The translations under genes were made by a program, and so were the position numbers. The notes under the pieces were generated by a model. It worked only from the letters and a program-made list of their open reading frames with translations, did no database searches and had not been told where the DNA came from. Shown piece after piece: positions 1 to 64,000 of a DNA stretch of 64,000 nt. The stretch is taken from contig CM102283.1 in the NCBI GenBank assembly GCA_046563655.1, positions 5,642,001-5,706,000 of the forward strand. Direction: 5' to 3'. The number at the start of each line of letters is the position of its first letter. Within the stretch, counting starts at the first letter, position 1. The stretch comes from Yuukianura sp. NJ FZ-2021. Its lineage: Eukaryota.

Positions 1-954
1 TCCTATTAAATTCCAACTTCTAACCCATCGCCTTGTTATAGACTTTGTCTTTAATTAAATCAAAGAAGATGAATTTGTATGACAGAAAATCCACGAAGAA
101 TCGCTTCATTTTATTGACTCATTTTGACATCCTCTAATTCAATAAGAAAATTTTAATATCAATCGTAAAAATTATTATAGCCTAAAAGAAATACTGGTGA
201 ACAGTTTTGAGTGTAAGAGTCTTCCTATTTCGACTTGTTGTAGACAGTAGTCTCATAGACGGTTTCAAGATACTCCGGTCTGGTTTGTTGTTCGTCAGTA
301 GCCTCAGCGTCTTGTGGCATTTCCTCCATTTCCTGTTGGTCATGTTTTACCTGCCATGCGTGAGGAGTCGACTTGTCGCGACAGCTCCAGAATGTCCGGG
401 TCACGGGAACAATTGAGAATGCAGCGATCGAAGTGGATCCACCAGACTCGTCTCAATGCAGCCGCATTGCGAGCTCTACGACAGTTAGTCCGTCTCCGAT
501 CGTCACTACCACCAACTCTCCATCTACGGACGACAGTGGATCAAAATTGGCATTATACGAATCTCTTTTTTGGATTCTCGGTAAGCAAGTTTAAAAATAT
601 AGCAATTGCCCTCAAAAACTATAAGTAATGATTTTTCGACAGTTGGACTCGCAATCCTCTGTGCCTGCATCTTTACGGTGTTCAAAATCTGGAAATTGAA
701 CAAAGCAAGACACAACCGCCGAGTACCAACTCCGCGCCGATGGCGCGAGCTTCCGGAATTGGTCCCTCTCGCTCTCTTTAGTGACCACGAATACCTCTGA
801 TTCAGAACGCTACTCCGTCCAGGAACTTATACTTTATAAATAGATTTCGCTTTCATTTTTCTCATTCGACTAAAAAAAAATGGAAAATAAACGGTGTAAA
901 ATTTAATCGTGAGAATGATTCCGTCTTTGCTGCTAAAGGAACTGACAGCTGAAT

Positions 955-1224
955 GGCACCGCTCATTCTGTAGGCACCGCTCATTCTATAGGCACCGCAT
1001 ATTAAAGTGGCACCGCTCACTCTATAAGCACCGCATATTAAAGTGGCACCGCTCGTTAAAGTGGCACCGCTCATTCTATAAGCACCGCATATTAAAGTGG
1101 CACCGCTCGTTAAAGTGGCACCGCTCATTCTATAAGCACCGCTCATTCTATAGGCACCGCTCATTAAAGTGGCACCGCTCATTCTATAAGCACCGCTCAT
1201 TAAAGTGGCACCGCATATTAAACG
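955..1224. repeat. 18-bp minisatellite, 15 units (RGCACCGC followed by TCATTCTATA-type or ...TTAAAGT-type tails)
   Basis: Units counted directly, starting every 18 bp from 955 to 1207. A TTAGG-like tract (aggttaggttatgttaggtt) follows at ~1332-1351. Confidence 0.95.
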
Positions 1225-1496
1225 TGAAAACAGAGGCTACAACGCTCGAAATATATAGCATACAGAATTTATATTTTTAAATTTTCTTTTTAAATTCTTT
1301 ATTTTAAAAATTATTTTTTCATTTAAAAACAAGGTTAGGTTATGTTAGGTTTTTTTTTAATGGGAATAAATAAAAACTTGAGTTGATGAAAATCACGGAA
1401 ACTGAAATGTAAAGTTTAAATTGATAACTTATGCAATTCTACATAGGACCAGTACGGATACAGTTGCGATGATGGCGATCTCTGGTATCTCGTCTA

Positions 1497-3184
1497 TTAA
1501 ACCGCTTTCCGCACTTCGGGCACCCGAAGCCTGTTGGATCCCCCCTGTGAATTGCTTAAGTCGTGGCGATTGACGCTCTTCGGTGCGGTAAAAGTCGTTG
1601 AGCACTTTTGACATTTGTAGCGGCCGGTCGCTTCATCGACGATCAGCAGAGGATATTTTCGTCTTTTGACAATAGACTCCAATGGATCTCGTTCGTTTTC
1701 ACTGGCATCCAAAGGTGGATCAGCGCGACGTCCTTCGATGGTTCTCGATGTAGCAGAGGTTGACGGAAGAGCGACAGCGAGTGTTTCGACTGAAACTGGT
1801 TCTTCGAGTGGAGGTAACGGCGGGGCTATGTCTGGAGTGAGTGCACGATGCGTAGATGGGTCCAGGATGGTGGCACGTGGTGGAGAATCGGTTGACATGG
1901 CGACGGAGAGATCCAGAACTGGAAGCTGGTCGTTTGGACCAAATAAGCCAACTGCTGGAGGCTCCATTTGAACAGCTGCACCAGATAGAGCCTGTGTATA
2001 TGTCGACTGAAGTCGATCTATTGCCTTTTGCCTCTCTGCTGCCCTCTGCAATCCCTCCTGAAGACTACGAGACGATCCTGGCTGTGGGGATGCAAGAGGT
2101 TCTTGACGACGATTCAGAGAATTCAGACGATCAGGGGAAGATCGAAGATGTAAGAATCGCTGGATCAACGCCTCGTACGCTGTGCGTCGGATGACTTGAT
2201 TCGATTCGGTAGAAGCGGCTGAAATGACAGAAGAAGCAGCGACGTTGGTACTGATTGAATTTTGTTGTGTTAGCATCCGGGATGAATAAGATTTCATTTC
2301 TCGAAAAACCTCCTCCCATCTGTGATTTGCCAATTAAAGGTCATAGGGAAGTCCTTCTTCATTACGTTTTTCACATTCTGCTAAATAGTACCCTGCATCC
2401 ACGTTATACGCAGGGACATATACGAATCTGCAAAGAAAATAATAATAGTCACTGGAAAGACGGGCATCACAATGTACTAAAAAAACACGCGAAAATAAAC
2501 CCAGCCCAACCAACTTTTTTTTTTGAAAAAAAAAAAGCTTATTTAAAAAAAATAAGGGGCGAACTTACCTGTCGGAAACGTACAAAGGTCCGAAATCTAC
2601 TTGGTAGAACTCGTTGCCCTTTTTGTCCTGGACAATTTCTCTAATGCCGACGATATCGTACTCAATACCGTCGATTCCAACAATTCTAGTCCGCTTTAGT
2701 TGAGGTGGACGATAAGGCACAAGATCGTCAGGATCTGCAGGAAGTGACTCTTCGGACTCAGATGACTCACTTGAATCTGACGGTACCCAAATGTTCCCCT
2801 TTCGACGTCGATCCTACAAATCAGAAATTATTCACATGCAGAGATAGTTGAAACCGAGATGAACATAATACACGCTGACTGTTCTGTTAAGTTACCTTTG
2901 TCGAGGAACATCAACTCCTGGTTTTAACAGTGGGGACAACACGACGGCCACGACGCTATACATAAAATAATAATATTAATCTCTGATATTCTGTGTACTG
3001 TATTTACTAATCTTCATAAACACGCAAATCCGCTCAATATTCATAACAAAATAATATCTTCTTAATTTCTAACCAAAAACGAACAAAAGACACACACCTG
3101 ACATGAATCTGGCAAACGAACCTCACCGGCACCAGGAGCAACCTCGTTGATTATATAGGCAACCAAATCCACGCGAGATCTATG
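1497..3184 (-). pseudogene. Spliced chromodomain-like + C-terminal zinc-finger gene, disrupted; its first 13 codons lie at 18547-18509 on the other side of the LTR element
   Basis: Exons 3184-3098, 2955-2896, 2813-2569 and 2427-1497 join in phase through GT-AG introns. The translation contains EYDIVGIREIVQDKKGNEFYQVDFGPLYVSDRFVYVPAYNVDAGYYLAECEKR (chromo-like spacing) and YKCQKCSTTFTAPKSVNRH. In-frame stops at 2913-2911 and 2336-2334. Confidence 0.6.
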
Positions 3185-3189
3185 CTGTA

Positions 3190-4100
3190 TGTTAGTCTAC
3201 TCGGCGGCTAACATTCGGTCTAGGCAAGTCCTGTGTGGCGACTTACCTGAATTCTGGTGGTTCTTTCCTTCTGTCCCCGAAGCCTGTCTGCCACCGAAGT
3301 AGCCGATGGCTCTGAGGTGCTACTGTAGATGGAAGCTCGACTGTATATGATGTTATTATTGACGGTACAAAGTAACGATAAGACGTTAAGACAATAGGAA
3401 CGGTAAGATGTTGAAACAATAAGAACGGTAGTTGGTCATCTACCGAGAGACGAAGCTCTCTGGTCAGAAAGGGAATAAAGTTCACAGAACACAATAGCTT
3501 TGGTTGAGTTACTACTGTTTATTGTTAGTTGAAACACCCTACTCCAAGTGGAGACTTCACCGTGTTATTGTTCTAGAGTCGGAGTTCCGCACACCGGAAC
3601 TCCGACCCTTCGAGACTCTCAGTCTGGGCTTATTGTCCGAAGAACATATGGTTTGTAGACCTAACTATTGTTCTAATCAACTGTAACTAACTGCTAACTA
3701 CTAATGTAGTCTGTCCCTTGAAAGCTGAATACTGGATACTAACTAACTTAGACTAACTACTTACTGACTACTAAAAGGTAGACCCTTAGGATCTGACTCC
3801 TTAATTATGACTGACTCTAACAGAGGTGAATACAAGCTGCTTAAGGGTAAGATGACGCACAAGCTCACAAGAGCGTGCGTCATTGACTTGGATAGGTCCA
3901 CGTGTGTTCACGTGTTAGAACTATGTTACTGCCACGCATGCTACTGCCACTGCTACTGCGTCTTAGAGTTATGAATCATGCACACCTGCTAAGTTTAGGT
4001 TACTGCGACTTACTTATGCTACGACTTAACTTATGTTTAAGAGTTATGCGTCATAAGCGCATTAAAGTGTGAGTGAGATGACCCTGTCATAACGCTCACA
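3190..4100 (-). repeat. 3' LTR (911 bp)
   Basis: Near-identical to 17610-18508: about 8 substitutions and one 12-bp indel by eye. Abuts the PPT. Confidence 0.97.
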
Positions 4101-4112
4101 TACTCTTCTCAC
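4101..4112 (-). other. Polypurine tract
   Basis: Minus strand GTGAGAAGAGTA lies immediately before the TGTGAG start of the 3' LTR. Confidence 0.8.
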
Positions 4113-4174
4113 CACGGTGAAATTCCTGTCAAGGAATTTTGAATAGTTTTTTTTTTGCAAAACTAGATAGTTAC

Positions 4175-7100
4175 TCATTTTCTAGCCTGTCCTTTTTCAC
4201 CTTGTCTTGGGTAAGTTAGGCGTACAATGTCTCCTTTTGTGTAAAGTCTAGACATTCTGAATTTATTGTTGACTTCTTGCGTTTTTTGTTGTTGATCAGA
4301 TATGGCTGATCTGAGTTTTGACCATAAAGTTAGAATATTTTCTTGCTTAATGCGCAGATCTTTATTTTTAATTTCTTTTTGAAACGCATAAGGAAAATTT
4401 GGTTGTCGGTTAAATACCATTGAAAATGAAGAATGGTAATTCAAACTTTTCAAAGGCGTTGTGTTAATGCAAAAGTTAATCATAGGAATAAATTCGGACC
4501 AGTTTGAATGATTTTCGGTAACGTAATTTCTTATGATACTATGCCAAATTTGATGTGTCCTTTCTGACAACGAATTTCCTGTACTATTATAATACATTGT
4601 ATGTGTGATTTGTGTATCAAATATTTTTGAAAATGATTTCAAAAATTCAGACGCGTAATTAGAACCATTGTCAACATAATTGCGTTTTGGAGTTGAAAAT
4701 TTTAATAAAACTTCTTTTTCAAAAAAGTCTGCGATATCTTCTGCTTTTGTAGTTTTTAACGCTTTCAGAATGGTGTATTTAGTCATTAGGGAAACACAAT
4801 TAATTATATATTTGTAACCATTGCTTGAAGGCATAGGTCCACAGAGGTCACTTGCGCACACTTCCATTGGGTAGTTTCCAATTGGAAGTTTTCCTGCTAA
4901 TCCATGAATTTTGCCAAAGTGACGCTTTAATCTGTTACATTCGTCGCAGCTCTGAATGTGTTTAACTAAGTCTTGTTTTTGAGATGGCCAGGCAAACAGC
5001 CTTGACAATTTATTATAACATTTCGTATAACCGCAATGTCCGGAAATTGGAACGTTATGTATTTCATGTAGAATAGATTTGCGCTGCTGTTTAGGAACAA
5101 AAATTCTTGAATAGTTAAGTCTCATGTCGAACAAGATTCCATCTGTGATAACGTACCTTGCTCGTGTATGAATGTCATTTTTAATCCAGTTAGTTCTAAT
5201 TTTGACACATTCTTGATCTACTAACTGTAACGCAGCCCAATCTATTGTATTATCAACGTTATACCATTTTGTAAGTGTCTCCGGATTTTTAATAATGAAG
5301 CAAGCAATAAATAAGCAAGATGAACTGGCTTTCTGGTATTTCTATATCATTAGCTTCTTCTGAAAGAGGATCTCTACTTAGCATATCTGGAAGACCCATG
5401 TTTTTGCCTTTTTTATATTTAATTTCGTAATCGAAACCCATGAGGATTACTGACCATTTCGTTAACTCGTTATTCCAGCGTTTTGAAGGTGATAAAGCAT
5501 TCTTGGTTTGGACTAATGGTAATGAATCTGTTATGATTGTAAATTTAATGTCCATTAAATACAAATGAAAGACGGAACAACAAGTAACTATAGCAAATAA
5601 TTCTCTCATGAATGCTGGGTATTCTTTTTGTTTTCCTTTTAACAAAGATGAATGGTAAGCTATTGGAACTTCTAAGTTTTCATTCGTAGTTTGGAGCAAT
5701 GCTCCCCCTATACCGTAACCACTAGCGTCTGTATATAAGATTGTTGGTCTAGATTTGTCAAACCAATGTAATAATGGCGGTGACGTTAAAATTTCTTTGA
5801 TTTTGTCGATTTGTTGTTCGTGGATTTTTTCTAACTTGAACGCTTTATCTTTCTTTAGAAGTTCGTACAAAGGTTGCGTGAGTAAAGAAAAGTTAGGTAC
5901 ACTTCTTCTAAACCAATTAAATGATCCTAATAATCTTTGAAGTTTCTTAACTGACGTTGGATATGAAATTTGTTGAACTGCTTTCAATTTCTCTGGTTGT
6001 TGTCTAACTCCACTGGTACCTACCAGCATTCCTAATAGAGGTATTTCGGGATATCCGAAGTAGCATTTGTGAATAGCTAACTTTGCATTATATTCCCTTA
6101 ACTTCAAAAAAGTTTTTCGGATATCTTCTAAATGATTTTGCCATGTTCTGCTACTAAATCATCAATGTAAATTATATTATTTACCATTAGCGTTTCACCA
6201 AGAATCCAGTGGTAACAACGGGTAAAACTAGATGGCGCTGTACTAATTCCAAACGGTAAATACGTGAATGCAAAGTTCCCTTTCTGTGTAGAAAACGTTA
6301 AGTATTGGACGCTATCTTCTGCCATCTTAATACTCCAAAATCCTCTTTGTACATCACACATACTAAAGTAATTATGCCTATCTTGGATCCAATCCAAGAC
6401 AGCATCAACACTAATCATAGTGTATTCTACAGGTGCAATCATACTATTAAGTTTCACATAATTGATGCAAAATCTAAAAGTTTTTTCTCCATTTGGTAAA
6501 GTGTGTCCAGGGACTAGTACAGTCGACGACACATAATTTGAATTACATGGTACTATGCGACGTAGCTTTAGTAAGTCGTCAATCGTTTTGTTTTCGAATT
6601 CTGTCATCGCTGGCGTTCTTCTGGCTGGTTGGCACCGAAAAGTAGTTGCGTTTGGACGCAACACTACATGGTGGACGTAATTTTTGATTTCTCCTATCTC
6701 TCTCTTGTACGCAAAAACGTCTGTGAATGACTCTAATAATTGGCGCAAGTCGTCTTGTTTACTTTGTTCTAAATCTGGATTAATCCTTGCTAGGATTCTA
6801 TCCAGGTGTTCTTTACGTAAATTGGAAGGTAAATCGGAAAGTTTGAAAAGTAGGTAGGGTTTCATCTATTTCTGTTTGGTTTTGGTTATGTTCACCTTCA
6901 GTTAGCCCGATTGTGGCAATACTCTTTTCATAAAAACTGGGAGGCAAGACTTCTACCCAGTACTTTTTCGAAAAAGGTTTGTAAAATATATCATCGCCCT
7001 CTATAACGTATTCGCCTGCTATGAAGGGATCTTCCCGGGGACTCTGTTCATTAACAAGTCTATACTGATCTGAGAGAGGGACCAGTGTTTCAGTCAGACC

Positions 7101-8033
7101 AGCATATCCTGTTATAGTTTCATTATTATCATTTTCATCTGTCTGTGTGACAGGTTCTTCTGTAATTTCTATGTAATCATTATCATCCTTTGAATCTGTC
7201 CTTTTGACAGGCTTTGTAATTATATTTTCTAGATTTTGAACGTGTGAGCTCAGATTTTTAAAATCATTTTCTTCGATCCCCGTCGAGACAAAATTAGTGA
7301 TGTCTAAGCTCACATGATCAACAATATTGGATCCATCTGTATTATATATTTCATCATCTGGTTGAATGATTGTGTCATATCCTGCTAAGGTGAATACCTT
7401 GCAATTAATCTTCATGTTCTCTATTACTGTTGGAATTATTTTAATATTTTTTCCGTTCCAACTTATTAATTGACGACTAAAGTCAATTACTATGCCTTGG
7501 CAAACTAGGAAGTCGTTTCCTAGTAAGGCATCTAATGAAAAATTCTCAATTACCACCATCGTATGGCTAACTTCAATCTGGTGAATTTTAATTTTCACCT
7601 CGGACACTCCCAAAGATGAAACAGATGAATTCCCGATTCCTTTTAACGTTATACTATTTTCATTTTGAAAAATATTTTCAGATTTTACTAATTTATTATT
7701 AACTACTGAACATTCTGCGCCTGAATCTAAAATTATGCTAATTTGAAAACCATTTACGTAGCCAACCACCCGAAGCAATCCATTTCTCCCTATGCCACAT
7801 ACAATCTGATAACTATTAAAATTTTGAAAATTGGAAGTGATTATGTTTTGTAAATCTTGTGATGAATTATTTAGGATTGGAGAGGTGGAGTTTGGAAAGT
7901 TGTGTTCAACGAATTGACTAGAGGATTGACTGGGGTTTGATTCTCCTGATTGCGGCCCCGAGTCTGTTGTTGAATCGGATGGAAATTCGCCGCCATTCCC
8001 ATCCTCTCTCCATTTTTTGGTTGCATTCTGCAA
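4175..8033 (-). pseudogene. pol: pol polyprotein (protease, RT, RNase H, integrase), broken by at least three frameshifts
   Basis: PR ILDSGAECS...LLGNDFL (6813-8033). RT FRFCINYVKLN, LPFG, YIDD (6128-6865). RH YTDASGYGIG, RELFAI (5289-6107). INT H..GH..C..C and D,D(35)E (SDLCGP, VDNGSNY, SER) at 4175-5134. The integrase GPY/F tail is missing. Confidence 0.95.
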
Positions 8034-9541
8034 GTAGCGTTGCTATGTGTGTTGGAGTTATGTAGTGAACACCATTCTGCGTTCACTCTGTTAGATGGGT
8101 AGAAAGCTTGTCGATTTTGATTCTGTCCGAATCTTTTTTGATTGAATCTGTTTTGGTTTGCCGCAAAGCGATTCTCATTTCCTGTGAATCGGTTTTGATT
8201 TGGAGTAATTTAATTATGATTCGGTGTGAATCGATTCTGATTTTGTTGAAAGCAATTCGCGTCAGAATGTTCATTTGTTCTGTGAAAAGAACAAAACTGC
8301 TGCGGGCTATTTTGGGCCCTAGATGTTCTACAGTCCGCTGCTAGATGTCCTCTTCGGTTGCAAAGTGTGCAAGTAACATTTTTTGGGCATTGTGCGCTAA
8401 AATGTCCTGGCATGGAAGTGAAAACTGAAGGACAAGTGAAACAAACTCCAGTATTAGGATTTTGTGGTCTTGGTGTATCTTGTCTAATTTGATTTTGACG
8501 TAGCGGCTTTGAATAGCCACCAATTCTGGTATTCACTCCGAATTGTTCGGGAGTTGTGTAATCCGGCGAAGTAGGTATATTTTGTTCCTTATTTTGAATT
8601 TTTTCTGGGGTTTTTTGAACAATCATGACTTCCATACGGTTCATTCTTTCCTGGATGTCATTTATGACGTCTTTTTGTTCAAAAAGCTCTGCGGTAGCTT
8701 GTGTCATGACATTGACATCCTTCTGATGTAATAAGAGTTCATTGGTTTCTTCGATGCTCTTCATTGCTTTCAAAAATTCTGGGATTGTTTCTGGCTTTGT
8801 TGCTCCTAGAGCGCTGATGTTGGAAGGTCTTAAATTTCTAATAAGCCACCTAACTTGGCGGGCTTCAGTGATATTTGGATCCATTTGACGAAGTAAATCC
8901 GTCAGTTCATACACATATGTAGTTGCTGATTCATTCAACATCTGCTTCCTATTGATGACCTTTTGTTCGATGGCCATTGTACTGGATTGTCCAAAGGCCT
9001 TAATGAGTTCTCTTTTGAGTGTAGGATAACCTACCAGTAGTGACTGGCCAGGTGGTTTGTTTGAATCCAAAAATGAACAAAGCCAAGCTTCTGCAGTTCC
9101 AGTAAGAGAGGAACTCAGAATAATAGCCCATTCGGTTTGTGGAATTAAATTCCCAGTCATTGCAAATTGGTATTTAGCAATGAATCGCATGACATCTTCA
9201 TTGGTTTTTCCACTAAACGTCGGAATTTTGATTTTATAATTGATTTTTTGTGTAGGGGGTTTTGACCCCGGGATTGGCATTGCGCCTGATTCATCGCTAT
9301 CTTCTTTCAAACGTTTCTTAGAATTTTCTCCAGGATAGTAAGGTTTGAATAGGTATTCCTCTGGATAATTTGGACTTGTAGGAAGGGGTGGATAGACAGG
9401 AATCGTAATTCTATCTCTCTCCAAACCTTTTACAAGTGGGCTATGTCGTACGTTAATTGGAACCCCATTGTGTTTTTTGTCAACAACACTGTCTAGTGTG
9501 TTGTCTATGTCTTTCTGTTTACTTCTAGTATTCGTAGCCAT
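7871..9541 (-). pseudogene. gag: gag, one in-frame TAA at 8212-8210
   Basis: IPTFSG...LTGTAEAW...RKQMLNESATTY capsid-type motifs and knuckle CTLCNRRGHLAADC. ORF 7871-8086 is in the same frame as 8210-9541 and the interval is open. Confidence 0.9.
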
Positions 9542-12500
9542 TTTAATTGACCAATAAACTGTTAAAAAAAACTGTTTGTTAACAAAATAAAAGTCTTACC
9601 TTTAATTGACTTTCTCACGTAGATATGAACAGTGATTCCCCTTGGTTAAAGTTGACAGCTATTTTTACCACTTGGGTTGGGAACTAAAAGCTCTCTTCTT
9701 CTCCGATGTAGATGATAACGAAGGACCGACTCAACCAAACTCAAACTATCAATGTTTCCACTTTGGTTTTTTAAGAATTTTCGTTGATTTAAAAATATTG
9801 AAATTGAATAACGTTAAACAACACAAGTTGAAGTTAAAGTTTGATGGGTAGATTTCTTATTTAAAACTCAAATCAAGAAAAAAAATTTTTTTGAAAACAA
9901 TTTGTTCACCAAAAAATTTTTTTTGTTTTTAACGAATAGTGTTAGTAAGTCTTAACTGACACTAGAATCAAAATAAACTACCGTATTTATAGTAAAGTGC
10001 ACTCAGTTTGTCTTTTTTAAGGCATTTTAGTTCGCATTGATTTTGTTGACGAACCCTTTTCAATTGCGCAATTTTGTAACCAGTCATAGAGAATTTTAAC
10101 GTGTTTCTTTTTTGAAAAATGAATTTTTGTGTTATTTCTGAACACGCTAGTTCATTCCAAATAAAATGTATTGTAACTTCTCATGTACCTTCAACTCACC
10201 TGAAAAAACATAAAGTGAGGAGTTTTTACTTCTATTATTGATTATCAGTAAAAGATTACTAAACACATTTGAAGTGTACCAAGCTTTAAAATTTTGTTTT
10301 ATATCTTATTTTATGATCATAAGGTGCAGTATATTCTCGACAAAAAAAATAGATGAGTGTAATTGATACTCGTAAGTAGAGATTTAATCTGCGGAAATTC
10401 CAAAACGGATTAGAAATTTTCCTTTTAAACTACTCTTCTTTAGTAGCGCCTTTTTTCTAATTTGATTTTAGTTATTTTGCATTAATTAAAATATCCTTTA
10501 CTAAGATCTCTGATTGGGAATTCATTCTTAAAACCTGAATTTCTTTCAGTGACCTTGACAACGCCAAAATTATGGAACGTCTCTTATGGAACTTCTAAGT
10601 TTAAAACTCAGATTTTTAGAAAGCTCAACCTTGTTTCAAGTTATTTTTTGATGAAAACTTCGGAATAGAATCATTTATATTCCAATGTTTAATTTTATAT
10701 AAAAGTTATTGTAAACTTAGTGCCTTAATTCTGTGCGAATGTTCTTGTTTTACTCCTCAGCTATGATTTTTTGATTATTGAAAAATTTCGCTCACCTAGG
10801 GAAAGAAATTCCAAAAAGAATCGAATTCCGTGTCTTCAAAACTTTTTTACATTCCATCAAACGTATAACAGAACTGAAATTCTGGTGCTTTCCCTTCACA
10901 CTAGATAACTCGCCGTACTTGAAAATGAAGCTCTCCCAGTGTTCAGCCATCACTTAAACTTGCTAAACCTTCCAACAATTTCCACTTTCGACTTGCAAAA
11001 TTTCACTCTTTTCTTTTAAAGATTGCTGTCCGAAAATTGTTGCTATTTTTTTAGACAAATGTTTGGAGTCACCCGGAATATGTTTGTTACTTGGCTCAAC
11101 TACTCAAGTTGTTGTTAGGATCGTGACTGACTTTCTTTCTCGAATTGAAAGGCCTTTGGTGTTTCGAATTTTTTTTTCAGAAATGCTGACTTAGCGTGGG
11201 TGGGTGGACTTACGGGGTGCGCGTACCAATCAAAATTGAGCAGCAGTACTGAGGCCATGTGTTGGAATCGTGGTTTTTAGGATTCGCACTTTTTCCCATG
11301 TCAAAAGTTCAAGACATAGTCGTAAATCTCTTAATCTTCTGGCCTCAAAAAAATGCTTTTTCCTTATGGTGCCCATAAGGAATCCCAACGGTCACTTTTT
11401 GACAGATGTGACCTTTCCCTGATCCCGGATTTTAATTTTGCAAAATAAGAGAACAACAATTTTAATCTTAACTGGCCTTAACCAGTTTTAACTTTTAATA
11501 AAATTTTCTGAAAAAATTAATTTAAAAAATTTTCCATCTTTATTAGTTACCTATTCTACCTGAGCGATTGTATACTATATAGCTTTTGTGTCTGTCTGTC
11601 CGTCGGCCTGTCACTCATCAGATTATGAATTTTAATTTTAATTTTACCAAAAAATTTTAATAAAAACTACTTTGTTGTTGTATATGTCTGTCTGTTCGTC
11701 TGTCTGTCTGTCTGTATCTCTGACTACTTTTGATCATGAATATACTCAAATTCGAAAATGGGTTTAATTTAGTAGCTTTGACCTTGCTTATTTATTTCTC
11801 ATAAGAATATTCTAAAAATTATATGTGTTTGGGTCAAAGGTCAATAGTAACGTTTTCTTTCCTATATAAACATGGAATTTGACCAATACGAAAGTTGTTG
11901 GTCACAACTAATCAAGCATCCTTTGTATAGGTGTTTCCTATCTAAAGTTAAATGCTTCGTGGTCGAAACTAAGAATTTCGAAAATTAATTATTTTTAAAT
12001 TTTTATCACAATTTTGAATTTTCTGCTAAATTTCTTACTGTTCACATTAAGTTCAACTTATTCTGGCATATATTAAGTAAAAATTTAAATTATTAAGAGA
12101 TGAGTTATCTTTCAGTACTTATGGTACGTCGTTTTCAGTCAGCTGTTTCGTATTTCAAAATTTCGCGCAAAATTTTCAAAATTTTGGTTTTATTGATCAA
12201 AAACCCATCATTACGTTATTTGGTTATGACCCTTTCAGGTAATTGCAAGTTGAGTCATGTATTTTTCCAAAAAAGTTCAAAATTTTTGCACTTTTGGAAT
12301 TAGATTTTGGAAATACCGTTAATCTTCTTTTAGTGGTCGGTATGTTATGGGTAATGAATTCTAATGGTCCTTGCTTTGTTTACTTCTTGAAATGTTTATA
12401 AAATTGATGTTATAGCTAACTAATATTAAGTATAGTATTCTTATGATTTGTTCAAGTTAATTTGAACTTGAGTTTTTTAGTTTAAAAATACCGTAAATAT

Positions 12501-14598
12501 TCAATTTTTCATTCAATCAAAAAATCAATCAATCAATCAATCAATTCAATCAAAAAAGTGCTAATTTTTCTATAAAACTGGCTTGTCGTAAAGTGAATCC
12601 TACTTATATGCTGATAGCTAATACTTCTCTTTGAGAGTTTTGCGGTATTCGTGAAATTTACAGTTTTTCCTCTCTGTAAATTACGTTTATGAAATTTTTT
12701 TGTTCCAAACCTAATTGTTAGTGTAAGATTTAATGTAGTTAATCTACTTCCCTAGTAATTTTTTAGAAAAATTGATTTTGTTACTGGTTTAAATATGGGC
12801 AAAAGAATTACGTGCCATCGCCTAGTACAGGAAACTTTACGGTAAAATTTCGAAAAATTTGCAAAAATTCGGATTTTTTTTGACGGATTTTTATTTTTCG
12901 GTTATTTTGCTAACTTTTTCCTTGCTTTTCATCCAACAAAGTGGATTTTAAGCTTGAATATAATTTCGAAAAGAATTTCAAGCCAAGAACTTCCATCGTC
13001 ATAGATTTCACAAGTCAACTTCTTGTGCTGACTACCTTCGACTCGACTCTTGTTGACATTTGGCCTTCTATATGTTGTTTTTCCAGATTTGGCATCTGGA
13101 CAAATTTGTCTTGACCTCTGCCAACGCTATGCAGATTCCTGACCTACGTTTGCAAAACTTAGTGAGGGGGTGAGAGGACTATCTCTAATTTTTAAATTGT
13201 AAAATTTTTATTCTATTTAGAGTTCCGCTTCGAATTATTATTTTCACTCAGCTTTACGCCATTTACCTAAGTGGACCTTTAAAGGGCTCTTTCGAGACAG
13301 GTCCTTCTGTGACCTTTTGAAACAGCGGCCATAGTGAAAAAAAATTTTTTTTTACAATTTTGTGTACGATGTCATTTTTTCAAAGAATTTACGGTATTGA
13401 CCCTATTGTGATTTGAATTCTGTTTTAGAGTTTTGACCCAGCATTATAGCTACCTATTGTGAAGTGTCATAAAAATTCTTGGATCGTCTAAAAGGTGCTA
13501 AAAGTTCCGTTTAAGTGCCCCAAGTCTACCTGTTCAAGTCGAAGTCTCAAATCTGTTCGGTTCTTACAGACTAAAAAAGGACCCCTGGGGTTTTTGGAAA
13601 TTCACATCGGGATCATCGAGATAGTGAGTCTCTCAACCTGTTTTCCACTTTCTCTTTTTATATTATTGCCATGAGTGGGTTGTGGCAAGTTTCAAGCAGT
13701 GAACATTTCACAAGTCCCATTCCCATGCTTTCTCCTGTATTGAAAATTTTCTAAGTATTTTGGTCAAAGTTGACCTCTGACAACCTCAAAAACGATCCCT
13801 ATGAAAATTGTTGAGGGTCATGAGTGGAACATTTTTTGTTCTATAACGTACTACTCTGTGACCTTTCCCCGAGGTCACAGGTCAATCCAAAGAATTTTTC
13901 CGTCGCACTCTTTTAAGCTACTATAATGTCCCCTCAAAATCGGTTCAAATTCGAAGTTTGTTTTTACTGCACAAAAATACCTTAAGTGCAATAAAACTGC
14001 TGTGTGACTTTTAATTTTATTTTTTGTACTTAACTAAGTCTGAGTGAGAGTAATGAATCTGAATTATGATTTTTTCGTAAAATGCTAAAGATTTTCGTGA
14101 ATTTTGATTTCCAAGCATTAGTTAGAACGGTCATAATTCTGAAATTCAGAATTGTCTGTTATAACTTCATTTTTGTGTTTTCTTTTTACAGAGTGAAAGA
14201 TAACCTCAACTTGCACTTTAAAATCTTGAACTTGTCGATTTGCAAGTGTGTGCTTTTTGGGACCAGCTACTTCCGATTTATATAGTGAGTATTTAAGTAA
14301 AATTTTTGCAAATTTCTTACTTATGAAATTTTGGCTTTTCAAATTAAGCATTTCGTCAAGTCCTTTGTGACACAAAGTTATTTTACGTTGTTAACTGCTT
14401 CATGGAGATGCAGTTGGGGAATTTGTTAATCTATAATCTGCTGTTTCCAAAAAAAAAATTTTTTTTTTCAAATTTCAAATGTTTCTTGTAAAACATCTTT
14501 CTATTGGTTGCTTTCAGCCCTATAGTCAAGTATTAAGAAGCCCAGACACAACAACAAAAAAAAATTTTTTATTTTATAGTCCTACTTTTGTCTAAAGA

Positions 14599-15468
14599 AT
14601 GACAGAACGGGAGTTCAGTTCGTGTGAATTCACTCCTTATTCGGATTATAATTTTGAGTCTGCTTGTGGGTACTTCAATCGACTTATTTTACGTCATTTG
14701 CCTTTCTCCCTTGACATTGAGGAAGAAGAAAGGAGGGAATTATTTCAACATTTACCGCGATATTTTGAAAATGAAGAGGCCGCGGCTTACGAGCATCCCT
14801 TGTTCAACTTGCCGTATTGCGTTTGTAAACAAATTGCTTCTTATTTAAATTATGACGATGTTCTCAAAATAGCGCATTTCTTTCCAATTTTTCAACATTA
14901 TAATCAAACAAATTCAAACTTAGCTACCACTCAGGGTGAACTTTTTGATTTGGGGATGTCTAGTGACTTAGATGTTTATGGCCCTCCAGGTTTGTCGTAT
15001 GTTTCGCGCTGTTTGAGATCAATTGCCTTAGGCAGTTTTCCTATTTCAATTTTAGATTTCTTGTCATATACTCCTGATATTACTATTAATTTAAATTTTT
15101 TAGAAAATTTTATGGGATTATCTGATTTCCGAAAATTATTGTCAAATAGTCATGTTTGTCGGGGGAACGGGGCTAAGGACCGTTTGATTCATGTTACCTC
15201 AGTGCCTCGTTATGCTAGGTTAGAATATGATAACTATCGATTAGTATTAGCTATGATTAGACGTAATCGATTAGATTTAGCTGTTGATTTTATGGTTTCT
15301 GAACCATTTGGAAATGAGCTTCACTATGATTTTAACGAAATTTCATTATTTATCGTAATTTATGAGGCTATTATGCATCGTCGCTTAAGAGAACTTAGAA
15401 GGAGCGTTCTTGAATTTTTGAATCGGCCTTATACTGAGGAAGACTTAGAAAATGTTATAGTTATTTAA
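14599..15468 (+). CDS. Intact 289-aa antisense cargo ORF inside the LTR element, F-box-like motif
   Basis: Uninterrupted ATG-TAA in very AT-rich DNA. HPLFNLPYCVCKQIASYLNYDDVLKI matches F-box spacing (LxxLP...IxxYL..D...). AATAAA at ~15520. Confidence 0.75.
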   Translation: MTEREFSSCEFTPYSDYNFESACGYFNRLILRHLPFSLDIEEEERRELFQHLPRYFENEEAAAYEHPLFNLPYCVCKQIASYLNYDDVLKIAHFFPIFQHYNQTNSNLATTQGELFDLGMSSDLDVYGPPGLSYVSRCLRSIALGSFPISILDFLSYTPDITINLNFLENFMGLSDFRKLLSNSHVCRGNGAKDRLIHVTSVPRYARLEYDNYRLVLAMIRRNRLDLAVDFMVSEPFGNELHYDFNEISLFIVIYEAIMHRRLRELRRSVLEFLNRPYTEEDLENVIVI

Positions 15469-15774
15469 TGTAATCATACATATTTTGTAAAATTTCCTAT
15501 AGGAGCAATCAATTTTTGAAATAAAATCAGTTAGTTATTGTTTATGAATTTAGCGCTTTGTAATTTTTTAGAAAGTTTTGGATTTTTCTGTCGTCTGTTT
15601 TTCTGAATATGCAACCAATCTCTTGTGATGTAAAAATAGTATGGAACTTTACATGTACGTACGTACACTAATGTACAGAATTTTTATTATTTTTATTTAA
15701 AAATAGTAACTTTTTATTTTCAGTTTTTAATTTTTCAATTTTTTGTTTGAATTTTCTTGATAGATTTTAAAATC

Positions 15775-17339
15775 ATGGGAAGACATAGAAAAGTTCCTCG
15801 GAAATCAGTTCCTCGGAAAATCAGGCGTCATTCCGATTCTCGTGTTAACCAGTCTCCATGTTCTACCTCTACACGTTCTAGTACAATCACTTCCTCGATT
15901 TCTGTTCCTTTAAAACGTTTGCCACTCCGTACTAACTTGACTAAATCATCCACTACTATTACTGTTTCGGGCTCTCCTATTTCTTCCATTTCTAAATCTG
16001 CAAACAGCGTTTTTTGGAAAGTAGGAAAATGACACTAACGACGACTTGGTTTACTATCGGTGTGACTTTCTGGCTGGAAATACTGTTCTGTTCATTTAAC
16101 AAATGTAAAAAAAGCGAAATTGCGACAAAGGCTATACTCCCATAAGAAAAGGAGTCTCAAAAAAAGATCCTCGCTCCCTCCTTCCCTCATTGAGAAAAGA
16201 GGGAGTTTCCTTCCTGACACCTGGTCTTTCCAAAAACTATTCGAAATTAGAGTTTGCGCGGCAAGCACATGTTAACATCGTTAAATTATTGTACAAATTA
16301 CTCCAATGATAATGGAATACTACAATAAATCTGCATAAATTACTTTTAGAGTTGATTTAATTGTGCGTCCAACAATTTAATCGTTGCAACATGTGCTTGC
16401 CGCGCAACATCTAATTTCAGAGGTTTTTCGGAAAGGCCAGGTGTCAGGAAAGAAGTTCCCTCTTTTCTCAATGACGGAGAGAGGAAACAAGGATCTTTTT
16501 TTGTGACATTTTTTTCTTATGGGAGTATAACCTTTGTCGCAATTTGGCTTTTTTTACATTTGTTAAATGAACGGAACAGTAACTCAACACCTGAAATTTT
16601 AGGTGTTCCTAAATTTCTTGATTATGGTCTTCCTGGCTACCTACGTTGTGAAAAGATTCATGTTCCTGGAAATTTTTATTGTGGTGCTTGTGAGTCGGAA
16701 TTTTACGCTCGTACTCGTAGTGTTCTCAAGCGGGATGTAGGAAGTATGGCTTCTTCTCCGCTGATTTTTACATCGAATGACCCCTGGGTCACGCATGTTA
16801 ACGAAAAACATTTGAAACAAGTTCGTGTTCGACAACCATGCGGGTGTAATAGACTAGCCGGAGTGGCTCTAAATGAGTTACATCGCTATTCCTGTATATC
16901 GCCTTGCCTGTGTGGCCTCAAAGTTACCACAGTAAGTATTTTTAAGATATTATGCGCAAATCACCTCTATATCTGCAAAATATTTACTTGGATTTTCTAA
17001 TTCATTTTTCCCAGGTCAAAGAAAAAGAAGATCACTGCCTCAATTCGAGAAATCCCTCGATCAAGAAACGCGGTTGTTATTACGATTCCACTTGTGGGAA
17101 ATATTTCCCCACCCAAATGAAATTATACACGCACTTAAAAAATAAGTGCACTCGTTGTCACCTATGTCAGGAGATCATAGATAGTTCAGTAGAAACTAGA
17201 ACTGAACAATCAGTGCTTCTATTGTTCCTTTTGTGGTACTCCACAAGACTCCCGGGAAGCCATGCACAATTGCGCCTTAAGTTGTCTGCGACGCGTTGTG
17301 TACGTCAACCAAAATGAATGTGAGCCCAGGCCTTCTTGA
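15775..17339 (+). pseudogene. Antisense spliced Cys/His-rich (zinc-finger-like) cargo gene, interrupted by a MITE
   Basis: Basic/Ser-rich N-terminus, then a 1-nt shift in the A-run at ~16030. The frame is restored across the MITE (…CDFLAGN|NSTPEILG…). Phase-0 GTAAGT…CCCAG intron 16932-17014 joins two ORFs. Contains CGKYFPTQMKLYTHLKNKCTRCHLC and a shifted CFYCSFC tail. Confidence 0.65.
16083..16579. mobile_element. Foldback MITE with ~200-bp imperfect inverted arms, TA target duplication (Tc1/mariner-type)
   Basis: TA|CTGTTCTGTTCATTTAACAAATG… mirrors …CATTTGTTAAATGAACGGAACAG|TA. Removing it plus one TA restores the flanking reading frame. Confidence 0.9.
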
Positions 17340-17588
17340 TTTAAAATTTTGTTTTATGATTTGGAACTATTTTATTATGTTTAGTGGAAACATTAGTTGA
17401 GTTTGGTTCGAGTACTTATGTAAGTTGTTTAGCTTACAAGTTGAATTGACTCTAGTTATAATTCTTATTGGTGCATAATTTTGAAATTCCCTATTGTACT
17501 TTGTGCTTCATTACTATATTAAAAAAAATTTTGTTTTTACTTACCTTATTGTAGCTTCTGACAATAATTTTCAAGTAGCGAAGAAGGA

Positions 17589-17606
17589 ATCCGGTTCGAA
17601 GGACCA
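17589..17606 (-). other. Primer-binding site, tRNA-Tyr type
   Basis: Minus strand TGGTCCTTCGAACCGGAT, 3 nt inside the 5' LTR, is complementary to the ...CCGGCTCGAAGGACCA 3' end of eukaryotic tRNA-Tyr (one mismatch). Confidence 0.85.
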
Positions 17607-17609
17607 AAT

Positions 17610-18508
17610 TGTTAGTCTACTCGGCGGCTAACATTCGGTCTAGGCAAGTCCTGTGTGGCGACTTACCTGAATTCTGGTGGTTCTTTCCTTCTGTCCCCGA
17701 AGCCTGTCTGCCACCGAAGTAGCCGATGGCTCTGAGGTGCTACTGTAGATGGAAGCTCGACTGTATATGATGTTATCATTGACGGTACAACGTAACGATA
17801 AGACGTTAAGACAATAGGAACGGTAAGATGTTGAAACAATAAGAACGGTAGTTGGTCATCTACCGAGAGACGAAGCTCTCTGGTCAGAATGGGAATAAAG
17901 TTCACAGAACACAATAGCTTTGGTTGAGTTACTACTGTTTATTGTTAGTTGAAACACCCTACTCCAAGTGGAGACTTCACCGTGTTATTGTTCTAGAGTC
18001 GGAGTTCCGCACACCGGAACTCCGACCCTTCGAGACTCTCAGTCTGGGCTTATTGTCCGAAGAACATATTGTTTGTAGACCTAACTATTGTTCTAGTCAA
18101 CTGTAACTAACTGCTAACTACTAATGTAGTCTGTCCCTTGAAAGCTGAATACTGGATACTAACTAACTTAGACTAACTACTTACTGACTACTAAAAGGTA
18201 GACCCTTAGGATCTGACTCCTTAATTATGACTGACTCTAACAGAGGTGAATACAAGCTGCTTAAGGGTAAGATGACGCACAAGCTCACAAGAGCGTGCGT
18301 CATTGACTTGGATAGGTCCACGTGTGTTCACGTGTTAGAACTATGTTACTGCCACGTAGGCTACTGCGTCTTAGAGTTATGAATCATGCACACCTGCAAA
18401 GTTTAGGTTACTGCGACTTACTTATGCTACGACTTAACTTATGTTTAAGAGTTATGCGTCATAAGCGCATTAAAGTGTGAGTGAGATGACCCTGTCATAA
18501 CGCTCACA
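17610..18508 (-). repeat. 5' LTR (899 bp)
   Basis: Direct repeat of 3190-4100; followed on the minus strand by the PBS. Confidence 0.97.
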
Positions 18509-18765
18509 CTGTACAACTGGCGCTGATTCGCAAAAAATCTTTACCATTGTAACTTTTTTTATTGATAACTCAAAAACTATTACAAAAAACAACCACGAAA
18601 GACTCAAACAACCAAAACACTAAAACTCAAATCCAAACTTTCCACCCTTCCCGCCAACTGGGAGGAAGGGACACCACGCCATCCTCTTATCCACACGAGA
18701 AGGGGTGAAGAAACAGCACAACACAGAACAATAGCGATTAATCGATCCAAAAAAAATCAATAATC

Positions 18766-19897
18766 TCATAAGAGTAGTCCACATAGTCTGCTAACTAACA
18801 GCACACATAAGCACGCCACTAAAAATCCAACAAACGCTACACACAATTTTTCAAAACTTTCCACCCTCCCACCAAAATCAAAATCCACCCTAGAATCCTC
18901 CCCTCTGAAGAAGAGGACGCCACGCCATCCTCTTATCCACACGAGATAGGGCGAGGGCACACTCCAATCCAAAACAATAGTGTCTAATCGATCAATAAAT
19001 TCACCGTTCTGATGGACATAGTCTACTAACTCAGAAGCAACTAAAAGTTTCTCCCCTTTCAGTATATCCTTCTTTGCTACCACCTTCACGACTGCCTTTC
19101 CATGCCTAGTACCTTTCAGGAAAATTATGTATTGCTTTTCCTGGTTACAAGTGTGATTGATGAAGGGTGCGATGTTTCCACGCGTAGTACCATCGACAAA
19201 CAGACGTTCCTCATCACGACTGACCGAATTTCCAAGTGACGTTACAAGCGACGTGAATAACTTGACTGAGCTATACGCAGAATCGAAAAACATAAATTTT
19301 TAACATTAATTCACTTTTAAAAAAATAAAAAAAACGCTATAAAACCAATATACATTTCATTAGACAAAGACAACTTATCAGTAGTTAGACTCAGTTTGGT
19401 TTGTAGATCGATAACTTGTCCAGCGTACAAAAACAAGAAATCTCCGGCAGATAAGTTCCGCATTGCTTTCAAGCCCAGCCCACCTACTGTTTCCTCATAA
19501 TAGCAATAACAGGAGTTCACTAGGTCCGCTTTTCCCCAGGTCACGATTTGATCATCATAATATACTCCACTAGTTGGTGTAAATCTAGTTCGTAGATTGT
19601 TCAACATAGGGAAGACAGCAGTATCGTCTTTGTAATACGGAAAACCGAACTTATTCATCTGAAAGACGTGAGACATTATGGATCTATATAGAATGTTATG
19701 AATAATTCAACGGATTCGGTATTTTATAATACTCACCACGAATTAATCTCACACAGCTAGAAACATAGGACAACCCTGGTGGGCTATATACATCTAAGTC
19801 GCTGGACATCCCTTGATCAAAAAATTTACCTTGAGTAGTGGCTACGTTTAAATTAGACTGATTATAATGGCAAATCGAACAAGGGGTGCTCGTAAGC
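18766..19897 (-). pseudogene. SET-domain gene with F-box-ORF-related N-terminus, spliced and decayed
   Basis: SET motifs GGLGLKAMRNLSAGDFLFLYAGQVI, VDGTTRGNIAPFINHTC and VVAKKDILKGEKL. An in-phase GT-AG intron at 19353-19271 joins the two SET halves. A second candidate intron (19736-19684) is out of phase. The N-terminus is homologous to 14785-15025. Confidence 0.8.
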
Positions 19898-20332
19898 GTT
19901 AGGTAGGCACATAGAGTATCAGGACCCACCCCATCTTCTCCCTCCTCACCTAAAGGACCAGACCACCCTGTTCCTCCTCACATAAGGAGCAACCCCCCTC
20001 TCCCTCCCGTCCTCCATCTTCTTTCTCATTGTTCTGGCCGCCATCTTGCTCTTTCCCTCGTCCTGACGCCATTTTGTTTATTACAATGGCCACCACTTTT
20101 TTTGTTTTTTTATTGGATGGGTGTACGTGGACATCGATGGACAAGGTAGTTCTGGACTGCACAGAATGGAGCAACATTCTGCTTTAAGTTTTGATTTATT
20201 CTCATATTATTTTCTTGCATGGGTGAATGTAAGTATCGATGGACATGTCAAAGGTCAAGGTCGTTCTGTTCCATGGTCATGTCAAGAGTCTAGGTCGTTC
20301 TAGCCGTGTGTAAAGTTTTTTAGCGGCTCGCT

Positions 20333-20760
20333 CATTGGGTTGTCCGCCTCCACTGATATTTGTCGCGAATCCAGGAAAACTGCAACTCCGTGTCCTGTGG
20401 CTCCGTATTAGGCCATACCTCTGTATAAGACACTGTATTGTCGATTGGAATCTGTGGTTCAACGGGAGTCGGGCATTCGATTCCAGCATGGGCTCTTTTG
20501 CAATGGCGTTTGTATTCGCATTGGTTTTTATACCAGTGTGAGCATCCTGTATGTTTACATTCCTTCTTTGGCTGAAAGGCACAAGATAGGAAATGCCAAG
20601 CAAGAGAATAAACATTTAAAACGTACTGTCACTAACCTTGCCGGCGGGCCGGCATTTCCGCTCCGCTTCGAATGCTTTGTTCGTAGATGAAAATACTAGT
20701 TGTTGGACCCCCAAGTAAATCAGTCGTCACAGTCTAGACATTTCACTTTGTTGGGCTCAC
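20333..20760 (-). pseudogene. Decayed spliced zinc-finger gene (BED-like plus C2H2)
   Basis: Frames absent from the ORF track read KVKCLDCDD*FTWGSNN*YFHLRTKH (two stops) and, after an intron-like gap, PKKECKHTGCSHWYKNQCEYKRHCKRAH. Confidence 0.6.
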
Positions 20761-20841
20761 CTGAAATTAAAATTGATACAGATTAATACTTTAAGTCTTC
20801 TCTAGCAACACATTTTTGTCAGTCTGCGTTTATATTTCAAC

Positions 20842-21741
20842 ATGGAAACTTCTCGTGCTCCCACTAAACTACATTCTACCGGTACTTCCAGCGATACAGT
20901 ACACATTGATTGTGAAACGATACTCTATGGCGAAGAATTGCGTCCGTCAAAGTTTCTACTATATAATTCTGAAGTCGTTGACCTCATTGACGATGGTCGT
21001 GCTTTTGGTCATTGGTTCCGCAAGGAAAAATCCGCTTTTCCTCTTGAAACTTGTTCGGCACTGCATAGCCTTTTGATTACAACATCAATAAATGCGAGGC
21101 TTATGGAGGCCAGACTGAACTCTAGGATTATGGACATGGCGGGCATTGCATCTTATATGCATGGCTGTGAAAATGCGCTGGTCTTGTGCCCAAATTCTGT
21201 CATACTCATAATGTCAAGCGCACTTGCAAAATTTGGATTTCCAGAAAAGGAGACTGGAGTCTTCCAACGTGTCAACAACATTCGCTCTTTCAGTGACGAG
21301 AAACTGGAGATATATGAGCAGTTTAAAGTTCTGAATAACGTGGCCACATTGGATTCCATGATTGATCATTTTAAATTGTATTTTGTGCTTCCAGAAAATC
21401 TGCAAAGTGTGCTCAACAGCAAGTTGGAAACGAATAGAAAAGTTTCGATTGTAATTGTGATTCACTACAACCTTCTTCCAACCCATCAGGTACATCTAAT
21501 ATATGAAAGATTCAAGGAAAGGTTGGTTTTCATTGGTCATCCGGCGCATCGAAAAATAATGGACGATTGGCAATTTCAAGTTGATAAGTGTGACCCCGTA
21601 AGCATAAGAATGTGTGCTACTCGTGTGCAGCAAGTGCTAAGAAGCTGGACAATTCTGGTTGGGACTCTAGCGATTCAGTCTTGTGTTGGCAGTAGAAGTA
21701 ATAGGTTGTTGAAATGGCAAAAACCCAGGATTCTCAATTAG
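20842..21741 (+). CDS. 299-aa ORF of unknown function
   Basis: Long intact ATG-initiated ORF with globular-looking composition. It overlaps the integrase start by 28 bp. No family recognised. Confidence 0.55.
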   Translation: METSRAPTKLHSTGTSSDTVHIDCETILYGEELRPSKFLLYNSEVVDLIDDGRAFGHWFRKEKSAFPLETCSALHSLLITTSINARLMEARLNSRIMDMAGIASYMHGCENALVLCPNSVILIMSSALAKFGFPEKETGVFQRVNNIRSFSDEKLEIYEQFKVLNNVATLDSMIDHFKLYFVLPENLQSVLNSKLETNRKVSIVIVIHYNLLPTHQVHLIYERFKERLVFIGHPAHRKIMDDWQFQVDKCDPVSIRMCATRVQQVLRSWTILVGTLAIQSCVGSRSNRLLKWQKPRILN

Positions 21742-22333
21742 AAAAGGATTATACGACTCAGACACAGAGTGTGAGTTTTGCTGGCCTGCCTACCACTTTC
21801 TTGCGTGCGACAAAGCAAAAAAGTGACAAACAGGCTAGAGAAGAACTTCAGTCGATCCCAAGCTATAGTTTATTTCGTAAAGCGAGGCAAAGGTTTCCTA
21901 CGCGGAAAACGATTGTTCCCACGCTTCATTTTAGTTATGGAGCAGACTTGATGTCAGTCCAAAATGTTAGGACTGACTGTAGTTAACATGTAAACAAAGG
22001 AGTTCAGTGCATTCTACTTGTTGTGGACTTGGTTTCGCGTGTTCTTAACACGGCGCTACTCAAAACAAAAAACCAGCATCACGTAGAGGCTGGACTACGT
22101 AGCTGCTTCACTGCCATGGGCCAGTATCCAAAGTTTCTATTGGTAGACCAGGTGTTGGCATTACTTTTTTTTTATCCTCAAGGCTACTTTTAGAGTCTAC
22201 TGAGTCTACTAAAAGCTGATTCTCTTAGGGTGGCGAATTTTACAACAAAACTGTCGAGAGTCTGTTGAAGAAGCAGCGTTTGTGAGCGTCTTAACCAAAC
22301 GCTGAGGTTAAAGCTGAGCCGAATTAGTAGCTA
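21714..22333 (+). pseudogene. Polinton/Maverick-type DDE integrase, intron-containing, degraded
   Basis: LEKDY…SFAG…YSLFRKARQRFPTRKTIV…YGADL…NKGVQCILLVVDLVSR…LKTK…PKFLLVDQ|GGEFYNK…CERLNQTL. In-frame TAA at 21984. Phase-0 GT-AG intron 22152-22228. Deletion and frameshift before the catalytic Glu. Confidence 0.8.
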
Positions 22334-23231
22334 GATAGAAATAGAACGGACTTTTGTGACTAGCCCGGTCCAAAGTCCATTTGCAAAATCGGACAGCTGC
22401 ACAATATCCTTCAATGCCAGATTAATTAATAGCAATTAAGCCTAATTAATTTTTTCTACAAGACTAATTAAGCCTTTAATTGGTCATTTCCGGTCTCCGA
22501 CCATTTCCGAAACCACAATTAAATTCTATCCCGCCAAAACCCATCAGCGAAAACCTTCGCGCCAAATTTAAACTTTTTTTTCCTTTCAGAGAAAAAACTC
22601 TCCCGCTAAAACACTGCTTACTTGGATGTGCTTTTTGAAGTGATTCAAAAGAAAAACTTTGTCTGAAAACCTCTTCCAGAAAATATCCTCAACATCAGTT
22701 TATTTTCAATTTTGGAATTCTGAGAAAATAAGATGGAGTATTAGAAATAAAAATAGAAGGTTTCCTCGTAACGATCTTCATGCCAATCTCTATCGCGTTC
22801 ACTCATTGACTTGAGTAAGGGAAGCTGTCTATTTTCTAGCAGACTCCATGGCTTTGCGATTTGATACAACAAATGTTCCGTAATGAATGCAACCAATGTC
22901 GCTGAGCTTCTGACTTTTTTTTATAGCAATTAGAGCGTCCATGTCCACAGTAATTGGACGATTGGCGTTTGCCATTAGCTTTCGAGCAAAACCCTCCCAG
23001 TTTTGACTGTAAAATGGCTGCATTCCAGCCAACAAGGGAAGAAACACGCCCTCCTATTTTTTAAAAATTAGCAACAAGAAAATATTTATACAAATTCCAA
23101 TTGAAAAAAAATTGAGTTACTACTTACCGTTCCAACATATGTGGCCTGAGCCAACGGCAAATCTTTGGATGGCATCATGCTAGCACCGGCTAACTCCATG
23201 ATGCTACTATTTCCGTCCAGAGTTGGCGTTA

Positions 23232-23811
23232 AGGCTATTTCGCACTTACAATGAACGTGGCAGCGATATTGCTGTACATCGAAATTGGCATCAAAATTGG
23301 TAGTGTGAAATACAAATTTTCATGCCACCAATATTGGTGCAAACCTTGCGCCAATATTGCTGCTGCACTTTTCTGGATTCGATTTTCGAATCCGAAAAGG
23401 TGCTGCAGGAAAATTGCCGTTCTATGATTGGCTCACATTGTTCCCGCTCACAATTCAAATTGTGAAACCGAGTTTCGTCTCAAGTTGTTTCCACTTCTGT
23501 CACTTATCATTTGAAACTCGGATTCCAATAACGAAAATAACTAACTCATGTTAATTAGTAAGGAACTAATTAACGTTCTAAGTAAGTTGACGAATAAAAG
23601 TCATAATAATTAAACACTATTTGATTCATTCTAAGAATAACGTCCCAAATAATTGTTTAACTTATTCGCCTCGTCCCATATGTTTTGTGGCAATATTGCT
23701 GTCATTCAAATTGGTAGTGTGAACGATCACCCAAATTCAGTGACTTTGAAATTGGCCAATGAAAATGCCAGGAATATTGTTGGCACGTTCATTGTAAGTG
23801 CGAAATAGGCT
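23232..23811. mobile_element. MITE, PIF/Harbinger-type (TTA target duplication)
   Basis: ~40-bp TIRs AGGCTATTTCGCACTTACAATGAACGTG / CACGTTCATTGTAAGTGCGAAATAGGCT, flanked by TTA on both sides. Confidence 0.85.
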
Positions 23812-23989
23812 TTACTACTCGAATGTTTCGTGACATTGCTTCCAAACTGTTCAGAATATTTTGGGAATGCTGTTTCTCAGGAACTGTATATATTCCTTGG
23901 ATACTTTTGTACAACTTCCAAAACAACACTAAAGCTTCCAAAAACAAAACTGAAAAATTCGTTTGGCTAACGCTCTGAGTATCAACTTG

Positions 23990-24292
23990 CATTTCCGCCA
24001 CAGTATCAAGTTGATGCAGCGTCTTTGAATTATCAACATCCTGTCAGAAACACCTGAGGCCGAGGGTTTTCACTAATTCTTTTTTATTTAAAACAAGCTA
24101 ACATCCCAGCCTTCCATAGCTGGAGATCTAAAAAATTTCCAAAAAGAAAACTGAAAACTTCCATTTGACTAATGCTCACATTATCAAGATACATTTCCGC
24201 CACATTATCAAGTTGTTGCAGCGTCTTTGAATTAACAGCATCCTCTCAGAAACTGCTGTGGCCTAATTTTTTTTTATTTAGAACAAGCTAAC
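23990..24292. repeat. ~100-bp imperfect direct duplication (about 23990-24103 and 24192-24292)
   Basis: catttccgccaca.tatcaagttg.tgcagcgtctttgaatta…aacaagctaaca occurs twice. Confidence 0.8.
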
Positions 24293-25529
24293 ACTTCTGG
24301 AGCTAGATTATTATAAAAAACTAGCTAACATATTGGAACTGGATGAATATAAAAAACTAGCTAACACATAGCCATTCGAATTTTGTGTGAAAACCCCCAC
24401 GGGTCATGTTCTGGTGATAGTGTTATGGCCGTAACAGGATCTATCGTGGCATCATTTGTCCCATGGGTAGTGACTGCTGAGCTACTCGTGTTTTGTTGGT
24501 TTCCGAATCGCAGGAAGTGTTGAACCAGACTTGTTAGACACGGCTTCCAACTTCCTAGCTGTTTTCGGTCTTTAGCCTTCCGCTTCGGTCGAAGTTTTTT
24601 CGCCTTCACTCGTTCGGCTTACTCGTCGTCAGTTTCCATGCGTCTACTTATGGAAGTTAGCGCGCTTGATTAACCTTCCCGTTGCTTCTTTCGGATTTAA
24701 ATTTTTAGGCGTTGGTAGAAACAGTGACAACGGTGAAGTTGGAGTTGTCATAGGCGGTGGAATTGGAATTGAGAGATAAGTGGAGTGAGATGATGATGGG
24801 CTGGTCTCCGGTTGACCTCGACCTTTCTTTTTTCTGAGTCTGGATCAGTAAGTAGATGCGTTTCTTCACAACTGGCAATTTTCATGATCTCACCGTCATC
24901 TTCCTCCGCAATGTTTATATTTTTGTCAATTTCCATTACTGCAGGTGATAGACCTGTACATAAAGAATTGACAGTTATGTACCCTCCCCTTCTAACCCCC
25001 GTTCCCCTTCTATAGGTACCCCCTTCCAGTGATCCCTCTCGGTGACCTTTGTTCGAATAGTAGGGGGCCTTCACTGGTCCCCTTCTGTTCTACGCCGGAA
25101 GACCCAGAGATCATCTCTTTGGTTTGCCTTGTCCGGCATGGAGAAACTGTGGTCGAAATATCAGGATACTTTGCTAAGTAATTAATCGTTCTACTTATCA
25201 CTACTCTGTGTCTGATGAGGTCCTCTTCACGTAGTGGGTAGTTTCTTGTCGATCTTTGAGCGATTAGTTGATTAATTAATCAATTAAGTCTCAAGCTTAA
25301 TTTCTTTTACACATTCTCTCTTCGAGTTTCCCCGCTCGCGCCAATTGGTTTCGCACCAATGGCGTGCTACCCAGATTTTTTTTTACAAATATTTTAGCAT
25401 GTCCTGAATCATGATTTCATATCATCAATTCTTTTGGCCTTCGTGATACTGTCTTGCGTTGTTGTTGCATGGTCATCCGCGCCCGCACTTTAGTATATCA
25501 GTGCATCTAATCTATATTACAAAAACCTC

Positions 25530-26130
25530 TCAACCCCTCTGTCTTGTTGTCCTCTCCACATATGGTCCATCCGGTGGTACGATGTAAAACGCTGCACCAG
25601 ATTTCCCGTCAATACGTGAACCGTCAGTGTAGCAGTTTATCGCATCACTAGGAGGACCACGTTTTGCCCGTTCCTTCCACTGCTTCCTCGAGATCACTTC
25701 TATCTCAAAGAATCTCTTAGTCGGCAGTATGTTATATCTCTCGCAAGGAAATCCCATTTCTGGGATATCGCATGCTAATGATTCGCAGATTTGTGCGTGA
25801 GTTTGGGTCTTCAGAAAGTTGACCCTAGCGGGAATCCAGTCACTAGAGATTCTAAGCCGGTACATGGTCCGGAGTGCAACCTCCTTAAGATGATGTCTAG
25901 CGGTCTTAGGTTCAATAGAGCCTCCATGGCTGCTGTCGGTGTAGATTTCATCACTCCGAAAGTCGCCAACAGGGCAGCTCTTTGAACCTTGACCAGAGGT
26001 TTTATGGTATTGGGTTTATGAGCAGCCTCTGTCCAGACCAGCCCACCATAGGTTATGGCTGGTCTAACTGTGGCCTCGTTAATCCAGTGTGTGTACTGTG
26101 GGAAGGCCCTTTCGTTTTTCCAATAGCGCG
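25530..26130 (-). mobile_element. Non-LTR retrotransposon fragment (post-RT region and start of RNase H; R1/LOA-like)
   Basis: VRPAITYGGLVW…VQRAALLATFGVMKSTPTAAMEALLNLRPLD, then a frameshift to …CYTDGSRIDGKSGAAF. Truncated at both ends. Confidence 0.85.
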
Positions 26131-28127
26131 TTAGGTCAGTAATTGAATACCTGTATGAAATACCGGTAGATTTAAGAAATTAAGAAATCAACTATGTTCT
26201 TTAGACAACAATTTTTTCTAGTCTTTAATCGTTAATTCACATAGCACCAAACTCTCCCTCTCATTTTATATGATTGTAAGCACCGTCAATCCCGATCATG
26301 AGGCCTTCAAATGGAGAATAGCTCTACATCAAACGAAAGTCAAATTAAAACAAAATATAACAATTCAACAACTTTCACATGACTTGCACAAGTACTTACA
26401 TGTATTCACAACATCAGTTTTACGAATTTCGCCAAGTTTTGAAGTTGTGGTTATACTATTTCAAAAAATCAAATTTTTTAAAATAAAACGTTCCATTCTT
26501 TCTGGAAAAGTATAACATTCAAAATTCAATAACGCTTACCTTAAACAAATAATCAGAATTAGGATTTATAAGTTTCTGAATCCCATGAATTTTCCAAATA
26601 CGGCTGGGAGAAATCACGGTGTAAAGAATTCGAGTGATGGCCCATAGCAAAAACAAACTCCAGCAATTTCAAAAAGGCGGGTTTTTAACATTTTGGCTGC
26701 CAGTCTCTGTAAAAATATTTATACACAAGTTAACAGGTTAGATCAAATTAACAGACCTAACCTAACAAAAGACTTAAGTCGCAAAGAGGTTGCGACTAGG
26801 TCCCAAGAACTCGCGACCATAATACAACTGGGTGCGACCAGATCGCAAAGGTGTGCGATTGGTCAAAAATTTAGTTGCTGATTACTTAGTAGTGGCACTT
26901 CTCAACTACTGAATAAATGGTGTATGATTTTAACTTAAGTCGCAGTGCCGCCCATCTGCGACTGTAATTTATTAATTTTATGACCAAAAACGGTTACTGG
27001 TCTATTAGATTCTCGTAAAACAAGTCCAATTGTCTCTCTCTCACTCCACTTTTTTCCAAGTCTCACTTCGCCCCTGTTTCCAGTCTTATAGATTTGGTTC
27101 CCTTCGTTTACTGTAGGTCCCATGAACTTTCACCTTCTTTGCTTTTCTCCACTGGGACTTTAGACTGTGGCCCGGTGGAGTGAGACTGTTCTAGTAATAA
27201 ATTTACTCTAGCATTGTTGGAATTACACTGTGGATGAGCTCTCCTTTGTTCAAAAAACTTTGAAAATTTTTCACCTCCCAAGATTGCGTTTCAGCTCCTG
27301 ACAAACCCCTTCTACACATAATGTTGTTTTCTGAATATTGAGAGGATGGCATCTGGAAAAAACCGTAGGCCCCGCCTCTTCCAGAAGTAACCTTCTCCAA
27401 TCCTGGCAGGTGTGAAATAATGAACTCAAACACAGAAACACCAAACTTGGTGGCAGTATAGTTTAATAGCGCTGTTCGCCCTGACAGAGAGTACCCTTGA
27501 CACTTCCTACTGATGGGGGTCATCCCCCCGAAGATGGGGATGACCCCTAGGTCAACTGTGACTGGCTGTTCGTAGAGCAGTGAAAGAAGGAATATGCTAC
27601 CCAAGACGAATGACTCCCCTAAATGAGCACGCGCCCCTGTTTATATACCATCGACTGCCATGGTCACTTTCCCCTCCACTCCACTCTCCTCTGTGGTGTG
27701 CTGTGAGTATGGATTCCAATGCAAGTGCATGGGAATCCATGCTCACAATTCTCCCCCACCGAAGTAAAAAGTGTCTCAGGCATGCCTCTCATGTATGTAT
27801 ACACGGTCTATACAGATCCCTGTGTCCTATAACTTATGTGCCATTTTCTGTGAGCTTTGCAAAATTTTCTCTTCGATTTTTGTGAATTATGAAATTTTTT
27901 TGTATGATTTTCGCTTAACCTAAATAAATTTATAATCCCAACACCTTAATATAATTGTAGAAGTATACCTAGACAGAGAAACTGAAATACAACTGAAGGA
28001 AAGAAAGACAGAAAGGAATTAACAATTAGCACTAGTACATCTTTCAAGTTAGTAAGTAAAATTCGAGTAACTTATACAAAAAATGTGAGATTGGCTACTT
28101 GTTATTGTAGTGTTGTGCTGTACGTGA

Positions 28128-28758
28128 GTGTCACCTAGAGTGTCACCTTTCTTCCTAATGTACGGTCGAGAAGCTAAACTACCAGCTTTAGCGCTACTCC
28201 CGGAATATACGGCATGCCAAGAGGTCGAAGACCTTCAGAAGAGGATTTCTGAGGCCAGACTGCTAGCGAAAGCACACATCGAGGAGGAGCAAGAAAAATA
28301 CGCCAATAGGGTCAACTCAAAATTGACGCCGCCTCCGGAGTTTGAAATTGGATCCGAAGTCGTCATTCGAAAATTTGCAAAGACTTTCAGTTAAACTCAT
28401 GGAGTACTTCAGTGGACCCTACAGGGTGATGGAAAAGAGGTCACCAGTTAACTATGTCGTGGAATATGGAGATGGTAAGACGAAACATCGCAAAACTGTC
28501 CACGTCGACAAAATGAAACCATATTCAAGAAGGGAATAAAATGAATTGCATTCTGTCCAACCTAATCAGGCCAACAATTCCGTTTGCAATGCTCAAGGAA
28601 CATCGGAAAATCTAAAAACTCCGAACGAGACAAATTCCAAAAAATTGCCGAAGAGAGGCAAGAAGGAGCATATTTCAACGCCAGTGGAAGCTTCAGAGGA
28701 ACCTCAGTGTCGTTATAACTTGCGCAGCAGAAGACCTAATCAAACCCAAGCACAATAA
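28128..28758 (+). pseudogene. pol: Gypsy integrase C-terminal fragment
   Basis: SPFFLMYGRE…FEIGSEVVIR, frameshift, then FSGPYRVMEKRSPVNY…VHVDKMKPY (GPY/F motif). After an in-frame stop comes an RYNLR tail. Confidence 0.9.
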
Positions 28759-28832
28759 AATCAACAAGTACAAAAATCTTCAAATCGAATTCGAATCAAT
28801 TTTCTAAATCACGAAATTTGGAAATTCAAGAA

Positions 28833-31365
28833 ATGAATCGGCCAACCAGGTTTGGGAGTTTTGAAGGGACCAGGCGTAGAACGGAAGGCAACTCATCCGG
28901 GGAAGAAAGTGGACCACCAAGGGACGATCCACCGGCTTACGAGGACGAGGGACTCTACGTCCCTCCTCACCGGAGAAGTGTAATTGGATCTGGACGTGAA
29001 GGTGGGCGTGTAGTACGACGTCCAGTGCGTGACAATTTAGTGATTGTGAGTGGACCGCAAGGTCGGAGAGTGATCCGTACACCGGGCCGAGTGCCGTGCC
29101 AGGTACATTCGGAAAACCGGGAGCGGACCGAAAGAGCCGGGTACCGGACGTGGTACTTACGACTCGGACCAGGACGACGGATGAAGGCAAGAAACTGCTT
29201 CAATCACTGGATGCGTGAAGGAGCCCCCAAATGTAAGAAACATGATAAGTTTGTTTGTTGGCATTGCCACAATTGGAAAAAGTTATCACCGGAGGAAAGA
29301 AAGGCGGCCGCCGAAGCAAGACGTAGCGGTCCCGGAAATCCTCGTACCCCACAAACGGAGAAGTCGACCTCCGGAAGTGGAGGGTCATGGAGCCGCTACT
29401 TCCTAGCACTATTCCTCGTGCTGACACTGTTGGCGACGATGATCGCAGGAGCCAGCGGTGGAGAAATGGAACTCAAGCTTTCCAACGGAATTCTAAAGAA
29501 AAAATTGAGCGCCTGGGGATACGAAGAGTCGTTCCCCCTCATATTTGACATGGATCTTCCCGGGAATCAAGAGTTCAACTTTAAAGAAAAACCCGAGGAT
29601 CCACTCCAGAAGCAAATTCAAGAAGCCATGCAGCAAATGAATCCCTGGATGAGGTCTTTGAACCCACACTTGGAAGAAACGGAAGCTCGGTCTAAACGAC
29701 AACTGAACTTCATAGGCGATTTCTACCATTGGTGTTGCGGGGTAGTCGCCCATGATCAATTAACAGAAATCCAACAAGAAGACAGAAGATTGGAGACGAT
29801 GGCGGCAAATTTCAAGAGCAATTTGGACCAAGATCACGCTGACATTGTACGAGTAATGCAGATTGTCAACAACTACAGTGCCAATGTGGATTTTGTGATG
29901 TCCCAAGAACAAGAAATGACCAGGAAGAACACAGTCAGACTTGTCAAGGACAACGAAGCTCTGGCAACAACTCTGACCCACCATAGCAAAAATTTCATTA
30001 CCATGTTTACGGCCCTTCAGAAGGTCATCACCACTGGAACTTGGAGAACCAGCATCTTGGAATGCAGGGAGGGGTACATTCCTAACCTTCTAGTGACCCC
30101 AGAAATCCTGGAAGCGGAGCTGGCGATATTGGCTACTAAGGTCAAGGCATTCAACTTGGAGCCCATCATAAGCAGTGACCACGCCCACCTTTACTACGAA
30201 CTTAAAATAGCCAAGTGCTCCTATTCAAAAACGAAACTTGTAATAACAATCCGAGTTCCGCTGAAACCAACCGGAAGCAGCTACGAGTTCTACGAGTTGA
30301 ACCCCACACCGTACTTGCTTCGGGGAAGCATTTGTCAACTAAATCTTGAGGTGACTAGAGTGGTAAAATCCAGCAACGGATTAATCCCACTACCGGAATC
30401 TCAGAGGAGTGGGTGCGATATCCCTAAGGATCGGTTGTGCCACGTTCCAGTGGCCCCACCAAGAATGAATCAACCCAGTTGCATCGCTGCCCTCATGCAG
30501 GAACAATCAAACTACACTGACATCAACCGGAAGTGCCTAGTTAAGTGCGAGGACCACGATGGAGCGACAAGAGTGACAGCGGCCGCACGAAACGCCTACG
30601 CCATCATCAATACAAACGAAACTTTAATCATCAAGTGCCCCGATTCGGCGGAGGACATCGAGAGGATGGGAGATGTGGGAGTTAGGTTTGTCAAATTGAA
30701 ATGCCACTGCGAGGTTTTCGGTGGTAACGGGAAGAAACTAATTCCGGCCCACTTTCCCTGTCCGGCAACAGAATCAAACAACTCAATCCATCACGAAATC
30801 CCAGGGATCTGGTCGAAGGCAATGGATACAGGAGTCAGGGACCTGACTCACGAAAATCTCACCGATATCCTGGATGAGGACTGGCATCATCACATTAATC
30901 ACCTAAACATGACCTCAAGCCCACCACCATGCCAGTGACAGTGGATTCCATTCCATACTTTGAGGCCACCACGCACTACGCGATTCTTGGAAATGTGATC
31001 AATCTCGTATTAATCCTGTGGGGGGTATGGGTGACGTGGATGTTGCTCAAACCTAATTGGATGGGCCTCCTAGCCGCTCTCCCTGGGGTCAGGGGTCATT
31101 CGGACGACACCCACCTGGCTGTGGAGATTGCGGATGACCTCATCTTAATCCTCATTTGGACGACTATGGTACTCTGTTTCATCATCCTGTTCATTTTGGA
31201 AATCTAAGAAACAAAAGAAGGAGCGGAGTTCGAGAGGCCCCACCACCGCCATCGGCCCCACCGGTCCGATACCGGCCGAGGACACATAATCCGGCTTTGA
31301 CACAGTCCCAACCGAATTTAAACCGAACCATCGTTATAACAGAAGAAGACGACCTCATCTATTGA
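28833..31365 (+). CDS. env: Envelope/fusion glycoprotein-like ORF, two frameshifts near the 3' end (~30930, ~31200)
   Basis: Internal signal-like segment YFLALFLVLTLLATMIAGASG. Furin site RSKR followed by QLNFIGDFYHWCCGV (fusion-peptide-like). Heptad region, Cys-rich region, NxS/T sites, and TM segments in the 30929-31207 frame. Located between integrase and PPT. Confidence 0.85.
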
Positions 31366-31694
31366 AAATTCGAAATCTGGACTTCGGAAACTCCCCAAGG
31401 ACTACAACCTTACGAAATCAGCACTGGAGTGAATCTACGAATGGGTGACATTAGATCTAATCGGCTAATACATGATAATTCAAATATTTCATAATTTTAA
31501 GTACTAGAGATTTTAGTCTAACTTTCTTTCCCCTGGTATAGAAATGGTGGAGGTCACTTTCCTGTGTCACTTTCTCACATTCATTCATTCGTCATTCATA
31601 CGGAATCCGGGAAGGTGAGAAAGGAGGAAGGAGGCCTCTACAAAAGAACAGACTAGTACCAGTTTCGGTATTCCCCCCGGGGGGGGGGGGGTAC

Positions 31695-32246
31695 TGACCT
31701 AGCGTTGGTACCAACATGTTCCTCCCGGGCACGGAAAACGGAAGGGATGCGCCAAGAATACTTCCAGAACTCGTGACTCATGCCAATCAAAAATCAAAAT
31801 TAGATCTTGTTCAGAATCCAAACCTTCTGTTCACCGCAATTCATCTAAAGAAAAAAACAGTTTAGCTTTTTAGAATATTTTGAAATAGATGTTACTTAAT
31901 ACTAGAAATGTGAAACTTATCTGATAGATAATGTAAGATATAAGACGTAAGTGATGAAGGTAGATGTAAGTCAGAACGTTTCCTGGATTTCGGTTGAACT
32001 AATTAGGAAGTTTCAGTTTTACTTCTGTTTCACTTCAATTTGGCTTTTGAAAATGTCTTTTGTCTCCTTAGTTAATATAGCACTATAGCTAAAATATGAT
32101 TCAGAGGTGCAGTAGCTCCTCTTTTGTTGTGTTGGGAGTGTTACACACACACTTTCAGTACAAGGGCATTGTATGCCCTTGCACTGAGAGTGAGTGTGTG
32201 TGTGAGTGGATCTTCAATAAAGTTAGTTGATACGCAGCATCCAACA
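31695..32246 (+). repeat. Putative 3' LTR of the env-bearing element
   Basis: Begins TG just after the G-run PPT, contains a long hairpin and AATAAA, ends in CA. Single copy in the window. Confidence 0.55.
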
Positions 32247-35200
32247 GCAGTAAAAATGGTATCTTGGAGTTGATGAGTTTTTTGTACTGTGTGATCTGTC
32301 AATTTTTTGTAAATGTCAGGTTCGTCCCCTGCTAGAGCGATTTTTTGATGTGAGAGTAATCCTGGATCAAGTTTCGGTGCTGTTTGTATTTTCCCCCTCC
32401 CAATTTTTTCTTTTAAATTGTTTTAAATTGGACAAAGGAGTTGGTGGATTTTGCTGTTTAGTTATTTGCGTAACTAGAGACGACTGTGTTTCCTGTAATT
32501 GGCGAACGGCTTCCTGTAATCTGAGAATTGTTAGTTCCGACCAGGATAGGAGTGAAGAAACTGTAGGGTTATCCGTGTTAGGTTGAGCCAAGTGTAGTTG
32601 TGATTTATCAATTTCAGTGGCCCAGGGATTACGTCGAATTGGAAGATGAGTGATTTCGGGGTCATTAGGCGGGGTCAAGATAGGAGTTAGTGATTCTTCT
32701 AATTCATCGCGTTCTCTGTGCGAGTTGAAATGCGCAACTGTAATTATACAAAAAAATCGCTAACCATACAAAACAATACATAATTAAAGTAGTTAACACA
32801 ACGAAAATCATTGTTGTCGTAATAGTACTTGTTTCCTTTTATTCCCAAAGCCAAATGCAGTGAAAAAATTAACACCTAATTCATCCATTACTAATAACGT
32901 CTTTTCCATAGAAGTAATTAAAAGTAATAATAAATTATAATAATACTAGTTTAATTAATATTGTGCGAATTGTAGTAATTTTTTAATGTTACAAGTACTA
33001 AAATAAAAATAATTAAAAGTTAATTCATACTTATCGGATGCCCATATGTGACGAGGGTGCCTGGCGTAGGGTGAGCACTAGAGGTACGGATCACTCTTGC
33101 TCACCTTTCTATTCGAAATTAAATTTAGTAGATGTTATGGTGACACCAACTTTCAGTGACGCTACCATGCCAATAGGTAATGCTTCTGGAGACACTGCGG
33201 AATTTGCAACTGAAGTTCTAACCACGGTTTCAACTAATCTTCCGCCTACGTTTTCAACCCCTCATTGGGCCACGGAGGCAAGCGTCACAAATGAGTCTCC
33301 GGAGTCAAAGATTCAGTTCCCACGGAAGACAACTCTGTCATGCTTGACACACCAACCGGTAGTTTGGGGAAGTTTTCATCGGTGGCCGTTTCTTCTGAAA
33401 CTAGAGGAGCAGGGTCGGTTGCTGCTGCAGACGTTGAAGCCATTGCTTTCTCAGATGCGATGCTTCCAGTTGTAGTGTTCAGAAAACCAGCAACGCCAGA
33501 GACCATAGTTTGACTAGTGGCTTCGGGAGTCGAAAAGAAACGAGCTGCGAACCCGACATTATTTAAATCCTCCCAAGCTAACTGAATCATAGTGCAAAAG
33601 CTTACCTGAAACCGACATTAGACGCAGTAAAATTGACGGCCTAAATATTCCGTTATTCATGCCTCTGATATCTTCCCGGAAGCTGGATTCGCAGCTAATC
33701 GGTGGTGGATCAATTTCGAAGATATTTGTGAAAGTTAAAACAGCCTTCATTGAATGTAGAATCGCCGAAAACGCATCAAGGGTGGTCTCGTCGTGGCAAA
33801 TTAGAACTTGACAAGTTGATGAAACTTCCTAAATACAAAGTTTTAGTTTTTCTTTTGCACTCATGCAAATTTCGGTCATACTGTCCACCAAGACAGTCAA
33901 CACCGAGGGTCCAGAAAGATGTATAGGTACTTATTTGCAAGTAATAATGAAATTAAATTGCACACTTACACTCAAAAACTTTTTGAATTCAAACGAGGTA
34001 CACATTTCCAGGCATCTTCCCATGTTAAGGACATGGCCTAACCTGGCCAGGGATGATGTTGTGATGCTTTGTAGACCGGCACACAATATTTATTTGCAAG
34101 TACTTCTTCTTGGAGCCGCTTAGCCGTCATGTGTAAACACATCCGGCAGGCAGCCCTTTCCTTTTATAGTCACGGCAATGTAGTATGTTGTTGACATATA
34201 GATGTTGACAGTAGTTGATTGCGGTTATTGAATAAAAACACCCCTGAGCCCTTTGCTCCTCCTTTTTCGGATTGCCGCTTTAGTCAATTTGGAAAGCTTA
34301 TGACAGTGAACCGAAACACCCAAATCGTTTGCCGTTGAACATAGTACAACGTTTACAATTTTAGAAAGTTGACAATCGCTGTGGTTTCTAAGAATCCTAA
34401 CTCTGGTTCTATCCAAAGTGCTTTTGCGAATGAATTTTTGTACGATTTCAAAATGGTCTTGATCAGAATCCATGTTTTTGCAGAAGCAGTTTTTCAAGAA
34501 TGAGGATTTTTTCATAAATGACGTTGAATTTATACGCAACTTTCAAAGTTGCCTTCAATGCAGAATTTATTTACGGTAAATCGACGCAATGGACAACTTT
34601 ATTCCTGATCCAGGAAATCCAGCAAGGCCATATATGGCGGGCATTTGGAAGTGATCTTGGCCAAAATGGCCAAGAGCATTTCCGTCGCTTTAGGAGCCAA
34701 TCTCATCTTTGGGCCAAAAAAATTTTCAAAAGAACTGTAGTATGACGGATTATTAATTTAAAATGTATAGTTGTCAAAATTCCATAAGGGCCGAATCCTG
34801 AGTCGACCACTGCCAAGATATGTAATGTCCTTTTGCCAAAAACCAAGTTGTCTGAACGATCAGGCATCCAGTCAGAATCCAACTCCCCTCCTGGTTTCAA
34901 ATATCCAACTCCAGTTTCGTTTCCTTGTTGAAATAGTTGTTAATTGTTGAGTGAAATAGTTTTCAGTCAATCAGATCGACTGCACAAACATCGACACTAA
35001 AATAGTTTTCGGTCACGAAGGTCGATTACAAAAGTATCAACGCTATCTTTTTCTTTGTTAGAAGAATGTTTTGGATCTCAGTGGATGGAGCTCAGGCCTC
35101 AATATCGTACCAATTTCCGACAAAAAGGTCCATTGTGAAAATGTAATAATGTCTAAAGCCACATATTCTCTGAAATATTGTAAATTGCAAAAACATAAAC

Positions 35201-35419
35201 AGTGAAAAACAATATTGTCTACCGTAAGAATGTGTACCGTAAAAAAGTTCAACTCTAAAAATGTCCATAGCAAAAGTGTCTATTTCATAAATGTAAATTG
35301 TAAAAATGTGCAATGCAGAAGTAATTACAATATTTTATACTGAAAATGTGTATTCTGTGAAAATGTCCACTTCAAACTGGGCTACGGTAGAATTATATAC
35401 CGTCACAACGTATTATGAT

Positions 35420-35800
35420 TTGGCCCGGATTTTATGTCTTGTCGGTTCGTGTTTGCGTGAAACCGAACCCGATACCGACACAACTTACTCAAAAACCAAA
35501 ACCTATCCGAACCACAATCTCAAAACCGTAATGCACATAACCCGAACCGGAAACGACACAAACCGATCTCATTATGGTTTCAGAACTGAAAGACGTAATT
35601 AATATTAGAGTTCGGCTCTGTTTCTGTTCGCACCGGAAACGACACGAACCGATTTCATTGCGGTTTCGGAACCGAAATGTTTTTTTGTTCCATTTTCCTT
35701 TCGCTTTCGTAACCTAAAGAAGTGGCCGAAACTTGAATTCGGCTCTGTTTCTGTTCACACCGGAAACTACACGATGCGAATCGGTCGTACCGTATTACAC
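35420..35800. repeat. Cluster of short GAAACCG/AACCG motifs with a ~39-bp direct repeat; probable DNA-transposon subterminal remnant
   Basis: ttcggctctgtttctgttc.caccggaaac.acacg occurs at ~35611 and ~35738. No clean TIR/TSD found. Confidence 0.45.
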
Positions 35801-36907
35801 ATGGTTGCGGATTGTCTCGTTTAGCCGCAAATTAACCGAATTTAGTGACCCGACGTTGAAAAAACACATTTTTCCGAAATGATATCAACAATCCAAAGTT
35901 CAATTTTTTCCAATCGTCGAATCATACATTAATTTGGAAATTTTAGGTCGTTGTGACTTAAGCTTTATAGTCTTTCGGATTTTTAGACTCGTCACACGCA
36001 TCTTTAGGTCCCTCAATGATCATTTCGAGAAACTTGGGTTTTTTAACTATTCGGAAGAGTGCCGATTTTCGCCTGTTTAGGCAATAATTGAGCTCTGTCA
36101 GTCATGGTAATGACTGACTTCAAAATTGTCCCCATGCTTTGGTTCCGATTCCCCTTAAAACAAATTTATCCACTGTACTTGTTCCTAACTTATTACTATT
36201 TTATACTTACTATTTTTAAAATTAACTTCACAGATTATCCTATCATTACAATTCTCCCATGACGAGGGAGGGGAAAAAGTAAACTGAATCTTGACCCATT
36301 TTGTTAGATATTGTAACAAAAAAAAAACGAAAAGAAAACAAAACTTTCATTTTTACGTTGGTGATTCATAATTGTGAATCTGAATTCATCCCCATCTATG
36401 TTGTATCAGACGGATTAAGTATTCTGTTAATTCGTAGTCTTCCTCCACCGTAGATGGCATCCCATTCCTTGTTCACGAACTCCGCTGTCTTAACCTCCAC
36501 CTTCCTTGAAATTATCTTTCTAAAACTCCCGTTCCTCCTTCCGTCCTCTCACTCCAATTTCCCGCCATGATCCCATTTCTCGGATCCTCTCTGTAATTAC
36601 AGTCGATCCCTTAATCGTGACTAATTCTCATATTTTACATTGAGTAGGCCATTGGGCAGATCGGGTAAAGTCGACTGTAACCTCATCACACTGTAGGCTC
36701 AATAATGCAGCGTGCTTACAATGCGTAAAACTAACCTATTTTTAGAAAATATGTTTTAAAATTCTACTGCAGGTGTGATAGTGATGTTAAATCAAAAAAT
36801 ACTTCTTTGACTTTTTCTATGAGGTTTTGATTAGGTAATTCTCCTAATAAATTTCCCGATTGCTTTCCCCCGATCTACCCCTTGATCTGACTTTACTAGA
36901 TTTGTTG

Positions 36908-37331
36908 TAGACTGGGCAACACCACCCCGTGTCGCTCCGTGTCCATTTCCTCATTTTGTGGACACGGTAAGGAACGTTCCGTGTCGTTCTGTTTCCGTGT
37001 TCCTGTGTAGACACAACGCTTAATGTAACGGAGCGAAACGAGACACGATCAAGTTATCAAAACTGACAAAAAAAATCTTTCTACGCGTGGAAATGGAGTT
37101 CCGTTTGAGTATGCCTGTTTTCCCTTGAATCATTTTCCCTACTGCTTAACTCTAAAGCGCCATAGAATGAAACCAAAGAAAATTTAGGTGTGTGTTTTGT
37201 TAAAAGGTGACTGCCAGCTAAATCATCTAAAGTTTTGTATTTGACAATTAAAATAGTAACATGAATTTCGTGTCCCGTGTCGTTTCCGTGTCTTGTGAGA
37301 CACGAAATGACACGGTACGGTGCCCAGCTTA
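36908..37331. mobile_element. hAT-type MITE with 8-bp target duplication
   Basis: Ends TAGACTGGGCA / TGCCCAGCTTA, with ATTTGTTG on both flanks (36900-36907, 37332-37339). Internal CCGTGTC/GACACG repeats. Confidence 0.85.
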
Positions 37332-37419
37332 ATTTGTTGTCTAGCATAACCTAACTATAATTATTTTCTATTTAAAGCTGAAATTGTTAAATTTCTTCTT
37401 ACCGTTTGATAAAATTTTG

Positions 37420-37519
37420 CAGTGCTTGGAGAAGTGGAAAGCACCAGGCATAAGCGTAGGGCTGGGAGTTCACATGCATTTCTCCAAGCACTAACCTAAC
37501 CTAATTTCTCCAAGCACTG
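37420..37519. mobile_element. 100-bp element with perfect 14-bp inverted ends and an internal CCTAA tract
   Basis: CAGTGCTTGGAGAA … TTCTCCAAGCACTG. No convincing TSD. Confidence 0.5.
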
Positions 37520-39917
37520 ACTTTTTCTCTCATACCAACTTCGAGTAAAACAAGGTAGGGCGATGCTCAAGGGTTGAGCATTGGTCTTCTGGAAGGAGTT
37601 GGCAATTGATACGGATTTTGACTGGCTGTCCGCAAACCGGTGCAAGAAAAACGTTAAGAAACCGTTTTCACGAGATTTATGGAACGAAACATCGCTCATA
37701 ATTTTCAGTGCAGATGTGGGGCATTCATGCGCACAATTGCAGCAAAATGTGAAAAAACCGTTTGCATAAAAATGTTGTGCAGCGTGAGCTCTGAACAGTC
37801 TTCATTCTCTTCAAAATTATTTTGAAGCACAATATTTTCACATCGAATTGTGCTCAAGTGTGCACAAGATTAGAATGCCCTTAGTAAATCTGTTCACGTA
37901 ATAAAAATGATGGTTACAAATCTAATGATGGTTACAAATCTAATGGTTACAAATCTAATTAAAATGATGGTTGGTTACAAATGATGAAGCGCAGATTGTG
38001 TTCAACATTTCAGTAACTAATGGCAACAAGTAAAAAATCAATGAAAATTTAGGTAAACAAACTGTCTTGCGTTTTTAGACGGACATTAAATCCACAAGTA
38101 TTCGGATGTAATCACCATGCTAAAAGATGTATGTGCAGTTGTTCTCCAGTATGCACAAATTTTGAATTAACAACGTGCATTACCCAGCGTCAGAACTGCG
38201 CAATTCGGCATTTATGTGCATCTTACTGATTAGTTTGCACAAAATGGAACGTTGAGGGGTCGGGGTCCAACATAGCTTTTTTAAATCAAAATTGGTTCAC
38301 GTAAATGCACAATTCAGCGTTTATGTATCCTTGGTGGTCATAAGTGCACTACATGCACAAAAATAAACGCTGGAGTGAGGGGTCGAATATCGCTTGTTGA
38401 AATCGAAATTATAAAAATTTCTAGTAAATGCAAATTTGACCCATGTTATGCACTATTCACATATTAAACATTTAAGCCGGATTTTCTACCCTCTGATCAG
38501 TCTCAATTTACCAACGTAAGTTAACATATTGTCACAAAATGAGCAGATCAAAACATCGTTGTTTAAAAATATTTTGAGTGCAATCGAAACCAAAACAGTT
38601 TCGCCAAGCCACGATACAGCGGGTACGTAAAGTAGCCGCCAACTTCTACGTTGTTAATTTAACACTTTGAGTGGAATGTAGACCTACTGAAAACACTTGA
38701 GGCAAACATAACCCCCCGAACAGAAGAGGGCTTATGTTTCAGTGCAAAAGTACTAAAAAGATGAACACACAGACAAAGTCGTATCAATAGTCTTCTTCAG
38801 CACGTCGTAGACGTGCGTCTCCAGAAGACTAAAATGAAAACACGAAAATTGGCTGCAGTAAAACGAAATTGCATCCGCTGTATCCTTCTGGTTTCGTTTG
38901 GACTTTAGTCTGTCAATTTGGTTACGTACGCTATTACTACGCTTTCGATTTGCCTCACGCCAAATCGAAAGCCTAGTAATACATGTTTAGAATGATTTTA
39001 AACCAAAATTTGAATAAATTCGGTTCCGCTTGCATTATTATGTCGTTCGGGAAAGGCTGACTGTGAAGCTGGCGGTGGGGGAAGCGCAATATTTTTTCGC
39101 AGTAACTGACTGTAAAAAGTGAGGGTTCAAGATATTGACGTTTTTCGAATCTGGCGTTACTGTAATGCAGTAGCCCATGTTTGTTGATAGAAATTTATTA
39201 TTACATTTCCTACTTGTAATTTCGTGCTTTTAATGGTATAAATTATGCTAGTTGACTGTGATTGGTAGCGAGACCTTAATGAGAAGGGTAATTTGAAACA
39301 AACTATGTAAGAATTCTTATGAAGTGAGAACACAAAATTTTTGTAAACCGAACAGCAAAATTTTTAATAATAAAAAATATCGATTTGCTACTAAAAATCT
39401 TTGATTCCAGAAACAGTTTCGATTTGCATCATTTGTTTATTGAACTTACAGTATAGTGAACTCCAGTGACGTATTTCAAAAACACAAGATGAATTTTTAC
39501 TCTCTTTCCATACCGTAAATAGACGTCACCGTCAGGGCTACAGTACCACAGTATCACTGTCAGCTTTAATTTTCTTTAATTTAATTTAATCTTTAATTTT
39601 CAACGTATTTTTCAGGTCCATCTTGCTGTTACAGACTTTGGACTTATTTTGGTGGGTGATGAAATTTTGAGAAATTGAAAAGTTACTAGATAAAGATAAT
39701 AGAGGTACTAGAGAAATGAAAGTTGACCTCGCTGGGTGACGATATGGCAAAGCCACCTCTGCGCCATAGAAATCTCGTAGTTCCCGAATCGCACATGACG
39801 AAATGTTCTGGGGCGACTGGAGATGTGTATGATCCAGAGGTGGCTTTTACCCTATTATCACCTAATATTACCAATTAATTCGACCTCGGTTGGATCTCAC
39901 AAAATTGCAGCCTAAAC

Positions 39918-41659
39918 CTACTTAATGTATTTTGGATTTTTTCGTTGCCTTCCTTTTTGATCTAGCACTCCTTGGATCATGCGCCCAATTTCAGGGTCAC
40001 CCTTTGACCAGAGCTGGATGAACCTTTGTTGAACTTGTTTCGAAGATCCGAGGACTAATCTGGCCAAATGCTGTGCACTTCTGCAGCGGTTCCCTTCGTC
40101 CATTTCCTCCCGCCAGTATTTTCCTACTTGTGAGTAGTTGTCATCTTCACTGGTACTCCAGCGATGAATAATTCCAGCGTCGATTTGGGTTTGACTGTCG
40201 TCGAAGTCGTGGTCAACATAGGGGCCATTGTATGAATTCGGGAAGTAGTTGGGTCCGCCATCACCATTTCCAAAGTATTTCATGAATCCATCTCTTTCAT
40301 AATTGTGAACGGGAACTTTTGGCTTGTTTACTGGCAATTGTTCAAAATTTGATCCTAGACGATACCGCGCTGCCACCTCGTACGCAAGAATTCGTCCTTG
40401 GAAGCTACGGTCTGGACCAATTTCGATACCCGGCACCAAGTTCCCTGGGTTGAAGGCCACTTGCTCCACGTCATTGAAATAGTTACCTAAAATTTCGAGA
40501 CAACGAGAAAAGAAAGTCGTTATAACGTTTTTAGGTAGCGTACAAAACATTTGGCAGTATAAAACGGTACATTATACGTCTGACCTGGATTTCGATTCAG
40601 AACCAATGTACCGATGTGTAGAAGTGGAAACTGTTTTACCGGTAAGTATTTTGTGCTACCGAACGGATTAAAATTCAAATTTTTAAGATCGGCTGCTTTA
40701 AAAATTTGAGCGTACAAGTCCCATCTTGGAAATCTTCTACGGGCAATAGCTCTGTAGAGGTCACGCGTCATATAGTCCGGGTCACTGCCAGCCAATACTC
40801 TATATTTCTCGTAAGTTAGCCATTTATATGGGAGTTTGGATACCGTTTGAAATCTAGCAAAGTATGTTTCACCACTACTTCCACCGGTAAGTTTAAATGT
40901 ATTCACACTAAACCCACCCATTACTCTATAATTTTTGGGACGTGCAAGGTCACTCACACCCATTAACTTGTTCAAAAGTCTGGCGGGTTCGGTGAAGAGC
41001 AAATCCAGGTCAGCGGCACCATAACCTAAATTAGTTTTTGGATTTCTCTGCGTAACTCTCTTCATTGTCGGAAAGAGGATTGGATCTCGTGTGTCAAATG
41101 CTGGAAAAGTGAGCAGGGTGAGGTCAAAGTTCCCTTCGTCCGTGTAAAACTTAATAGCAAATCCACGATTCTCAGCTATCGTATCAGCGGAACCAGACTC
41201 TCTCGTCTGAGTTGAAAACCGAACGACCGCTGGCGTTTTTGCACCGACTTTAGCGAACAGTTTGGCACGAGTGTACTTCCGTATGGCTGGATTTTTCGTG
41301 ACAAAGTACCCAAAGGCCCCCGCTCCTTTCGCATGAACTACTCGTTCTGGAATTTTTCGCTGGCAAAAGGATGTCATGTGATTGATGTAGTTTAGGTCTT
41401 GGAGTAGCAGTGGACCAGTTTTACCGATACCGAGTGTCGCTGTCAAACTCTGTTGCGGATTTCCGGAAGATGTTCTGGAGATGGGCGGATTTGGGTTTTC
41501 CTTGGCCCATTGGCTAAGCTGTTGAGCTTCCACGCCTCCTTTGAAGTCTGCCTTTACGCTTGGGCAGACCTCGCCAATTTTATGCGTAAAACATACCGGA
41601 AGTATTTGCATCAACACTGTAAAAACTATGCACTGAACGACACAATTTAGGTCGGTCAT
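39918..41659 (-). CDS. Catalase-family heme protein, 547 aa, two exons (41659-40585, 40486-39918), signal-peptide-like N-terminus
   Basis: KIPERVVHAKGAGAFGYF, VRFST, RGFAIKFYTDEGN, LNRNP|GNYFNDVEQVAFNPGNLVPGIE, QGRILAY, RYRLGSNFEQLPVN. Phase-1 GT-AG intron 40584-40487. Confidence 0.95.
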
Positions 41660-42920
41660 TTCAAATTGCCCGATGTGGTTAATGTCTGTGATTGAACGTC
41701 AGGAATCAATAAAGTCACGGCGCATGCGAACAGTAGAAGTAAAGTGAACACATGCAATATGCAATCAAACTTATAGGTTAGTGGCTTCATAGTTTCAATT
41801 TATAAAAATGCAATATAATGCTTAATTTTCGCAGCAGTTGGTTAGGTCGTCAACCTCGTTGCAGGTTGTATTTTGCTGCAGATATTAGATTAATAAATTA
41901 GAATGGAATTACACGGTGATTGCAATAATTGAGATTGTCTGTGATCTCCACACTGCCACCTCGCCGCCATTTATCGTCTACATTCAGTTTTACATTTCCA
42001 GGACATTCCTATTGTAACTTACAATAGCAATGCTCTGGAAATGTAAAAACCTTACAATTTGTAAGCAGTAGTACAAGTACTTTCTGCAGAAGACTGGTAT
42101 TTTTCTGTCACAAAAGTTTGTAGTTTTTCGTAGTGCTTAAACTTTAGATTAAGGAAGTAAAAGTGACAGATTTAATTTACAAATAAAGATGGTTACTTTG
42201 GTTGTAGCGCCATGATTTAATTTTCAGTTAATTTTAAATTCTTGAACTAAGGAATTTTAAATTGCAGACCTTTACTTTGACCTTTGACTCTTTCGTGTGA
42301 CAATACCTAAGTACCAATTGCATCGCTAAACCCACGCTTCGGAAGTTAAAATACAGGGACTCAGCCGTTTAGTCCGACCCATCAAAAAAACTTTTTTTTA
42401 AATAAACATCAGCTGGTTTTGCCTTGTAGGTTACCAAAAATAGTGAACAGCACATGCAGGGGTAACACCTAAAGATGCTGTCGGTGTCACTATCACGTTA
42501 AGTTTCTTCGTTTTTCAAAATCCGTGATTAATTTTTACGTAACCATAAGCAACAGCCGATGCCCTAGCTTTGTTTTAAATTCAACAAACGGAAAAACGAA
42601 ATTATTTGGACGTGACTGATGAATATTTTGGAAGTGTAATTGAATTACAGTAACAGCGCAGGCAGGGAGCATTGGCTCCTGCCCTTACCGATTGATTTGA
42701 TCTTCGACTGATTGTTTTTCAAAATGTTCTAAATTTGGCCCTTCCCTGGGCACGTCACACAAATAACCGGCTCATTTTGTCAGTCAATCGCTTTAGTACA
42801 CACTTCCGAACGGTTCGAAATTACACTGTGGAGAATTGTAACAATTGACAGGTAACCCGTTAGTACAGTACACTAAAAAGATAATTGTGATTTGACCTTC
42901 CGCCGTTTGATGTGTCTAGG

Positions 42921-43707
42921 ATGTCATCACTGAAGATGTTAGGACCTCCAGTCATTCTGGGTTCCATCGCACTTTTGAAACTACAAACAGCCTACGCGGA
43001 AGAATTACCCCGACCAGCTTGTCCGGCTCGTGCACCGAATCCTGCCGAAGTTTACCAAAAACCGCCGTAAGATTGAATTGAGTTTAACAAATTACATCAA
43101 CTTACATGAAAACGTGTAATTTAGAGACAAATGTGCCGAGAGAAAAGTTGATTCGACAGAACTCGAGCGATTCGTTAACATGTGTCGTCAGGAGGTGACA
43201 CCAATCAAGCTAGGCGTCAAAGACCTCATCGCCAAAACATCGTGTTTCATTCGTGACTCAACCTCGGTTGTCCGATGTATTTGAATCACAAATTAGTCTA
43301 CTGATGTTTTAGTTTTAAAGTTAAAAAAACTGAAGATTTCTGAAAGATTTTATTCTCTTCTGTTACAGCGAACATCGAGTATCTTCGTGGGGCTCCCCAA
43401 GAGGTTCAAGTTGGCGCCATCGTGGTGAGTGGACTTGCTGCCAGTTTGTTGGGCTTTCGTCGCCGCGGTTTGTTTCGTAAAGTTTGGTATGGAAGCTTGG
43501 GAGCACTTGGTGCCGCTGCGGTGATTTATCCAGAAGAGTCCAGCATTATCGCTAAGGAAGGATTCCAAGCAGCTAAATGTTATGGAACAGTCGCCTACAA
43601 CTTCATCCTCGGACGTAAGTTTTCGTGAAATCATTAGAGTCAATGACAGAAATTCAAAATTGTTAAATCCTTTTCCATCGTTGAAAGGCCTCTCTCCAGG
43701 CCGCTGA
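42921..43707 (+). CDS. MICOS subunit MIC26/MIC27 (apolipoprotein O family), about 4 exons
   Basis: Exons ~42921-43066, 43126-43277, 43369-43614 and ~43688-43707. GLAASLLGFRRRGLFRKVWYGSLGALGAAAVIYP is the ApoO-type TM-basic-TM motif. AATAAA at 43761. Confidence 0.75.
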
Positions 43708-43842
43708 GACTTCGAGGGAATGGATTCGTTAGTCAATTCACTGTACAAAGATTAAAATTCAATAAATTCTGGAAATGCATGTTAAATATTTGAGTTAAAA
43801 AATTATTTAGTTATCGATCCTTACCTCTAAATATGTTGGCTT

Positions 43843-46474
43843 TTATTTAGTCACTTTGTTCTCCACTCTAGTGTCGATTACATCATTTCCAGAGCCTGTT
43901 TTCATTGCATCCGATTCTTGGTATAACTTTCGCATTTCTTCTCGTAACTTTGCTAAGATTGCAAAATTCGGAGAATTTACGGATGCTTTACTTTGTAGTT
44001 CTGTGACTTCCTGTTGATCCTGTTTCTTTTCTTTGCAGCTCTTGATGGAATCCATTCCATATAAGCGAATAAATGCTCCAAAATTGTCAATGTGGGGATG
44101 AACTTTCTGAGGAAACAGAACAGTTTAAAAAAATTTTAATTAGTAAATCAGTTCCACAAAAAAAAATTAAGTGAAATATTATGTACAGAAAACCATACAG
44201 CAAGGAGCATTTGAGAGGCAATTTGTTTTCCTTCCTTCTTATTTGAAGCTTCAGTCTCCACTATATGTTCTTTAAAAGTCATTCTGAATTTGATTTTTTG
44301 ATTCGGGAGGGTTGACACGATTTCAAAAGTGAGGCCACCTTCACTCATCCTTCCGTAATTCCTAAAAAAAAACAATTTTAATTAGTTACAGTAGAACCTC
44401 TCATTTAGCAACACGTTCGGATTGGTTGGTTCGAAGTAGTTTTCGCGGCTACCGTGTTTAGCAGTAGAATATCCGAACAAAGAGTTTTACGTGAGAGGTT
44501 CTACTGTACATTATTCACTCCATTGCACTGTTTTTGGTTATTTGTCAGGATTAATATCAAATTCGAAATATAATATACCGTTGGATGCATGTCAGCAGTA
44601 AAGAATACGGCGTTGGCTCGCTTATGTTTTGACATAAACTGGCTATCCGCTTGTCATCCAGCTTAATCCCGTCAAAACACTGAAAATTCGGTTAGATTCG
44701 TTATAGTTTCAAATGCATTGGTTGGTGGTCAGCTTTGAAGTAAATTCTTACCTCCGTGTATCCGACATCACTTTTGTTAATTTCGTGTGATTTCTTTTCT
44801 GGAGCTTGGAGCGTATCTTTGATTTGAGGAATCAAAACCTCAAGGGTTTCTCTAGCAGCGTTTGACTTTGCCTGTTTCTTTGATGTCCCGAATCCACTTC
44901 CGTACTGAATGTTGTTAATTAGAACTGTGGCGGAATAAGGTGTCGAGGCATGCTCCAATTCCTTGAACTGGTAAACTGGCTGCTGACGAAGAGCATGTTG
45001 AACGTACTCATGAAGAATACAGACAGAACTTTTGCCTTTTGGATTCAAGACGTACTCACGAGCAGGCCGGCCATTGCCATCTCCATTACCTAAGATTAAA
45101 ATTAATAAAACATGACATATTTTATTACTAATACGTTAGACGTAATTTCATATTCCTCGATATTTTCATACCTAACGGTTTAACTGGAAACTTAATCAAC
45201 TTAACACCGTCCGGGAGAGTCGGTCGTTGAACTTTTAGTCTTTTCTGCATCTTTGTGTGCTTTCGCTTGGCATTCCAGTTCCTTTGGAAAAGATAAGCCT
45301 TTTATTAGGTTGTGAAGCATAAAGTAACTAGTGTGGCTGCGTTACTTGAATCGTTTGCACTGAATTGTTTGGAACTTGAACAGTCTTTGGCAATACTCCT
45401 TCAGTTCTTCCGGCTGGACCGTGAATAATGTGTTTGTTTCTTCTGCGGTCTCGACTTTAGCTGATGGAAGTGGAACAAACCTGACGTCACTGTTTCCAGC
45501 GGACGCGGCGGTGTTTGAGCTGGAATGTGCTTCGGATGTCATCGTCGCCTCGAGACTCTCCCGCTTTTCTTCCTTCTCCTTCGCGTGAGCTTCTTCCCTT
45601 TCCAGTGCTCTTTTGTATGAGAGGCATGGAATACCGCTTAACGGCAGCAAATGTTTCTGAATCAACCAATAAACGTAACAATTTCAGTGCAGAATTAAAT
45701 AAGCAATAAGTTCTTACCCGAACGGAGCTTGGTCCTAGGGAGTACGGTTTTGCCAGGGTACAGACCCGTGACTTCCGGTGTAAATAAACTGGAATCCCAG
45801 AACTATGACGGACCTCCAACCATCCTTCAGGCAATGCTTCCAGAGTATTCTTTCCCTTTTCTATCCGATCAAAAATAGACAGTGAATAAACCAGTGTTGT
45901 GAGCCTTTTATGGCAAATATCAGATGATTACCTTCAATGACGACTATCTCCTTAACGCTGTACTTTGGTTTCGATTTGCGCTGATAATCTTCCGGTAAAC
46001 CTACATTCGTAAAATGATAAATTAAGCTTAAATTCAACCAAGCTATTACTTTATTTAGTAAAGTAGTTACCTTCCTCCAGAAGATCATCGATTTCGTCTA
46101 CATTAAGATCAACCTGCTGCTCCTCCTGATCCTCTCCCTCGGAATCGGAACTGAGTGAATCATATTGTGTATTCCCCGGGTCATCTTTGGCAGTGACATC
46201 CTGTAAACGAGGCTGATCGTCCTTGTCCAAATCCATCTCTTCCTCTTCTATTGGCACGTCTCGAGTCGGATTCGGTATTTGGGCAACTTCGTCATCGTCA
46301 TCCGGGAGCTCTCCCTCCTCGGAATCACTGTCTATTTCTGAAATCATGAAATCAACATTTCAAAAGGAACACTCAATCATAGTATCCATGTCCCAAATTT
46401 TGACGATTACCCGAGGTGAAGGTTGTCGCCATGTCGTCCCGTTTCCTTCGCTTGCTTTCTATCTCACACTCCAT
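43843..46474 (-). CDS. pasha: Microprocessor subunit DGCR8/Pasha, multi-exon
   Basis: WW/heme-binding region LPEGWLEVRHSSGIPVYLHRKSRVCT…KH…IPCL. dsRBD1 NPKGKSSVCILHEY…SKKQAKSNAA. dsRBD2 NKKEGKQIASQ…HP…LIRLYG. GT-AG introns. The start codon at 46474 is inferred. Confidence 0.95.
44389..44506. mobile_element. 118-bp Tc1/mariner-type MITE in a pasha intron
   Basis: TA|CAGTAGAACCTCTCA … TGAGAGGTTCTACTG|TA. A related end (GAGAGGTTCTACTG|TA) occurs at ~55736-55751. Confidence 0.85.
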
Positions 46475-48691
46475 CAATTCAGAAGCGAAGTCTTGGGGAA
46501 TTAATTGGTTAACTTTGTTAATCAATTAACCGCTATCGTCTCGTCGTCACCGTCTTTGTCTCTTTACACGTTGTTCGGCTCCACAGCTGACCAGACGAAA
46601 CCAAAACAAATCCAATGTTTTGCCTTCGTCCTGCGCACACTAGACATGTGCACTGTGATTGTGAACATCGCGTCTTCGCACCTTAACCTGGCGTTTTTTC
46701 CTATGTAAAGTAAACTAAAAATTTAAATTTAATTTAAATTTACATTCATAATTAATCAAGTGCAGGCATTTTTAAACATAAAAAACTACCAAAATTAAAC
46801 ATGTTTAAATATTTAGTTAAACAAGTTCAAGTTACTTTTACTTTTACAGCGCTGCTCATCTGTTAAAATTAAAAAGTTAAGAAAAACACTCCATTTGTTG
46901 CTGTAGGCTCAAAGGTTCAGACTTTGCAGCCTCAAAAGCCGAACTTTCATCAGAGCTCTCTAAATTAAAAATATGTTTAGACTAGAACATGGAAGACGAC
47001 ATTTTGTTGTAAAATTGGAGTAGTAGTCAATTATAAGTTTCCTTTGATCAAAGGAAATCCTCTGATGAAATTGGATCTTAGATGATTCTAATCCCTGGAA
47101 GATGACGGAGGACGTTGGAAGGGTGCTTAGTCATAGAGACAAGAAGCTGCTGCTGGAGGAGCTAGAGCCAGCTTTTTCTCTGGAAGATGAAGATGATGAA
47201 AGGGGATGCTGGAAATTCCCGGGGTTCTGCAAGGCTAGCCTCCAGTACAAACACCTAAAAGACCTCAAGGGATCTTCCACCAACTTCAAATCATCCAAAT
47301 AGAGAGCCCTCGAAACCTCCAGCAGCATTTTCCAGCCCCTAGAGTTCCTTTCCTCGAATCTTCATTTCCAGCTTTCGATGTCCATGAATTCTTCAATCGA
47401 GAGCTACTCACCTGGAATTTCGGCAATCAATATCCCTTAATGTCTTCATTTGGCGCGTCTTCTTCAATTTCTTCCTTTTTTACACTTTTGTAACAGGGAT
47501 CATCAGGGATTCCGGGAAATCCTGGAACCAAGCCATGCCCATTTCCACAACTTTTATGTTCACACCATTCGTGTCGTGCTTTTTTAGGAAGAAGCGAAGC
47601 GAGCTGGAAGAAAAGTGAATGTTGTCGTTGGAAATTGAAACTTGTGAGGCGCACCTTTAAAGAGACCAGTGGGATGTGGAGGCTTGGATTTCGATACATT
47701 TTCCAGCACGTCGATACACATTTTCCAGCAGAAAGTTCCTGGAGGAAAACGGAAAAAAAGCGATTGAAAATGTGAAAGGACAAGGCAAGGGGCTAGAATG
47801 CTATTTGGATTCATCCCTTTAACAAAAGCGGAACAGAAGAAGATGAGGGCTCTTGAGGTTTGAAAGTAGTGAAGATTTATCCGTTCCCTAGTGATTCTTA
47901 TTTCAAATTCTCCCGCGTTGGTGCTGGCCCAAGGACACCACAAGAACCACTCCATTGACACAAATTTGGAGGTCACAAACAAAAACCAGGACAAATAAGT
48001 CCGACATATCCGTGCTTTCAAATTAATCCCGAAAGTTAACCATTTTGGGCAAACTTATAACCGGAAATTAAACCTTAAGCTGACATTTGTTAAAGCCATG
48101 TTTAAAAGTATTACGCGGGAAATTCAAATTCCGAAAAGCTTTTAGCCTGCTTTTAGTGTAAATTTAGTGTTTTACAAGTCTCTTTCTCAAGTGAAAGTGG
48201 CATGTATTTTGTGATGATGAATTGGAGAGATGCAAATCTGGCAGTACTCAACGTTAACCCTGGAAGCCGAGAGGAAGGTGTTAGAAATGGAATTGAGCTG
48301 TAATACCTCATGCTTTGCTTTAAAAAGGAAGCGCGGAAAGCTAAAAACCTGCGACGACTTTCTCTCCATGGTGTTAACCCTATGAGAAAAAATCAATAGG
48401 GAGATATGTATGAAGTGGTGGCGGCGTTTCCGAAATATCCTGGCAGAGGAAAGGAGATGATCAGAAATACCCAGAAATCTCTCAGTTTCAGTTTCGACGC
48501 TGTGCAGTGAAGATGGCTTGTCGACGCTTCCAGCGCTGCTTAACTCAGTGGAATTGTGAGGTCATGGACCTGAAATCTGACCAATGTCAACTGCCTAATG
48601 CCAAGAGAACACTCTGAACTAAGTGCAGAGACCGACAGGCTGCTAAGTGGCAGTTTGTCCAAGGTCTCCGTGTCCAAGTGCAGTAGGTTAA

Positions 48692-51600
48692 ATGAATGAG
48701 AGCGCAGGGTCAGTGACCGTGGGAGAGACGAGCGGCGGCGCATTGCCTTCCGGAGGCTCAACTGCCCCACCAGCCCCACCACCTCCACCAAATGAACCTG
48801 ACTGTGTGTCTCCAGTGCATAACTTGAGTAGTGGTGGGGTTGCTGGGGATGCTTCTCGTCGTGTGTCAGAGTGTATTGGATTTGGAAATGAAAATGGAGA
48901 CCAAGATGGACAACATGCAGGAGGATCAAATGTCACCAGGTAATTCTACACTCGTCAAATCAATTTTCTACTTCTGTTTCAACTCATCCAGATAAAATTT
49001 GTACAAAACATGCAAAAAAACCCATTAAGTTCAAAACTCAAAATTTTGGAAACGTTAGCGTGTAATACCGTTTTTGATGAATCTTTTACTTTCACTTTTC
49101 TGGGAGTGGCTGAGTAAGCTTTCTCTTGGACATTCTTTTAAAAAAAGAACACTAATTTTTTTAAAAGTTTGCGACCTCTTGAAGCACGAAATGACGCGTA
49201 CGTTGCTTATCGTAGAAATGCAGGTTGTGGGTAATATGGTAAGTATAATTTATGAGGAATGGCAGTGGGTGTAACCTAATAACGAACTATAAAAGTTTTG
49301 TTACATCAATAGATTTTGGTCGATATGAATGTAAACGAAGGTATCGATGTGAATAACTTTTGCAAAACAAAACCATTTTTCAATACAGAGAAGAATTATT
49401 CATGTTTGCTTAAAAACTATTTCCGATCGGAGCGTTTCATAAACTTTATCTTAGGTTTGGAATTTAAAAAAAGAGCTTTTGTTCAGTAAAACTAGTAAAT
49501 GTTCACATTTCATTGCGAAAATCTGTGCAAATTTTGAAATGTGAAAAATGAAACAAGAGAAGTAAGGATGAAGTTCACTTTCGTCGTTAGCAAGGTTTCA
49601 TGATTCTTTTTAAATTCCGTTGGGACTAACGCAGAACTTGGGCGTCCCTTTTCTTCCGTGACTTTCACGGTGAAAGTTAGCGTCTTGTGCATTTTTCGTT
49701 TTTTGAATGGCCGTCTCAAAATACAAATGTTTCTTGGTGCCTCTGGGGTCAAAGTTCGTACTTTCTCTAACTTTGTGTTTTGAAAATGCGAGTGGAGTTG
49801 ACTGAAAGATTTATGATGAACCCACTTCTTCTGTGTCTGCTTCGCCTACTCGCCTGGTTAGTGAACAATTTGAAACCAGGGTTTCCCTGTGGATTTGGCC
49901 ATTATTCATTTGACAGATCCAGAAAAACCTGCGTCAGGTTCTATTAGACTCACAAAAAGTGAACTTAACAATGTTATATTCTATAAGGCGGGAAAGAATA
50001 AAAGTAAAAACGAAAAAAATGGAGATTTCTTTTAGGTTTTGTGAGAATTTCTTTAGAACGCGAGATTTTTTTTAAAAACAAAGGTTTATGCATAACTGAT
50101 TAATGTTGCAGCGTCCCATATGCTACAATAGCCACTCATCAGTGAAACTTTGCAAAGTTAAAAAGTTAAAAGGAAGATTAATTTGAGTTTCACTTTTGAT
50201 GTTTGTTGGGTGAAAGTGAGTGGGAAATTTGAAAGTTGCGGGAAGAACTTTCCTGTTTGTTTTTCATTGTCTCAGCATGAGTGATGAATGTGAAAAGAAA
50301 GCATAAAGTGAAGCAATAATTCTTTAGCCAAAGTTGGATTTGTATAGAATAGGAGGGGGTGGGGTGGGTGAGAGAGGGGGGGGGGGGTATCGCGACAAAA
50401 GATTTTCTCTCTGTTGATCTGACAGATCCTCCAGGTTTTCTTCTAAGTCCCTTCCATGGATCCCTTATTTCTTGCTCCAGGGTTTCCTTAACGGAATAAA
50501 CTTAAACCTAACTTTCTCTTTTGCCCCAGGATTTGCTCAGGAGCTTATCATCTCTGCAGCACAAAACTAACAAGGGGAGACCAAAGTTTCAGATTGCTTT
50601 CTCCAACTAAAAGTTAACTGCTTCACCAAATGTCACACTTCCGACACCACCGCACTAAAGTCCCAGTCGAGGTTTTGGGTTTCTTTCTAAAAACAACTAC
50701 GACGTTAAAAAAAAGAGAAAGCCAGAAATTGCCCAAATTCGTGACAATCTTTGAATTTTGGTGAAAACACAAGGGCTTACCAGCAGTTTGAGAAACATGC
50801 GTCAATATTTGAAATTGACTTCAAACGTTGTATATGTCGTTTAATCTAAAAGTTAAACAAGGTATCAAAAGGGTAACCTTTGACACAGTTTGGCTCAGGG
50901 CCGTTCTAATCCAATTAATTTTCAGAAAAGTTAAAATTAGTCACGGGGTGAGATCAAAAGTGATTGGGATGAGCCCTTGAGTCATTCTGACTGACTTTAA
51001 AAGAATAGCTTGGGCGTTGGCCCTAGTCACCTGAGTGGTTGAGTGACAGGACACTTTTGACCGAACTTTTCTGTACGGACGGAGACAAGTGAAGTGACAT
51101 GCAGTTTTACTTTTCGACTTAAACTATGCTTATAATAAAGAAGTTTAGGAAGTTGGAGGTGATGTGGAGTCCGTCCAGGAAAGTTCAGAGTTTTGCGCTG
51201 GGAATTGTCTCTGCTAGAAAGAGATTGAAGCTTTTGTTTTCCTGTCGCATCCACTTTCAAAAAAAAAAGAATCTCTGACACTGCGCGTGTCTTTTGTTTC
51301 ATGAGAGCTTTTAGGATAATTAATCGTGGAATTCTGAAGCTGTTTTCTTTTGACGCTCACAGGAAGGAAAAAGTGGCAAGGGATAGGTTCGTTTCTGAGC
51401 TGAGACACAAGGCGTTTTTCCCTTTGAACTTTCCTACTTCCACTTTTGACGTAACATTTAATGAGGCAGGAACTGGGGCGACTCGAGACGTCCTCATTTT
51501 TTCTTACCTGGGTTGCTAGGTTCCTGGAACTTTTGAATTTGTCTCCATTTCCTTCTTTTTTTACGTTTAGTTTGTGAAGGGAAGTGACTATGGCGTGTCG

Positions 51601-54600
51601 CATTTCCTTTAAGAACAAAATGTAAAGCTCAAATCCGCATGTGAAAGAAACGGGAGAGAAAAAGATTTCTAATTCAATTAATCACGGAATCATGGTTCCT
51701 GTCGAACCTCCAAGAAAAAGAGAAAGTTCTGGAGAAAGTTAATGGATTCTGGATTTGGTCTATTCAAATTGACACATACGAGGTCCTTCGGTTCTGTTTT
51801 TCCCGCCCCTCATTCAATTTGTTCTAGACCTCAATTAAAGTCAAGTCGATAGCCATAAAACCTCAATCACATGCAGTTACGACCCTCATTCTCATTGCCC
51901 GCTCCACCATCCGTGACCTTTGACCCCTGTTTGGTGCAATTCAAAAACTTTCACTCAACCTTTCACTTGTCACTGTTCTACGCTACTTGAATACAAATGA
52001 GATTTCGTATGTGCTGAAAACATGCAGATTTGTGCTTGAGGTCAATCCGGGTTTGTTTCGCTTGTCACTCAACGTAAATATGTAAAACCGTAATTCGTAA
52101 AAATGTGAAAATGGAATTCAAAGGAATGCCCCGCAGAAAAATTTTAACGAAAGCCATGTGATTGAGTGTCACATTGTGATTTGTTTTGTGTTTTCTTTTG
52201 TGTTATTTTGGTATTTCAAATTTTTCCGGTTCCATTCATATTTTAAGACGTTTGTGTCTGTGCTAAAAATACAAATTTTTGCCAAAGGTTGTTTTTTGTG
52301 ATTTTTTTTATTCTAAAATGAGAAACAGAAGAAAAAAGAAACTTGAATTGAAAAGCCCACGCCTCCTTTTAGATTAAAAAAAAGAAAAAATTCCACAAAC
52401 CATCTTCGAGGCGACATTATAACTTAAAAATCCCGTTGGAACTTTTAGTTTTTAAGTTTTTTTTTAGTTTCTGTGAAATCCTGCCAAGATGTTGAATGAT
52501 GTTGTTGGATTAAACTTGAATAAGATTGCTGTGGAAAAAAAGGTTTTCATAAGAAACCCACTTTGAGTCAATTGGAAAAATGGTCGATTGAGGCTGTTTC
52601 TGGAAGATCATCAACTACTGATCCATGTTGACGTTGGCATGGTCACTCTTTCTGCCTTCAAGACGAATCCGTGTCTGCGGATATTTTCGTCATTAATCAT
52701 CCTCTGCTTCACAACCCACAGAATCATCATCATCTTCTTTCCAATACTTGCTTGTGTGTGTGAAAACAGACCAATAGACCGCACAAACCCAACATCGTTG
52801 TCAAACTTTCTCGCTACAAAGATCATTTCCTGAGTTTCCCACCACGGTGGTAGTGGTGCTTCAGAATCGAAGTGAACTCGGAGCTGGATATGATTCAACA
52901 ACTTTCACCTTTATTAGTGGTTGCGCTTTCACGTCTGCGGCAGTGTGGCTCACTTTCATAAAAAATTTACTCAAACATCAGTAAAATGCTTCTCCAAAAA
53001 AATCTCAACTTTTTCAAAGAATTGCCTGAGTTATATATTTTTAAAATTTACTATCACAAAGATTTATTTTCTCGTGGAAATTGAGATGAGCCGATTTTTT
53101 GTTATGTTCATCATGATTTCAACGTAAAAGAATTTTTTTTTATTCATTTTTATTATTTTTTGTATCAATGTATGCAAAAGATAAAAATTTTATTGTAAGT
53201 TTCAAATCACAATTTTGAAACACTTCAAAATTTAATCGTATTGAAAAAAAGTCTTTCACAAAAAATACGCAAAGGAATTTCTTTTATTGAAAATTTGATT
53301 AAAAAAACGTTTTACAAAATCTTCTTTCGTCAGAATTTGACATTTCAATTTGAAAATTGTACAAACCATGTGTGTCTGTTGGAGCGTAGAGTGAAACAAG
53401 GTTAGGTTACCAAATAACGCTTTTTTTCTAGAAAATCCAGGAGAAGGAGTTGCATTCCTGGAGGAAATCTCAGTAACTATACGACGTGTGTCCAGCTGTT
53501 ACCGTTGCTGGAATTGGAATTACATCCGTTTCTTCTGTTTTACACAAAAGGAAAAAGTTTCTATTAGCCCATTTCTCTTGTCCATTTTTCTGGACAAAAA
53601 CACGCAAACTTTTCCAGGAAAAAAGAAGAATAGGGCTGTAAAAGGAAATGTCTGAATTTGAAGTTTCCCTCGTAAATAAACCCGGGAGAATTGCGTCATA
53701 AGGACAAAAACACGCACAGCAGTTTCAATATGAATATTTTATTGGAATTTTCAAATGACTAATTTATTCCTCCGAGGAAGTAACGGCGAGACACTGCTGC
53801 TACTTTTGCTTTATCGATTCCTTAAAATTCCTTATCTTATGGGATTAGCAAAAAAATCAACTCGGGACATTTTTTGGTCTTTTGCGCATGCGTCCTTTTC
53901 AAAGAGTTGTAACTGCTTTCAGTGCACAGAGATTTTTTTTTTTGTGTACAGGAATGTAATGTTTACAGTTTTTGATTTTTTCGCTCGTCGTAGAATTTTT
54001 GGTAGTGTCGTAACATAGTTTGTTGGATTTCGTTGTGTCAAGACGCAACGACGATCACTCAATCACCATCACCCGTGTGTTTACTTGCCAAAAACCTTAT
54101 GAGGTTCACTTTAACTTTTTGGCAACTCTCCATGCACCATCCAGCAGCTCACTTCCTTCATCTTCAAAAAATGTCACTCTGAAGCACACAGCTCTAACGA
54201 TAATATTCGAGCAACCTAAAATGAAAGGATTTGCATGCTTGAGATAGTCCGAATTGGTCACAAGGAACTCATTTCCAAAAGGCCATTTTGTATACCATAC
54301 TTCAGCAGGAACTTTGACTACTTCAGTAACGACTTTATGTAAAAATAACATAACAATAGCATTAAAGTTATTAATTTGGTATAAGGTAAGGCAAAACAAC
54401 CTTACGGCGCAGATTTTGAAAAGTCTCCTCGACAAATTCTAGTTGAAGAGAGTCCTCATTTTAGTTTAATACTCCAAGCAGAAACGGGAACGGAAATCAC
54501 AGCGTCATTTGTAAGCGTCAGAACAATACAGTCTGTGACGGTGGCTACTAGTTGTGACTAGGTCGCAAGAAAATTTATCGAGTCACGATTCACGTAAGCC

Positions 54601-57600
54601 ACGATTCGCGACGCAAAACGCAATTTCTCGTAACATTATCGCAAGAATAAAGAAACAAGCTGCGAGAAATGTCTTGCGACGTACATAAACGCAAACTCAA
54701 GTGGCGACGGTTTGGCATTTGCAAGCACCCGGAATAGACTGTGGAAAAGAAAATGTCATAAAATGAGACGTCAGCAAATCTAAGAACGAATGCTCAGATT
54801 ATTTGATGAGGCGGTGTGTAATAATAACCCCCTCTAGCTCACAAAACTTTTGAATATTTTATGGTTTTCAGCCATTGTCAACTTTTTACGCGCCAAACGC
54901 TCCGAAATTATGAAATGAATATTAAGTTATGGAGGTTGAAAGAGTACAAGTTCTTGGTAGAATGGAGCACAAGTGCTTGTCGTTTCTGTTATTTTTGGCT
55001 TTGGAAGGGAACAGAAAAATTATTTTCATCCGTTCAGAAATGAGGAAAAAGCCCTTGAGACTTTTGCCCTCTTTCGACTTTCTCCGTGTATTAAAGCTCC
55101 ATTACAAGTTGTTCCAAAAACCACTTGAAAAGGATACGATAGCCACAAAGTTACAACAAGAGCTTATTATTCCCCACTTCAACTTGAAATTTTAGACTTT
55201 CTGAAATTTCAGACTTTTCTGATTTGACTTTTCCGCTGAAATTTCAGACAAAGTCTTCCCAGCAGGCTTTCTTCTCATCTTTCAGCCTTCAAGAGTCACT
55301 TAGCAGAAAATTTACTTTCCCAGCCTCAAACTTAAGTCAACTGTAGCATCTGCTATGGGATTTCAATTTTTTATGATTGAAATACCGAGCCGCTGGAGGA
55401 GATTGATTCATAAATTTTGAAATTTGGAAATTCGGGTACAGAAAACCCTCGCTTCTGTTAACTTTTTTGGTAAACTTTCTTCGGCCAAGGAAGAATCGGA
55501 AAACACAAGCAAAACATAGCTCTAGTGTAACTACCAACACTTTTTCTCGACATTTTTTAAACCAGTTACAGAAAAACTTCTCATATAGAAACTTAGATTA
55601 CCGTGAACCCTCTTAACATTTCATCAGAAGTTAGACAAATGGACGTGGACCGCCTAAATCTTCAATAGATGATTGATTTAAAGTTATACACTTGGGTTTT
55701 ACGGTATTGCACCGAGAAAAAAATAGTTGCCATAAGAGAGGTTCTACTGTAGTTTTATTTTTAAAATTTGGAATTTCAATTTTTTTCAGGGTTTACAAAA
55801 AGTGTGCCTCCAACGGAAGTTTAGCAGTGTATGTCGGAACTCGGACGCTAACGGTGGAGGGGTCACAGCTAGAACCATTACGTGGCGTCCTCGTATTTGA
55901 CAAAGAGTCACTTTCAAAGACTGTTTCTCCCGCCTTTCGGATTTGGGGTCAAATTACACTCACGTTCCGCTACGGTCGTGAAGACGAAGAAGTGCTTGGT
56001 CTCCGCTTCTGTAACGAAGCAATCCTTGCCCTCAAGCAACTATGGCCCCTCATCCCACGTGACCCAGAATTCCCCGAAGATGACGATGACGAAGCTCTCA
56101 CGCCACTCCAGGTATATCATTTCCCACGAAATTCAAAATTTACAAACGGTTTTTTCCCGCTTGGGATTTTTCACACTTTTTCCCCGCCGGGGAGCTTGAG
56201 CTTGACGCCATAATGCCATTGCCATGATTTGAAATTTCCCACTCTTTTTCTCCCGGGAGCAGTTTTTTGCTTTTCCCGCACTCTCCGCACCAACATTCCG
56301 TGATCAATAGAATATACATAATTGAACAGACTCCTCGTTTTCACTATTTCACTAGAGGAGAAACGCTGCAGTGTTCTACTCGACATGTTGAAACTCATGA
56401 GCTCCAGCATGTCGTTGTCTCGGGAGTTTCCAGATCATGACGGACTGAGAGAATCGAGTTCCATTTCATTTTAGAAGTCAAACAGACGGAACGAAAGGAC
56501 TGTCAGCTCAATTTCAACTGAAATCTATCGATTCATGTACTCTAATCACATTTACGCCAACATTTGAATTCCATTCCATTTCACATTTCCCGCCATTTAC
56601 ATTTACATTTTTCATTCTCGGTGTCGAATTTCTCAGATTTTTTGAAAAGAAGTTTTAACTTGTAAAGCTTGCAAACCTTTGAAACACAAGTCGACAGATT
56701 TTGAAATTTTTTGTCGCGTTTGTGATTCTGTTTTAATTTTGAACTTTCACTTTGTAATTTTGGATGAATTTTGTACATTTCGCGCTTTAATTTATAATTT
56801 TCACACAGTGAAAGTTAATTTATCTTTTTGTATCTACGTAATGTTAGGGTTTTTGGCTTTTTCGAAATTAGCTAGAATCAAAATAGCACTAAAAAGGTTG
56901 TTTTCATTTGGAAATGGCGCGTTTTAAGCCCTCTGGGCAGCAATTCACCATTATCCTGGCTCTAGCTTTCTAGTTCTGCATAAGAGCTCCATGGTGAAAG
57001 TAAAACCTACAAAAATTCTCATTCCCTCATCACTTACAATTCCATTTCCTTTCCATTTCAAATTCACTAGCTTTTTCCTATTCTAAACTTTTCTTGTCAA
57101 AACTTTTTCCCCTTCCACAAGTTTTTTCTTGTTTGAAAAACGAACTTTCTCTTTCCTGGTTCAAGTTTCTTCCTAGACTTATGAAAAAGCGTTGCATATT
57201 CTCATTTCTCCAAACGCCTCAGATATGGCGGGATAATTTGAAAACTTAAAAACACATTAAGGCATGCAAAACACATTACAGTAAATTTCCAAAAAACAGT
57301 AGTTTTAACTTTTACAGAACTGCAACTTAATCTGAAACTGATGAAAAGTCTTTTGTCTAGGACGTAACACATCGCTTTCTGCTTTTCGTCAGAAATTAAG
57401 TGTGACTGAGATTAAAAGCAGAAGTGGAGAGAGGAGCCATAAGGGCCGAATTGTACTCGACTTTGATTAATTTTGGCGGTTTGTGTTAAAGTTGAAATAG
57501 ACATGCGTGGTGGCACACTGGGCATTGTGTGGTTTTAATTAGAGTCTGTTGGAGTGGTGTTGTCAACAGTCTGACAAACATCCCTCCTCCTGCTCTGCTC

Positions 57601-60600
57601 TGTCTCCCATTGTTCGGTTAGGTTTTGGAGAAAAAGAGAAAGTTCTTTCTCTTTTTTCTTCTTTTTGGAAGGAAGTGATCTCGAGAGGACAATAAAAGTT
57701 GGTTAGTTTGGCTCCCAGGTGAAAAGGCTTCTTCTTTTAACATATATTGATTCAGACGAAGCAAAGGGAAGTGGTGGGTGCGGTGGGTCTGCCTTGGTGG
57801 AGGATGTGGTGGGTCTCTGAATCTTTTTTTGTTGGCGGTGGTGGGTCTTTTGTTGATGGTGAAGCAACGGAAGGAGAAGAAGAGGCTGTGAAGATGGAAA
57901 AAGTTTCTGTTGAGGACGAGTAATGGCTTCGGTTGATTAAATTGGAAAATTTGAGAAGTTTCTTTTCGATAGGGGACGGCAGGAACTCTGGGAAAAACTT
58001 GGAAGTGGAACTATGTTGTCGACTTGGCTCTTTACTTTTCCTAGTCTAACACAATTCTGACATAACTTTATGTAATATGTTATGTTGTTGTTGTTTTAGG
58101 CCGTGTTGCTGGAGCGGGTCAAAGCGAGTTCGACGTCTGAAACAATCGAGTCGCTGCCGTTTACTTTATGTGGCGGGCCTGTAGGTCTCGGCTCATTTCC
58201 ACCACCACCAAGTGTTCTGCTGGCCCCTGCAAAGCCCTATAAGGGCTCACCCATAGGAACCATCTACGACCTAAGGATCTACGCTTGTAAGTACTTTTTT
58301 AACGAAAATGCTTTTGGTACAACTTTTTGGAAAATTTTGTTTTTATAGTTTTTATTTTGTTCTTTTCTAACTCATTTCCCCGATGGAGTTCCTTCTGGTT
58401 TTCAATTTCTAGGAATTTGAATTTTTTTCATTTTCAAACTTGCTTGGCTATTTCTTTTTGTTGCAGAATTGCTACGTTAATATATTTTGATATTGGGTTT
58501 CGATTTTGTGTGTGCAAAGTTCACAAAAGTATTTGGAGTTTTTGTTGATAAATTTTCACTTCAAATTCCTATATTTTCAAAAATGTTTGTTTACGTCATC
58601 GAAAAAGGGAAGACAGATCGTGAGATAGGAAGTGAAAGCAATTTCTCTACAATGCCTGAGTCCGCGATTTTTTCTCACAGAAGAAAAAGTAGGAAAGTAC
58701 AATAGTAAAAATTTAATACACAAAGCACACTCAAGTGCGTTTTCTACTACTTCAAATCAAAGCTACCAAAGCTACCACATTAAAGCTACCAAAGCATGTA
58801 AGCTTCTTAGGTTTGTTTAAAAATTGAACACAGAAAAAAAACGAAGAAAAGAGAAAATTCAGTTCCGAGTAAATTTAATAACGATACGCAGGAAGTAGGA
58901 AGTTTTTCAGGCTTCGTTTATTTTCTATAGAAAGGACGCGTGCTTTCTCCCGAAGCTTTCCCGGGAGCCAATCATATCTCTTCCTCTAATTCCGAAATCC
59001 GCGGTGATTAAATTCAAGTCCAATTCAAAACAGACTTTGAAACTTTATGTGCTCCAAGAACACAATAGCCTGGAAGTGGAACGAAGGTGTCGTTATTTCC
59101 CATTTCCCATGTCACTTTCCAATGTTTGCTTTTACTTTGGAAAGTCGTGTAAAGGATAATGACGATACTAACAAGAGGCAGCAATTTCAAAACTTCCCGC
59201 CCACGTTTCAAACTCAATTCAAGTTAATATGAATTCAGCCCGTTTTAATGAGAGTGTTTCCATGTCTCCTAAAGTTGACAATAAGGGTACTCCTTTGTCT
59301 CTTAAAGGGAGAGCGTGTGGAAGATGATGACTTCCTATCCGTTTCCTTTCATAATGGATCTTAGTTTGTGAAGACTGATGAGTCAAAGAGTCCTTCTTAA
59401 TGGGTCCCTTAATCCGCTTAGCTTCTAGAATTGACTCCAGGACGAATATCAAGGCCTAAAATGGTCTCCGGAGCGGGAAGATTTCATTTAATTAGATTCT
59501 CCCGCCCGCGTTTCTTCCTTTCGAACAGTCACTGCGGTTTGGAATTCCAGAGAAGCAGAAAGGAAGCAGTGTCACAGCAAGGTTCCCTGACAAGGAAAGT
59601 TAATTTTCTGTAACAGGTTGAGTACTATCTCGCTTGTTGACTAAAACATGAAAAAAAAAACAAATATTGCAGTACCAATATTGGTACCAATACCAATCCC
59701 AAAAATTGGTACCAATTCGTATAAAAAATTTTAAAAAAAAATTGGCTGTATTGTTATGACTAGGATGCCAGGAAATGAAAGTTGCAAAATCGCAATAACA
59801 TGATGTACCAACCTGTTAAACAAAATTAGAGTCAACAAACCTTGTGTCACCGGGATTCCAACCGTGGCCACAATTTCCACGAGATCCTACTTCAAAATGT
59901 TCCATTTCCAGTGAAAGTCTCATAAAACTTTTAACAAAAAGATCCCGTTTTCCGCACCTTTTTGGCTCAAAATACATAAAAAGCATGGAGTGTCCCATTA
60001 CGTCGCTGGAGCAGTTTGAAGCGGGAGTTGGAGTGGGTTGGATTTCAAAATAAACTTGTGATGTTGAGTGGAGGCGACTGGCGGGAGCCGTTTGTGTTGG
60101 GATTGAGTCGTTGATAGGTCTATTATTGTCAGTCAAGCGAGGAAATGGAGTTTGAGAGACGTGAGGGATATTGGACAGATTTTGGGCGGGTAGCTAAACT
60201 GTTAAGTCCACCAAAACTCATTTCGTGTTTCTATTAAGGCTTTTGACTATAGTAGATTTTTGGGGATTTGTTTTGACTGGAGTGAGAGAAAGCGGCAGGA
60301 AGTGGATCGATGTGTCTCTTGACTTGTCCTGGACTTTCTCTCGGTTGGCTTTATGGTTTCTAGCTTACTTTTTGTCTTTTGGGAGGGTGGGGTGGGTGGG
60401 GGTGGGGGTGGCAGGACGTGGGTGGGGGCAGACAACCTGTTGAAACTTTCTTGCTTGAATCAAATCGACTGTACTATAAATACGACTTTGTTTCTGTTCT
60501 AGCGGAACGACCAGAGGAAAGACCGCCGCGGAGGAACCTAATTCGCTTAGCACTGCGAGCCGTCCAAGTAATAGGAGAAAGTTGGATTTTTAAGTGATTT

Positions 60601-63124
60601 ATTATTGTTTATTATTTATAATATATTTTTATTGTGTTGTCAGATGCCATGGCTTACCAATATCCCCTATGACCTTGTCAGTTCCATCGAGACCCGCCCG
60701 ACCATACTGAGTCGTGGTAAAATCCGGGTCCACTGTGAACTGAACACCAATGCCGTCCGATACGGAGAAACACTGCAGGTCCAAGTGACGGTCCAAAACA
60801 ATTCGAGAAGTTCCATCAGGGGCATTATGGTAATCGGAAACAATTTAGAACCAATTTCTGAATAAAATTGAGTGTTACAAGAAAAGTCAACCGACATGTT
60901 TTTGTAAAAGTTGATTCAATTTTAAGACATTTGATTCAATTTTTGGAAAATTTTTGTTGAATTTCCTTACTTTGAGGTTTTGGGTAAATAAAAAATAAAG
61001 GGCGTCTGTTTTTGAAATTGTGACAGGAGGATGTTATATGCTTGACTGAAAAGCAATGTCGTTGACTAAAATATGTTTATGTTTTTTCAATTTTTTTGAC
61101 ATTTGTATGACAGGTATCTCTCATCCAGCAAGTTGACGTCTGTATGTTTACCAGCGGGAAATTCAAAAACGCCGTGGGTTGTGTGGATGACAACGTGCTG
61201 ATAGTACCCGGAGCGGCGCTTCAGAAACGCTATAGACTCGTGCCAACGCGTGGGCCTGTACTAATACAATAAATATATTAATATAATATATTTCATATAT
61301 TTATATATCATGTATATCACTAGGCTCGTCAGTGGCTAGCCCTTGAAGAGGCCTTTGGACGCGACTCCGTCCTTGCCCCTTCGACTTCCCTCGACGACAT
61401 GTTCGGAAAACCCACCGCCGTTCCACCTCCACCCACTCAAGGGCCCAACTCCTCTCGTAACGTTTTCGCAATCATCGTTTCCTACTATGTCAAGGTACAC
61501 GCAAAGTTTATGGTTATCAAAAAACGAAAACATTTTGAAAGTTTTTGGTTAAACTCCCGCCAAAAAGTTTCCCGGCACAAATTAATTCTAGGCATGACAG
61601 GCTCTGGTTTTGACGTTAACGAACTTCCTTATATAGAACGAAGGTGTCAACTTTCACAGACGTTAATTCAAATTTTTGGATTTGGGAAAGTGTGGTTTTA
61701 GAAACTTAGAAGATGAAGGCGGTTTTTTGTTCGAAAAGTAAAAAAAAAAATTAGACTCTGTTGAGACGGAAGTTTTTAGAAAACTTTAGCTTAACGTTTA
61801 GTAAAAAAGTTATAACGTTATGGCCGTGCGTCTTCTGTTCATGGATTGACTAGGTTAGGATAGGAATGACGTCCATTGTGCTTCCCTTAGGAGAGAGGAT
61901 GACGTGAGTGAAAGTTGAAGTGAGCGAGGTGGAATTCCGCTTTCACTTTTACACAAAACTCGATGAACTTTTCTTCTTTATTCAATCTTCAAAATGTCGA
62001 AGTTCAAATTCCTTTTCGTTTTTGTCTTTTTCTATTTTTTAGAAGAAACAAAAAAGTGATTTTGGCATTTTAAATAAAAATAAAATTCAAAAATGGTGAC
62101 ACGCCAGTGCTCCGAATGAATTGCCACGAAACCAATTGCTCCGAAAGACAAGGTGTTCTGAAACTGATTAAACTTACATTAAAGTGCTTAACGTCAAGTG
62201 GGTTAGTTTGTAAATCATAAGGTTACGTCTGGTTTGGTTAACAATCATGAAATTCCACTTGGTTGAGTTATAAGTCACACTATAGTTTCGGTGTAATCTG
62301 GTTTTCGGAGCAATTCATTCGGAGGAATGGCATGGAATCGTTTCTGATTGGAGGCGGAGATGTGCTTGGGTAGAATAAAGTTGTAAATCATTAAAATAAA
62401 GTTCGCAAATTACGGAAAACAAAATGCGAATTTTTAACATAACATGACTTTTAAAGAAACGCCTTTTCGTGTTGAACATCATTGCAGAGATCAATTGCAC
62501 TTAAGCAAATAAAACCCGCCTTCATTTTCATTTTAGTAATTGACACGCCAATCTCGCTTCAAGTTTAACAACAAAACCACTCCCCCCACCTCCTCCCCTT
62601 TTGATTTCATTTCAATTAACATCTCTTATTTTAGTTACTTAATTTCGTACAATTTCAGTATTTGTTAGGCTATGTTTGTCAGGTTTTATGTCCTATAATA
62701 CGCTAGGGTATGCTAGGTAAACTTAGTTAAAGTTACATTTGGCATAATCATGTTGATTAAATTTCTTTTGAACTAATAATTGCAGACCAAACTGGTGATC
62801 AGTGGGCTTTCCCTATGCCAAAGCATCAAAGTCCCCTTCGTACTTTTACCCCCGGAAAACGCAGAGCCTGATCCCTACCCCCGCTTTCCCTCTCCCCCGC
62901 CACTCCAAGTCCAGTCTCCGCCGGCCCCACCACCAACCCACCAAGCCCCACCTGCTCAAGGCCAGAACCAAGTGACTCAGATTGAAGCCACCGTGGAACA
63001 CCATCCACCAACCACCAATCAAACAGTCTCTTCACCTTCCAACCTCACTAAACTCTTTGAAAGAGTCGGACTCACTTCCAGCTCACCTTCCATTACCAGC
63101 CCTACTAAGAAAACTACTTCCTGA
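48692..63124 (+). CDS. Arrestin-family protein, 8 exons (48692-48939, 55790-56111, 58100-58286, 60503-60567, 60644-60829, 61114-61257, 61324-61494, 62786-63124)
   Basis: RVYKKCASNGSLAVYVG, FRYGREDEEVLGLRFC, PPSVLLAP, VTVQNNS, WLALE, IIVSYYVK|TKLV, PFVL. All junctions are GT-AG and in phase. Exon 1 is assigned on phase compatibility only. Confidence 0.88.
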
Positions 63125-64000
63125 ACGACCTTTGACCTTTAGAGGGCATTGACCTTTTGGAGAAAGGTCATTGACCTTGTACTTCGGAGCTGTAAAAACG
63201 AAATGTGCTGGACTCTGTGATGTTCGTGGGCAATGCACTAGGAAGAACATTATCAATATTATGAAGTTCCAAAATTCTACTTTGCCAAAAACTGTTCAAA
63301 ACGCCCGGGGGCACTTTTGGCTAAAAACGGTTCTGGAATCTGATTACGCTTAAAATCAAACAAACTGAACCAAACATAACATGGAAAAGGGTTTTTTTAA
63401 AAGTTTAGAACAAGTAAAAAGTAATAAGAATACATAAAATTTTGATTTCATGAATTTGTAAGTGTTAACTACCACACCCAAAATGTTTTGAAGTTTACTG
63501 AAAACCAAAATGCGGGAAACACAAATAAAACCGCGAATTTTAGAAATAAGGGATGAGATCTCGTTTTTGTTTTGATCTTGTCAATATTTTAAACCTGAAT
63601 TAAATAAAATTACAATTAATTAATTACAATTAACTCTGTTCATACCATATCAATAACAAAAGTAACCTCAATCAATTAAATAAGGAATAAAATGATCTGG
63701 GAATTGATGAAAGAAAAAAACTTTAATTTTTTAAAATTAATTGTGTGTTTTTTGATTACGTTCTGCGGAAATTCCGTTGGGGCAAGTTGAGACAATTGAC
63801 GCATTTAGGCTTATTGACGCACATCTTAAAATTTTTGCAAAAATTTCCTGAAATTCCTTAAGTTTTAGGAAATGAGTTGACGATTAACTTGACCTGTGAC
63901 CTTGGTTAAGCAAAACTTATTCTTAAGCGTTTCTCATCACCGTCATAATAAGATACGGAAGTTGACGTTGGCAGGTTAAGTGGATGAGTTACGATTTGAT

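Follow-up and report, generated by a model that had tools for sequence, protein, structure and literature searches.

We propose that a 5.5-kb run of genes and gene fragments, found in a 64,000-nt stretch of DNA (the window) and split by a 15.3-kb LTR retrotransposon, is not one mobile element but a mosaic, assembled from remnants of separate origin in a repeat-rich part of an animal genome, a reading to which we give a probability of roughly 60%. The remnants would comprise the dead 5' part of an integrase gene, an orphan ORF, a zinc-finger gene, a SET gene copy, an ORF fragment and a low-complexity/zinc-finger gene; in a later step, the Ty3/gypsy element would have inserted between the SET copy and the low-complexity/zinc-finger gene, its LTRs being still 98% alike. 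We show here the anatomy of the run and the family of its integrase; the pieces probably arrived independently, and it is unlikely that they work as a unit. The original prediction had taken the run for a single large DNA element equipped with chromatin-acting genes of its own; its observations were partly confirmed and its interpretation was partly supported.

When the LTR element is taken out, the segments 1497-3189 and 18509-22333 add up to 5518 bp, in agreement with the tight gene run of about 5.5 kb described originally. What remains comprises a SET-domain gene, zinc-finger pseudogenes, an intact ORF of 299 codons and an integrase gene of which the first ~187 codons are present. The features are as follows, with the evidence used for each:

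1439-2813, minus strand: decayed low-complexity/zinc-finger gene (translation, splice signals)
3190-18508, minus strand: Ty3/gypsy LTR retrotransposon of 15.3 kb (LTR pair, target-site duplication, Pfam domains)
14596-15468, plus strand: intact 290-codon ORF within the LTR element, antisense to it (ORF list)
18766-19706, minus strand: SET-domain gene copy (Pfam SET, PDB, GT-AG joins, paralogue contigs)
19741-19897, minus strand: fragment of the LTR-element ORF of the 14596-15468 family (blastn, tblastx, translation)
20277-20760, minus strand: decayed zinc-finger gene (three-frame translation)
20842-21741, plus strand: intact 299-codon ORF, the "orphan" (311-codon stop-to-stop frame)
21714-22285, plus strand: pseudogene fragment of a Polinton/Maverick-type integrase (HMMER relatives, alignment, tblastn)
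22277-22433, no strand: dispersed repeat that begins at the end of the integrase reading

The 15.3-kb insert is an interrupter and not a member of the run. Its LTRs (3190-4100 and 17610-18508) are 98.0% identical over 911 aligned columns, its ends are TG..CA, and a 5-bp target-site duplication, CTGTA, is present in direct reading at 3185-3189 and 18509-18513. The gag-pol gene on the minus strand (9595-4175) matches the Pfam families Retrotrans_gag, zf-CCHC, aspartyl protease, RVT_1, RT_RNaseH, Integrase_H2C2 and rve. In its LTRs, 5-bp duplication, gag, PR, RT, RNase H and H2C2 integrase the insert resembles Ty3/gypsy LTR retrotransposons, from which it differs in an unusual 8-kb stretch between the 5' LTR and gag (9600-17609) and in the antisense ORFs located there.

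The assignment of the integrase fragment to the Polinton/Maverick (c-integrase) type, as predicted, is supported by 188 HMMER relatives at E<=1e-3 (the top one 51% identical), by an rve core without H2C2, and by top fold matches to the MELD-virus and mavirus integrases. Among 27 aligned family rows, rve is found in 26, Chromo in six and H2C2 in none, and the N-terminus has no conserved Cys or His; the relatives have an SH3-like part on the C-terminal side, and some of them also have a chromodomain. One of the nearest Atlas clusters is 63% viral, with Preplasmiviricota as the commonest phylum. The first exon (21714-22151) contains an in-frame TAA at 21984-21986 and is followed by a 77-nt GT-AG interval in phase 0 (22152-22228) and by a second exon (22229-22282) plus stop codon; removal of the interval restores the family motif TDxGxEF, and the gene apparently contains an intron, as had been claimed. 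The fragment corresponds to about residues 1-187 of a family of 300-375 aa, with D81, D108, K122 and D148 invariant in the alignment. Both catalytic Asp residues are kept, and the reading breaks off 18 codons past the second one, at the start of the dispersed repeat; because the third catalytic residue (Glu) and the C-terminal domains are missing, the protein would be unable to catalyse integration. When 57 long relatives were used in tblastn against the window, they matched just 21714-22322 and, weakly, the gypsy integrase, and no further integrase piece was detected. The family resembles the integrases of Polinton/Maverick elements (endogenous polintoviruses) in its rve core lacking an N-terminal H2C2, its SH3-like part, its occasional chromodomain and its fold matches, whereas the locus differs from such elements in having just the first half of the gene, with an intron, and no pPolB, ATPase, protease or capsid genes, TIRs or recognisable ends in the scanned flanks.

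A cut-and-paste transposon of the Ginger2/TDD or GingerRoot type, in place of a Polinton, is a highly improbable source of the fragment. Ginger1, Ginger2/TDD and GingerRoot also encode integrase-like DDE transposases without pPolB, some elements being 3-7 kb in length (PMC2836005 and PMC6839031), and some of their transposase genes have introns (PMC2836005). However, Ginger1 and Ginger2 transposases have an H2C2 zinc finger that Polinton/Maverick integrases do not have (PMC2836005), and Ginger1 also has YPYY and GPY/F motifs; the present family is without all of these. The chromodomain in six of 27 members, the two viral fold matches, the largely viral Atlas cluster and the lack of TIRs near the fragment argue in the same direction.

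Eight relatives out of 150 show a break behind the second catalytic Asp, from which they continue with V (GTN codon), so the intron position is apparently common to them; in a quick tree, six of the eight rows with this break-off label (seven relatives plus the window's fragment) fell in one 18-row clade with an SH-aLRT of 92. These observations speak for a host neighbourhood, now decaying, in which nuclear-protein genes that evolve fast and are lineage-specific (SET, zinc fingers, orphan) form a cluster with a once-domesticated, intron-bearing c-integrase, as do the intact orphan ORF and the SET paralogues, which retain the exons and not the intron. We nevertheless consider such a neighbourhood improbable, since the integrase is dead (stop codon and truncation), stops or frame changes are present in three of its neighbours, a search of the protein collection gave no relatives for the orphan or SET exon 1, and shared introns also occur in mobile integrase genes, e.g. 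the one to four introns of Ginger1 transposase genes (PMC2836005).

The SET gene, in contrast to the other chromatin labels, passes a profile search: on 18766-19299 (minus strand) the Pfam SET score is 27.1 bits, above the cut-off of 22.4, and the exons match the halves of MLL-type SET domains in the correct order (PDB; E 0.23 and 0.0044). It consists of an exon at ~19354-19706, a short GT-AG intron (e.g. 19271-19353) and an exon at 18766-19270, whose joins keep the frame; below about position 19031 the 3' end is part of a dispersed repeat. Three diverged paralogue contigs among the matches listed are about 83% alike over the exons, with 17-38 differences, the intron being replaced by 102 or 108 other letters. 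The paralogy of SET is thereby shown, and in the proposed mosaic the gene is a copy of a multi-copy, lineage-specific one; the protein collection yielded no relatives of exon 1. The original label of an F-box-like plus SET gene stands for SET and fails for the F-box, which appears just at E=0.51 (residues 69-92) in the LTR-internal ORF 14596-15468. The adjacent piece at 19741-19897 shares 81% DNA identity with 14896-15024 and has a second match at 14785-14814; what is missing from it is precisely the F-box-like core, 14815-14895, and the reading frame differs on the two sides of the junction. This shows the piece to be a deleted fragment, about 160 bp long, of an ORF carried in the LTR element.

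The two zinc-finger genes are decayed. At 20277-20760 a C-x2-C...H-x4-H finger (about 20650-20749, minus strand) is broken by two in-frame stops, an open 98-codon exon (20332-20628, minus strand) encodes a C-x4-C-x12-H-x4-H finger, and the 3' part overlaps the dispersed repeat 20079-20392; Pfam detected no family in this gene, and of its earlier description as BED/C2H2 the finger seen by eye is retained and BED is unsupported. The gene at 1439-2813 has a first visible exon (2569-2813) without a start codon, a GT-AG interval at 2320-2568, a long low-complexity exon, and two tandem C2H2/C2HC fingers at about 1439-1560 (minus strand) with a frame change between them; Pfam detected no family here either. 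Its fingers were as described, and its chromodomain was not confirmed: exon 2565-2813 has no Pfam match of any kind up to E=10, and after splicing the product reached -2 bits with an HMM built from eight integrase chromodomains, not above 500 shuffles. Three of the four chromatin labels (chromodomain, F-box, BED) are therefore without profile support. Stops or frame changes were said to occur in all genes except the orphan; they are present in three genes of the run but not in all non-orphan genes, because the SET part reads open after splicing.

The orphan ORF was correctly described as intact and without detectable kin. After block shuffling of the window, none of 200 randomised sequences reached its 311-codon frame (maximum 216), and no relatives were found by word search of the protein collection, PDB, Pfam or viral contigs; the AF2 model, with a pLDDT of 30, is uninformative, and a weak Atlas lead points to the N-terminal lobes of SNF2/ResIII/DEAD proteins (0.89-0.90; 151 shared features). 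The end of the orphan and the start of the integrase have 28 nt in common, read in different frames. The two may be remains of a single element, at somewhat below even odds.

The run could also be read as a Maverick/Polinton-like element truncated to its left arm, i.e. left end, cargo (SET, zinc-finger genes, orphan) and integrase, with pPolB, capsid, ATPase, protease and the right TIR lost at the break near 22285; cargo taken from the host would explain the introns and the SET paralogues. We regard this as unlikely, although the integrase type is supported, and although the tight packing, with divergently oriented genes around a gap of ~80 bp (20760-20842), and the way in which the orphan runs into the integrase start, a trait of compact elements, speak for it and count against a mosaic. 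Nematode Mavericks (Widen et al., bioRxiv 10.1101/2022.07.12.499685) have a few kb of intron-bearing, non-core cargo genes adjoining the integrase, and one cargo gene described there has its 3' end on the TIR side; here, too, transcription of the minus-strand genes is directed from the integrase side to the presumed end. That cargo (WASP proteases or KRMA kinases) sits in complete, TIR-bounded, multi-copy elements with intronless core genes, whereas the present integrase has an intron, most of the genes have decayed, ends of an element are not seen and the gene-integrase link is a candidate one; moreover, the precedent is from nematodes, and the host is not established as one. One "cargo" piece is the LTR-element ORF fragment.

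The flanks and, as weak evidence on copy number, the contigs argue for the mosaic. In a comparison with contigs from three DNA runs of one sample at >=80% likeness, to which paralogues below 80% identity are invisible, many diverged contigs cover 18510-19031, 20079-20392 and 22277-22433 (in the last, a summed depth of 401 versus ~80-125 in adjoining bins), so that dispersed repeats border the pieces of the run. The orphan-integrase part (20393-22276) has near-identical contigs only, with 0-5 differences each, and no diverged second copy among the matches listed, as opposed to the SET gene with its paralogues. Inverted repeats bracketing the run were not found, the top left-right matches being 20-25 nt at E>=0.28; self-blastn of the window gave none, pairs elsewhere were 18-24 nt, and neither TIRs near the integrase or the orphan-integrase pair nor a target duplication was seen in the scanned flanks. 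Six-frame Pfam scans of 1-1502 and 22300-28703, the flank search suggested originally, detected no pPolB, ATPase, protease or capsid family, consistent with the earlier failure to see any. With no inverted repeats, core families or further integrase piece, three labels failed and repeats bounding the pieces, the claim of one element is unsupported rather than refuted. In the flank scans Pfam gave a single match, to the C-terminus of a retroelement integrase (about 28381-28525). Several neighbours do have a flavour of chromatin or DNA binding (SET by profile, zinc fingers by eye, the weak SNF2-like lead of the orphan), which counts against the mosaic.

When the window was compared with itself, a single long direct-repeat pair was found, 3190-4100 versus 17610-18508 (98.0% identity over 911 columns). 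The two copies start with TGTTAG and finish with CTCACA, and these LTR termini, together with CTGTA on both flanks, mark one 15.3-kb element that was inserted once. Its minus strand encodes gag, protease, RT, RNase H and an H2C2 integrase between 9595 and 4175, so that the LTRs, the 5-bp target duplication and the gag-PR-RT-RNaseH-INT order of a Ty3/gypsy element are all present. Excision of the element unites 1497-3189 with 18509-22333 into 5518 bp, which agrees with the run of about 5.5 kb described in the original prediction. The gypsy element is a young and giant one that landed among decayed or duplicated genes. About 8 kb of AT-rich DNA (9600-17609) separates its 5' LTR from gag and contains an intact antisense ORF of 290 codons (14596-15468) and zinc-finger-like ORFs (16356-17317); this region could reflect either the accessory ORFs of a giant LTR element or several nested insertions. 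It also holds a palindrome of ~500 bp at 16081-16581 (arms 16081-16294 and 16367-16581, 80-96% complementary), which overlaps the start of the ORF 16356-17000 and looks MITE-like or hairpin-forming.

The integrase fragment at the right end of the run (21714-22285, plus strand) gave no Pfam match, rve included, when X was placed at its in-frame stop, and a word-based search among longer proteins found none. When 1.84 billion representatives were searched in full with HMMER, 188 relatives were detected at E<=1e-3, the top ones being 51% and 49% identical. The long relatives are 300-375 aa in length, and the window's piece aligns to their first ~150 residues. In an alignment of the fragment with 26 relatives, D81, D108, K122 and D148 are invariant, the N-terminal pattern Y..P...F.G ... 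YTLH.P.R..F.RR is conserved, and Pfam finds rve in 26 of the 27 rows, i.e., in every aligned relative, the fragment excepted. Both catalytic Asp residues are alignable in the fragment (D81 and D148), and the catalytic Glu lies past the truncation. Many integrases of the Polinton/Maverick (c-integrase) type carry a chromodomain at the C-terminus; Chromo was found in 6 of the 27 rows and in 15-61% of the members of Atlas clusters, and the window's copy stops before that region. Neither Integrase_H2C2 nor zf-H2C2 was found in any of the 27 rows, and no Cys or His is conserved across the first ~75 columns.

PMC2836005 describes the H2C2 finger as absent from Polinton/Maverick integrases and present in those of gypsy, Ginger1 and Ginger2. 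A Ginger-type origin of the integrase is therefore hardly credible. Introns of mobile integrase genes are known from Ginger1 (PMC2836005). The Atlas and fold comparisons were made on two relatives and not on the window's fragment itself. The Atlas clusters closest to P0003, the nearest full-length relative, are rve+Chromo (0.96-0.97), and one cluster near it, named after the C. elegans transposon-derived F54H12.3, is 63% viral with Preplasmiviricota as the commonest phylum. For the confident model of P0044 (pLDDT 90.3), the best fold match is a 'MELD virus sp.' integrase (E 7e-18), followed by that of mavirus (E 9e-17), and both rank above retroviral Pol. The call of a Polinton/Maverick-type integrase stands because the H2C2 finger is lacking, rve is found in the relatives, and the Atlas clusters and fold matches reached through two of them point to Preplasmiviricota.

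The fragment itself is the remnant of a dead gene. An in-frame TAA occupies 21984-21986, and a read-derived contig of the sample spans it without any difference. After ...LLVDQ, which ends at 22151, the 77-nt interval 22152-22228 starts with GT and ends with AG, and its removal brings in the codons GGEFYNK and regains the family motif TDxGxEF exactly, as expected of the predicted intron-containing integrase. The frame stops 18 codons after this interval, and according to the contig comparison a dispersed repeat starts at ~22277. A tblastn search of the 64 kb with 57 relatives of at least 280 aa returned only 21714-22322, plus weak matches to the gypsy integrase. Because the frame stops early and no further piece is present in the window, the copy lacks its catalytic Glu as well as the domains of the C-terminus, and the gene is dead. 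One contig of DNA run X2 links 21725 to 21858 and omits 132 nt (a multiple of three) in the integrase N-terminus; this join may represent an allele or a second copy.

The intron seems not to be peculiar to this locus. Among the best 150 relatives, 76 are shorter than 200 aa, and in eight (P0001, P0005, P0014, P0019, P0023, P0026, P0050 and P0126, all Polinton-type and from metagenomes) homology is lost right after the residue following the second Asp, where a V (GTN codon) comes next. We infer that the gene callers ran into a phase-0 intron at the same place in those eight relatives. A quick and still unfinished tree was built from 142 rows; the gypsy integrase of the window was added, and ten matches shorter than 125 aa, one of them P0026, were omitted. 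In this tree the window's fragment clusters with P0001 and P0002 (SH-aLRT 88), and one clade of 18 rows (SH-aLRT 92) holds six of the eight rows labelled as intron-bearing. The intron label requires five changes on the tree versus a mean of 7.9 after shuffling, and none of 500 shuffles was as low. The shared break-off position and its clustering in the tree thus suggest, as a by-product of this work, that some Polinton-type integrase genes form a sub-lineage with an apparently shared intron just past the second catalytic Asp. For nematode Mavericks, the core genes are described as intronless (bioRxiv 10.1101/2022.07.12.499685).

The orphan, an ORF of 299 codons at 20842-21741 (plus strand), is intact and lies in an open frame of 311 codons, a length equalled in none of 200 block shuffles of the window (maximum 216). 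Over its final 28 nt it runs, in a different frame, into the start of the integrase. A word search gave a match for none of 431 candidates, Pfam gave nothing above chance, phmmer against PDB gave chance-level rows and the viral_contigs set gave none. An AF2 model built from the single sequence was unusable (pLDDT 30.5). The nearest Atlas proteins in a language-model search are short SNF2/ResIII/DEAD N-lobe proteins (0.89-0.90, 151 shared features), a weak lead. By eye, what we take to be SNF2-like motifs Ia and III can be aligned, and motifs I (P-loop) and II are degenerate.

Most features of the run listed in the original prediction, and its integrase call, were borne out by the analysis, whereas its chromodomain, F-box and BED/C2H2 labels were not. 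The SET label was sustained on the minus strand: Pfam SET scores 27.1 bits versus a gathering score of 22.4, and both halves align in order to MLL-type SET; the domain is real. SET methyltransferases have a catalytic C-terminal motif ELxF/YDY and a post-SET region. In the window the aligned stretch finishes at 'GEKLL', the residues after it do not show the ELxF/YDY motif, and the 3' end is inside a dispersed, locally duplicated repeat that the reading frame enters below ~19031. The frame 19706-18766 stays open with several GT-AG joins of 83-125 nt, and a word search with exon 1 among longer proteins gave no match. Three diverged copies of the SET exons are present among the listed contigs (17-38 differences over 104-209 nt), two of which have 102 or 108 different letters in place of the intron, and for this reason the SET gene belongs to a family of several copies that have kept the position of the intron. 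The run might also be read as a decayed host cluster that includes a once-domesticated integrase; we regard this as very unlikely.

The exon labelled F-box-like is a fragment. Positions 19741-19869 are 81% identical to 14896-15024 of the ORF inside the LTR element, and 19868-19897 matches 14785-14814; the flank fragment is without the 81 nt in between, which hold the sole F-box-like stretch, and the frame shifts at the junction. The Pfam F-box match itself (E=0.51, 10.8 bits versus a cut-off of 20.5) is found only in the LTR-internal ORF, and the exon comes from the LTR-element family. Apart from this 129-bp piece, the only paralogy inside the window consists of local tandem repeats; one array of 18-bp units in 14 registers (918-1258) lies directly left of the run. 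For the chromodomain-like gene, the exon 2565-2813 had no Pfam match up to E=10, and a purpose-built HMM of eight integrase chromodomains gave its spliced product -2 bits. This left gene (1439-2813) has a good GT-AG interval at 2320-2568, two tandem fingers parted by a frame change, and a first visible exon without a start codon. As to the BED/C2H2 label, the Cys/His spacing is visible by eye, and no Pfam family was found for 20332-20628; the zinc-finger gene (20277-20760) has one finger (~20650-20749) that is interrupted by two in-frame stops.

We propose that the run is a mosaic of separate remnants (probability about 0.6). Tight packing, a divergent gene arrangement, the overlap of the orphan with the integrase start and the chromatin flavour of the neighbours speak for one element; against it stand the lack of bracketing inverted repeats and, in the flanks scanned, of hallmark genes, the near-identity of the contigs listed over 20393-22276, the interposed repeats and the piece from the LTR-element family. 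Polinton/Maverick TIRs measure 100-1500 bp (PMC10748475), and the elements have a 6-bp target duplication and AG..TC termini (PMC6839031). No inverted repeats bracketing the run or the orphan-integrase pair were found, and a lone TIR would be unrecognisable if the right half is lost. Scanning the flanks 1-1502 and 22300-28703 in six frames, and the ORFs of the run, with Pfam detected no polymerase family, protein-primed family B (pPolB) included, and the remainder of the window was checked for a polymerase with 20 stop-to-stop ORFs picked by eye. Capsid, packaging ATPase and adenain-like protease were likewise not found in the ORFs of the run or in the two flanks. For the capsid this absence is weakly tested, since a model for Polinton capsids may be missing from Pfam. 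The only match in the flank scans was a retroelement integrase C-terminus from 28381 (Pfam Integrase_p58_C, E 6e-7). Directly after it lies an intact ORF of 732 codons (28740-30938), which matches no Pfam family and may be the env-like gene of a further retroelement.

Contigs listed over 20393-22276 show 0-5 differences each from the window, in a comparison that covers one sample, copies at least 80% alike and the listed pieces (308 more exist), and the repeats 18510-19031, 20079-20392 and 22277-22433 lie between the pieces of the run. The proposal that the five genes form a single element is unsupported, though it is not refuted either. A truncated Maverick arm with cargo, to which the packing and the overlap would be suited, is unlikely. 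Distinctly unlikely, too, is the fuller version in which the run would be the remains of a cargo-plus-integrase arm of an animal Maverick/Polinton-like element, with chromatin and DNA-binding cargo and an integrase lineage that has a conserved spliceosomal intron. The cargo would then consist of the SET protein, the zinc-finger proteins and the orphan, possibly an SNF2-like lobe that has lost its catalytic activity. Known Maverick cargo comprises proteases and kinases, to which chromatin factors would be added, and counter-silencing by an endogenous DNA virus would be suggested. If the genes do move with the integrase, a Maverick-type element with chromatin-modifying cargo would bear on the ways in which endogenous DNA viruses cope with silencing by the host and on the horizontal transfer of host genes. 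What can be shown is ordinary: repeat-rich DNA that contains the remnant of a dead Polinton-type integrase together with genes that are decayed or duplicated, interrupted by the young gypsy element.

The window is animal DNA, with a catalase gene and a DGCR8-like dsRBD exon.

Host genes in the window
40520-41698, minus strand, match of the catalase gene to Pfam Catalase (E 7e-90)
39918-41698 and 44701-45927, host genes for catalase and a DGCR8-like (dsRBD) protein

These are ordinary genes less than 20 kb from the run, and the catalase gene has two large exons and an intron of ~100 nt that ends in TTTTAG. Rfam and tRNA scans across the window gave no matches. Statements on other loci are indirect, being based on contigs of three DNA runs from one sample; these are the public runs in which the stretch occurs, and no RNA run is among them. 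Scans of viral_contigs with the single proteins P0044, P0020 and P0003 gave no matches, nor did tblastn of the window's proteins against three metagenome contigs (L001-L003). The contig L001 (2194-3159 and 4548-5099) encodes the integrase relative P0018 and, ~1.4 kb off, an ORF with weak matches to adenovirus protease (adenain)/Ulp1 (E 0.004-0.006, below the cut-off); it is possibly a Polinton-like element. Two neighbouring ORFs of this contig had no PDB match, and the adenain/Ulp1-like ORF adjoins a 445-codon ORF of unknown kind.

Follow-up and report, generated by a model that had tools for sequence, protein, structure and literature searches.

A minus-strand Ty3/gypsy element and its empty site

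The window, that is, the whole 64-kb stretch of DNA that was analysed, contains, at 3190-18508 on the minus strand, a single 15,319-bp Ty3/gypsy LTR retrotransposon, whose features are listed in Table 1. Assignment to Ty3/gypsy (Metaviridae) was based on TG..CA LTRs, a target-site duplication with an empty site, the domain order PR-RT-RNase H-IN, and a gag with a CCHC knuckle. An earlier note on this DNA had placed a gypsy element at this interval, which was confirmed, while its orientation was corrected to the minus strand (gag 8210-9541, pol down to 4175). The note had also called LTRs, target-site duplication, PBS and polypurine tract unambiguous; this held for the LTRs, CTGTA and the polypurine tract, and did not hold for the PBS, for which a stretch beginning TGG is present and no tRNA was matched to it (tRNA genes within the 64-kb window: 0). 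Over 911 columns the LTR pair is 97.8% identical, differing by 8 mismatches and a 12-bp indel; identity over aligned bases is 99.1%, which makes "near-identical" a fair description of the LTRs, though the copy is already defective.

Contigs in three of four runs (two studies, two organisms; X1 and X4 from organism A and X3 from organism B, the joint not being listed for X2) run from 3185 directly to 18510, omitting 15,324 bases and retaining one CTGTA copy (joint 3185 to 18510, 'both' = 4). Since the omitted bases equal the element plus one CTGTA, the joint is a precise empty site, and the whole 15.3 kb is one insertion-polymorphic integration event. At 3058-3136 in X1, the empty-site contig was the only one among the 32 of 1,955 pieces listed.

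Gag exceeded the Pfam cut-offs for Retrotrans_gag (25.3 bits against 24.1) and zf-CCHC (22.3 bits against 20.8), its frame stays open for another 112 aa past the stop at 8210-8212, and no gag homologues were found in databases. From 8042 to 4175 on the minus strand, the pol domains follow the order PR-RT-RNase H-IN (Pfam), integrase being last and ending 75 nt short of the 3' LTR, and the closest solved structure to RT/RNase H is that of yeast Ty3 (4ol8, E 1.4e-29). Pol lies in four pieces alternating in two frames and overlapping at 6813-6865, 6128-6158 and 5289-5341, with at least three frame changes, which had gone unnoticed in the earlier note. An autonomous, intact element was rejected on the four pieces of pol and the stop after gag, and the present copy is defective; the element is recently inserted and now broken.

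Table 1. Coordinates of features in and beside the element, by position in the window
Feature	Position	Strand	Details
Target-site duplication, left copy	3185..3189		CTGTA, 5 bp
3' LTR	3190..4100	-	911 bp, TG..CA ends
Polypurine tract	4101..4113	-	sense GGTGAGAAGAGTA; abuts 3' LTR
Integrase ORF piece	4175..5341	-	Integrase_H2C2 E 1.9e-15; rve under Pfam cut-off; frame 2
RT C-terminal part + RNase H ORF piece	5289..6158	-	RT_RNaseH_2 E 1.4e-26; frame unlike both neighbours
Reverse transcriptase ORF piece	6128..6865	-	RVT_1, positions 8-157 of 205 only
Aspartic protease ORF piece	6813..8042	-	Pfam
gag	8210..9541	-	Retrotrans_gag + CCHC knuckle; ATG 9541, stop 8210-8212
Leader ('cargo') region	9542..17609	-	8,068 nt, 5' LTR to gag ATG; GC 0.33, + strand AT skew -0.12
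Two acceptor-like sites	9559..9572	-	T-rich tract + CAG; ends 17 and 30 nt upstream of gag ATG
Antisense ORF1	14599..15468	+	289 aa, intact, orphan; AATAAA 52 nt past stop
Small antisense ORF	15775..16032	+	85 aa, basic N-terminus, Ser/Thr-rich; no Pfam match
Foldback MITE	16083..16579		497 bp; TA duplication 16081-82 and 16580-81
Cys-rich gene exon 1 (candidate)	16581..16931	+	open part after MITE; 8 Cys in 117 aa
Predicted antisense intron	16932..17014	+	83 nt, GTAAGT..CCCAG, phase 0; joins both ORFs in frame
Cys-rich gene exon 2 (candidate)	17015..17317	+	C2HC-like finger; ATTAAA at 17518
Consensus splice donor, sense strand	17539..17547	-	AAG/GTAAGT; 65 nt after 5' LTR
PBS-like stretch	17587..17606	-	begins TGG; 3 nt past 5' LTR
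5' LTR	17610..18508	-	899 bp, TG..CA ends
Target-site duplication, right copy	18509..18513		CTGTA, 5 bp
ORF1-paralogous piece outside element	19741..19897	-	ORF1 residues 63-72 and 100-142; E 4.8e-17

The leader and its antisense genes

The earlier note had gag starting about 8 kb past the PBS and at least two genes on the opposite strand of the interval, one with an intron; both points agree with a gag ATG (9541) 8,068 nt downstream of the 5' LTR and with ORF1 and a two-exon Cys-rich gene (predicted intron) on the plus strand. The sense strand of the leader contains 98 ATG and 29 AATAAA/ATTAAA, and no minus-strand ORF >90 aa was found in it. Across 1-kb windows, leader GC ranges from 0.28 to 0.38, and plus-strand AT skew is <= -0.07 in all eight leader and all five gag-pol windows, a GC <= 0.35 together with such a skew being seen in one of 45 host windows (host flank means: GC 0.40, skew -0.016, sd 0.098). 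By trinucleotide L1 distance, the non-coding leader (9596-14598) is at 0.236 from gag-pol sense when taken in sense and 0.396 when flipped, versus 0.29-0.31 from the host, and base composition is uniform over 4 to 16 kb. In composition and strand bias the leader matches gag-pol, unlike the host flanks, with the host baseline consisting of 45 kb of gene-rich DNA only, so that the match could be coincidence.

Within 1-25000, the LTRs were the only large direct repeats involving the element, the only real inverted repeats in the leader were those of the 0.5-kb MITE, and in a sensitive blastn search the leader had 0 matches to the LTR or gag-pol and matched itself only at the MITE. No second target duplication, large terminal repeats, LTR fragment or transposon protein domain was found in the leader, the TA of the MITE aside; the earlier note had named a TSD or TIR of the 8-kb block's own as the mark of a later nested insertion, and apart from the MITE there was none. 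The MITE itself, missed in that note, has arms complementary over 70 nt at 96% and 148 nt at 80%, a contig depth of ~2,300 against ~100 in the flank, loose contig ends at 16081 and 16581, and variable flanks. The segment 16083-16579 belongs to a high-copy non-coding MITE family, putatively Tc1/mariner-like, a superfamily name taken from the TA duplication only. Contig depth also reaches ~10,000 at 11572-12138 and ~900 at 13273-13839 (flank ~100), with loose contig ends at 12288, 12860, 13812 and 13854, the leader consisting in part of dispersed high-copy repeats. Outside repeats, X1 depth is 120-450 in the leader versus 104-201 in gag-pol.

The open run of ORF1 is 290 codons, versus a longest run of 198 codons among 300 leader shuffles; searches found no homologues and no Pfam domain above cut-off (F-box E 0.51), and 20 further leader ORFs >= 60 aa gave none at Pfam cut-off. 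The paralogous piece of ORF1 falls within or beside an exon of a host gene with a SET domain, 1.2 kb beyond the element, and the two differ with a dN/dS of 0.14 and a dS of 0.78 over 43 codons (Fisher p 1e-5). As judged from these codons, ORF1 shares a domain under apparent selection with the host SET-domain gene, and this old paralogue, by its dS, is not the source. The paralogue nearby, the MITE and microsatellites make the leader resemble ordinary intergenic DNA of the host.

The Cys-rich gene is a candidate gene without a defined start, its 5' part being interrupted by the MITE, and the small ORF may be its 5' exon. Its exon 2 gave zf-C2H2_4 under cut-off (E 0.033) and may contain a frame break near 17190-17215, and no homologues of the gene were found. 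Contigs of sample S1 have two 1-nt insertions in the predicted intron, after 16941 and 16982. The predicted 83-nt intron is canonical and resembles a putative 78-nt host intron nearby. From the length of ORF1, the low dN/dS of its shared domain, this intron and the indels that fall within it, both antisense genes look real, and, since ORF1, the Cys-rich gene and gag all lack a homologue, the clade appears to be thinly represented in databases.

Origin of the leader

Relatives of both parts of the element were present in another sample. X1 contains 0.57 of the sampled 31-mers of the leader, where a 2%-diverged copy would predict 0.53, and contigs of X1 and X2 are ~96-98% identical to the window on gag-pol (12 differences at 4176-4860, 6 at 6714-7146, 15 at 8217-8781, and 48 at 7478-8781) and on the leader genes (11 at 14498-15029, 15 at 15017-15398, and 39 at 17030-17561). 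These contigs differ from the window at 44 of 2,215 positions, versus 8 of 899 between the LTRs, a weak test (Fisher p 0.03) among the contigs listed only; the greater divergence of the contigs fits a sibling predating the insertion. Contigs of organism B, which has the empty site, match ORF1 (14878-15086), further pieces of the leader and the LTR at 95-98% identity. Logan contigs are pieces of <= 1.3 kb from which copy number is not readable, and none of these pieces joined the leader to gag-pol or LTR in another copy; the ~98% contigs could be of separate origin, from a host locus for the leader and from leaderless siblings for gag-pol.

Taken together, the lack of a nested-element mark, the gag-pol-like composition, and the ~98% relatives of both parts suggest that the 8.07-kb leader most likely travelled with the element, and we consider it probable that it was already in the integrating RNA/cDNA and was co-mobilised rather than added later. 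For the proposal of the earlier note that the block moved recently as one unit, the single insertion, the precise empty site and the composition were borne out, in a copy that is defective; co-mobilisation, and any expression or function of the leader genes, we infer from the sequence. The element would then have an accessory leader that carries at least two host-type antisense genes and in which the MITE and simple repeats accreted. On the element transcript the genes are in antisense, and their promoters, poly(A) signals and intron would therefore go unread and survive the RNA stage unchanged; the argument already made in the earlier note, that antisense orientation shields the intron from splicing of the element RNA, is sound and fits the single predicted intron found. 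The 98 upstream ATGs would put gag out of reach by scanning, and the lineage would thus rely on proteins supplied in trans, or splice out the leader from a donor past the PBS to an acceptor before gag. That the leader region is an old trait of the family is a plausible but tentative reading.

Co-mobilisation also includes, as a sub-case whose probability is counted within its own, a recent one-off transduction, in which read-through or a template switch put host DNA, with two genes and repeats, between PBS and gag, and the chimaera integrated once or a few times with the block as a passenger without a role for the element. Such an event, which we regard as somewhat unlikely, would account for the domain under selection that ORF1 has in common with the host SET-domain gene, for the host-like predicted intron of the Cys-rich gene, for the MITE and microsatellites in the block, and for the leader-like contigs of organism B despite its empty site, which could come from the source locus; against this, leader GC and strand bias fit gag-pol and not the sampled host DNA, and the sole host paralogue seen cannot be the source at its dS. 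The precedent is Bs1-type capture, in which, as described in parts of PMC7264820, host gene sequence transduced by an LTR element is enclosed by its LTRs, as a rule in one or few copies, in line with a one-off event, and usually in sense, which argues against it here. The present element differs from this type in its antisense orientation, in keeping one predicted intron, and in carrying 5 kb of non-coding DNA too, whereas Bs1-type genes, transduced via spliced RNA, would be expected to be intronless.

Growth after integration, by which a canonical element of ~7 kb gained 8 kb later through a single large insertion, several nested insertions or break-repair filler, with antisense orientation incidental, is unlikely. 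Nested insertion is certain for the MITE with its TA duplication, the leader contains dispersed high-copy repeats, and time has elapsed, with the LTRs 0.9% diverged plus an indel and at least three frame changes in pol. However, the MITE aside, no unit is marked off by inverted or direct terminal repeats, by a duplication with a poly(A) tail, or by a transposon domain, and all additions would have to fall in the few hundred bases of the leader and none in the 7.2 kb of gag-pol and LTRs; moreover, non-repeat leader depth in X1 about equals that of gag-pol, and the leader has the strand-specific composition of gag-pol. An assembly artefact, an internal chimaera of two loci or copies joined within repeats with no real 15.3-kb molecule, is very improbable: high-copy leader repeats would allow assembler path switches and no contig covers >1.3 kb of the element, but the outer ends are paired by the same 5-bp duplication and the precise empty site, X1 contigs supply depth in 30 of 30 bins, and composition is even between 4 and 16 kb.

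Known systems and a candidate leader intron

The giant gypsy elements of the Ogre type in legumes have an additional ORF ahead of gag as well as an intron that is spliced, both in sense, whereas the genes and predicted intron of the present element are antisense; an Ogre-type sense ORF upstream of gag was rejected, the leader having no minus-strand ORF >90 aa. Antisense-intron retrotransposition indicator cassettes (e.g. Ty1his3-AI) are engineered and likewise place in a retroelement an antisense gene that is spliced differently from the element transcript, but their intron is in the sense of the element and is removed, while the natural intron predicted here is in the sense of its gene, antisense to the element, and should be retained.

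The premise of the earlier note that extra ORFs are usually env-like and in sense, or sit downstream of pol, overstated the novelty of the arrangement: Grande, RIRE2, Retand and Boty are well known to carry antisense extra ORFs, and additional ORFs, sense as well as antisense, have already been reported ahead of gag-pol, according to parts of PMC7264820 and PMC11963269. The same parts of these two papers describe Tat-lineage Ty3/gypsy elements with antisense ORFs, namely Grande (gene23), RIRE2, Retand (TRP28 ORFs) and PvRetro13, which resemble the present element in having a several-kb non-gag-pol region with ORFs antisense to gag-pol, the ORFs being often orphan with their own promoter, and tandem repeats lying alongside. 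In the portions of these sources that treat it, the extra region of Tat elements follows pol, ahead of the 3' LTR, and spans 2.9-6.6 kb, as against PBS to gag and 8.07 kb here, and the present antisense ORFs gave neither TRP28 nor any other Pfam domain above cut-off. Tat antisense ORFs have no reported intron in the available text of PMC7264820 ('intron' 0 times), in contrast to the predicted intron of the Cys-rich gene, and their conservation across copies is described there as established, whereas the relatives of ORF1 are unlinked contigs from two organisms. Boty-like elements of Botrytis cinerea, non-plant gypsy elements with the antisense gene brtn, share an additional antisense gene with the present element, a likeness that goes by a mention in PMC7264820. 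Antisense extra ORFs in plant and fungal gypsy elements are therefore known, and the 8-kb leader position between PBS and gag is a variant. In an animal, bdelloid rotifer LTR elements have similarly acquired unrelated extra ORFs by modular gain of diverse ORF3s, many of them with recognisable enzymatic domains in the account given in part of PMC5408684, and in this they differ from the present ORFs, which have no Pfam domain above cut-off.

The splice donor 9-mer occurs only once in the 64-kb window, both strands counted. This retrovirus-like donor near the 5' LTR would pair with one of the T-tract/CAG acceptors before the gag ATG, so that the spliced RNA would be the gag-pol mRNA, and the unspliced RNA would be the genome, moving intron-bearing, host-type antisense genes between sites. 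A gypsy lineage that maintains an 8-kb 'cargo bay' within such a spliceable leader intron is a long shot on these motifs; if true, an LTR retrotransposon would be a means by which whole genes are duplicated together with their introns and promoters.

Structure and decay of the element

The element (3190-18508) was delimited by the single long direct-repeat pair returned by the repeat scan, the two copies differing by 8 mismatches and one 12-bp indel (97.8% identity over 911 columns, 99.1% over aligned bases). Both LTRs begin with TG and finish with CA, the same 5 bases, CTGTA, flank the element on either side, and a purine tract adjoins the 3′ LTR; LTRs, target duplication and polypurine tract were all named in the earlier note, and the gap of about 8 kb reported there ahead of gag was recovered as well, with the gag ATG 8,068 nt from the 5′ LTR. 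The primer-binding site had been called unambiguous, which is too strong: TGG stands 3 nt past the 5′ LTR and is a candidate site, and the window holds no tRNA genes, so no tRNA was matched to it. As read from the Pfam domains, the coding order with integrase last is that of Ty3/gypsy elements, and among solved structures the RT/RNase H piece comes nearest to yeast Ty3 (E 1.4e-29).

The pol region is broken into four pieces lying alternately in two frames; the gag stop is followed by 112 further open amino acids in the same frame (8209-7874, minus strand) until the protease frame, which could reflect stop read-through or a nonsense change. Because of the frame breaks in pol and the gag stop, the copy, judged by its reading frames, cannot now be autonomous. 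The approximately three indels in 5.4 kb would be close to the neutral-decay expectation from one indel per 0.9-kb LTR pair.

Features of the element, its leader and its surroundings, in window positions
Feature	Position	Strand	Basis or remark
Tandem array, 18-nt unit, ~19 units	918-1258		Units 61-91% alike in register; outside any ORF of at least 150 aa
3′ LTR	3190-4100	-	Direct-repeat scan and coding direction
Protease, RT, RNase H, integrase, in order after gag	down to 4175	-	Pfam
gag (Retrotrans_gag and CCHC knuckle)	8210-9541	-	Pfam
ORF1	14599-15468	+	Intact, 289 aa
Small ORF, basic, Ser/Thr-rich	15775-16032	+	ORF call; status uncertain
Foldback MITE, 497 bp, TA duplication	16083-16579		In 5′ part of Cys-rich gene
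Cys-rich gene, ORF pieces	16581-16931, 17015-17317	+	Predicted two-exon gene; 5′ start not placed
5′ LTR	17610-18508	-	Direct-repeat scan and coding direction
SET-domain host gene, beside 5′ LTR	18766-19897	-	Pfam SET E 5.7e-6; putative ~78-nt introns; upstream exon region resembles part of ORF1
732-aa open frame	28740-30938	+	No Pfam match; A-rich coding strand, AT skew +0.23
Catalase gene, two overlapping ORF pieces	39918-41698	-	Pfam Catalase E 6.7e-90, 7.9e-31; nearest solved structures are mammalian catalases

Antisense genes and other leader content

The leader, the stretch between the 5′ LTR and the gag ATG (9542-17609), carries ORF1 and the predicted two-exon Cys-rich gene on the plus strand, antisense to the element, in agreement with the opposite-strand genes, one with an intron, proposed from the first reading. 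For ORF1, the stop-free run covers 290 codons, where 300 shuffles produced none longer than 198, and AATAAA follows the stop codon at 52 nt; its interior has 3 variant positions visible among the contigs shown. No match came from a word-indexed search of 5.8 billion clusters, HMMER against 1.84 billion representatives gave none at E ≤ 0.001, the ESM Atlas reached 0.86 at best, short of the 0.9 that counts as a lead, and pattern matches were confirmed in 0 of 94 cases in metagenome contigs and 0 of 7 in viral contigs. No Pfam domain was assigned (an F-box-like stretch reached E 0.51 only), and AlphaFold2, run with no alignment, produced an unusable model (mean pLDDT 37.9). A codon-usage log-odds test of the ORFs was set aside as uninformative, as any stop-free frame wins, random small ORFs included.

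When the leader was compared with the remaining window by tblastx, the sole match was a paralogue of ORF1 in the flank. Residues 63-72 and 100-142 align with 19741-19897 (minus strand) at 77-90% amino-acid identity (E 4.8e-17), at a site 1.2 kb outside the element and within or adjoining an exon of the SET-domain gene. The 43 codons compared give a dS of 0.78 and a dN/dS of 0.14 (Fisher p 1e-5), a pattern that marks the match as old paralogy in a genuine coding domain and not as a copy made recently.

For the Cys-rich gene, a predicted 83-nt intron (GTAAGT..CCCAG, phase 0) links the two ORFs and resembles the putative 78-nt intron of the neighbouring host gene; exon 1 has 8 Cys in 117 aa, and exon 2 has 6 in its first 55 aa. 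Contigs of relatives in sample S1 carry two 1-nt insertions, both within the predicted intron, which fits non-coding sequence there, and a second frame change may lie near 17190-17215. Exon 1 gave 0 homologue matches, and exon 2 gave nothing below E 0.4 in the PDB and a sub-threshold, C2H2-like match only.

The searches of gag were similarly empty, with 0 matches in a near-length search and 0 of 537 pattern matches in metagenome contigs. For the RNase H piece, 0 of 9 were found in viral contigs, and the Atlas matches were RT_RNaseH families with no host clade. Since gag also has no homologue, the clade is poorly covered, and the orphan status of the ORFs therefore weighs little. Comparison of the leader with phage records gave 0 matches, as did Rfam.

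The MITE family is high-copy, with a contig depth of about 2,300 against about 100 at the flank. A 447-nt contig from organism B, one of two organisms sampled by public sequencing runs, is 1 letter off the MITE, against a difference of about 4% between the two organisms, A and B, in their unique flanks; the family seems to be very young or well conserved. Some 5 kb of the leader (9.6-14.5 kb) has no ORFs above 90 aa on either strand and holds microsatellites and short high-copy repeats. Tracts of at least six A followed by at least six T number 5 in the 64-kb window, all 5 of them in the leader (9878, 9911, 13337, 14449, 14556), with two pairs making small palindromes and the last tract ~30 nt ahead of the ORF1 ATG; the reverse arrangement (at least six T, then at least six A) occurs 0 times in the window.

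Insertion polymorphism and the origin of the leader

Public contigs from four runs (X1 and X4 from organism A, X3 from organism B, and X2) were placed on window positions 2500-19500. A direct contig joint from 3185 to 18510 was found in three of the four runs (X1, X4 and X3; two studies), omitting 15,324 bases, equal to the element and one CTGTA. This joint is the pre-insertion empty site, not a solo LTR, and in X1 an empty-site contig is the only one at 3058-3136 among the matches listed. It follows that the two outer ends derive from one integration event, later than the divergence of organism A from organism B (25 of 602 flank bases different). Five other joints (2530 to 12264, 2552 to 7811, 7836 to 14553, 9900 to 12264 and 15734 to 2520) were rejected as deletion derivatives and ascribed to low-complexity artefacts, since they lie mostly at A/T runs and have short sides. 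Separately, an 85-nt direct repeat (18669-18753 and 18915-18999, 79% alike) is present shortly beyond the outer end of the 5′ LTR. Contigs of X1 and X4 link the LTR end at 4100 to 18665, so that elsewhere a further LTR copy may adjoin this repeat.

Composition was compared along the window. Every 2-kb window from 4 to 16 kb has a GC content of 0.32-0.37 and a plus-strand AT skew of -0.11 to -0.17; the host flanks have a GC content of ~0.40 and a skew of ~0. At 1-kb resolution, skew is -0.07 or lower in all 8 windows of the leader and all 5 of gag-pol, and such skew together with GC ≤ 0.35 occurs in 1 of 45 host windows. The trinucleotide distance of the non-coding leader is 0.236 to gag-pol in sense, 0.396 to gag-pol flipped, and 0.29-0.31 to host. 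This composition, common to leader and gag-pol, speaks for long residence of the leader in the element.

Contigs of relatives were examined in pieces of at most 1.3 kb (the best 32 of 1,955), in which depth does not equal copy number. X1 has 0.57 of the sampled words of the leader, where one ~2%-diverged copy would give 0.53, and X1 and X2 contigs are, among the matches listed, 96-98% identical, whether they lie on gag-pol, on ORF1 or on the Cys-rich gene. Organism B, which has the empty site, yielded contigs 95-98% identical on ORF1, other leader pieces and the LTR. Relatives differ from the window at 44 of 2,215 bases and the LTRs from each other at 8 of 899 (p 0.03), a gap which suggests that a sibling split off before the present insertion. 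X3 and X4 have next to no gag-pol depth, with several leader pieces covered; the readings of a leader without gag-pol (X3) and of both absent together (X4) were dropped, the host bin 18943-19500 being uncovered in both as well.

Co-mobilisation of the leader with the element is the somewhat favoured account, held at this strength because none of these contigs of at most 1.3 kb physically joins the leader to gag-pol in another copy. Growth of the leader after insertion is improbable: large terminal repeats, whether inverted or direct, occur in the leader only at the MITE, the leader is free of LTR and gag-pol fragments and of internal duplication, and among 20 further small leader ORFs, 0 reached the Pfam cut-off (best E 0.0066 at 15.8 bits, where 25.2 was required). 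Misassembly of the internal region, which has one composition from gag-pol into the leader, is very hard to credit. The arrangement described in the earlier note thus stands, with the strand corrected to minus and the pol decay and MITE added, and its interpretation as antisense cargo moved with the element is partly supported.

Proposed mechanism, known elements and meaning

A gene placed antisense in a retroelement would not be spliced, terminated or translated with the element's own transcript; being ignored by that transcript, its intron and signals should survive reverse transcription. Antisense-intron indicator cassettes rest on the same logic. The sense strand of the leader before gag has 98 ATG and 29 AATAAA/ATTAAA motifs, so Gag could not be made by scanning unspliced RNA; either proteins supplied in trans would move such copies, or splicing would take the leader out. 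With both strands counted, the 9-mer AAGGTAAGT has a single copy in the 64-kb window, which stands 65 nt past the 5′ LTR on the sense strand of the element. Ahead of the gag ATG, two T-tract/CAG sites finish at distances of 17 and 30 nt. A candidate leader intron, from a donor after the primer-binding site to an acceptor before gag, is suggestive only, since the introns seen in the window are ~80 nt. Three of the four window copies of AGGTAAGT are on the element's sense strand. This motif is found at 17668 and 3248 (minus strand), which are corresponding positions of the two LTRs, 59 nt ahead of the inner end of the 5′ LTR on the sense strand, and there it is a second donor-like site, upstream of the primer-binding site.

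Antisense additional ORFs are established for Grande, RIRE2, Retand, PvRetro13 and Botrytis Boty, whose extra regions, in the accounts cited, occupy 2.9-6.6 kb after pol and ahead of the 3′ LTR; many are orphan, and in some cases a promoter of their own drives transcription. Reviews place extra ORFs up- or downstream of gag-pol in either orientation (PMC7264820, PMC11963269). Transduced host genes are described in one or few copies, usually in sense orientation (PMC7264820), and bdelloid elements as having captured diverse sense ORF3s, placed after pol (PMC5408684). Unlike the Grande/RIRE2/Retand-type region, that of the window element lies between primer-binding site and gag and spans 8 kb, and its genes are antisense, in contrast to bdelloid ORF3s and most transduced host genes. 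The PBS-to-gag position, the 8-kb size and the intron-bearing antisense gene are what is distinctive, and their combination was described in none of the titles and abstracts listed by word-matched full-text searches, which do not prove that it is absent from the literature.

The architecture is real and unusual, the copy is dead, and its genes are orphan. Should the 8-kb stretch be debris gathered after insertion, or a capture that led nowhere, the locus is an ordinary gypsy copy, polymorphic and in decay. Retrocopies are usually known by their loss of introns and promoters. If the leader was co-mobilised, an LTR retrotransposon would carry kilobases of foreign DNA, an intron-containing gene included, via RNA by antisense placement, giving RNA-mediated gene duplication with introns and promoters kept; the accessory region would sit 5′ of gag, not past pol, and Gag translation would become the question.

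Follow-up and report, generated by a model that had tools for sequence, protein, structure and literature searches.

A diverged coding module shared between an open reading frame inside an LTR element and a predicted SET-domain gene just outside it

In the 64-kb window (the whole stretch of DNA analysed, 64,000 nucleotides), an open reading frame (ORF) inside an LTR-bounded unit and a SET gene about 260 nt outside that unit have a 43-codon stretch in common, and the comparison of both supports the presence of a shared exon-like coding module. The explanation preferred here, held with evenly balanced confidence, is that an F-box-like motif followed by this module forms a paralogous coding unit in an orphan family, one copy of which was exon-shuffled onto a SET gene. 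The parts compared are as follows.

14599..15468, + strand: intronless, intact 289-codon ORF ('cargo') running antisense to the element; AATAAA at 15520
14785..14813, + strand: first shared stretch, inner copy (AYEHPLFNLP), 26/29 nt against 19897-19869
14814..14895, + strand: F-box-like core, in the inner copy only and missing from the outer copy (Pfam, Atlas)
14896..15024, + strand: 43-codon module, inner copy (blastn, tblastn, dN/dS)
19741..19869, - strand: 43-codon module, outer copy (blastn, tblastn, dN/dS)
19869..19897, - strand: first shared stretch, outer copy (AYEHPLFDLP), out of the module frame

The inner (14896-15024, +) and outer (19869-19741, -) copies of the module align without gaps with 105 of 129 nt identical (81.4%, blastn E 1.2e-31) and, once translated, with 33 of 43 residues identical, the residue count being exactly that claimed in the original prediction. 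The peptide AYEHPLF(N/D)LP, which had also been proposed to be common to both copies, is indeed coded by a second conserved stretch with 26 of 29 nt identical. The inner copy has 240 nt of shared region against 157 nt for the outer one, so that 83 nt are absent from the latter, in agreement with the deletion of about 83 bp of F-box core announced earlier; the missing nucleotides correspond to the F-box-like core YCVCKQIASYLNYDDVLKIAHFFPIFQ. As this number is not divisible by 3, AYEHPLFDLP stands in another frame than the module beginning with HYNQ in the outer copy, a frame shift that the original prediction had missed. Downstream of the module, neither blastn nor tblastn gave any match between the inner and outer sequences, whose C-terminal parts are unrelated, and Pfam PF00856 (SET) is found on the outer one, as had been anticipated. 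A third copy of the module was not found within the 64-kb window by tblastn.

The 24 nucleotide differences in the module are distributed as 8, 3 and 13 over codon positions 1, 2 and 3, which bears out the many synonymous third-position changes previously noted. Nei-Gojobori counting gave 14.0 synonymous differences (Sd) for 27.8 sites (S) and 10.0 non-synonymous differences (Nd) for 101.2 sites (N), hence a dS of 0.83 and a dN/dS of 0.127 (~0.13; Fisher p 1.2e-5), a ratio obtained from two sequences only, such a pair not distinguishing which lineage was constrained or for how long. In the inner and outer copies alike, the two alternative frames of the module are riddled with stops. The evidence supports the two stretches as diverged copies of a single protein-coding module under purifying selection. 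The two LTRs of the surrounding element (3190-4100 and 17610-18508), on the other hand, show 8 mismatches over 899 aligned bases, with 12 further columns of gaps, and a divergence of 0.9%, compared with 24 differences in 129 nt for the module, an excess that the original prediction had rightly pointed out. Consequently, with a dS of 0.83, the split of the module long predates the insertion of the LTR element.

The F-box label given to the inner ORF in the original prediction is weak. The Pfam F-box profile PF00646 reached 11.8 bits against a cut-off of 20.5 (E 0.25), with its positions 1-24 of 43 falling on residues 68-91 (LFNLPYCVCKQIASYLNYDDVLKI), and neither PF00646 nor PF12937 gave a significant match, the whole ORF having none at E 0.1. 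What remains of the label is the lead given by the language-model feature search (Atlas), which favours an F-box: with residues 55-145 as query, all ten best named clusters were F-box clusters (top 0.90), with 119 features in common, below the 170 or more that are usual for true members of a family. The same search with the whole inner protein returned nothing relevant, and the AF2 model (pLDDT 37.9) was useless. The F-box-like part may bind SKP1.

The element around the inner ORF is composed of the following features.

3185..3189, second copy 18509-18513: target-site duplication CTGTA, an identical 5-nt repeat at both element ends
3190..4100, - strand: 3' LTR of the same Ty3/gypsy-type element as 17610-18508 (LTR-LTR match, TG..CA ends)
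4175..9595, - strand: gag-pol block overall, in five stop-to-stop frames (Pfam matches, ORF list)
4175-5341, - strand: integrase (Pfam)
5289-6158, - strand: RNase H (Pfam)
6128-6865, - strand: RT (Pfam)
6813-8042, - strand: protease (Pfam)
8210-9595, - strand: gag, with an ATG at 9541 (Pfam)
9596..17609, - strand: 8-kb leader from the 5' LTR to gag (base composition, nested repeats)
16081..16581, no strand: nested foldback/MITE-like repeat in the leader, TA-flanked, with inverted arms and loose ends at 16081 and 16581 in 3/4 runs
17610..18508, - strand: 5' LTR of the Ty3/gypsy-type element, 98.0% match over 911 columns to 3190-4100, TG..CA ends

The unit 3190-18508 is bounded by two LTRs that begin with TG and end with CA, is flanked by a 5-nt target duplication and carries its domains in the order gag-PR-RT-RNase H-INT, which identifies it as a Ty3/gypsy-type element; it was recently inserted. 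The identical CTGTA at both ends shows that the whole 15.3-kb unit was inserted as one event. The continuous gag and pol frames of an autonomous copy were not found in it, since the domains are split over five stop-to-stop frames, whose breaks may be programmed frameshifts or damage. The leader is AT-rich between 9600 and 16000 (mostly 23-43% GC in 200-nt steps), far more so than gag, the LTRs and 16600-17400. It holds at least three nested high-copy repeats (11502-11918, 13587-14003 and 16081-16581), which show loose ends and a very high summed depth in the DNA runs, and joints in these runs skip 9901-12263 (2.4 kb) and 12191-13331 (1.1 kb) of the leader.

The inner ORF lies within 3190-18508 with CTGTA on both sides, hence inside one target-duplication-bounded unit, and it reads as a real gene or as one that recently was. 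It runs for 290 codons from stop to stop compared with a maximum of 162 in shuffled sequence (0 of 300 shuffles of 9600-16080 exceeded it), in DNA of about 32% GC, and an AATAAA lies 52 nt past its stop. No homolog was found among 1.84 billion representatives, by a word-indexed search or in metagenome or viral contigs, and a phmmer search of the PDB gave 0 matches at E 10. Further copies of this ORF exist in contigs from the DNA runs: among the matches listed, one contig is ~98% identical to 14498-15029 (X1, 11 differences), another ~96% to 15017-15398 (X2, 15 differences), a third, carrying a second organism label, ~97% to 14878-15086 (X3), and a fourth, of 1261 nt, is similar over 14663-15495 alone, approximately the extent of the ORF (137 differences, 8 gaps). 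Three of the 5 best-supported differences between the ORF of the window and the run contigs change a residue and 2 are silent, so that no sign of constraint is seen on the C half of the ORF among these close copies.

The inner ORF may have travelled with the LTR element, and its status as true cargo is doubtful, as it lies antisense in an AT-rich, repeat-invaded leader. The alternative, to which we give a little short of an even chance, is that the ORF belongs to a separate block, either a nested mobile element or other inserted DNA, that came into the leader later than, or apart from, the transposition of the element. Several points argue against it: neither terminal repeats nor a target duplication were found at the edges of such a block, the identical CTGTA copies denote one LTR insertion, and the 0.9% LTR divergence leaves a short time for a secondary insertion of 6 kb; moreover, stable antisense additional ORFs of LTR elements are known (PMC7264820). 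It is nevertheless consistent with the orientation of the ORF opposite to gag-pol, with the much higher AT content of 9600-16000 relative to gag, the LTRs and 16600-17400, with the loose-ended, deep nested repeats and the joints skipping 2.4 kb and 1.1 kb, and with the 83%-alike contig that matches the ORF alone and not its flanks among the matches listed. Genes transduced by LTR elements are usually in sense orientation (PMC7264820).

On the outer side, the following gene structure is proposed.

19733..19977, - strand: open frame that includes the outer module and extends to the proposed donor GA/GTATTA; no Met upstream of the module
19684..19732, - strand: proposed 49-nt intron GTATTA..TATAG, inferred as the sole open-frame pair of 4 tried
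19354..19683, - strand: SET exon A, N-terminal SET half (MLL SET domain N part, E 0.18), with an alternative ATG at 19676
19271..19353, - strand: proposed 83-nt intron GTATAT..GTATAG between the SET halves, in-frame join ..LSNE-I-SVKLF..
18766..19270, - strand: SET exon B, C-terminal SET half with INHTC and ELVDY (Pfam SET), stop at 18766-18768

SET exon B scores 27.1 bits with Pfam PF00856 against a curated cut-off of 22.4 (E 5.7e-6) and matches KMT2A, KMT2B and SET1 structures in the PDB at E 0.005-0.02, RFINHSC being aligned with PFINHTC in the C part (E 0.005), while SET exon A matches the N part of the KMT2A SET domain weakly (E 0.18). The predicted SET domain is whole and colinear with that of KMT2A, including both halves, the NH.C motif, the C-terminal DY tyrosine and an in-frame join, and by this domain, which passes the PF00856 cut-off, the gene is predicted to code for a SET-domain lysine methyltransferase. 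An AATAAA lies 205 nt past the stop of SET exon B, about 50 nt before the LTR edge. The region around the SET gene is crowded with transposon debris.

Beyond 19741 the two copies are no longer homologous, and 8 nt from this boundary there is a donor that could be used. Splicing donor 19732 to acceptor 19683 yields an uninterrupted frame of 359 codons which spans both SET halves; the three remaining donor/acceptor pairs of the four tried run into a stop after 82 codons. The donor G/GTGAGT at 19736, of stronger-looking consensus, closes the frame, and the in-frame model therefore needs the weaker GTATTA. As in exon-shuffled chimeras, the homology breaks at a predicted exon boundary and the frame is kept, and the 19732/19683 splice may be in use. 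The outer module still has an open frame of 79 codons (19977-19741), each of the two other frames containing several stops; no Met precedes the module in the open frame, and the ATG at 19676 could start a SET-only protein. On the 5' side of the module the homology breaks off at 19897, immediately downstream of stops. This abrupt end and the 83-nt deletion resemble decay. An F-box-SET protein at the outer locus was considered and ruled out, since the frame-shifting 83-nt loss removes the F-box core and the module frame offers no start codon.

It is possible, though on the unlikely side, that the outer stretch is a broken cargo-type gene fragment, cut short at either end and with an internal deletion, lying by chance upstream of an independent SET gene that starts at ATG 19676, whereby the in-frame splice would be coincidental and the low dN/dS would, with the same limited likelihood, derive from constraint on the family before the fragment was stranded. 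The deletion that parts AYEHPLFDLP from the module, the Met-less module frame beside an ATG heading SET exon A, the best consensus donor being out of frame, the abrupt homology end at 19897 with its upstream stops and the debris-packed surroundings all fit such a relic, but a module frame still open over 79 codons next to two frames with several stops each, and a homology boundary 8 nt from the donor that alone among the four pairs gives the 359-codon frame, do not; likewise, 10 non-synonymous against 14 synonymous differences at a dS of 0.83 leave little room for a long neutral phase.

In the preferred explanation, that of a paralogous unit shuffled onto a SET gene, the F-box-like motif and the 43-residue module would constitute one unit of a lineage-specific family without detectable relatives in public databases. 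The inner copy would be an intact, intronless 289-codon gene with an F-box-like N half, an unassigned C half and its own poly(A) signal, placed antisense in the leader. The outer copy would represent the 3' part of the same unit, joined long ago at the DNA level to the 5' side of the SET gene by exon shuffling or gene fusion, and ending at a splice donor that allows in-frame reading through to the SET exons. Its F-box core would have been lost later by the 83-nt frame-shifting deletion, and the outer locus would code at best for a module-SET protein whose start lies in an upstream exon not seen here. Of the original prediction, a diverged and constrained module with different C-termini is supported, and an in-frame splice to SET is possible, whereas the intact F-box-SET fusion is not present here.

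The wider original model, an F-box effector family exchanged between the LTR family and an integrase-linked cluster, with an intact F-box-module-SET gene elsewhere and perhaps targeted insertion, appears improbable: although the module is common to a gene inside the LTR unit and one ~260 nt outside it, other copies of the cargo ORF occur in the DNA runs and bdelloid rotifer retroelements of unrelated kinds share additional ORFs (PMC5408684), nothing found places the SET gene in a mobile element (the neighbouring integrase-like frames at 21705-22193 gave no Pfam family at E 0.1, contrary to the cluster claimed to hold it, and the 311-codon frame 20806-21741 no Pfam match above cut-off), no intact F-box-module-SET was seen at this locus, no relative emerged from 1.84 billion representatives, the word-indexed search or metagenome or viral contigs, and a single juxtaposition cannot show an insertion preference.

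A bolder and very improbable reading would have an animal LTR retrotransposon bear a working F-box-like adaptor gene antisense in its leader and copy it around the genome as a counter-silencing device, the 43-residue module being a partner-binding surface also shuffled onto a SET methyltransferase. If true, the element and a host chromatin enzyme would share one interaction module, and the element protein could compete with the partners of the SET enzyme or send them to an SCF ligase for degradation. Viral F-box proteins that destroy host silencing factors would follow a comparable logic.

Among known systems, exon shuffling and chimeric genes occur in multigene families, for example in fast-evolving F-box families with variable C-terminal domains. 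The present case is similar in that one N-terminal unit is found with unrelated C-terminal domains and the junction falls on a predicted exon boundary, and differs by having no recognisable members elsewhere, a sub-threshold F-box and a SET-joined copy without the F-box core. KDM2A and KDM2B are F-box proteins with a chromatin-modifying domain (JmjC demethylase, F-box and LRR); if the ancestor of the outer copy was made of F-box, module and SET, it would likewise have paired an SCF adaptor motif with a histone-modifying domain, whereas the outer locus itself encodes no F-box-SET protein. No F-box-SET architecture turned up in the titles and abstract openings of the papers listed by a literature search. 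Antisense additional ORFs (aORFs) are described in LTR retrotransposons such as maize Grande (gene23), rice RIRE2 and Silene Retand (PMC7264820), and the inner ORF resembles them as an extra intact ORF without database relatives, located in an LTR unit antisense to gag-pol and presumably having its own promoter and poly(A) signal. According to the same source, the antisense aORFs described so far are placed mostly downstream of pol and before the 3' LTR, occur in most family copies and have no similar genes outside the elements (PMC7264820), whereas the ORF described here lies upstream of gag in the 8-kb leader and is partly related to an exon of a SET gene outside. ORF3 capture and sharing in bdelloid rotifer retroelements (Rodriguez, Kenefick and Arkhipova 2017, PMC5408684; the term F-box is absent from its main text) concerns sense ORFs downstream of pol, env-like or coding for a GDSL esterase or a DEDDy exonuclease, which are shared between retroelement classes and not with a SET gene as here. 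The likeness to these ORF3s is that of an LTR element with an extra ORF having relatives in other genomic contexts, consistent with modular gene sharing.

Alignment of 14896-15024 (plus strand), part of the inner gene lying within the leader of an LTR retrotransposon, with 19869-19741 (minus strand), part of the outer gene located just outside the element LTR, gave 81.4% identity over 129 ungapped bases (E 1.2e-31). Translation of both copies returned the same 43-residue module peptides (HYNQ...) as the original prediction, with the same count of 33 identical residues. The shorter shared stretch, AYEHPLFNLP in the inner and AYEHPLFDLP in the outer gene, was recovered as well (14785-14813 vs 19897-19869, 26/29 bases identical), as was the loss of about 83 bp claimed for the outer copy: the shared region covers 240 nt in the inner gene vs 157 nt in the outer one, leaving 83 nt missing. 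As 83 is not divisible by three, the outer copy has AYEHPLFDLP in another frame than the module. No third module copy was found in the whole window by tblastn with both proteins as query.

The 24 differences between the two module copies are distributed over codon positions 1, 2 and 3 as 8, 3 and 13 respectively, and the other two frames contain stops throughout in both copies. The many synonymous third-position changes noted in the prediction were borne out by a dN/dS analysis (Nei-Gojobori), with a dS of 0.83, a dN of 0.106 and a dN/dS of 0.127 (Fisher p 1.2e-5). Judged by this substitution pattern, the module is protein-coding sequence that has diverged under purifying selection.

The inner copy resides in a Ty3/gypsy-type element with the following features:

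3190-4100 and 17610-18508: LTRs with TG..CA ends and identical CTGTA on both outer flanks
4175-5341, minus strand: integrase (Pfam)
between integrase and gag, minus strand: protease, RT and RNase H (Pfam)
8210-9595, minus strand: gag (Pfam), with an ATG at 9541
14599-15468, plus strand, antisense to the element: inner gene, 289 codons from ATG to stop, intronless
16081-16581: foldback/MITE-like repeat with TA flanks, the two arms showing 96% complementarity across the terminal 70 nt

From the TG..CA ends and the identical CTGTA flanks, 3190-18508 represents one insertion. The gag, protease, RT, RNase H and integrase domains occupy five separate frames (Pfam), and as all of them are on the minus strand, 17610-18508 is the 5' LTR, which leaves about 8 kb from there to the gag ATG. 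The LTRs differ at only 8 of 899 aligned bases; the module divergence thus far exceeds that between the LTRs, as had been proposed, and the split between the inner and outer modules is far older than the LTR insertion. It is well supported that the two stretches are a pair of old paralogous exons in a region rich in transposons.

A 511-nt contig (19741-20251, 3 differences) from one of the public DNA runs compared with the window (X2) ends exactly at 19741, where the inner/outer homology also ends. As the longest exact run common to both copies is at most 11 nt, a graph branch at this position is not caused by the inner copy, and the contig end may be coincidental or may reflect a heterozygous bubble or another paralog.

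Most of the leader (9600-16000) is AT-rich, and six small frames within it matched no Pfam family above cut-off. Extreme summed contig depths were obtained over 11502-11918 and 13587-14003 (13768 and 1954 respectively in run X1, the depth being a sum over contigs and hence not a copy number, with uncovered parts in X3 and X4 left out of the reading), and run contigs displayed strand-switch joints at 13806/13891 in the latter; both segments are presumably nested high-copy repeats. The summed depth of the 16081-16581 repeat was very high in all four DNA runs, and a 447-nt contig nearly identical to it comes from a run with a second organism label. Together with loose contig ends at the repeat borders and joints skipping 9901-12263 and 12191-13331 in the public DNA runs, these repeats indicate that the leader is a mosaic which has taken up other repeats. 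A consensus-like donor AAG/GTAAGT at 17544 (minus strand), about 65 nt past the 5' LTR, and a T-rich tract ending in AACAG/ at 9559 (minus strand), 17 nt ahead of the gag ATG, were also read by eye; use of both sites would splice the entire 8-kb leader, including the inner ORF, out of the gag-pol message.

Regarding the inner gene itself, shuffling 9600-16080 300 times yielded at most 162 codons, so that the 290-codon open frame is not due to chance, and an AATAAA is present 52 nt past its stop. Homologs of the ORF were found neither by a word-indexed search (677 candidates, none at E 0.01), nor among 1.84 billion cluster representatives (0 matches at E 0.001), nor among PDB sequences (0 matches at E 10). 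For the module, searches with a two-row alignment as query gave 150 pattern matches in metagenome contigs and 17 in viral contigs, with 0 confirmed in either set. The F-box Pfam match was below cut-off (11.8 bits vs 20.5, E 0.25), with the first 24 profile positions falling on LFNLPYCVCKQIASYLNYDDVLKI, and a language-model search with residues 55-145 returned F-box clusters for all of the best ten named clusters (top 0.90, few shared features). The single-sequence AF2 model of the ORF was unusable (pLDDT 37.9). On the basis of the sub-threshold Pfam and language-model matches, the inner protein is a putative, if likely, F-box-like protein.

Among the matches listed, the four DNA runs (two studies) contained additional ORF copies with about 96-98% identity, one of which carries a second organism label, and a 1261-nt contig was alike only over 14663-15495, approximately the ORF, with 137 differences and 8 gaps; the run-contig table comprises 31 of 1971 pieces. 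This pattern points to at least one diverged paralog, apparently conserved in its coding part alone. For the C half, 3 of the five best-supported single-base differences from run contigs are residue-changing and 2 are silent, and by this comparison there is no sign of constraint in this half among close copies. The inner gene may be true cargo of the LTR element, given that one target duplication surrounds the whole unit, that the LTRs are young and that only short AT-rich chance-like pairs emerged when terminal repeats were sought at the borders of the AT-rich block, although its antisense orientation, the differing base composition of the block, the nested repeats in the leader and the likeness of the paralog contig stopping at the ORF all speak against it.

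On the other side of the LTR, the outer gene is organized as follows:

19977 to beyond 19741, minus strand: open module frame, homologous to the inner gene as far as 19741
19732, minus strand: predicted donor GA/GTATTA (first intron base), 8 bases past the homology end
19683, minus strand: predicted acceptor TATAG/ (first exon base), giving an intron of 49 nt
19354-19683, minus strand: SET exon A, aligning with the KMT2A SET domain in its N-terminal part (E 0.18)
19353-19271, minus strand: second predicted intron, 83 nt, GTATAT..GTATAG, joining ...LSNE-I-SVKLF...
18766-19270, minus strand: SET exon B, aligning with the C-terminal part of that domain, including the NH.C motif (E 0.005; Pfam SET, 27.1 bits)

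Splicing from 19732 to 19683 would continue in frame (...VRLIRGE-SIMSHVF...) and, with the second intron removed as well, would yield 359 open codons up to the stop at 18766. The other 3 of the 4 donor/acceptor pairs tried close after 82 codons, including both pairs of the better-looking donor G/GTGAGT; the catalase gene of the window (39918-41698, minus strand), whose two exons flank an intron of about 100 nt (GTCAGA..TTTTAG), indicates that non-consensus donors are used in this genome. As read from both exons, the SET domain is complete; exon B matched none of the longer proteins at E 0.001, and the upstream frames of the outer gene matched no Pfam family above cut-off. An AATAAA lies 205 nt past the SET stop and about 50 nt ahead of the LTR edge, which implies that the element inserted just past the 3' end of the SET gene. 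The final 50 or so codons of the SET frame are duplicated just past the stop (18669-18753 vs 18915-18999, 79%; by tblastn 49% over 47 aa, E 3.5e-6), and run joints (18508>18665, 18656>18881 and 18817>18900) give length variants of this region.

The chances appear even that the outer locus still encodes the predicted module-SET protein: the open spliced frame and the break of homology at an exon boundary argue for it, but there is no in-frame Met upstream of the module, a SET-only protein could begin at the ATG at 19676, the F-box-like core was lost with the 83-nt deletion and the homology breaks off sharply at 19897, shortly downstream of stop codons. Possible, if held more tentatively, is that the outer module is a relic next to an independent SET gene.

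The simplest account of these sequences would be an orphan gene family in which an N-terminal unit, consisting of the F-box-like motif and the module, became linked to differing C-terminal parts; the exon-boundary break and the kept frame point to exon shuffling or gene fusion at the DNA level. The F-box core is now absent from the outer copy; with this loss no F-box-SET protein is encoded here, contrary to the fusion originally predicted. Placement of the SET gene in a mobile integrase-linked cluster found no support: the neighbouring frames matched no integrase family (Pfam), among them 21705-22193, which had looked integrase-like to us. The observation is confirmed and its coding constraint is clear, while the interpretation is supported in part only.

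Other features of the window were as follows, with no tRNA genes found in it:

918-1258: tandem array, 18-nt unit x14
25530-26179, minus strand: frames with a YTDGS...G motif and no Pfam match at E 0.1, interpreted by visual inspection as the RNase H region from a non-LTR retrotransposon
28128-30938, plus strand: 732-codon open frame of no Pfam family, cysteine-rich, in which an RSKR site precedes a hydrophobic stretch and a membrane-like segment is present; interpreted by visual inspection as an env-like fusion glycoprotein
44701-45927, minus strand: frame with a WW-like LPEGW...P motif, followed downstream by a double-stranded RNA-binding motif (PF00035, E 4.8e-13)
51214-51681: no Pfam family above cut-off

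The 732-codon frame immediately follows an integrase C-terminal domain of retroelement type (PF22938, 28327-28539, E 5e-9), and 28128-30938 probably represents the 3' region of another element, retrovirus-like in kind. The motif arrangement at 44701-45927 resembles that of DGCR8/Pasha and would be consistent with an animal host. None of the 120 catalase matches listed, which span many animal and protist groups, exceeds 51% identity to the catalase of the window, indicating a divergent copy or a poorly sampled lineage.

Paralogous shuffled exons and an extra ORF within an LTR element are both already known in kind. For plant LTR retrotransposons, a review (PMC7264820) describes additional ORFs in antisense that lack database relatives and are located for the most part between pol and the 3' LTR; similar genes outside the elements were not found there and the origin of the ORFs was left open, transduced genes in LTR elements being sense as a rule. 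In bdelloid rotifers, diverse ORF3s in sense orientation are present in LTR elements and common to other retroelement classes (PMC5408684); the main text of that paper does not contain the term "F-box". Among the papers listed by a limited literature search, none described an LTR element with an F-box-like ORF or an F-box-SET protein. If the module-SET splice is used, the locus would be a case of exon shuffling in which an orphan family gave rise to a new SET protein. If the ORF moves together with the element, it would be an animal case of an antisense additional ORF, located upstream of gag and, unlike the plant cases, with a traceable relative in a host-type gene.

What the first reader, a model, noticed from the sequence alone, without database searches (positions are those of the whole stretch)
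28833..29460. Env with a ~190-aa pre-signal leader containing PPxY, Arg-rich and Cys/His clusters
Seen: before the hydrophobic signal segment come DDPPAYED, an Arg/Gly-rich stretch and CFNHW…CKKHDKFVCWHCHNW. Known: betaretroviral Env leaders (MMTV Rem/SP, HERV-K Rec) are released as RNA-binding export factors, foamy virus Env has a long leader needed for budding, and PPxY is a late-domain motif. Inference: an invertebrate endogenous retrovirus-like element encoding a regulatory or budding protein in its Env leader.
Basis: partly seen in the sequence, partly recalled or inferred. Interest (0 to 1): 0.7.

Follow-up and report, generated by a model that had tools for sequence, protein, structure and literature searches.

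The report
Retrovirus-like Env with long pre-signal leader
A broken copy of an invertebrate endogenous retrovirus carries an envelope fusion gene whose signal segment is preceded by an unusually long, arginine-rich extension with a budding-type PPxY motif and a cysteine/histidine cluster, a rare add-on whose function is still untested.

Summary
ORF 28833-30938 (701 aa) starts with 188 residues holding DDPPAYED, two 20-aa Arg-rich repeats and a Cys/His cluster (8 C/H in 25 aa). A signal-peptide-like hydrophobic segment ending AGA follows. The rest is an F-type class I fusion glycoprotein: RSKR site, fusion peptide, 495 distant homologues, and a confident AlphaFold model matching paramyxovirus and baculovirus F. 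An integrase C-terminus lies just upstream. The unit is multi-copy in DNA runs of two organisms, so it is the env of a Ty3/gypsy endogenous retrovirus. The window copy is 5'-truncated and has broken frames.

The leader frame is open far beyond chance (2 of 20000 shuffles). The leader has no detectable homologue. In nearly all relatives the homology starts at an N-terminal signal peptide; only 2 of the 150 best have any pre-signal leader, and one of those carries two CCHC knuckles.

Best reading (about 0.4): a translated, cytoplasmic, membrane-anchored leader peptide that gives Env its own late-domain and capsid/RNA-binding module. Rivals are a Rem-like RNA factor, a host-factor or trafficking role, removal by splicing, and a neutral extension. 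No RNA data could be obtained, so the splice test stays open. I rate it a new variant of a known kind, of moderate interest.

The parts
28135..28538 (+). Integrase C-terminal remnant (end of the core, then the SH3/p58_C domain), read in two frames. The window copy of the element begins here.
   Evidence: Pfam Integrase_p58_C E 2e-9 and SH3_Tf2-1 E 4e-6. Contigs of other copies run on upstream of 28135-28137 with unlike, integrase-like sequence (loose ends). Frame change near 28381-28394.
28539..28760 (+). Tail of pol, same frame as 28393-28536 but behind an in-frame stop at 28537-28539. It ends ...RYNLRSRRPNQTQAQ, with the stop at 28758-28760.
   Evidence: Read through with X. The pol of relative L001 ends with a similar ...RYNLRTRKPVNYKE. 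Contigs in three runs do not share the stop (table 3).
28833..29396 (+). Pre-signal leader, aa 1-188: the first ATG of the frame, basic (+19), rich in Arg, Gly and Pro.
   Evidence: Open frame in 2 of 20000 shuffles. AlphaFold pLDDT under 50 for aa 1-101, with moderate helices at 96-110, 113-129, 144-148 and 153-164.
28929..28940 (+). PPAY (aa 33-36), a PPxY late-domain-type motif in an acidic setting (DDPPAYEDE).
   Evidence: Sequence. Chance about 3% (600 of 20000 shuffles). None of the listed copy variants falls in it.
28977..29093 (+). Two tandem 20-aa Arg-rich repeats (aa 49-67 and 69-87).
   Evidence: Self-comparison, 7 of 11 identical at best in register.
29196..29270 (+). Cys/His cluster: C122, H125, C134, H137, C142, H144, C145, H146. 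Putative zinc site, but not a canonical CCHC knuckle.
   Evidence: Sequence. Cluster reached in 7 of 20000 shuffles. No Pfam zinc-finger hit at E<=10 except Zn_ribbon_InsA at E 0.12. Not modelled with confidence.
29397..29453 (+). Hydrophobic signal-peptide-equivalent segment, aa 189-207, ending A-G-A before SGGE.
   Evidence: Predicted helix 187-206. It aligns with the N-terminal signal peptides of relatives: query aa about 186-215 matches residues 3-28 of most homologues. The AxA motif was read by eye.
29454..29699 (+). F2-like part of the ectodomain, ending in the furin-type site RSKR (aa 286-289, nt 29688-29699).
   Evidence: R289 is at least 90% conserved in alignment A1. Strands 214-241 have pLDDT above 90.
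29700..30938 (+). F1-like part: fusion peptide QLNFIGDFYHWCCGVV, a long helix (337-412) and a Cys-rich head. The frame ends at a stop after SPPPCQ.
   Evidence: 11 invariant Cys/Pro columns, with C301 and C302 nearly invariant. pLDDT above 90 over aa 350-690. Foldseek: RSV and other paramyxovirus F, E 1.8e-7, prob 1.00. Chu-like virus glycoprotein E 2e-20, baculovirus Ld130/F E about 1e-11.
30929..31207 (+). Continuation of Env in another frame (92 aa): PVTVDSIPYF..., two hydrophobic segments with ALPGVRG/HSDD between them.
   Evidence: It matches relative P0022, which reads this part in one frame. Other copies carry an indel at the break.
31192..31365 (+). C-terminal tail in a third frame (57 aa, holds PPPPSAPP, ends EEDDLIY, then a stop).
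   Evidence: The tail of P0022 ends ...ELQDDIIY. Other copies carry an indel near 31195.
31609..32246 (+). Purine-rich tract (31609-31636) followed by a highly repeated stretch, taken to be part of the 3' LTR. Other copies read on past 32246 with sequence unlike the window.
   Evidence: Sequence. Depth is highest in bins 31622-32223, with loose ends at 31629 and at 32202-32246. No second LTR is in the window, so the LTR call is an inference.

Best explanation
The ORF is the env gene of a multi-copy Ty3/gypsy-type endogenous retrovirus. It encodes an F-type class I fusion glycoprotein, and the first 188 codons are a translated part of it.

Proposed mechanism:
1. Translation starts at the ATG at 28833.
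2. The strongly basic leader stays in the cytosol, and the hydrophobic segment (aa 189-207) inserts N-in and translocates the ectodomain.
3. Signal peptidase cuts after A-G-A(207). This leaves a leader peptide of about 207 aa anchored in the membrane in type II orientation, possibly still associated with the Env trimer.
4. Its cytosolic part gives Env a module that Gag or a matrix protein normally supplies. PPAY recruits Nedd4-type WW-domain ligases and the ESCRT pathway. The Arg-rich repeats and the Cys/His cluster bind the capsid or the element's RNA. Together they couple Env to particle assembly and release.

Shown: the motifs, the open frame, the Env identity and fold, the position after integrase, the multi-copy state, and the rarity of such leaders among relatives.

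Inferred: translation from this ATG, topology, cleavage, zinc binding, and every interaction.
For: Identity of the Env:
- There are 495 homologues at E<=1e-3, and 43 at E<=1e-30.
- 14 of 67 aligned relatives hit Pfam Baculo_F.
- The AlphaFold ectodomain has pLDDT above 90. It matches paramyxovirus F (E 1.8e-7) and baculovirus and chu-like virus F-type glycoproteins.
- An integrase C-terminal domain lies just upstream.
- The nearest full-length relative, L001, is gag(CCHC)-pol(PR-RT-RH-IN)-env.
- The unit is multi-copy in runs of two organisms.

Leader is coding:
- It has 0 stops in 188 codons, against 8 and 9 in the other frames. Only 2 of 20000 shuffles stay open.
- The ATG has A at -3.
- Contigs from a second organism cover 28831-29138 without gaps.

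Topology and cleavage:
- Net charge is +19 before the anchor.
- The anchor is positionally equivalent to the relatives' signal peptides.
- An AxA motif follows it (read from the sequence).

Module reading:
- The Cys/His cluster is non-random (7 of 20000 shuffles).
- PPxY binds WW domains of NEDD4-like ligases and promotes budding (passage in PMC3705266).
- A distant relative, P0011, has a leader of about 270 aa, in one ORF on a 3159-nt contig, with two canonical CCHC knuckles and Arg-rich stretches.
- In the Drosophila idefix subclade the Env-F N-terminus before the signal peptide comes from within gag (passages in PMC12992720).
Against: - There is no RNA or protein evidence. No RNA run holds the stretch, so use of this ATG is unproven.
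- Env of insect relatives is normally made from a spliced mRNA whose first exon can supply the start codon (PMC12992720). The lack of a Met near the signal segment therefore proves nothing.
- The leader has no homologue. Most relatives do without one: 148 of the 150 best.
- PPxY alone has about a 3% chance of occurring.
- PPxY or P[TS]AP is found in only 3 of 117 C-terminal tails of relatives, so cytosolic late domains are not a family habit.
- The Cys/His spacing fits no known zinc finger, and both models of this part are of low confidence.
- Among the 12 copy variants listed in the leader, 7 are synonymous and 5 are not. Three of the non-synonymous ones sit in one Arg-rich repeat. This is a small, selected subset and only a weak sign of constraint.
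- The element's own Gag could not be seen, so whether it lacks a late domain is unknown.
Confidence: 0.4

Rival explanations
1. Rem/Rec-type factor. The leader is cut off by signal peptidase, extracted from the ER membrane, and goes to the nucleus or nucleolus. There its Arg-rich motifs and Cys/His cluster bind the element's unspliced RNA and promote its export or translation.
For: - It is a long Env signal peptide with Arg-rich stretches and an AxA cleavage motif.
- The 98-aa MMTV SP is made from both Rem and Env by signal peptidase and is retrotranslocated (abstracts of PMC5371415 and PMC8725593).
- The helical Arg-rich stretch at aa 96-129 is modelled at pLDDT 63-71.
- The CCHC knuckles in the P0011 leader point to nucleic-acid binding.
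Against: - A PPxY motif has no role in such a factor.
- There is no homology to Rem, Rec or Rej (Pfam, PDB and Atlas searches blank).
- No leucine-rich export signal was looked for or seen.
- Ty3/gypsy elements are not known to need a Rev-like factor (my own knowledge).
- A response element cannot be sought, because the copy lacks its 5' half.
Confidence: 0.2
2. Accessory or trafficking role. The leader acts on host proteins or on Env itself. Either PPAY-driven ubiquitination and endosomal sorting set the surface level of the fusogen, or the leader antagonises a host restriction factor, as the FIV Env signal peptide does.
For: - The FIV Env signal peptide (175 aa, called the longest known) is an autonomous tetherin antagonist (abstract of PMC10128041).
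- Ubiquitination of the cytoplasmic domain of foamy virus LP regulates subviral particle release (passage in PMC3705266).
- The membrane-proximal half of the leader has nine Lys.
- The leader is lineage-specific, as accessory functions usually are.
Against: It does not explain the Arg-rich repeats or the Cys/His cluster. There is no homology to any known antagonist. It is entirely untested.
Confidence: 0.15
3. The leader is not part of Env. The env mRNA is spliced from an upstream exon to an acceptor just before the signal segment, as in insect errantiviruses. The open frame then belongs to another product or is a remnant.
For: - Env of Drosophila relatives is translated from spliced mRNA, with the start supplied by an upstream exon (PMC12992720).
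- There is no Met between aa 127 and the anchor.
- 148 of the 150 best relatives start with the signal peptide.
Against: - The leader is 188 codons open in frame with Env, which 2 of 20000 shuffles achieve. That would be unexplained for an intron or UTR.
- No pyrimidine tract precedes an AG in 29340-29400 (read by eye).
- Two other relatives, P0001/L001 and P0011, also have in-frame leaders and no Met next to the signal segment.
Confidence: 0.15
4. Neutral N-terminal extension. The leader is translated but has no function of its own. It is a recent capture of upstream sequence that the signal segment tolerates.
For: - It has no homologue.
- It is low-complexity and predicted to be largely disordered.
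- Several non-synonymous differences occur between copies.
Against: - The Cys/His clustering is non-random.
- It has an internal repeat structure and a PPxY motif.
- It is retained in copies of two organisms, and in a copy lineage about 10% diverged.
Confidence: 0.1

Closest known systems
Env-F of env-carrying Ty3/gypsy elements ('errantiviruses' of insects and the 'ancient errantiviruses' across Metazoa)
   Same: An F-type ectodomain with furin site, fusion peptide and conserved cysteines. The gene lies after pol/integrase, and genomic copies are many and similar (passages of PMC13524379; passages of PMC12992720; here).
   Different: Those papers describe the F ectodomain as flanked by a signal peptide and a TM domain. 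The passages found by my term searches mention no long leader encoded in the env exon. The figures and supplements of both papers were not seen.
Drosophila idefix-subclade Env-F
   Same: Env carries residues N-terminal to the signal peptide. [quoted passage not shown]
   Different: There the extension comes from within gag by splicing. Here it is encoded between pol and the signal segment, in the env frame itself. The length and motifs of the idefix extension are in appendix figures that I could not see.
Foamy virus Env leader peptide (gp18LP)
   Same: A long N-terminal Env leader with a cytoplasmic domain that contacts the capsid, is ubiquitinated and influences particle release (passages of PMC3705266).
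   Different: There is no sequence homology. The leader has no WxxW motif and no RxxR site between the anchor and the ectodomain (sequence). Foamy LP has no PPxY or Cys/His cluster, and its Env is not F-type (my own knowledge).
MMTV Rem/Env signal peptide (98 aa); JSRV and HERV-K Rec leaders (the last two recalled)
   Same: A long, basic Env signal peptide released by signal peptidase and acting as a separate protein (abstracts of PMC5371415 and PMC8725593).
   Different: The leader here is about twice as long, has PPxY and a Cys/His cluster, and shows no homology. Nuclear function and a response element are untested.
FIV Env signal peptide Fsp (175 aa)
   Same: An extremely long Env signal peptide with an autonomous accessory function (abstract of PMC10128041).
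   Different: There is no homology. If cleaved after A207, this leader would be longer than the 175 aa that the abstract calls the longest known. The target and function here are unknown.
Arenavirus Z matrix protein
   Same: A small membrane-attached zinc-binding protein with late domains that drives budding (abstract of PMC3497041; the PPPY/PTAP detail is recalled).
   Different: Z is a separate myristoylated RING protein. Here the module is fused to Env and anchored by the signal segment, and the Cys/His spacing is not a RING.

Membership tests
F-type class I fusion glycoprotein (Pfam Baculo_F PF12259; paramyxovirus F-like) | Significant sequence similarity to family members | tested here: met
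   phmmer found 495 hits at E<=1e-3, the best at 7e-71. 14 of 67 aligned relatives hit PF12259, best E 2.2e-15. The window protein itself gets no Pfam hit, so membership is transitive.
F-type class I fusion glycoprotein (Pfam Baculo_F PF12259; paramyxovirus F-like) | Furin-type cleavage site directly followed by a hydrophobic fusion peptide | tested here: met
   RSKR (aa 286-289) is followed by QLNFIGDFYHWCCGVV. R289, C301 and C302 are at least 90% conserved in A1.
F-type class I fusion glycoprotein (Pfam Baculo_F PF12259; paramyxovirus F-like) | F-like fold of the ectodomain | tested here: met
   The model has pLDDT above 90 over aa 350-690. Foldseek prob 1.00 to RSV, hPIV3, Nipah and Langya F and to baculovirus F and chu-like virus glycoproteins. 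TM-scores are low (0.2-0.5), as expected between pre-fusion and post-fusion forms.
F-type class I fusion glycoprotein (Pfam Baculo_F PF12259; paramyxovirus F-like) | C-terminal membrane anchor in frame | tested here: not met
   In the window copy the anchor and the tail lie in two other frames. Relative P0022 has them in one frame. This is damage to this copy, not a family difference.
Env-carrying Ty3/gypsy (Metaviridae) endogenous retrovirus | env directly downstream of a pol ending in a Ty3/gypsy-type integrase | tested here: met
   Integrase_p58_C E 2e-9 and SH3_Tf2-1. The pol tail ends 72 nt before the env ATG.
Env-carrying Ty3/gypsy (Metaviridae) endogenous retrovirus | gag and PR-RT-RH-IN in the same unit | tested here: inconclusive
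   These are absent from the window copy, which starts at 28135. Other copies run on upstream. The nearest full-length relative, L001, has gag with CCHC and PR-RT-RH-IN.
Env-carrying Ty3/gypsy (Metaviridae) endogenous retrovirus | Flanking LTRs | tested here: inconclusive
   No direct repeat pair was found in 18000-40000. A purine tract and a repeated stretch at 31609-32246 fit a partial 3' LTR.
Long functional Env leader / signal peptides (MMTV SP, FIV Fsp type) | Extension of many tens of residues before the hydrophobic core, followed by a signal-peptidase site | tested here: met
   188 aa precede the core, and A-G-A lies at 205-207. The cleavage site was read by eye; no predictor was available.
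Long functional Env leader / signal peptides (MMTV SP, FIV Fsp type) | Released leader has its own activity (RNA export, tetherin antagonism) | not testable with these tools
   This needs expression and localisation experiments.
Foamy virus Env leader peptide | Conserved WxxW capsid-binding motif in the cytoplasmic domain | tested here: not met
   Trp sits at 107, 126, 143, 148 and 186, with no WxxW (sequence). The motif is described in PMC3705266.
Foamy virus Env leader peptide | Furin (RxxR) site between the leader and the surface subunit | tested here: not met
   There is no RxxR in aa 208-285. The first is RSKR at 286-289, which is the F2/F1 site.
PPxY late domain | PPxY core on a cytosolic part of a viral structural protein, binding WW domains of Nedd4-type ligases | tested here: inconclusive
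   The core PPAY is present. The cytosolic location is inferred from the charge, binding is untested, and the motif has about a 3% chance of arising.
Retroviral CCHC zinc knuckle (PF00098) | C-x2-C-x4-H-x4-C spacing | tested here: not met
   The leader has C-x2-H-x8-C-x2-H-x4-C-x-H-C-H. There is no zf-CCHC hit at E<=10. The leader of relative P0011 does have two canonical knuckles.

The most novel reading that the evidence does not exclude
The leader is a self-contained matrix/nucleocapsid-like module welded to a class I fusogen. It combines a late domain, an Arg-rich and zinc-binding nucleic-acid or capsid binder, and a membrane anchor. Cut off after A207, it would be the longest signal peptide on record: the FIV one, at 175 aa, is called the longest in the abstract of PMC10128041. 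It would let Env itself recruit ESCRT and the genome or capsid.

Such modules would have arisen independently in several invertebrate Ty3/gypsy retroviruses: this one, the CCHC-bearing leader of P0011, and the Gag-derived N-terminus of the idefix subclade.
Probability: 0.25. Interest if true: 0.7.

Novelty: new variant of a known kind. Interest (0 to 1): 0.45.

Why it matters
F-type Env genes on Ty3/gypsy elements are now known across animals. How these Envs are coupled to capsids, and how particles leave cells, is largely unknown outside Drosophila.

An Env that brings its own cytosolic late-domain and zinc/Arg-rich module would be a compact solution to that problem. It would parallel foamy virus LP, arenavirus Z and betaretroviral signal peptides, but in an unrelated fusogen class.

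It would also extend the list of very long, functional viral signal peptides. The leader part of the ORF is intact in this copy, so ordinary expression tests of the leader are possible.

Tried and rejected
- **Host genome:** none is held, so copies could not be collected and no copy tree or dN/dS could be made.
- **RNA evidence:** no RNA holder was listed for the stretch. Only four DNA contig runs could be laid, so splicing and expression are untested.
- **Leader homologues:**
  - Pfam at E<=10 gave only Zn_ribbon_InsA at E 0.12.
  - The word-index protein search of the leader gave nothing.
  - ESM Atlas gave no usable hit.
  - The PDB sequence search gave only a fumarase at E 0.34.
  - blastp against the 151 fetched Env relatives gave a best E of 0.58.
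  - Against the L001 gag the best E was 3.6.
  - Against P0011 the best E was 0.047, over CWHC/CWFC, which is not convincing.
- **First whole-ORF word-index search:** found nothing, although phmmer later found 495 relatives. That blank was a sensitivity limit.
- **Viral contigs:** no pattern match.
- **Metagenome contigs with the env/P0151 alignment:** 213 pattern matches, none confirmed. A four-sequence alignment was rejected by the tool as too gappy.
- **Leader-only AlphaFold model:** pLDDT 47.7, too poor for a fold search.
- **Earlier findings of this scan:** nothing.
- **Idea that cytosolic late domains are a habit of this Env family:** rejected. Only 3 of 117 C-tails have PPxY or P[TS]AP, and most PPxY matches in relatives are a conserved ectodomain motif before P-C.
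- **Idea that the other Ty3/gypsy element in the window (4175-9595, minus strand) is the missing 5' half:** rejected. It is on the opposite strand, 19 kb away, and tblastn found no second env-like stretch in the window.
Full report
**What is there**

On the + strand an ORF runs from the ATG at 28833 to a stop at 30936-30938 (701 aa). The stop-to-stop frame opens at 28740 and has no earlier ATG.
- a basic start, then DDPPAYED (aa 31-38);
- an Arg/Gly/Pro-rich body (R 16%, G 12%, P 9%, net charge +19);
- a cluster C122, H125, C134, H137, C142, H144, C145, H146.

I also found that aa 49-67 and 69-87 are two copies of a 20-aa Arg-rich unit. Residues 189-207 (YFLALFLVLTLLATMIAGA) form a hydrophobic helix and end in an A-x-A motif.

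The leader frame has no stop, while the other two frames have 8 and 9. Only 2 of 20000 shuffles of its bases stay open. The C/H clustering is reached by 7 of 20000 shuffles. PPxY is reached by 600 of 20000, so on its own it is weak.

**What the rest of the ORF is**

Pfam gives nothing for the window protein, and a word-index search gave nothing. An exhaustive phmmer search found 495 relatives at E<=1e-3 and 43 at E<=1e-30. The best has 28% identity.

Of 67 aligned sequences, 14 relatives match Pfam Baculo_F. The alignment keeps the RxKR site (RSKR, aa 286-289), the WCCG fusion-peptide core and eleven invariant Cys/Pro columns.

An AlphaFold model built on that alignment is confident over the ectodomain, with pLDDT above 90 for aa 350-690. 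It matches paramyxo- and pneumovirus F (E 1.8e-7, prob 1.00). It also matches baculovirus Ld130/F and chu-like virus glycoproteins (E down to 2e-20). This is an F-type class I fusion Env.

**Which element it belongs to**

Directly upstream lies the C-terminal part of a Ty3/gypsy-type integrase (Integrase_p58_C E 2e-9, SH3_Tf2-1). It is followed by a pol tail that ends 72 nt before the env ATG.

No RT or gag lies upstream on this strand. Contigs of four public DNA runs from two coded organisms show two things:
- The stretch from about 28135 to about 32246 is multi-copy.
- Other copies read on upstream of 28135 with integrase-like sequence.

The window copy is therefore 5'-truncated. It is also damaged in four places:
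- a frame change in the integrase remnant;
- an in-frame stop in the pol tail;
- a frame break in env near 30929, so that the membrane anchor (30929-31207) is out of frame;
- a further break, so that the tail (31192-31365) is in a third frame.

Relative P0022 (49% identity) reads anchor and tail in one frame and ends ...DDIIY, like the window's ...EEDDLIY.

The nearest full-length relative I could fetch is L001. It has gag with a CCHC knuckle, pol with PR-RT-RH-IN, and env. The named relative P0025 is annotated as a Ty3 Gag-Pol polyprotein of a springtail.

This fits the env-carrying Ty3/gypsy elements with F-type Env described across Metazoa (PMC13524379, abstract and passages). The host is not identified. 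A neighbouring catalase is nearest to arthropod catalases at 44-48% identity.

**How unusual the leader is**

In the phmmer table the homology begins at query residues about 186-215, which pair with residues 3-28 of most relatives. Their signal peptide is therefore N-terminal.

Of the 150 best relatives, 14 have extra length before the furin site. On inspection of 12 of the 14:
- Nine begin with a signal peptide and simply have a longer F2.
- One (P0102) is a 5'-partial fragment.
- Only P0001 (about 100 aa) and P0011 (about 270 aa) have a leader before the signal segment.

The other two were not inspected. One is a pol-env gene model (P0025) and one is a two-stretch artefact (P0043).

The P0011 leader lies in one ORF on a 3159-nt contig. 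It carries two canonical CCHC knuckles and Arg-rich stretches. In L001 the env frame likewise has its first ATG 100 codons before the signal segment, with no Met next to it.

The window's leader has no detectable homologue anywhere.

It is kept in copies of both organisms:
- One contig of organism B covers 28831-29138 with 10 differences and no gap.
- A copy lineage about 10% diverged also aligns through it.

Of the 12 best-supported differences listed in the leader, 7 are synonymous and 5 are not. None touches PPAY or a C/H residue. More than 500 further differences were not shown, so this is only a hint of constraint.

**How it most likely works**

My best reading has four steps:
1. The leader is translated as the N-terminus of Env.
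2. It stays cytosolic, by the positive-inside rule.
3. The hydrophobic segment acts as the signal peptide and is cut after A207.
4. The membrane-anchored leader peptide gives Env a late domain (PPAY) and a capsid- or RNA-binding part (the Arg-rich repeats and the Cys/His cluster) for assembly and release.

Several published facts bear on this:
- PPxY motifs bind NEDD4-like ligases and promote budding. The foamy virus Env leader contacts the capsid and is ubiquitinated (passages of PMC3705266).
- Arenavirus Z is a zinc-binding matrix protein central to budding (abstract of PMC3497041).
- In the Drosophila idefix subclade, Env-F already carries a Gag-derived stretch before its signal peptide (PMC12992720).

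I give this reading about 0.4. The rivals are:
- a Rem-type RNA factor (0.2; the MMTV SP is 98 aa);
- an accessory or trafficking role like the 175-aa FIV signal peptide (0.15);
- removal of the leader by splicing (0.15);
- a neutral extension (0.1).

The splicing rival matters because insect Env-F is normally made from a spliced mRNA whose first exon can supply the start codon. The long open frame speaks against it, but only RNA data can settle it.

**Limits**

- No host genome and no RNA run were available.
- No signal-peptide predictor was available.
- Both models of the leader are of low confidence.
- The element's own Gag was not seen.
- The figures and supplements of the two key papers were not seen, and they may already show leaders of this kind.

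**Verdict**

The leader is a real and rare feature of an otherwise known kind of element, and its function is open.

Noticed in passing
window 4175-9595 (minus strand); also 1497-2333 (minus): A second, unrelated Ty3/gypsy element with gag (Retrotrans_gag, zf-CCHC), protease, RT, RNase H and integrase, spread over several frames. The 278-aa ORF downstream of its integrase (1497-2333) has no Pfam hit and no similarity to the Env studied here. Whether it is another kind of env was not examined.
   Followed up: partly
window 30929-31207, and homologues P0001, P0003, P0004, P0017, P0047, P0050, P0072: The C-terminus of this Env clade has two hydrophobic segments (83 of 122 homologues of 560 aa or more). 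In several (7 of the 83 by a strict pattern) they are separated by P-x-[VA]-R-[AG]-[DE], which looks like a signal-peptidase site; the window has ALPGVRG/HSDD. This would imply a second cleavage or a small C-terminal membrane protein.
   Followed up: partly
window 31192-31365: The out-of-frame C-terminal tail holds PPPPSAPP, a PSAP late-domain-like motif, and ends EEDDLIY, like relative P0022 (...DDIIY). The PSAP is not kept in P0022.
   Followed up: partly
P0011 (aa 1-285); P0003 and P0004 (C-terminal about 200 aa): Other Envs of the family carry basic, Cys-containing cytosolic add-ons at one end or the other. P0011 has an N-terminal leader with two CCHC knuckles. P0003 and P0004 have long basic C-tails ending in C-x4-C-x2-C.
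   Followed up: partly
window 26360 / 32412: Contigs of runs X1 and X2 join 26360 to 32412 with 34 other letters between them. A form of this locus therefore exists without about 6 kb that includes the retroviral fragment (tables 5 and 5c).
   Followed up: no
window 39918-41698 (minus strand): A catalase gene read in two overlapping frames (392 and 217 aa, overlap 40520-40571), meaning a frame break or a very short intron. The best unnamed relative has 59% identity; named arthropod, nematode and sponge catalases have 44-48%.
   Followed up: partly
window 31673-31691: A run of 6 C followed by 13 G, inside the repeated stretch taken to be the 3' LTR.
   Followed up: no
window 25000-26200 (minus-strand ORF 25530-26015) and 18766-19299 (minus): The 25000-26200 stretch is highly repeated in the runs. 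Its ORF has a DGS...G motif reminiscent of a LINE RNase H but gets no Pfam hit. Separately, there is a SET-domain fragment at 18766-19299 (E 6e-6).
   Followed up: no
window 28754-28831: Contigs of X2 and X3 skip 76 nt just upstream of the env ATG, between the pol stop and the start codon. This is a DNA-level length variant among copies, not a splice (table 5).
   Followed up: no
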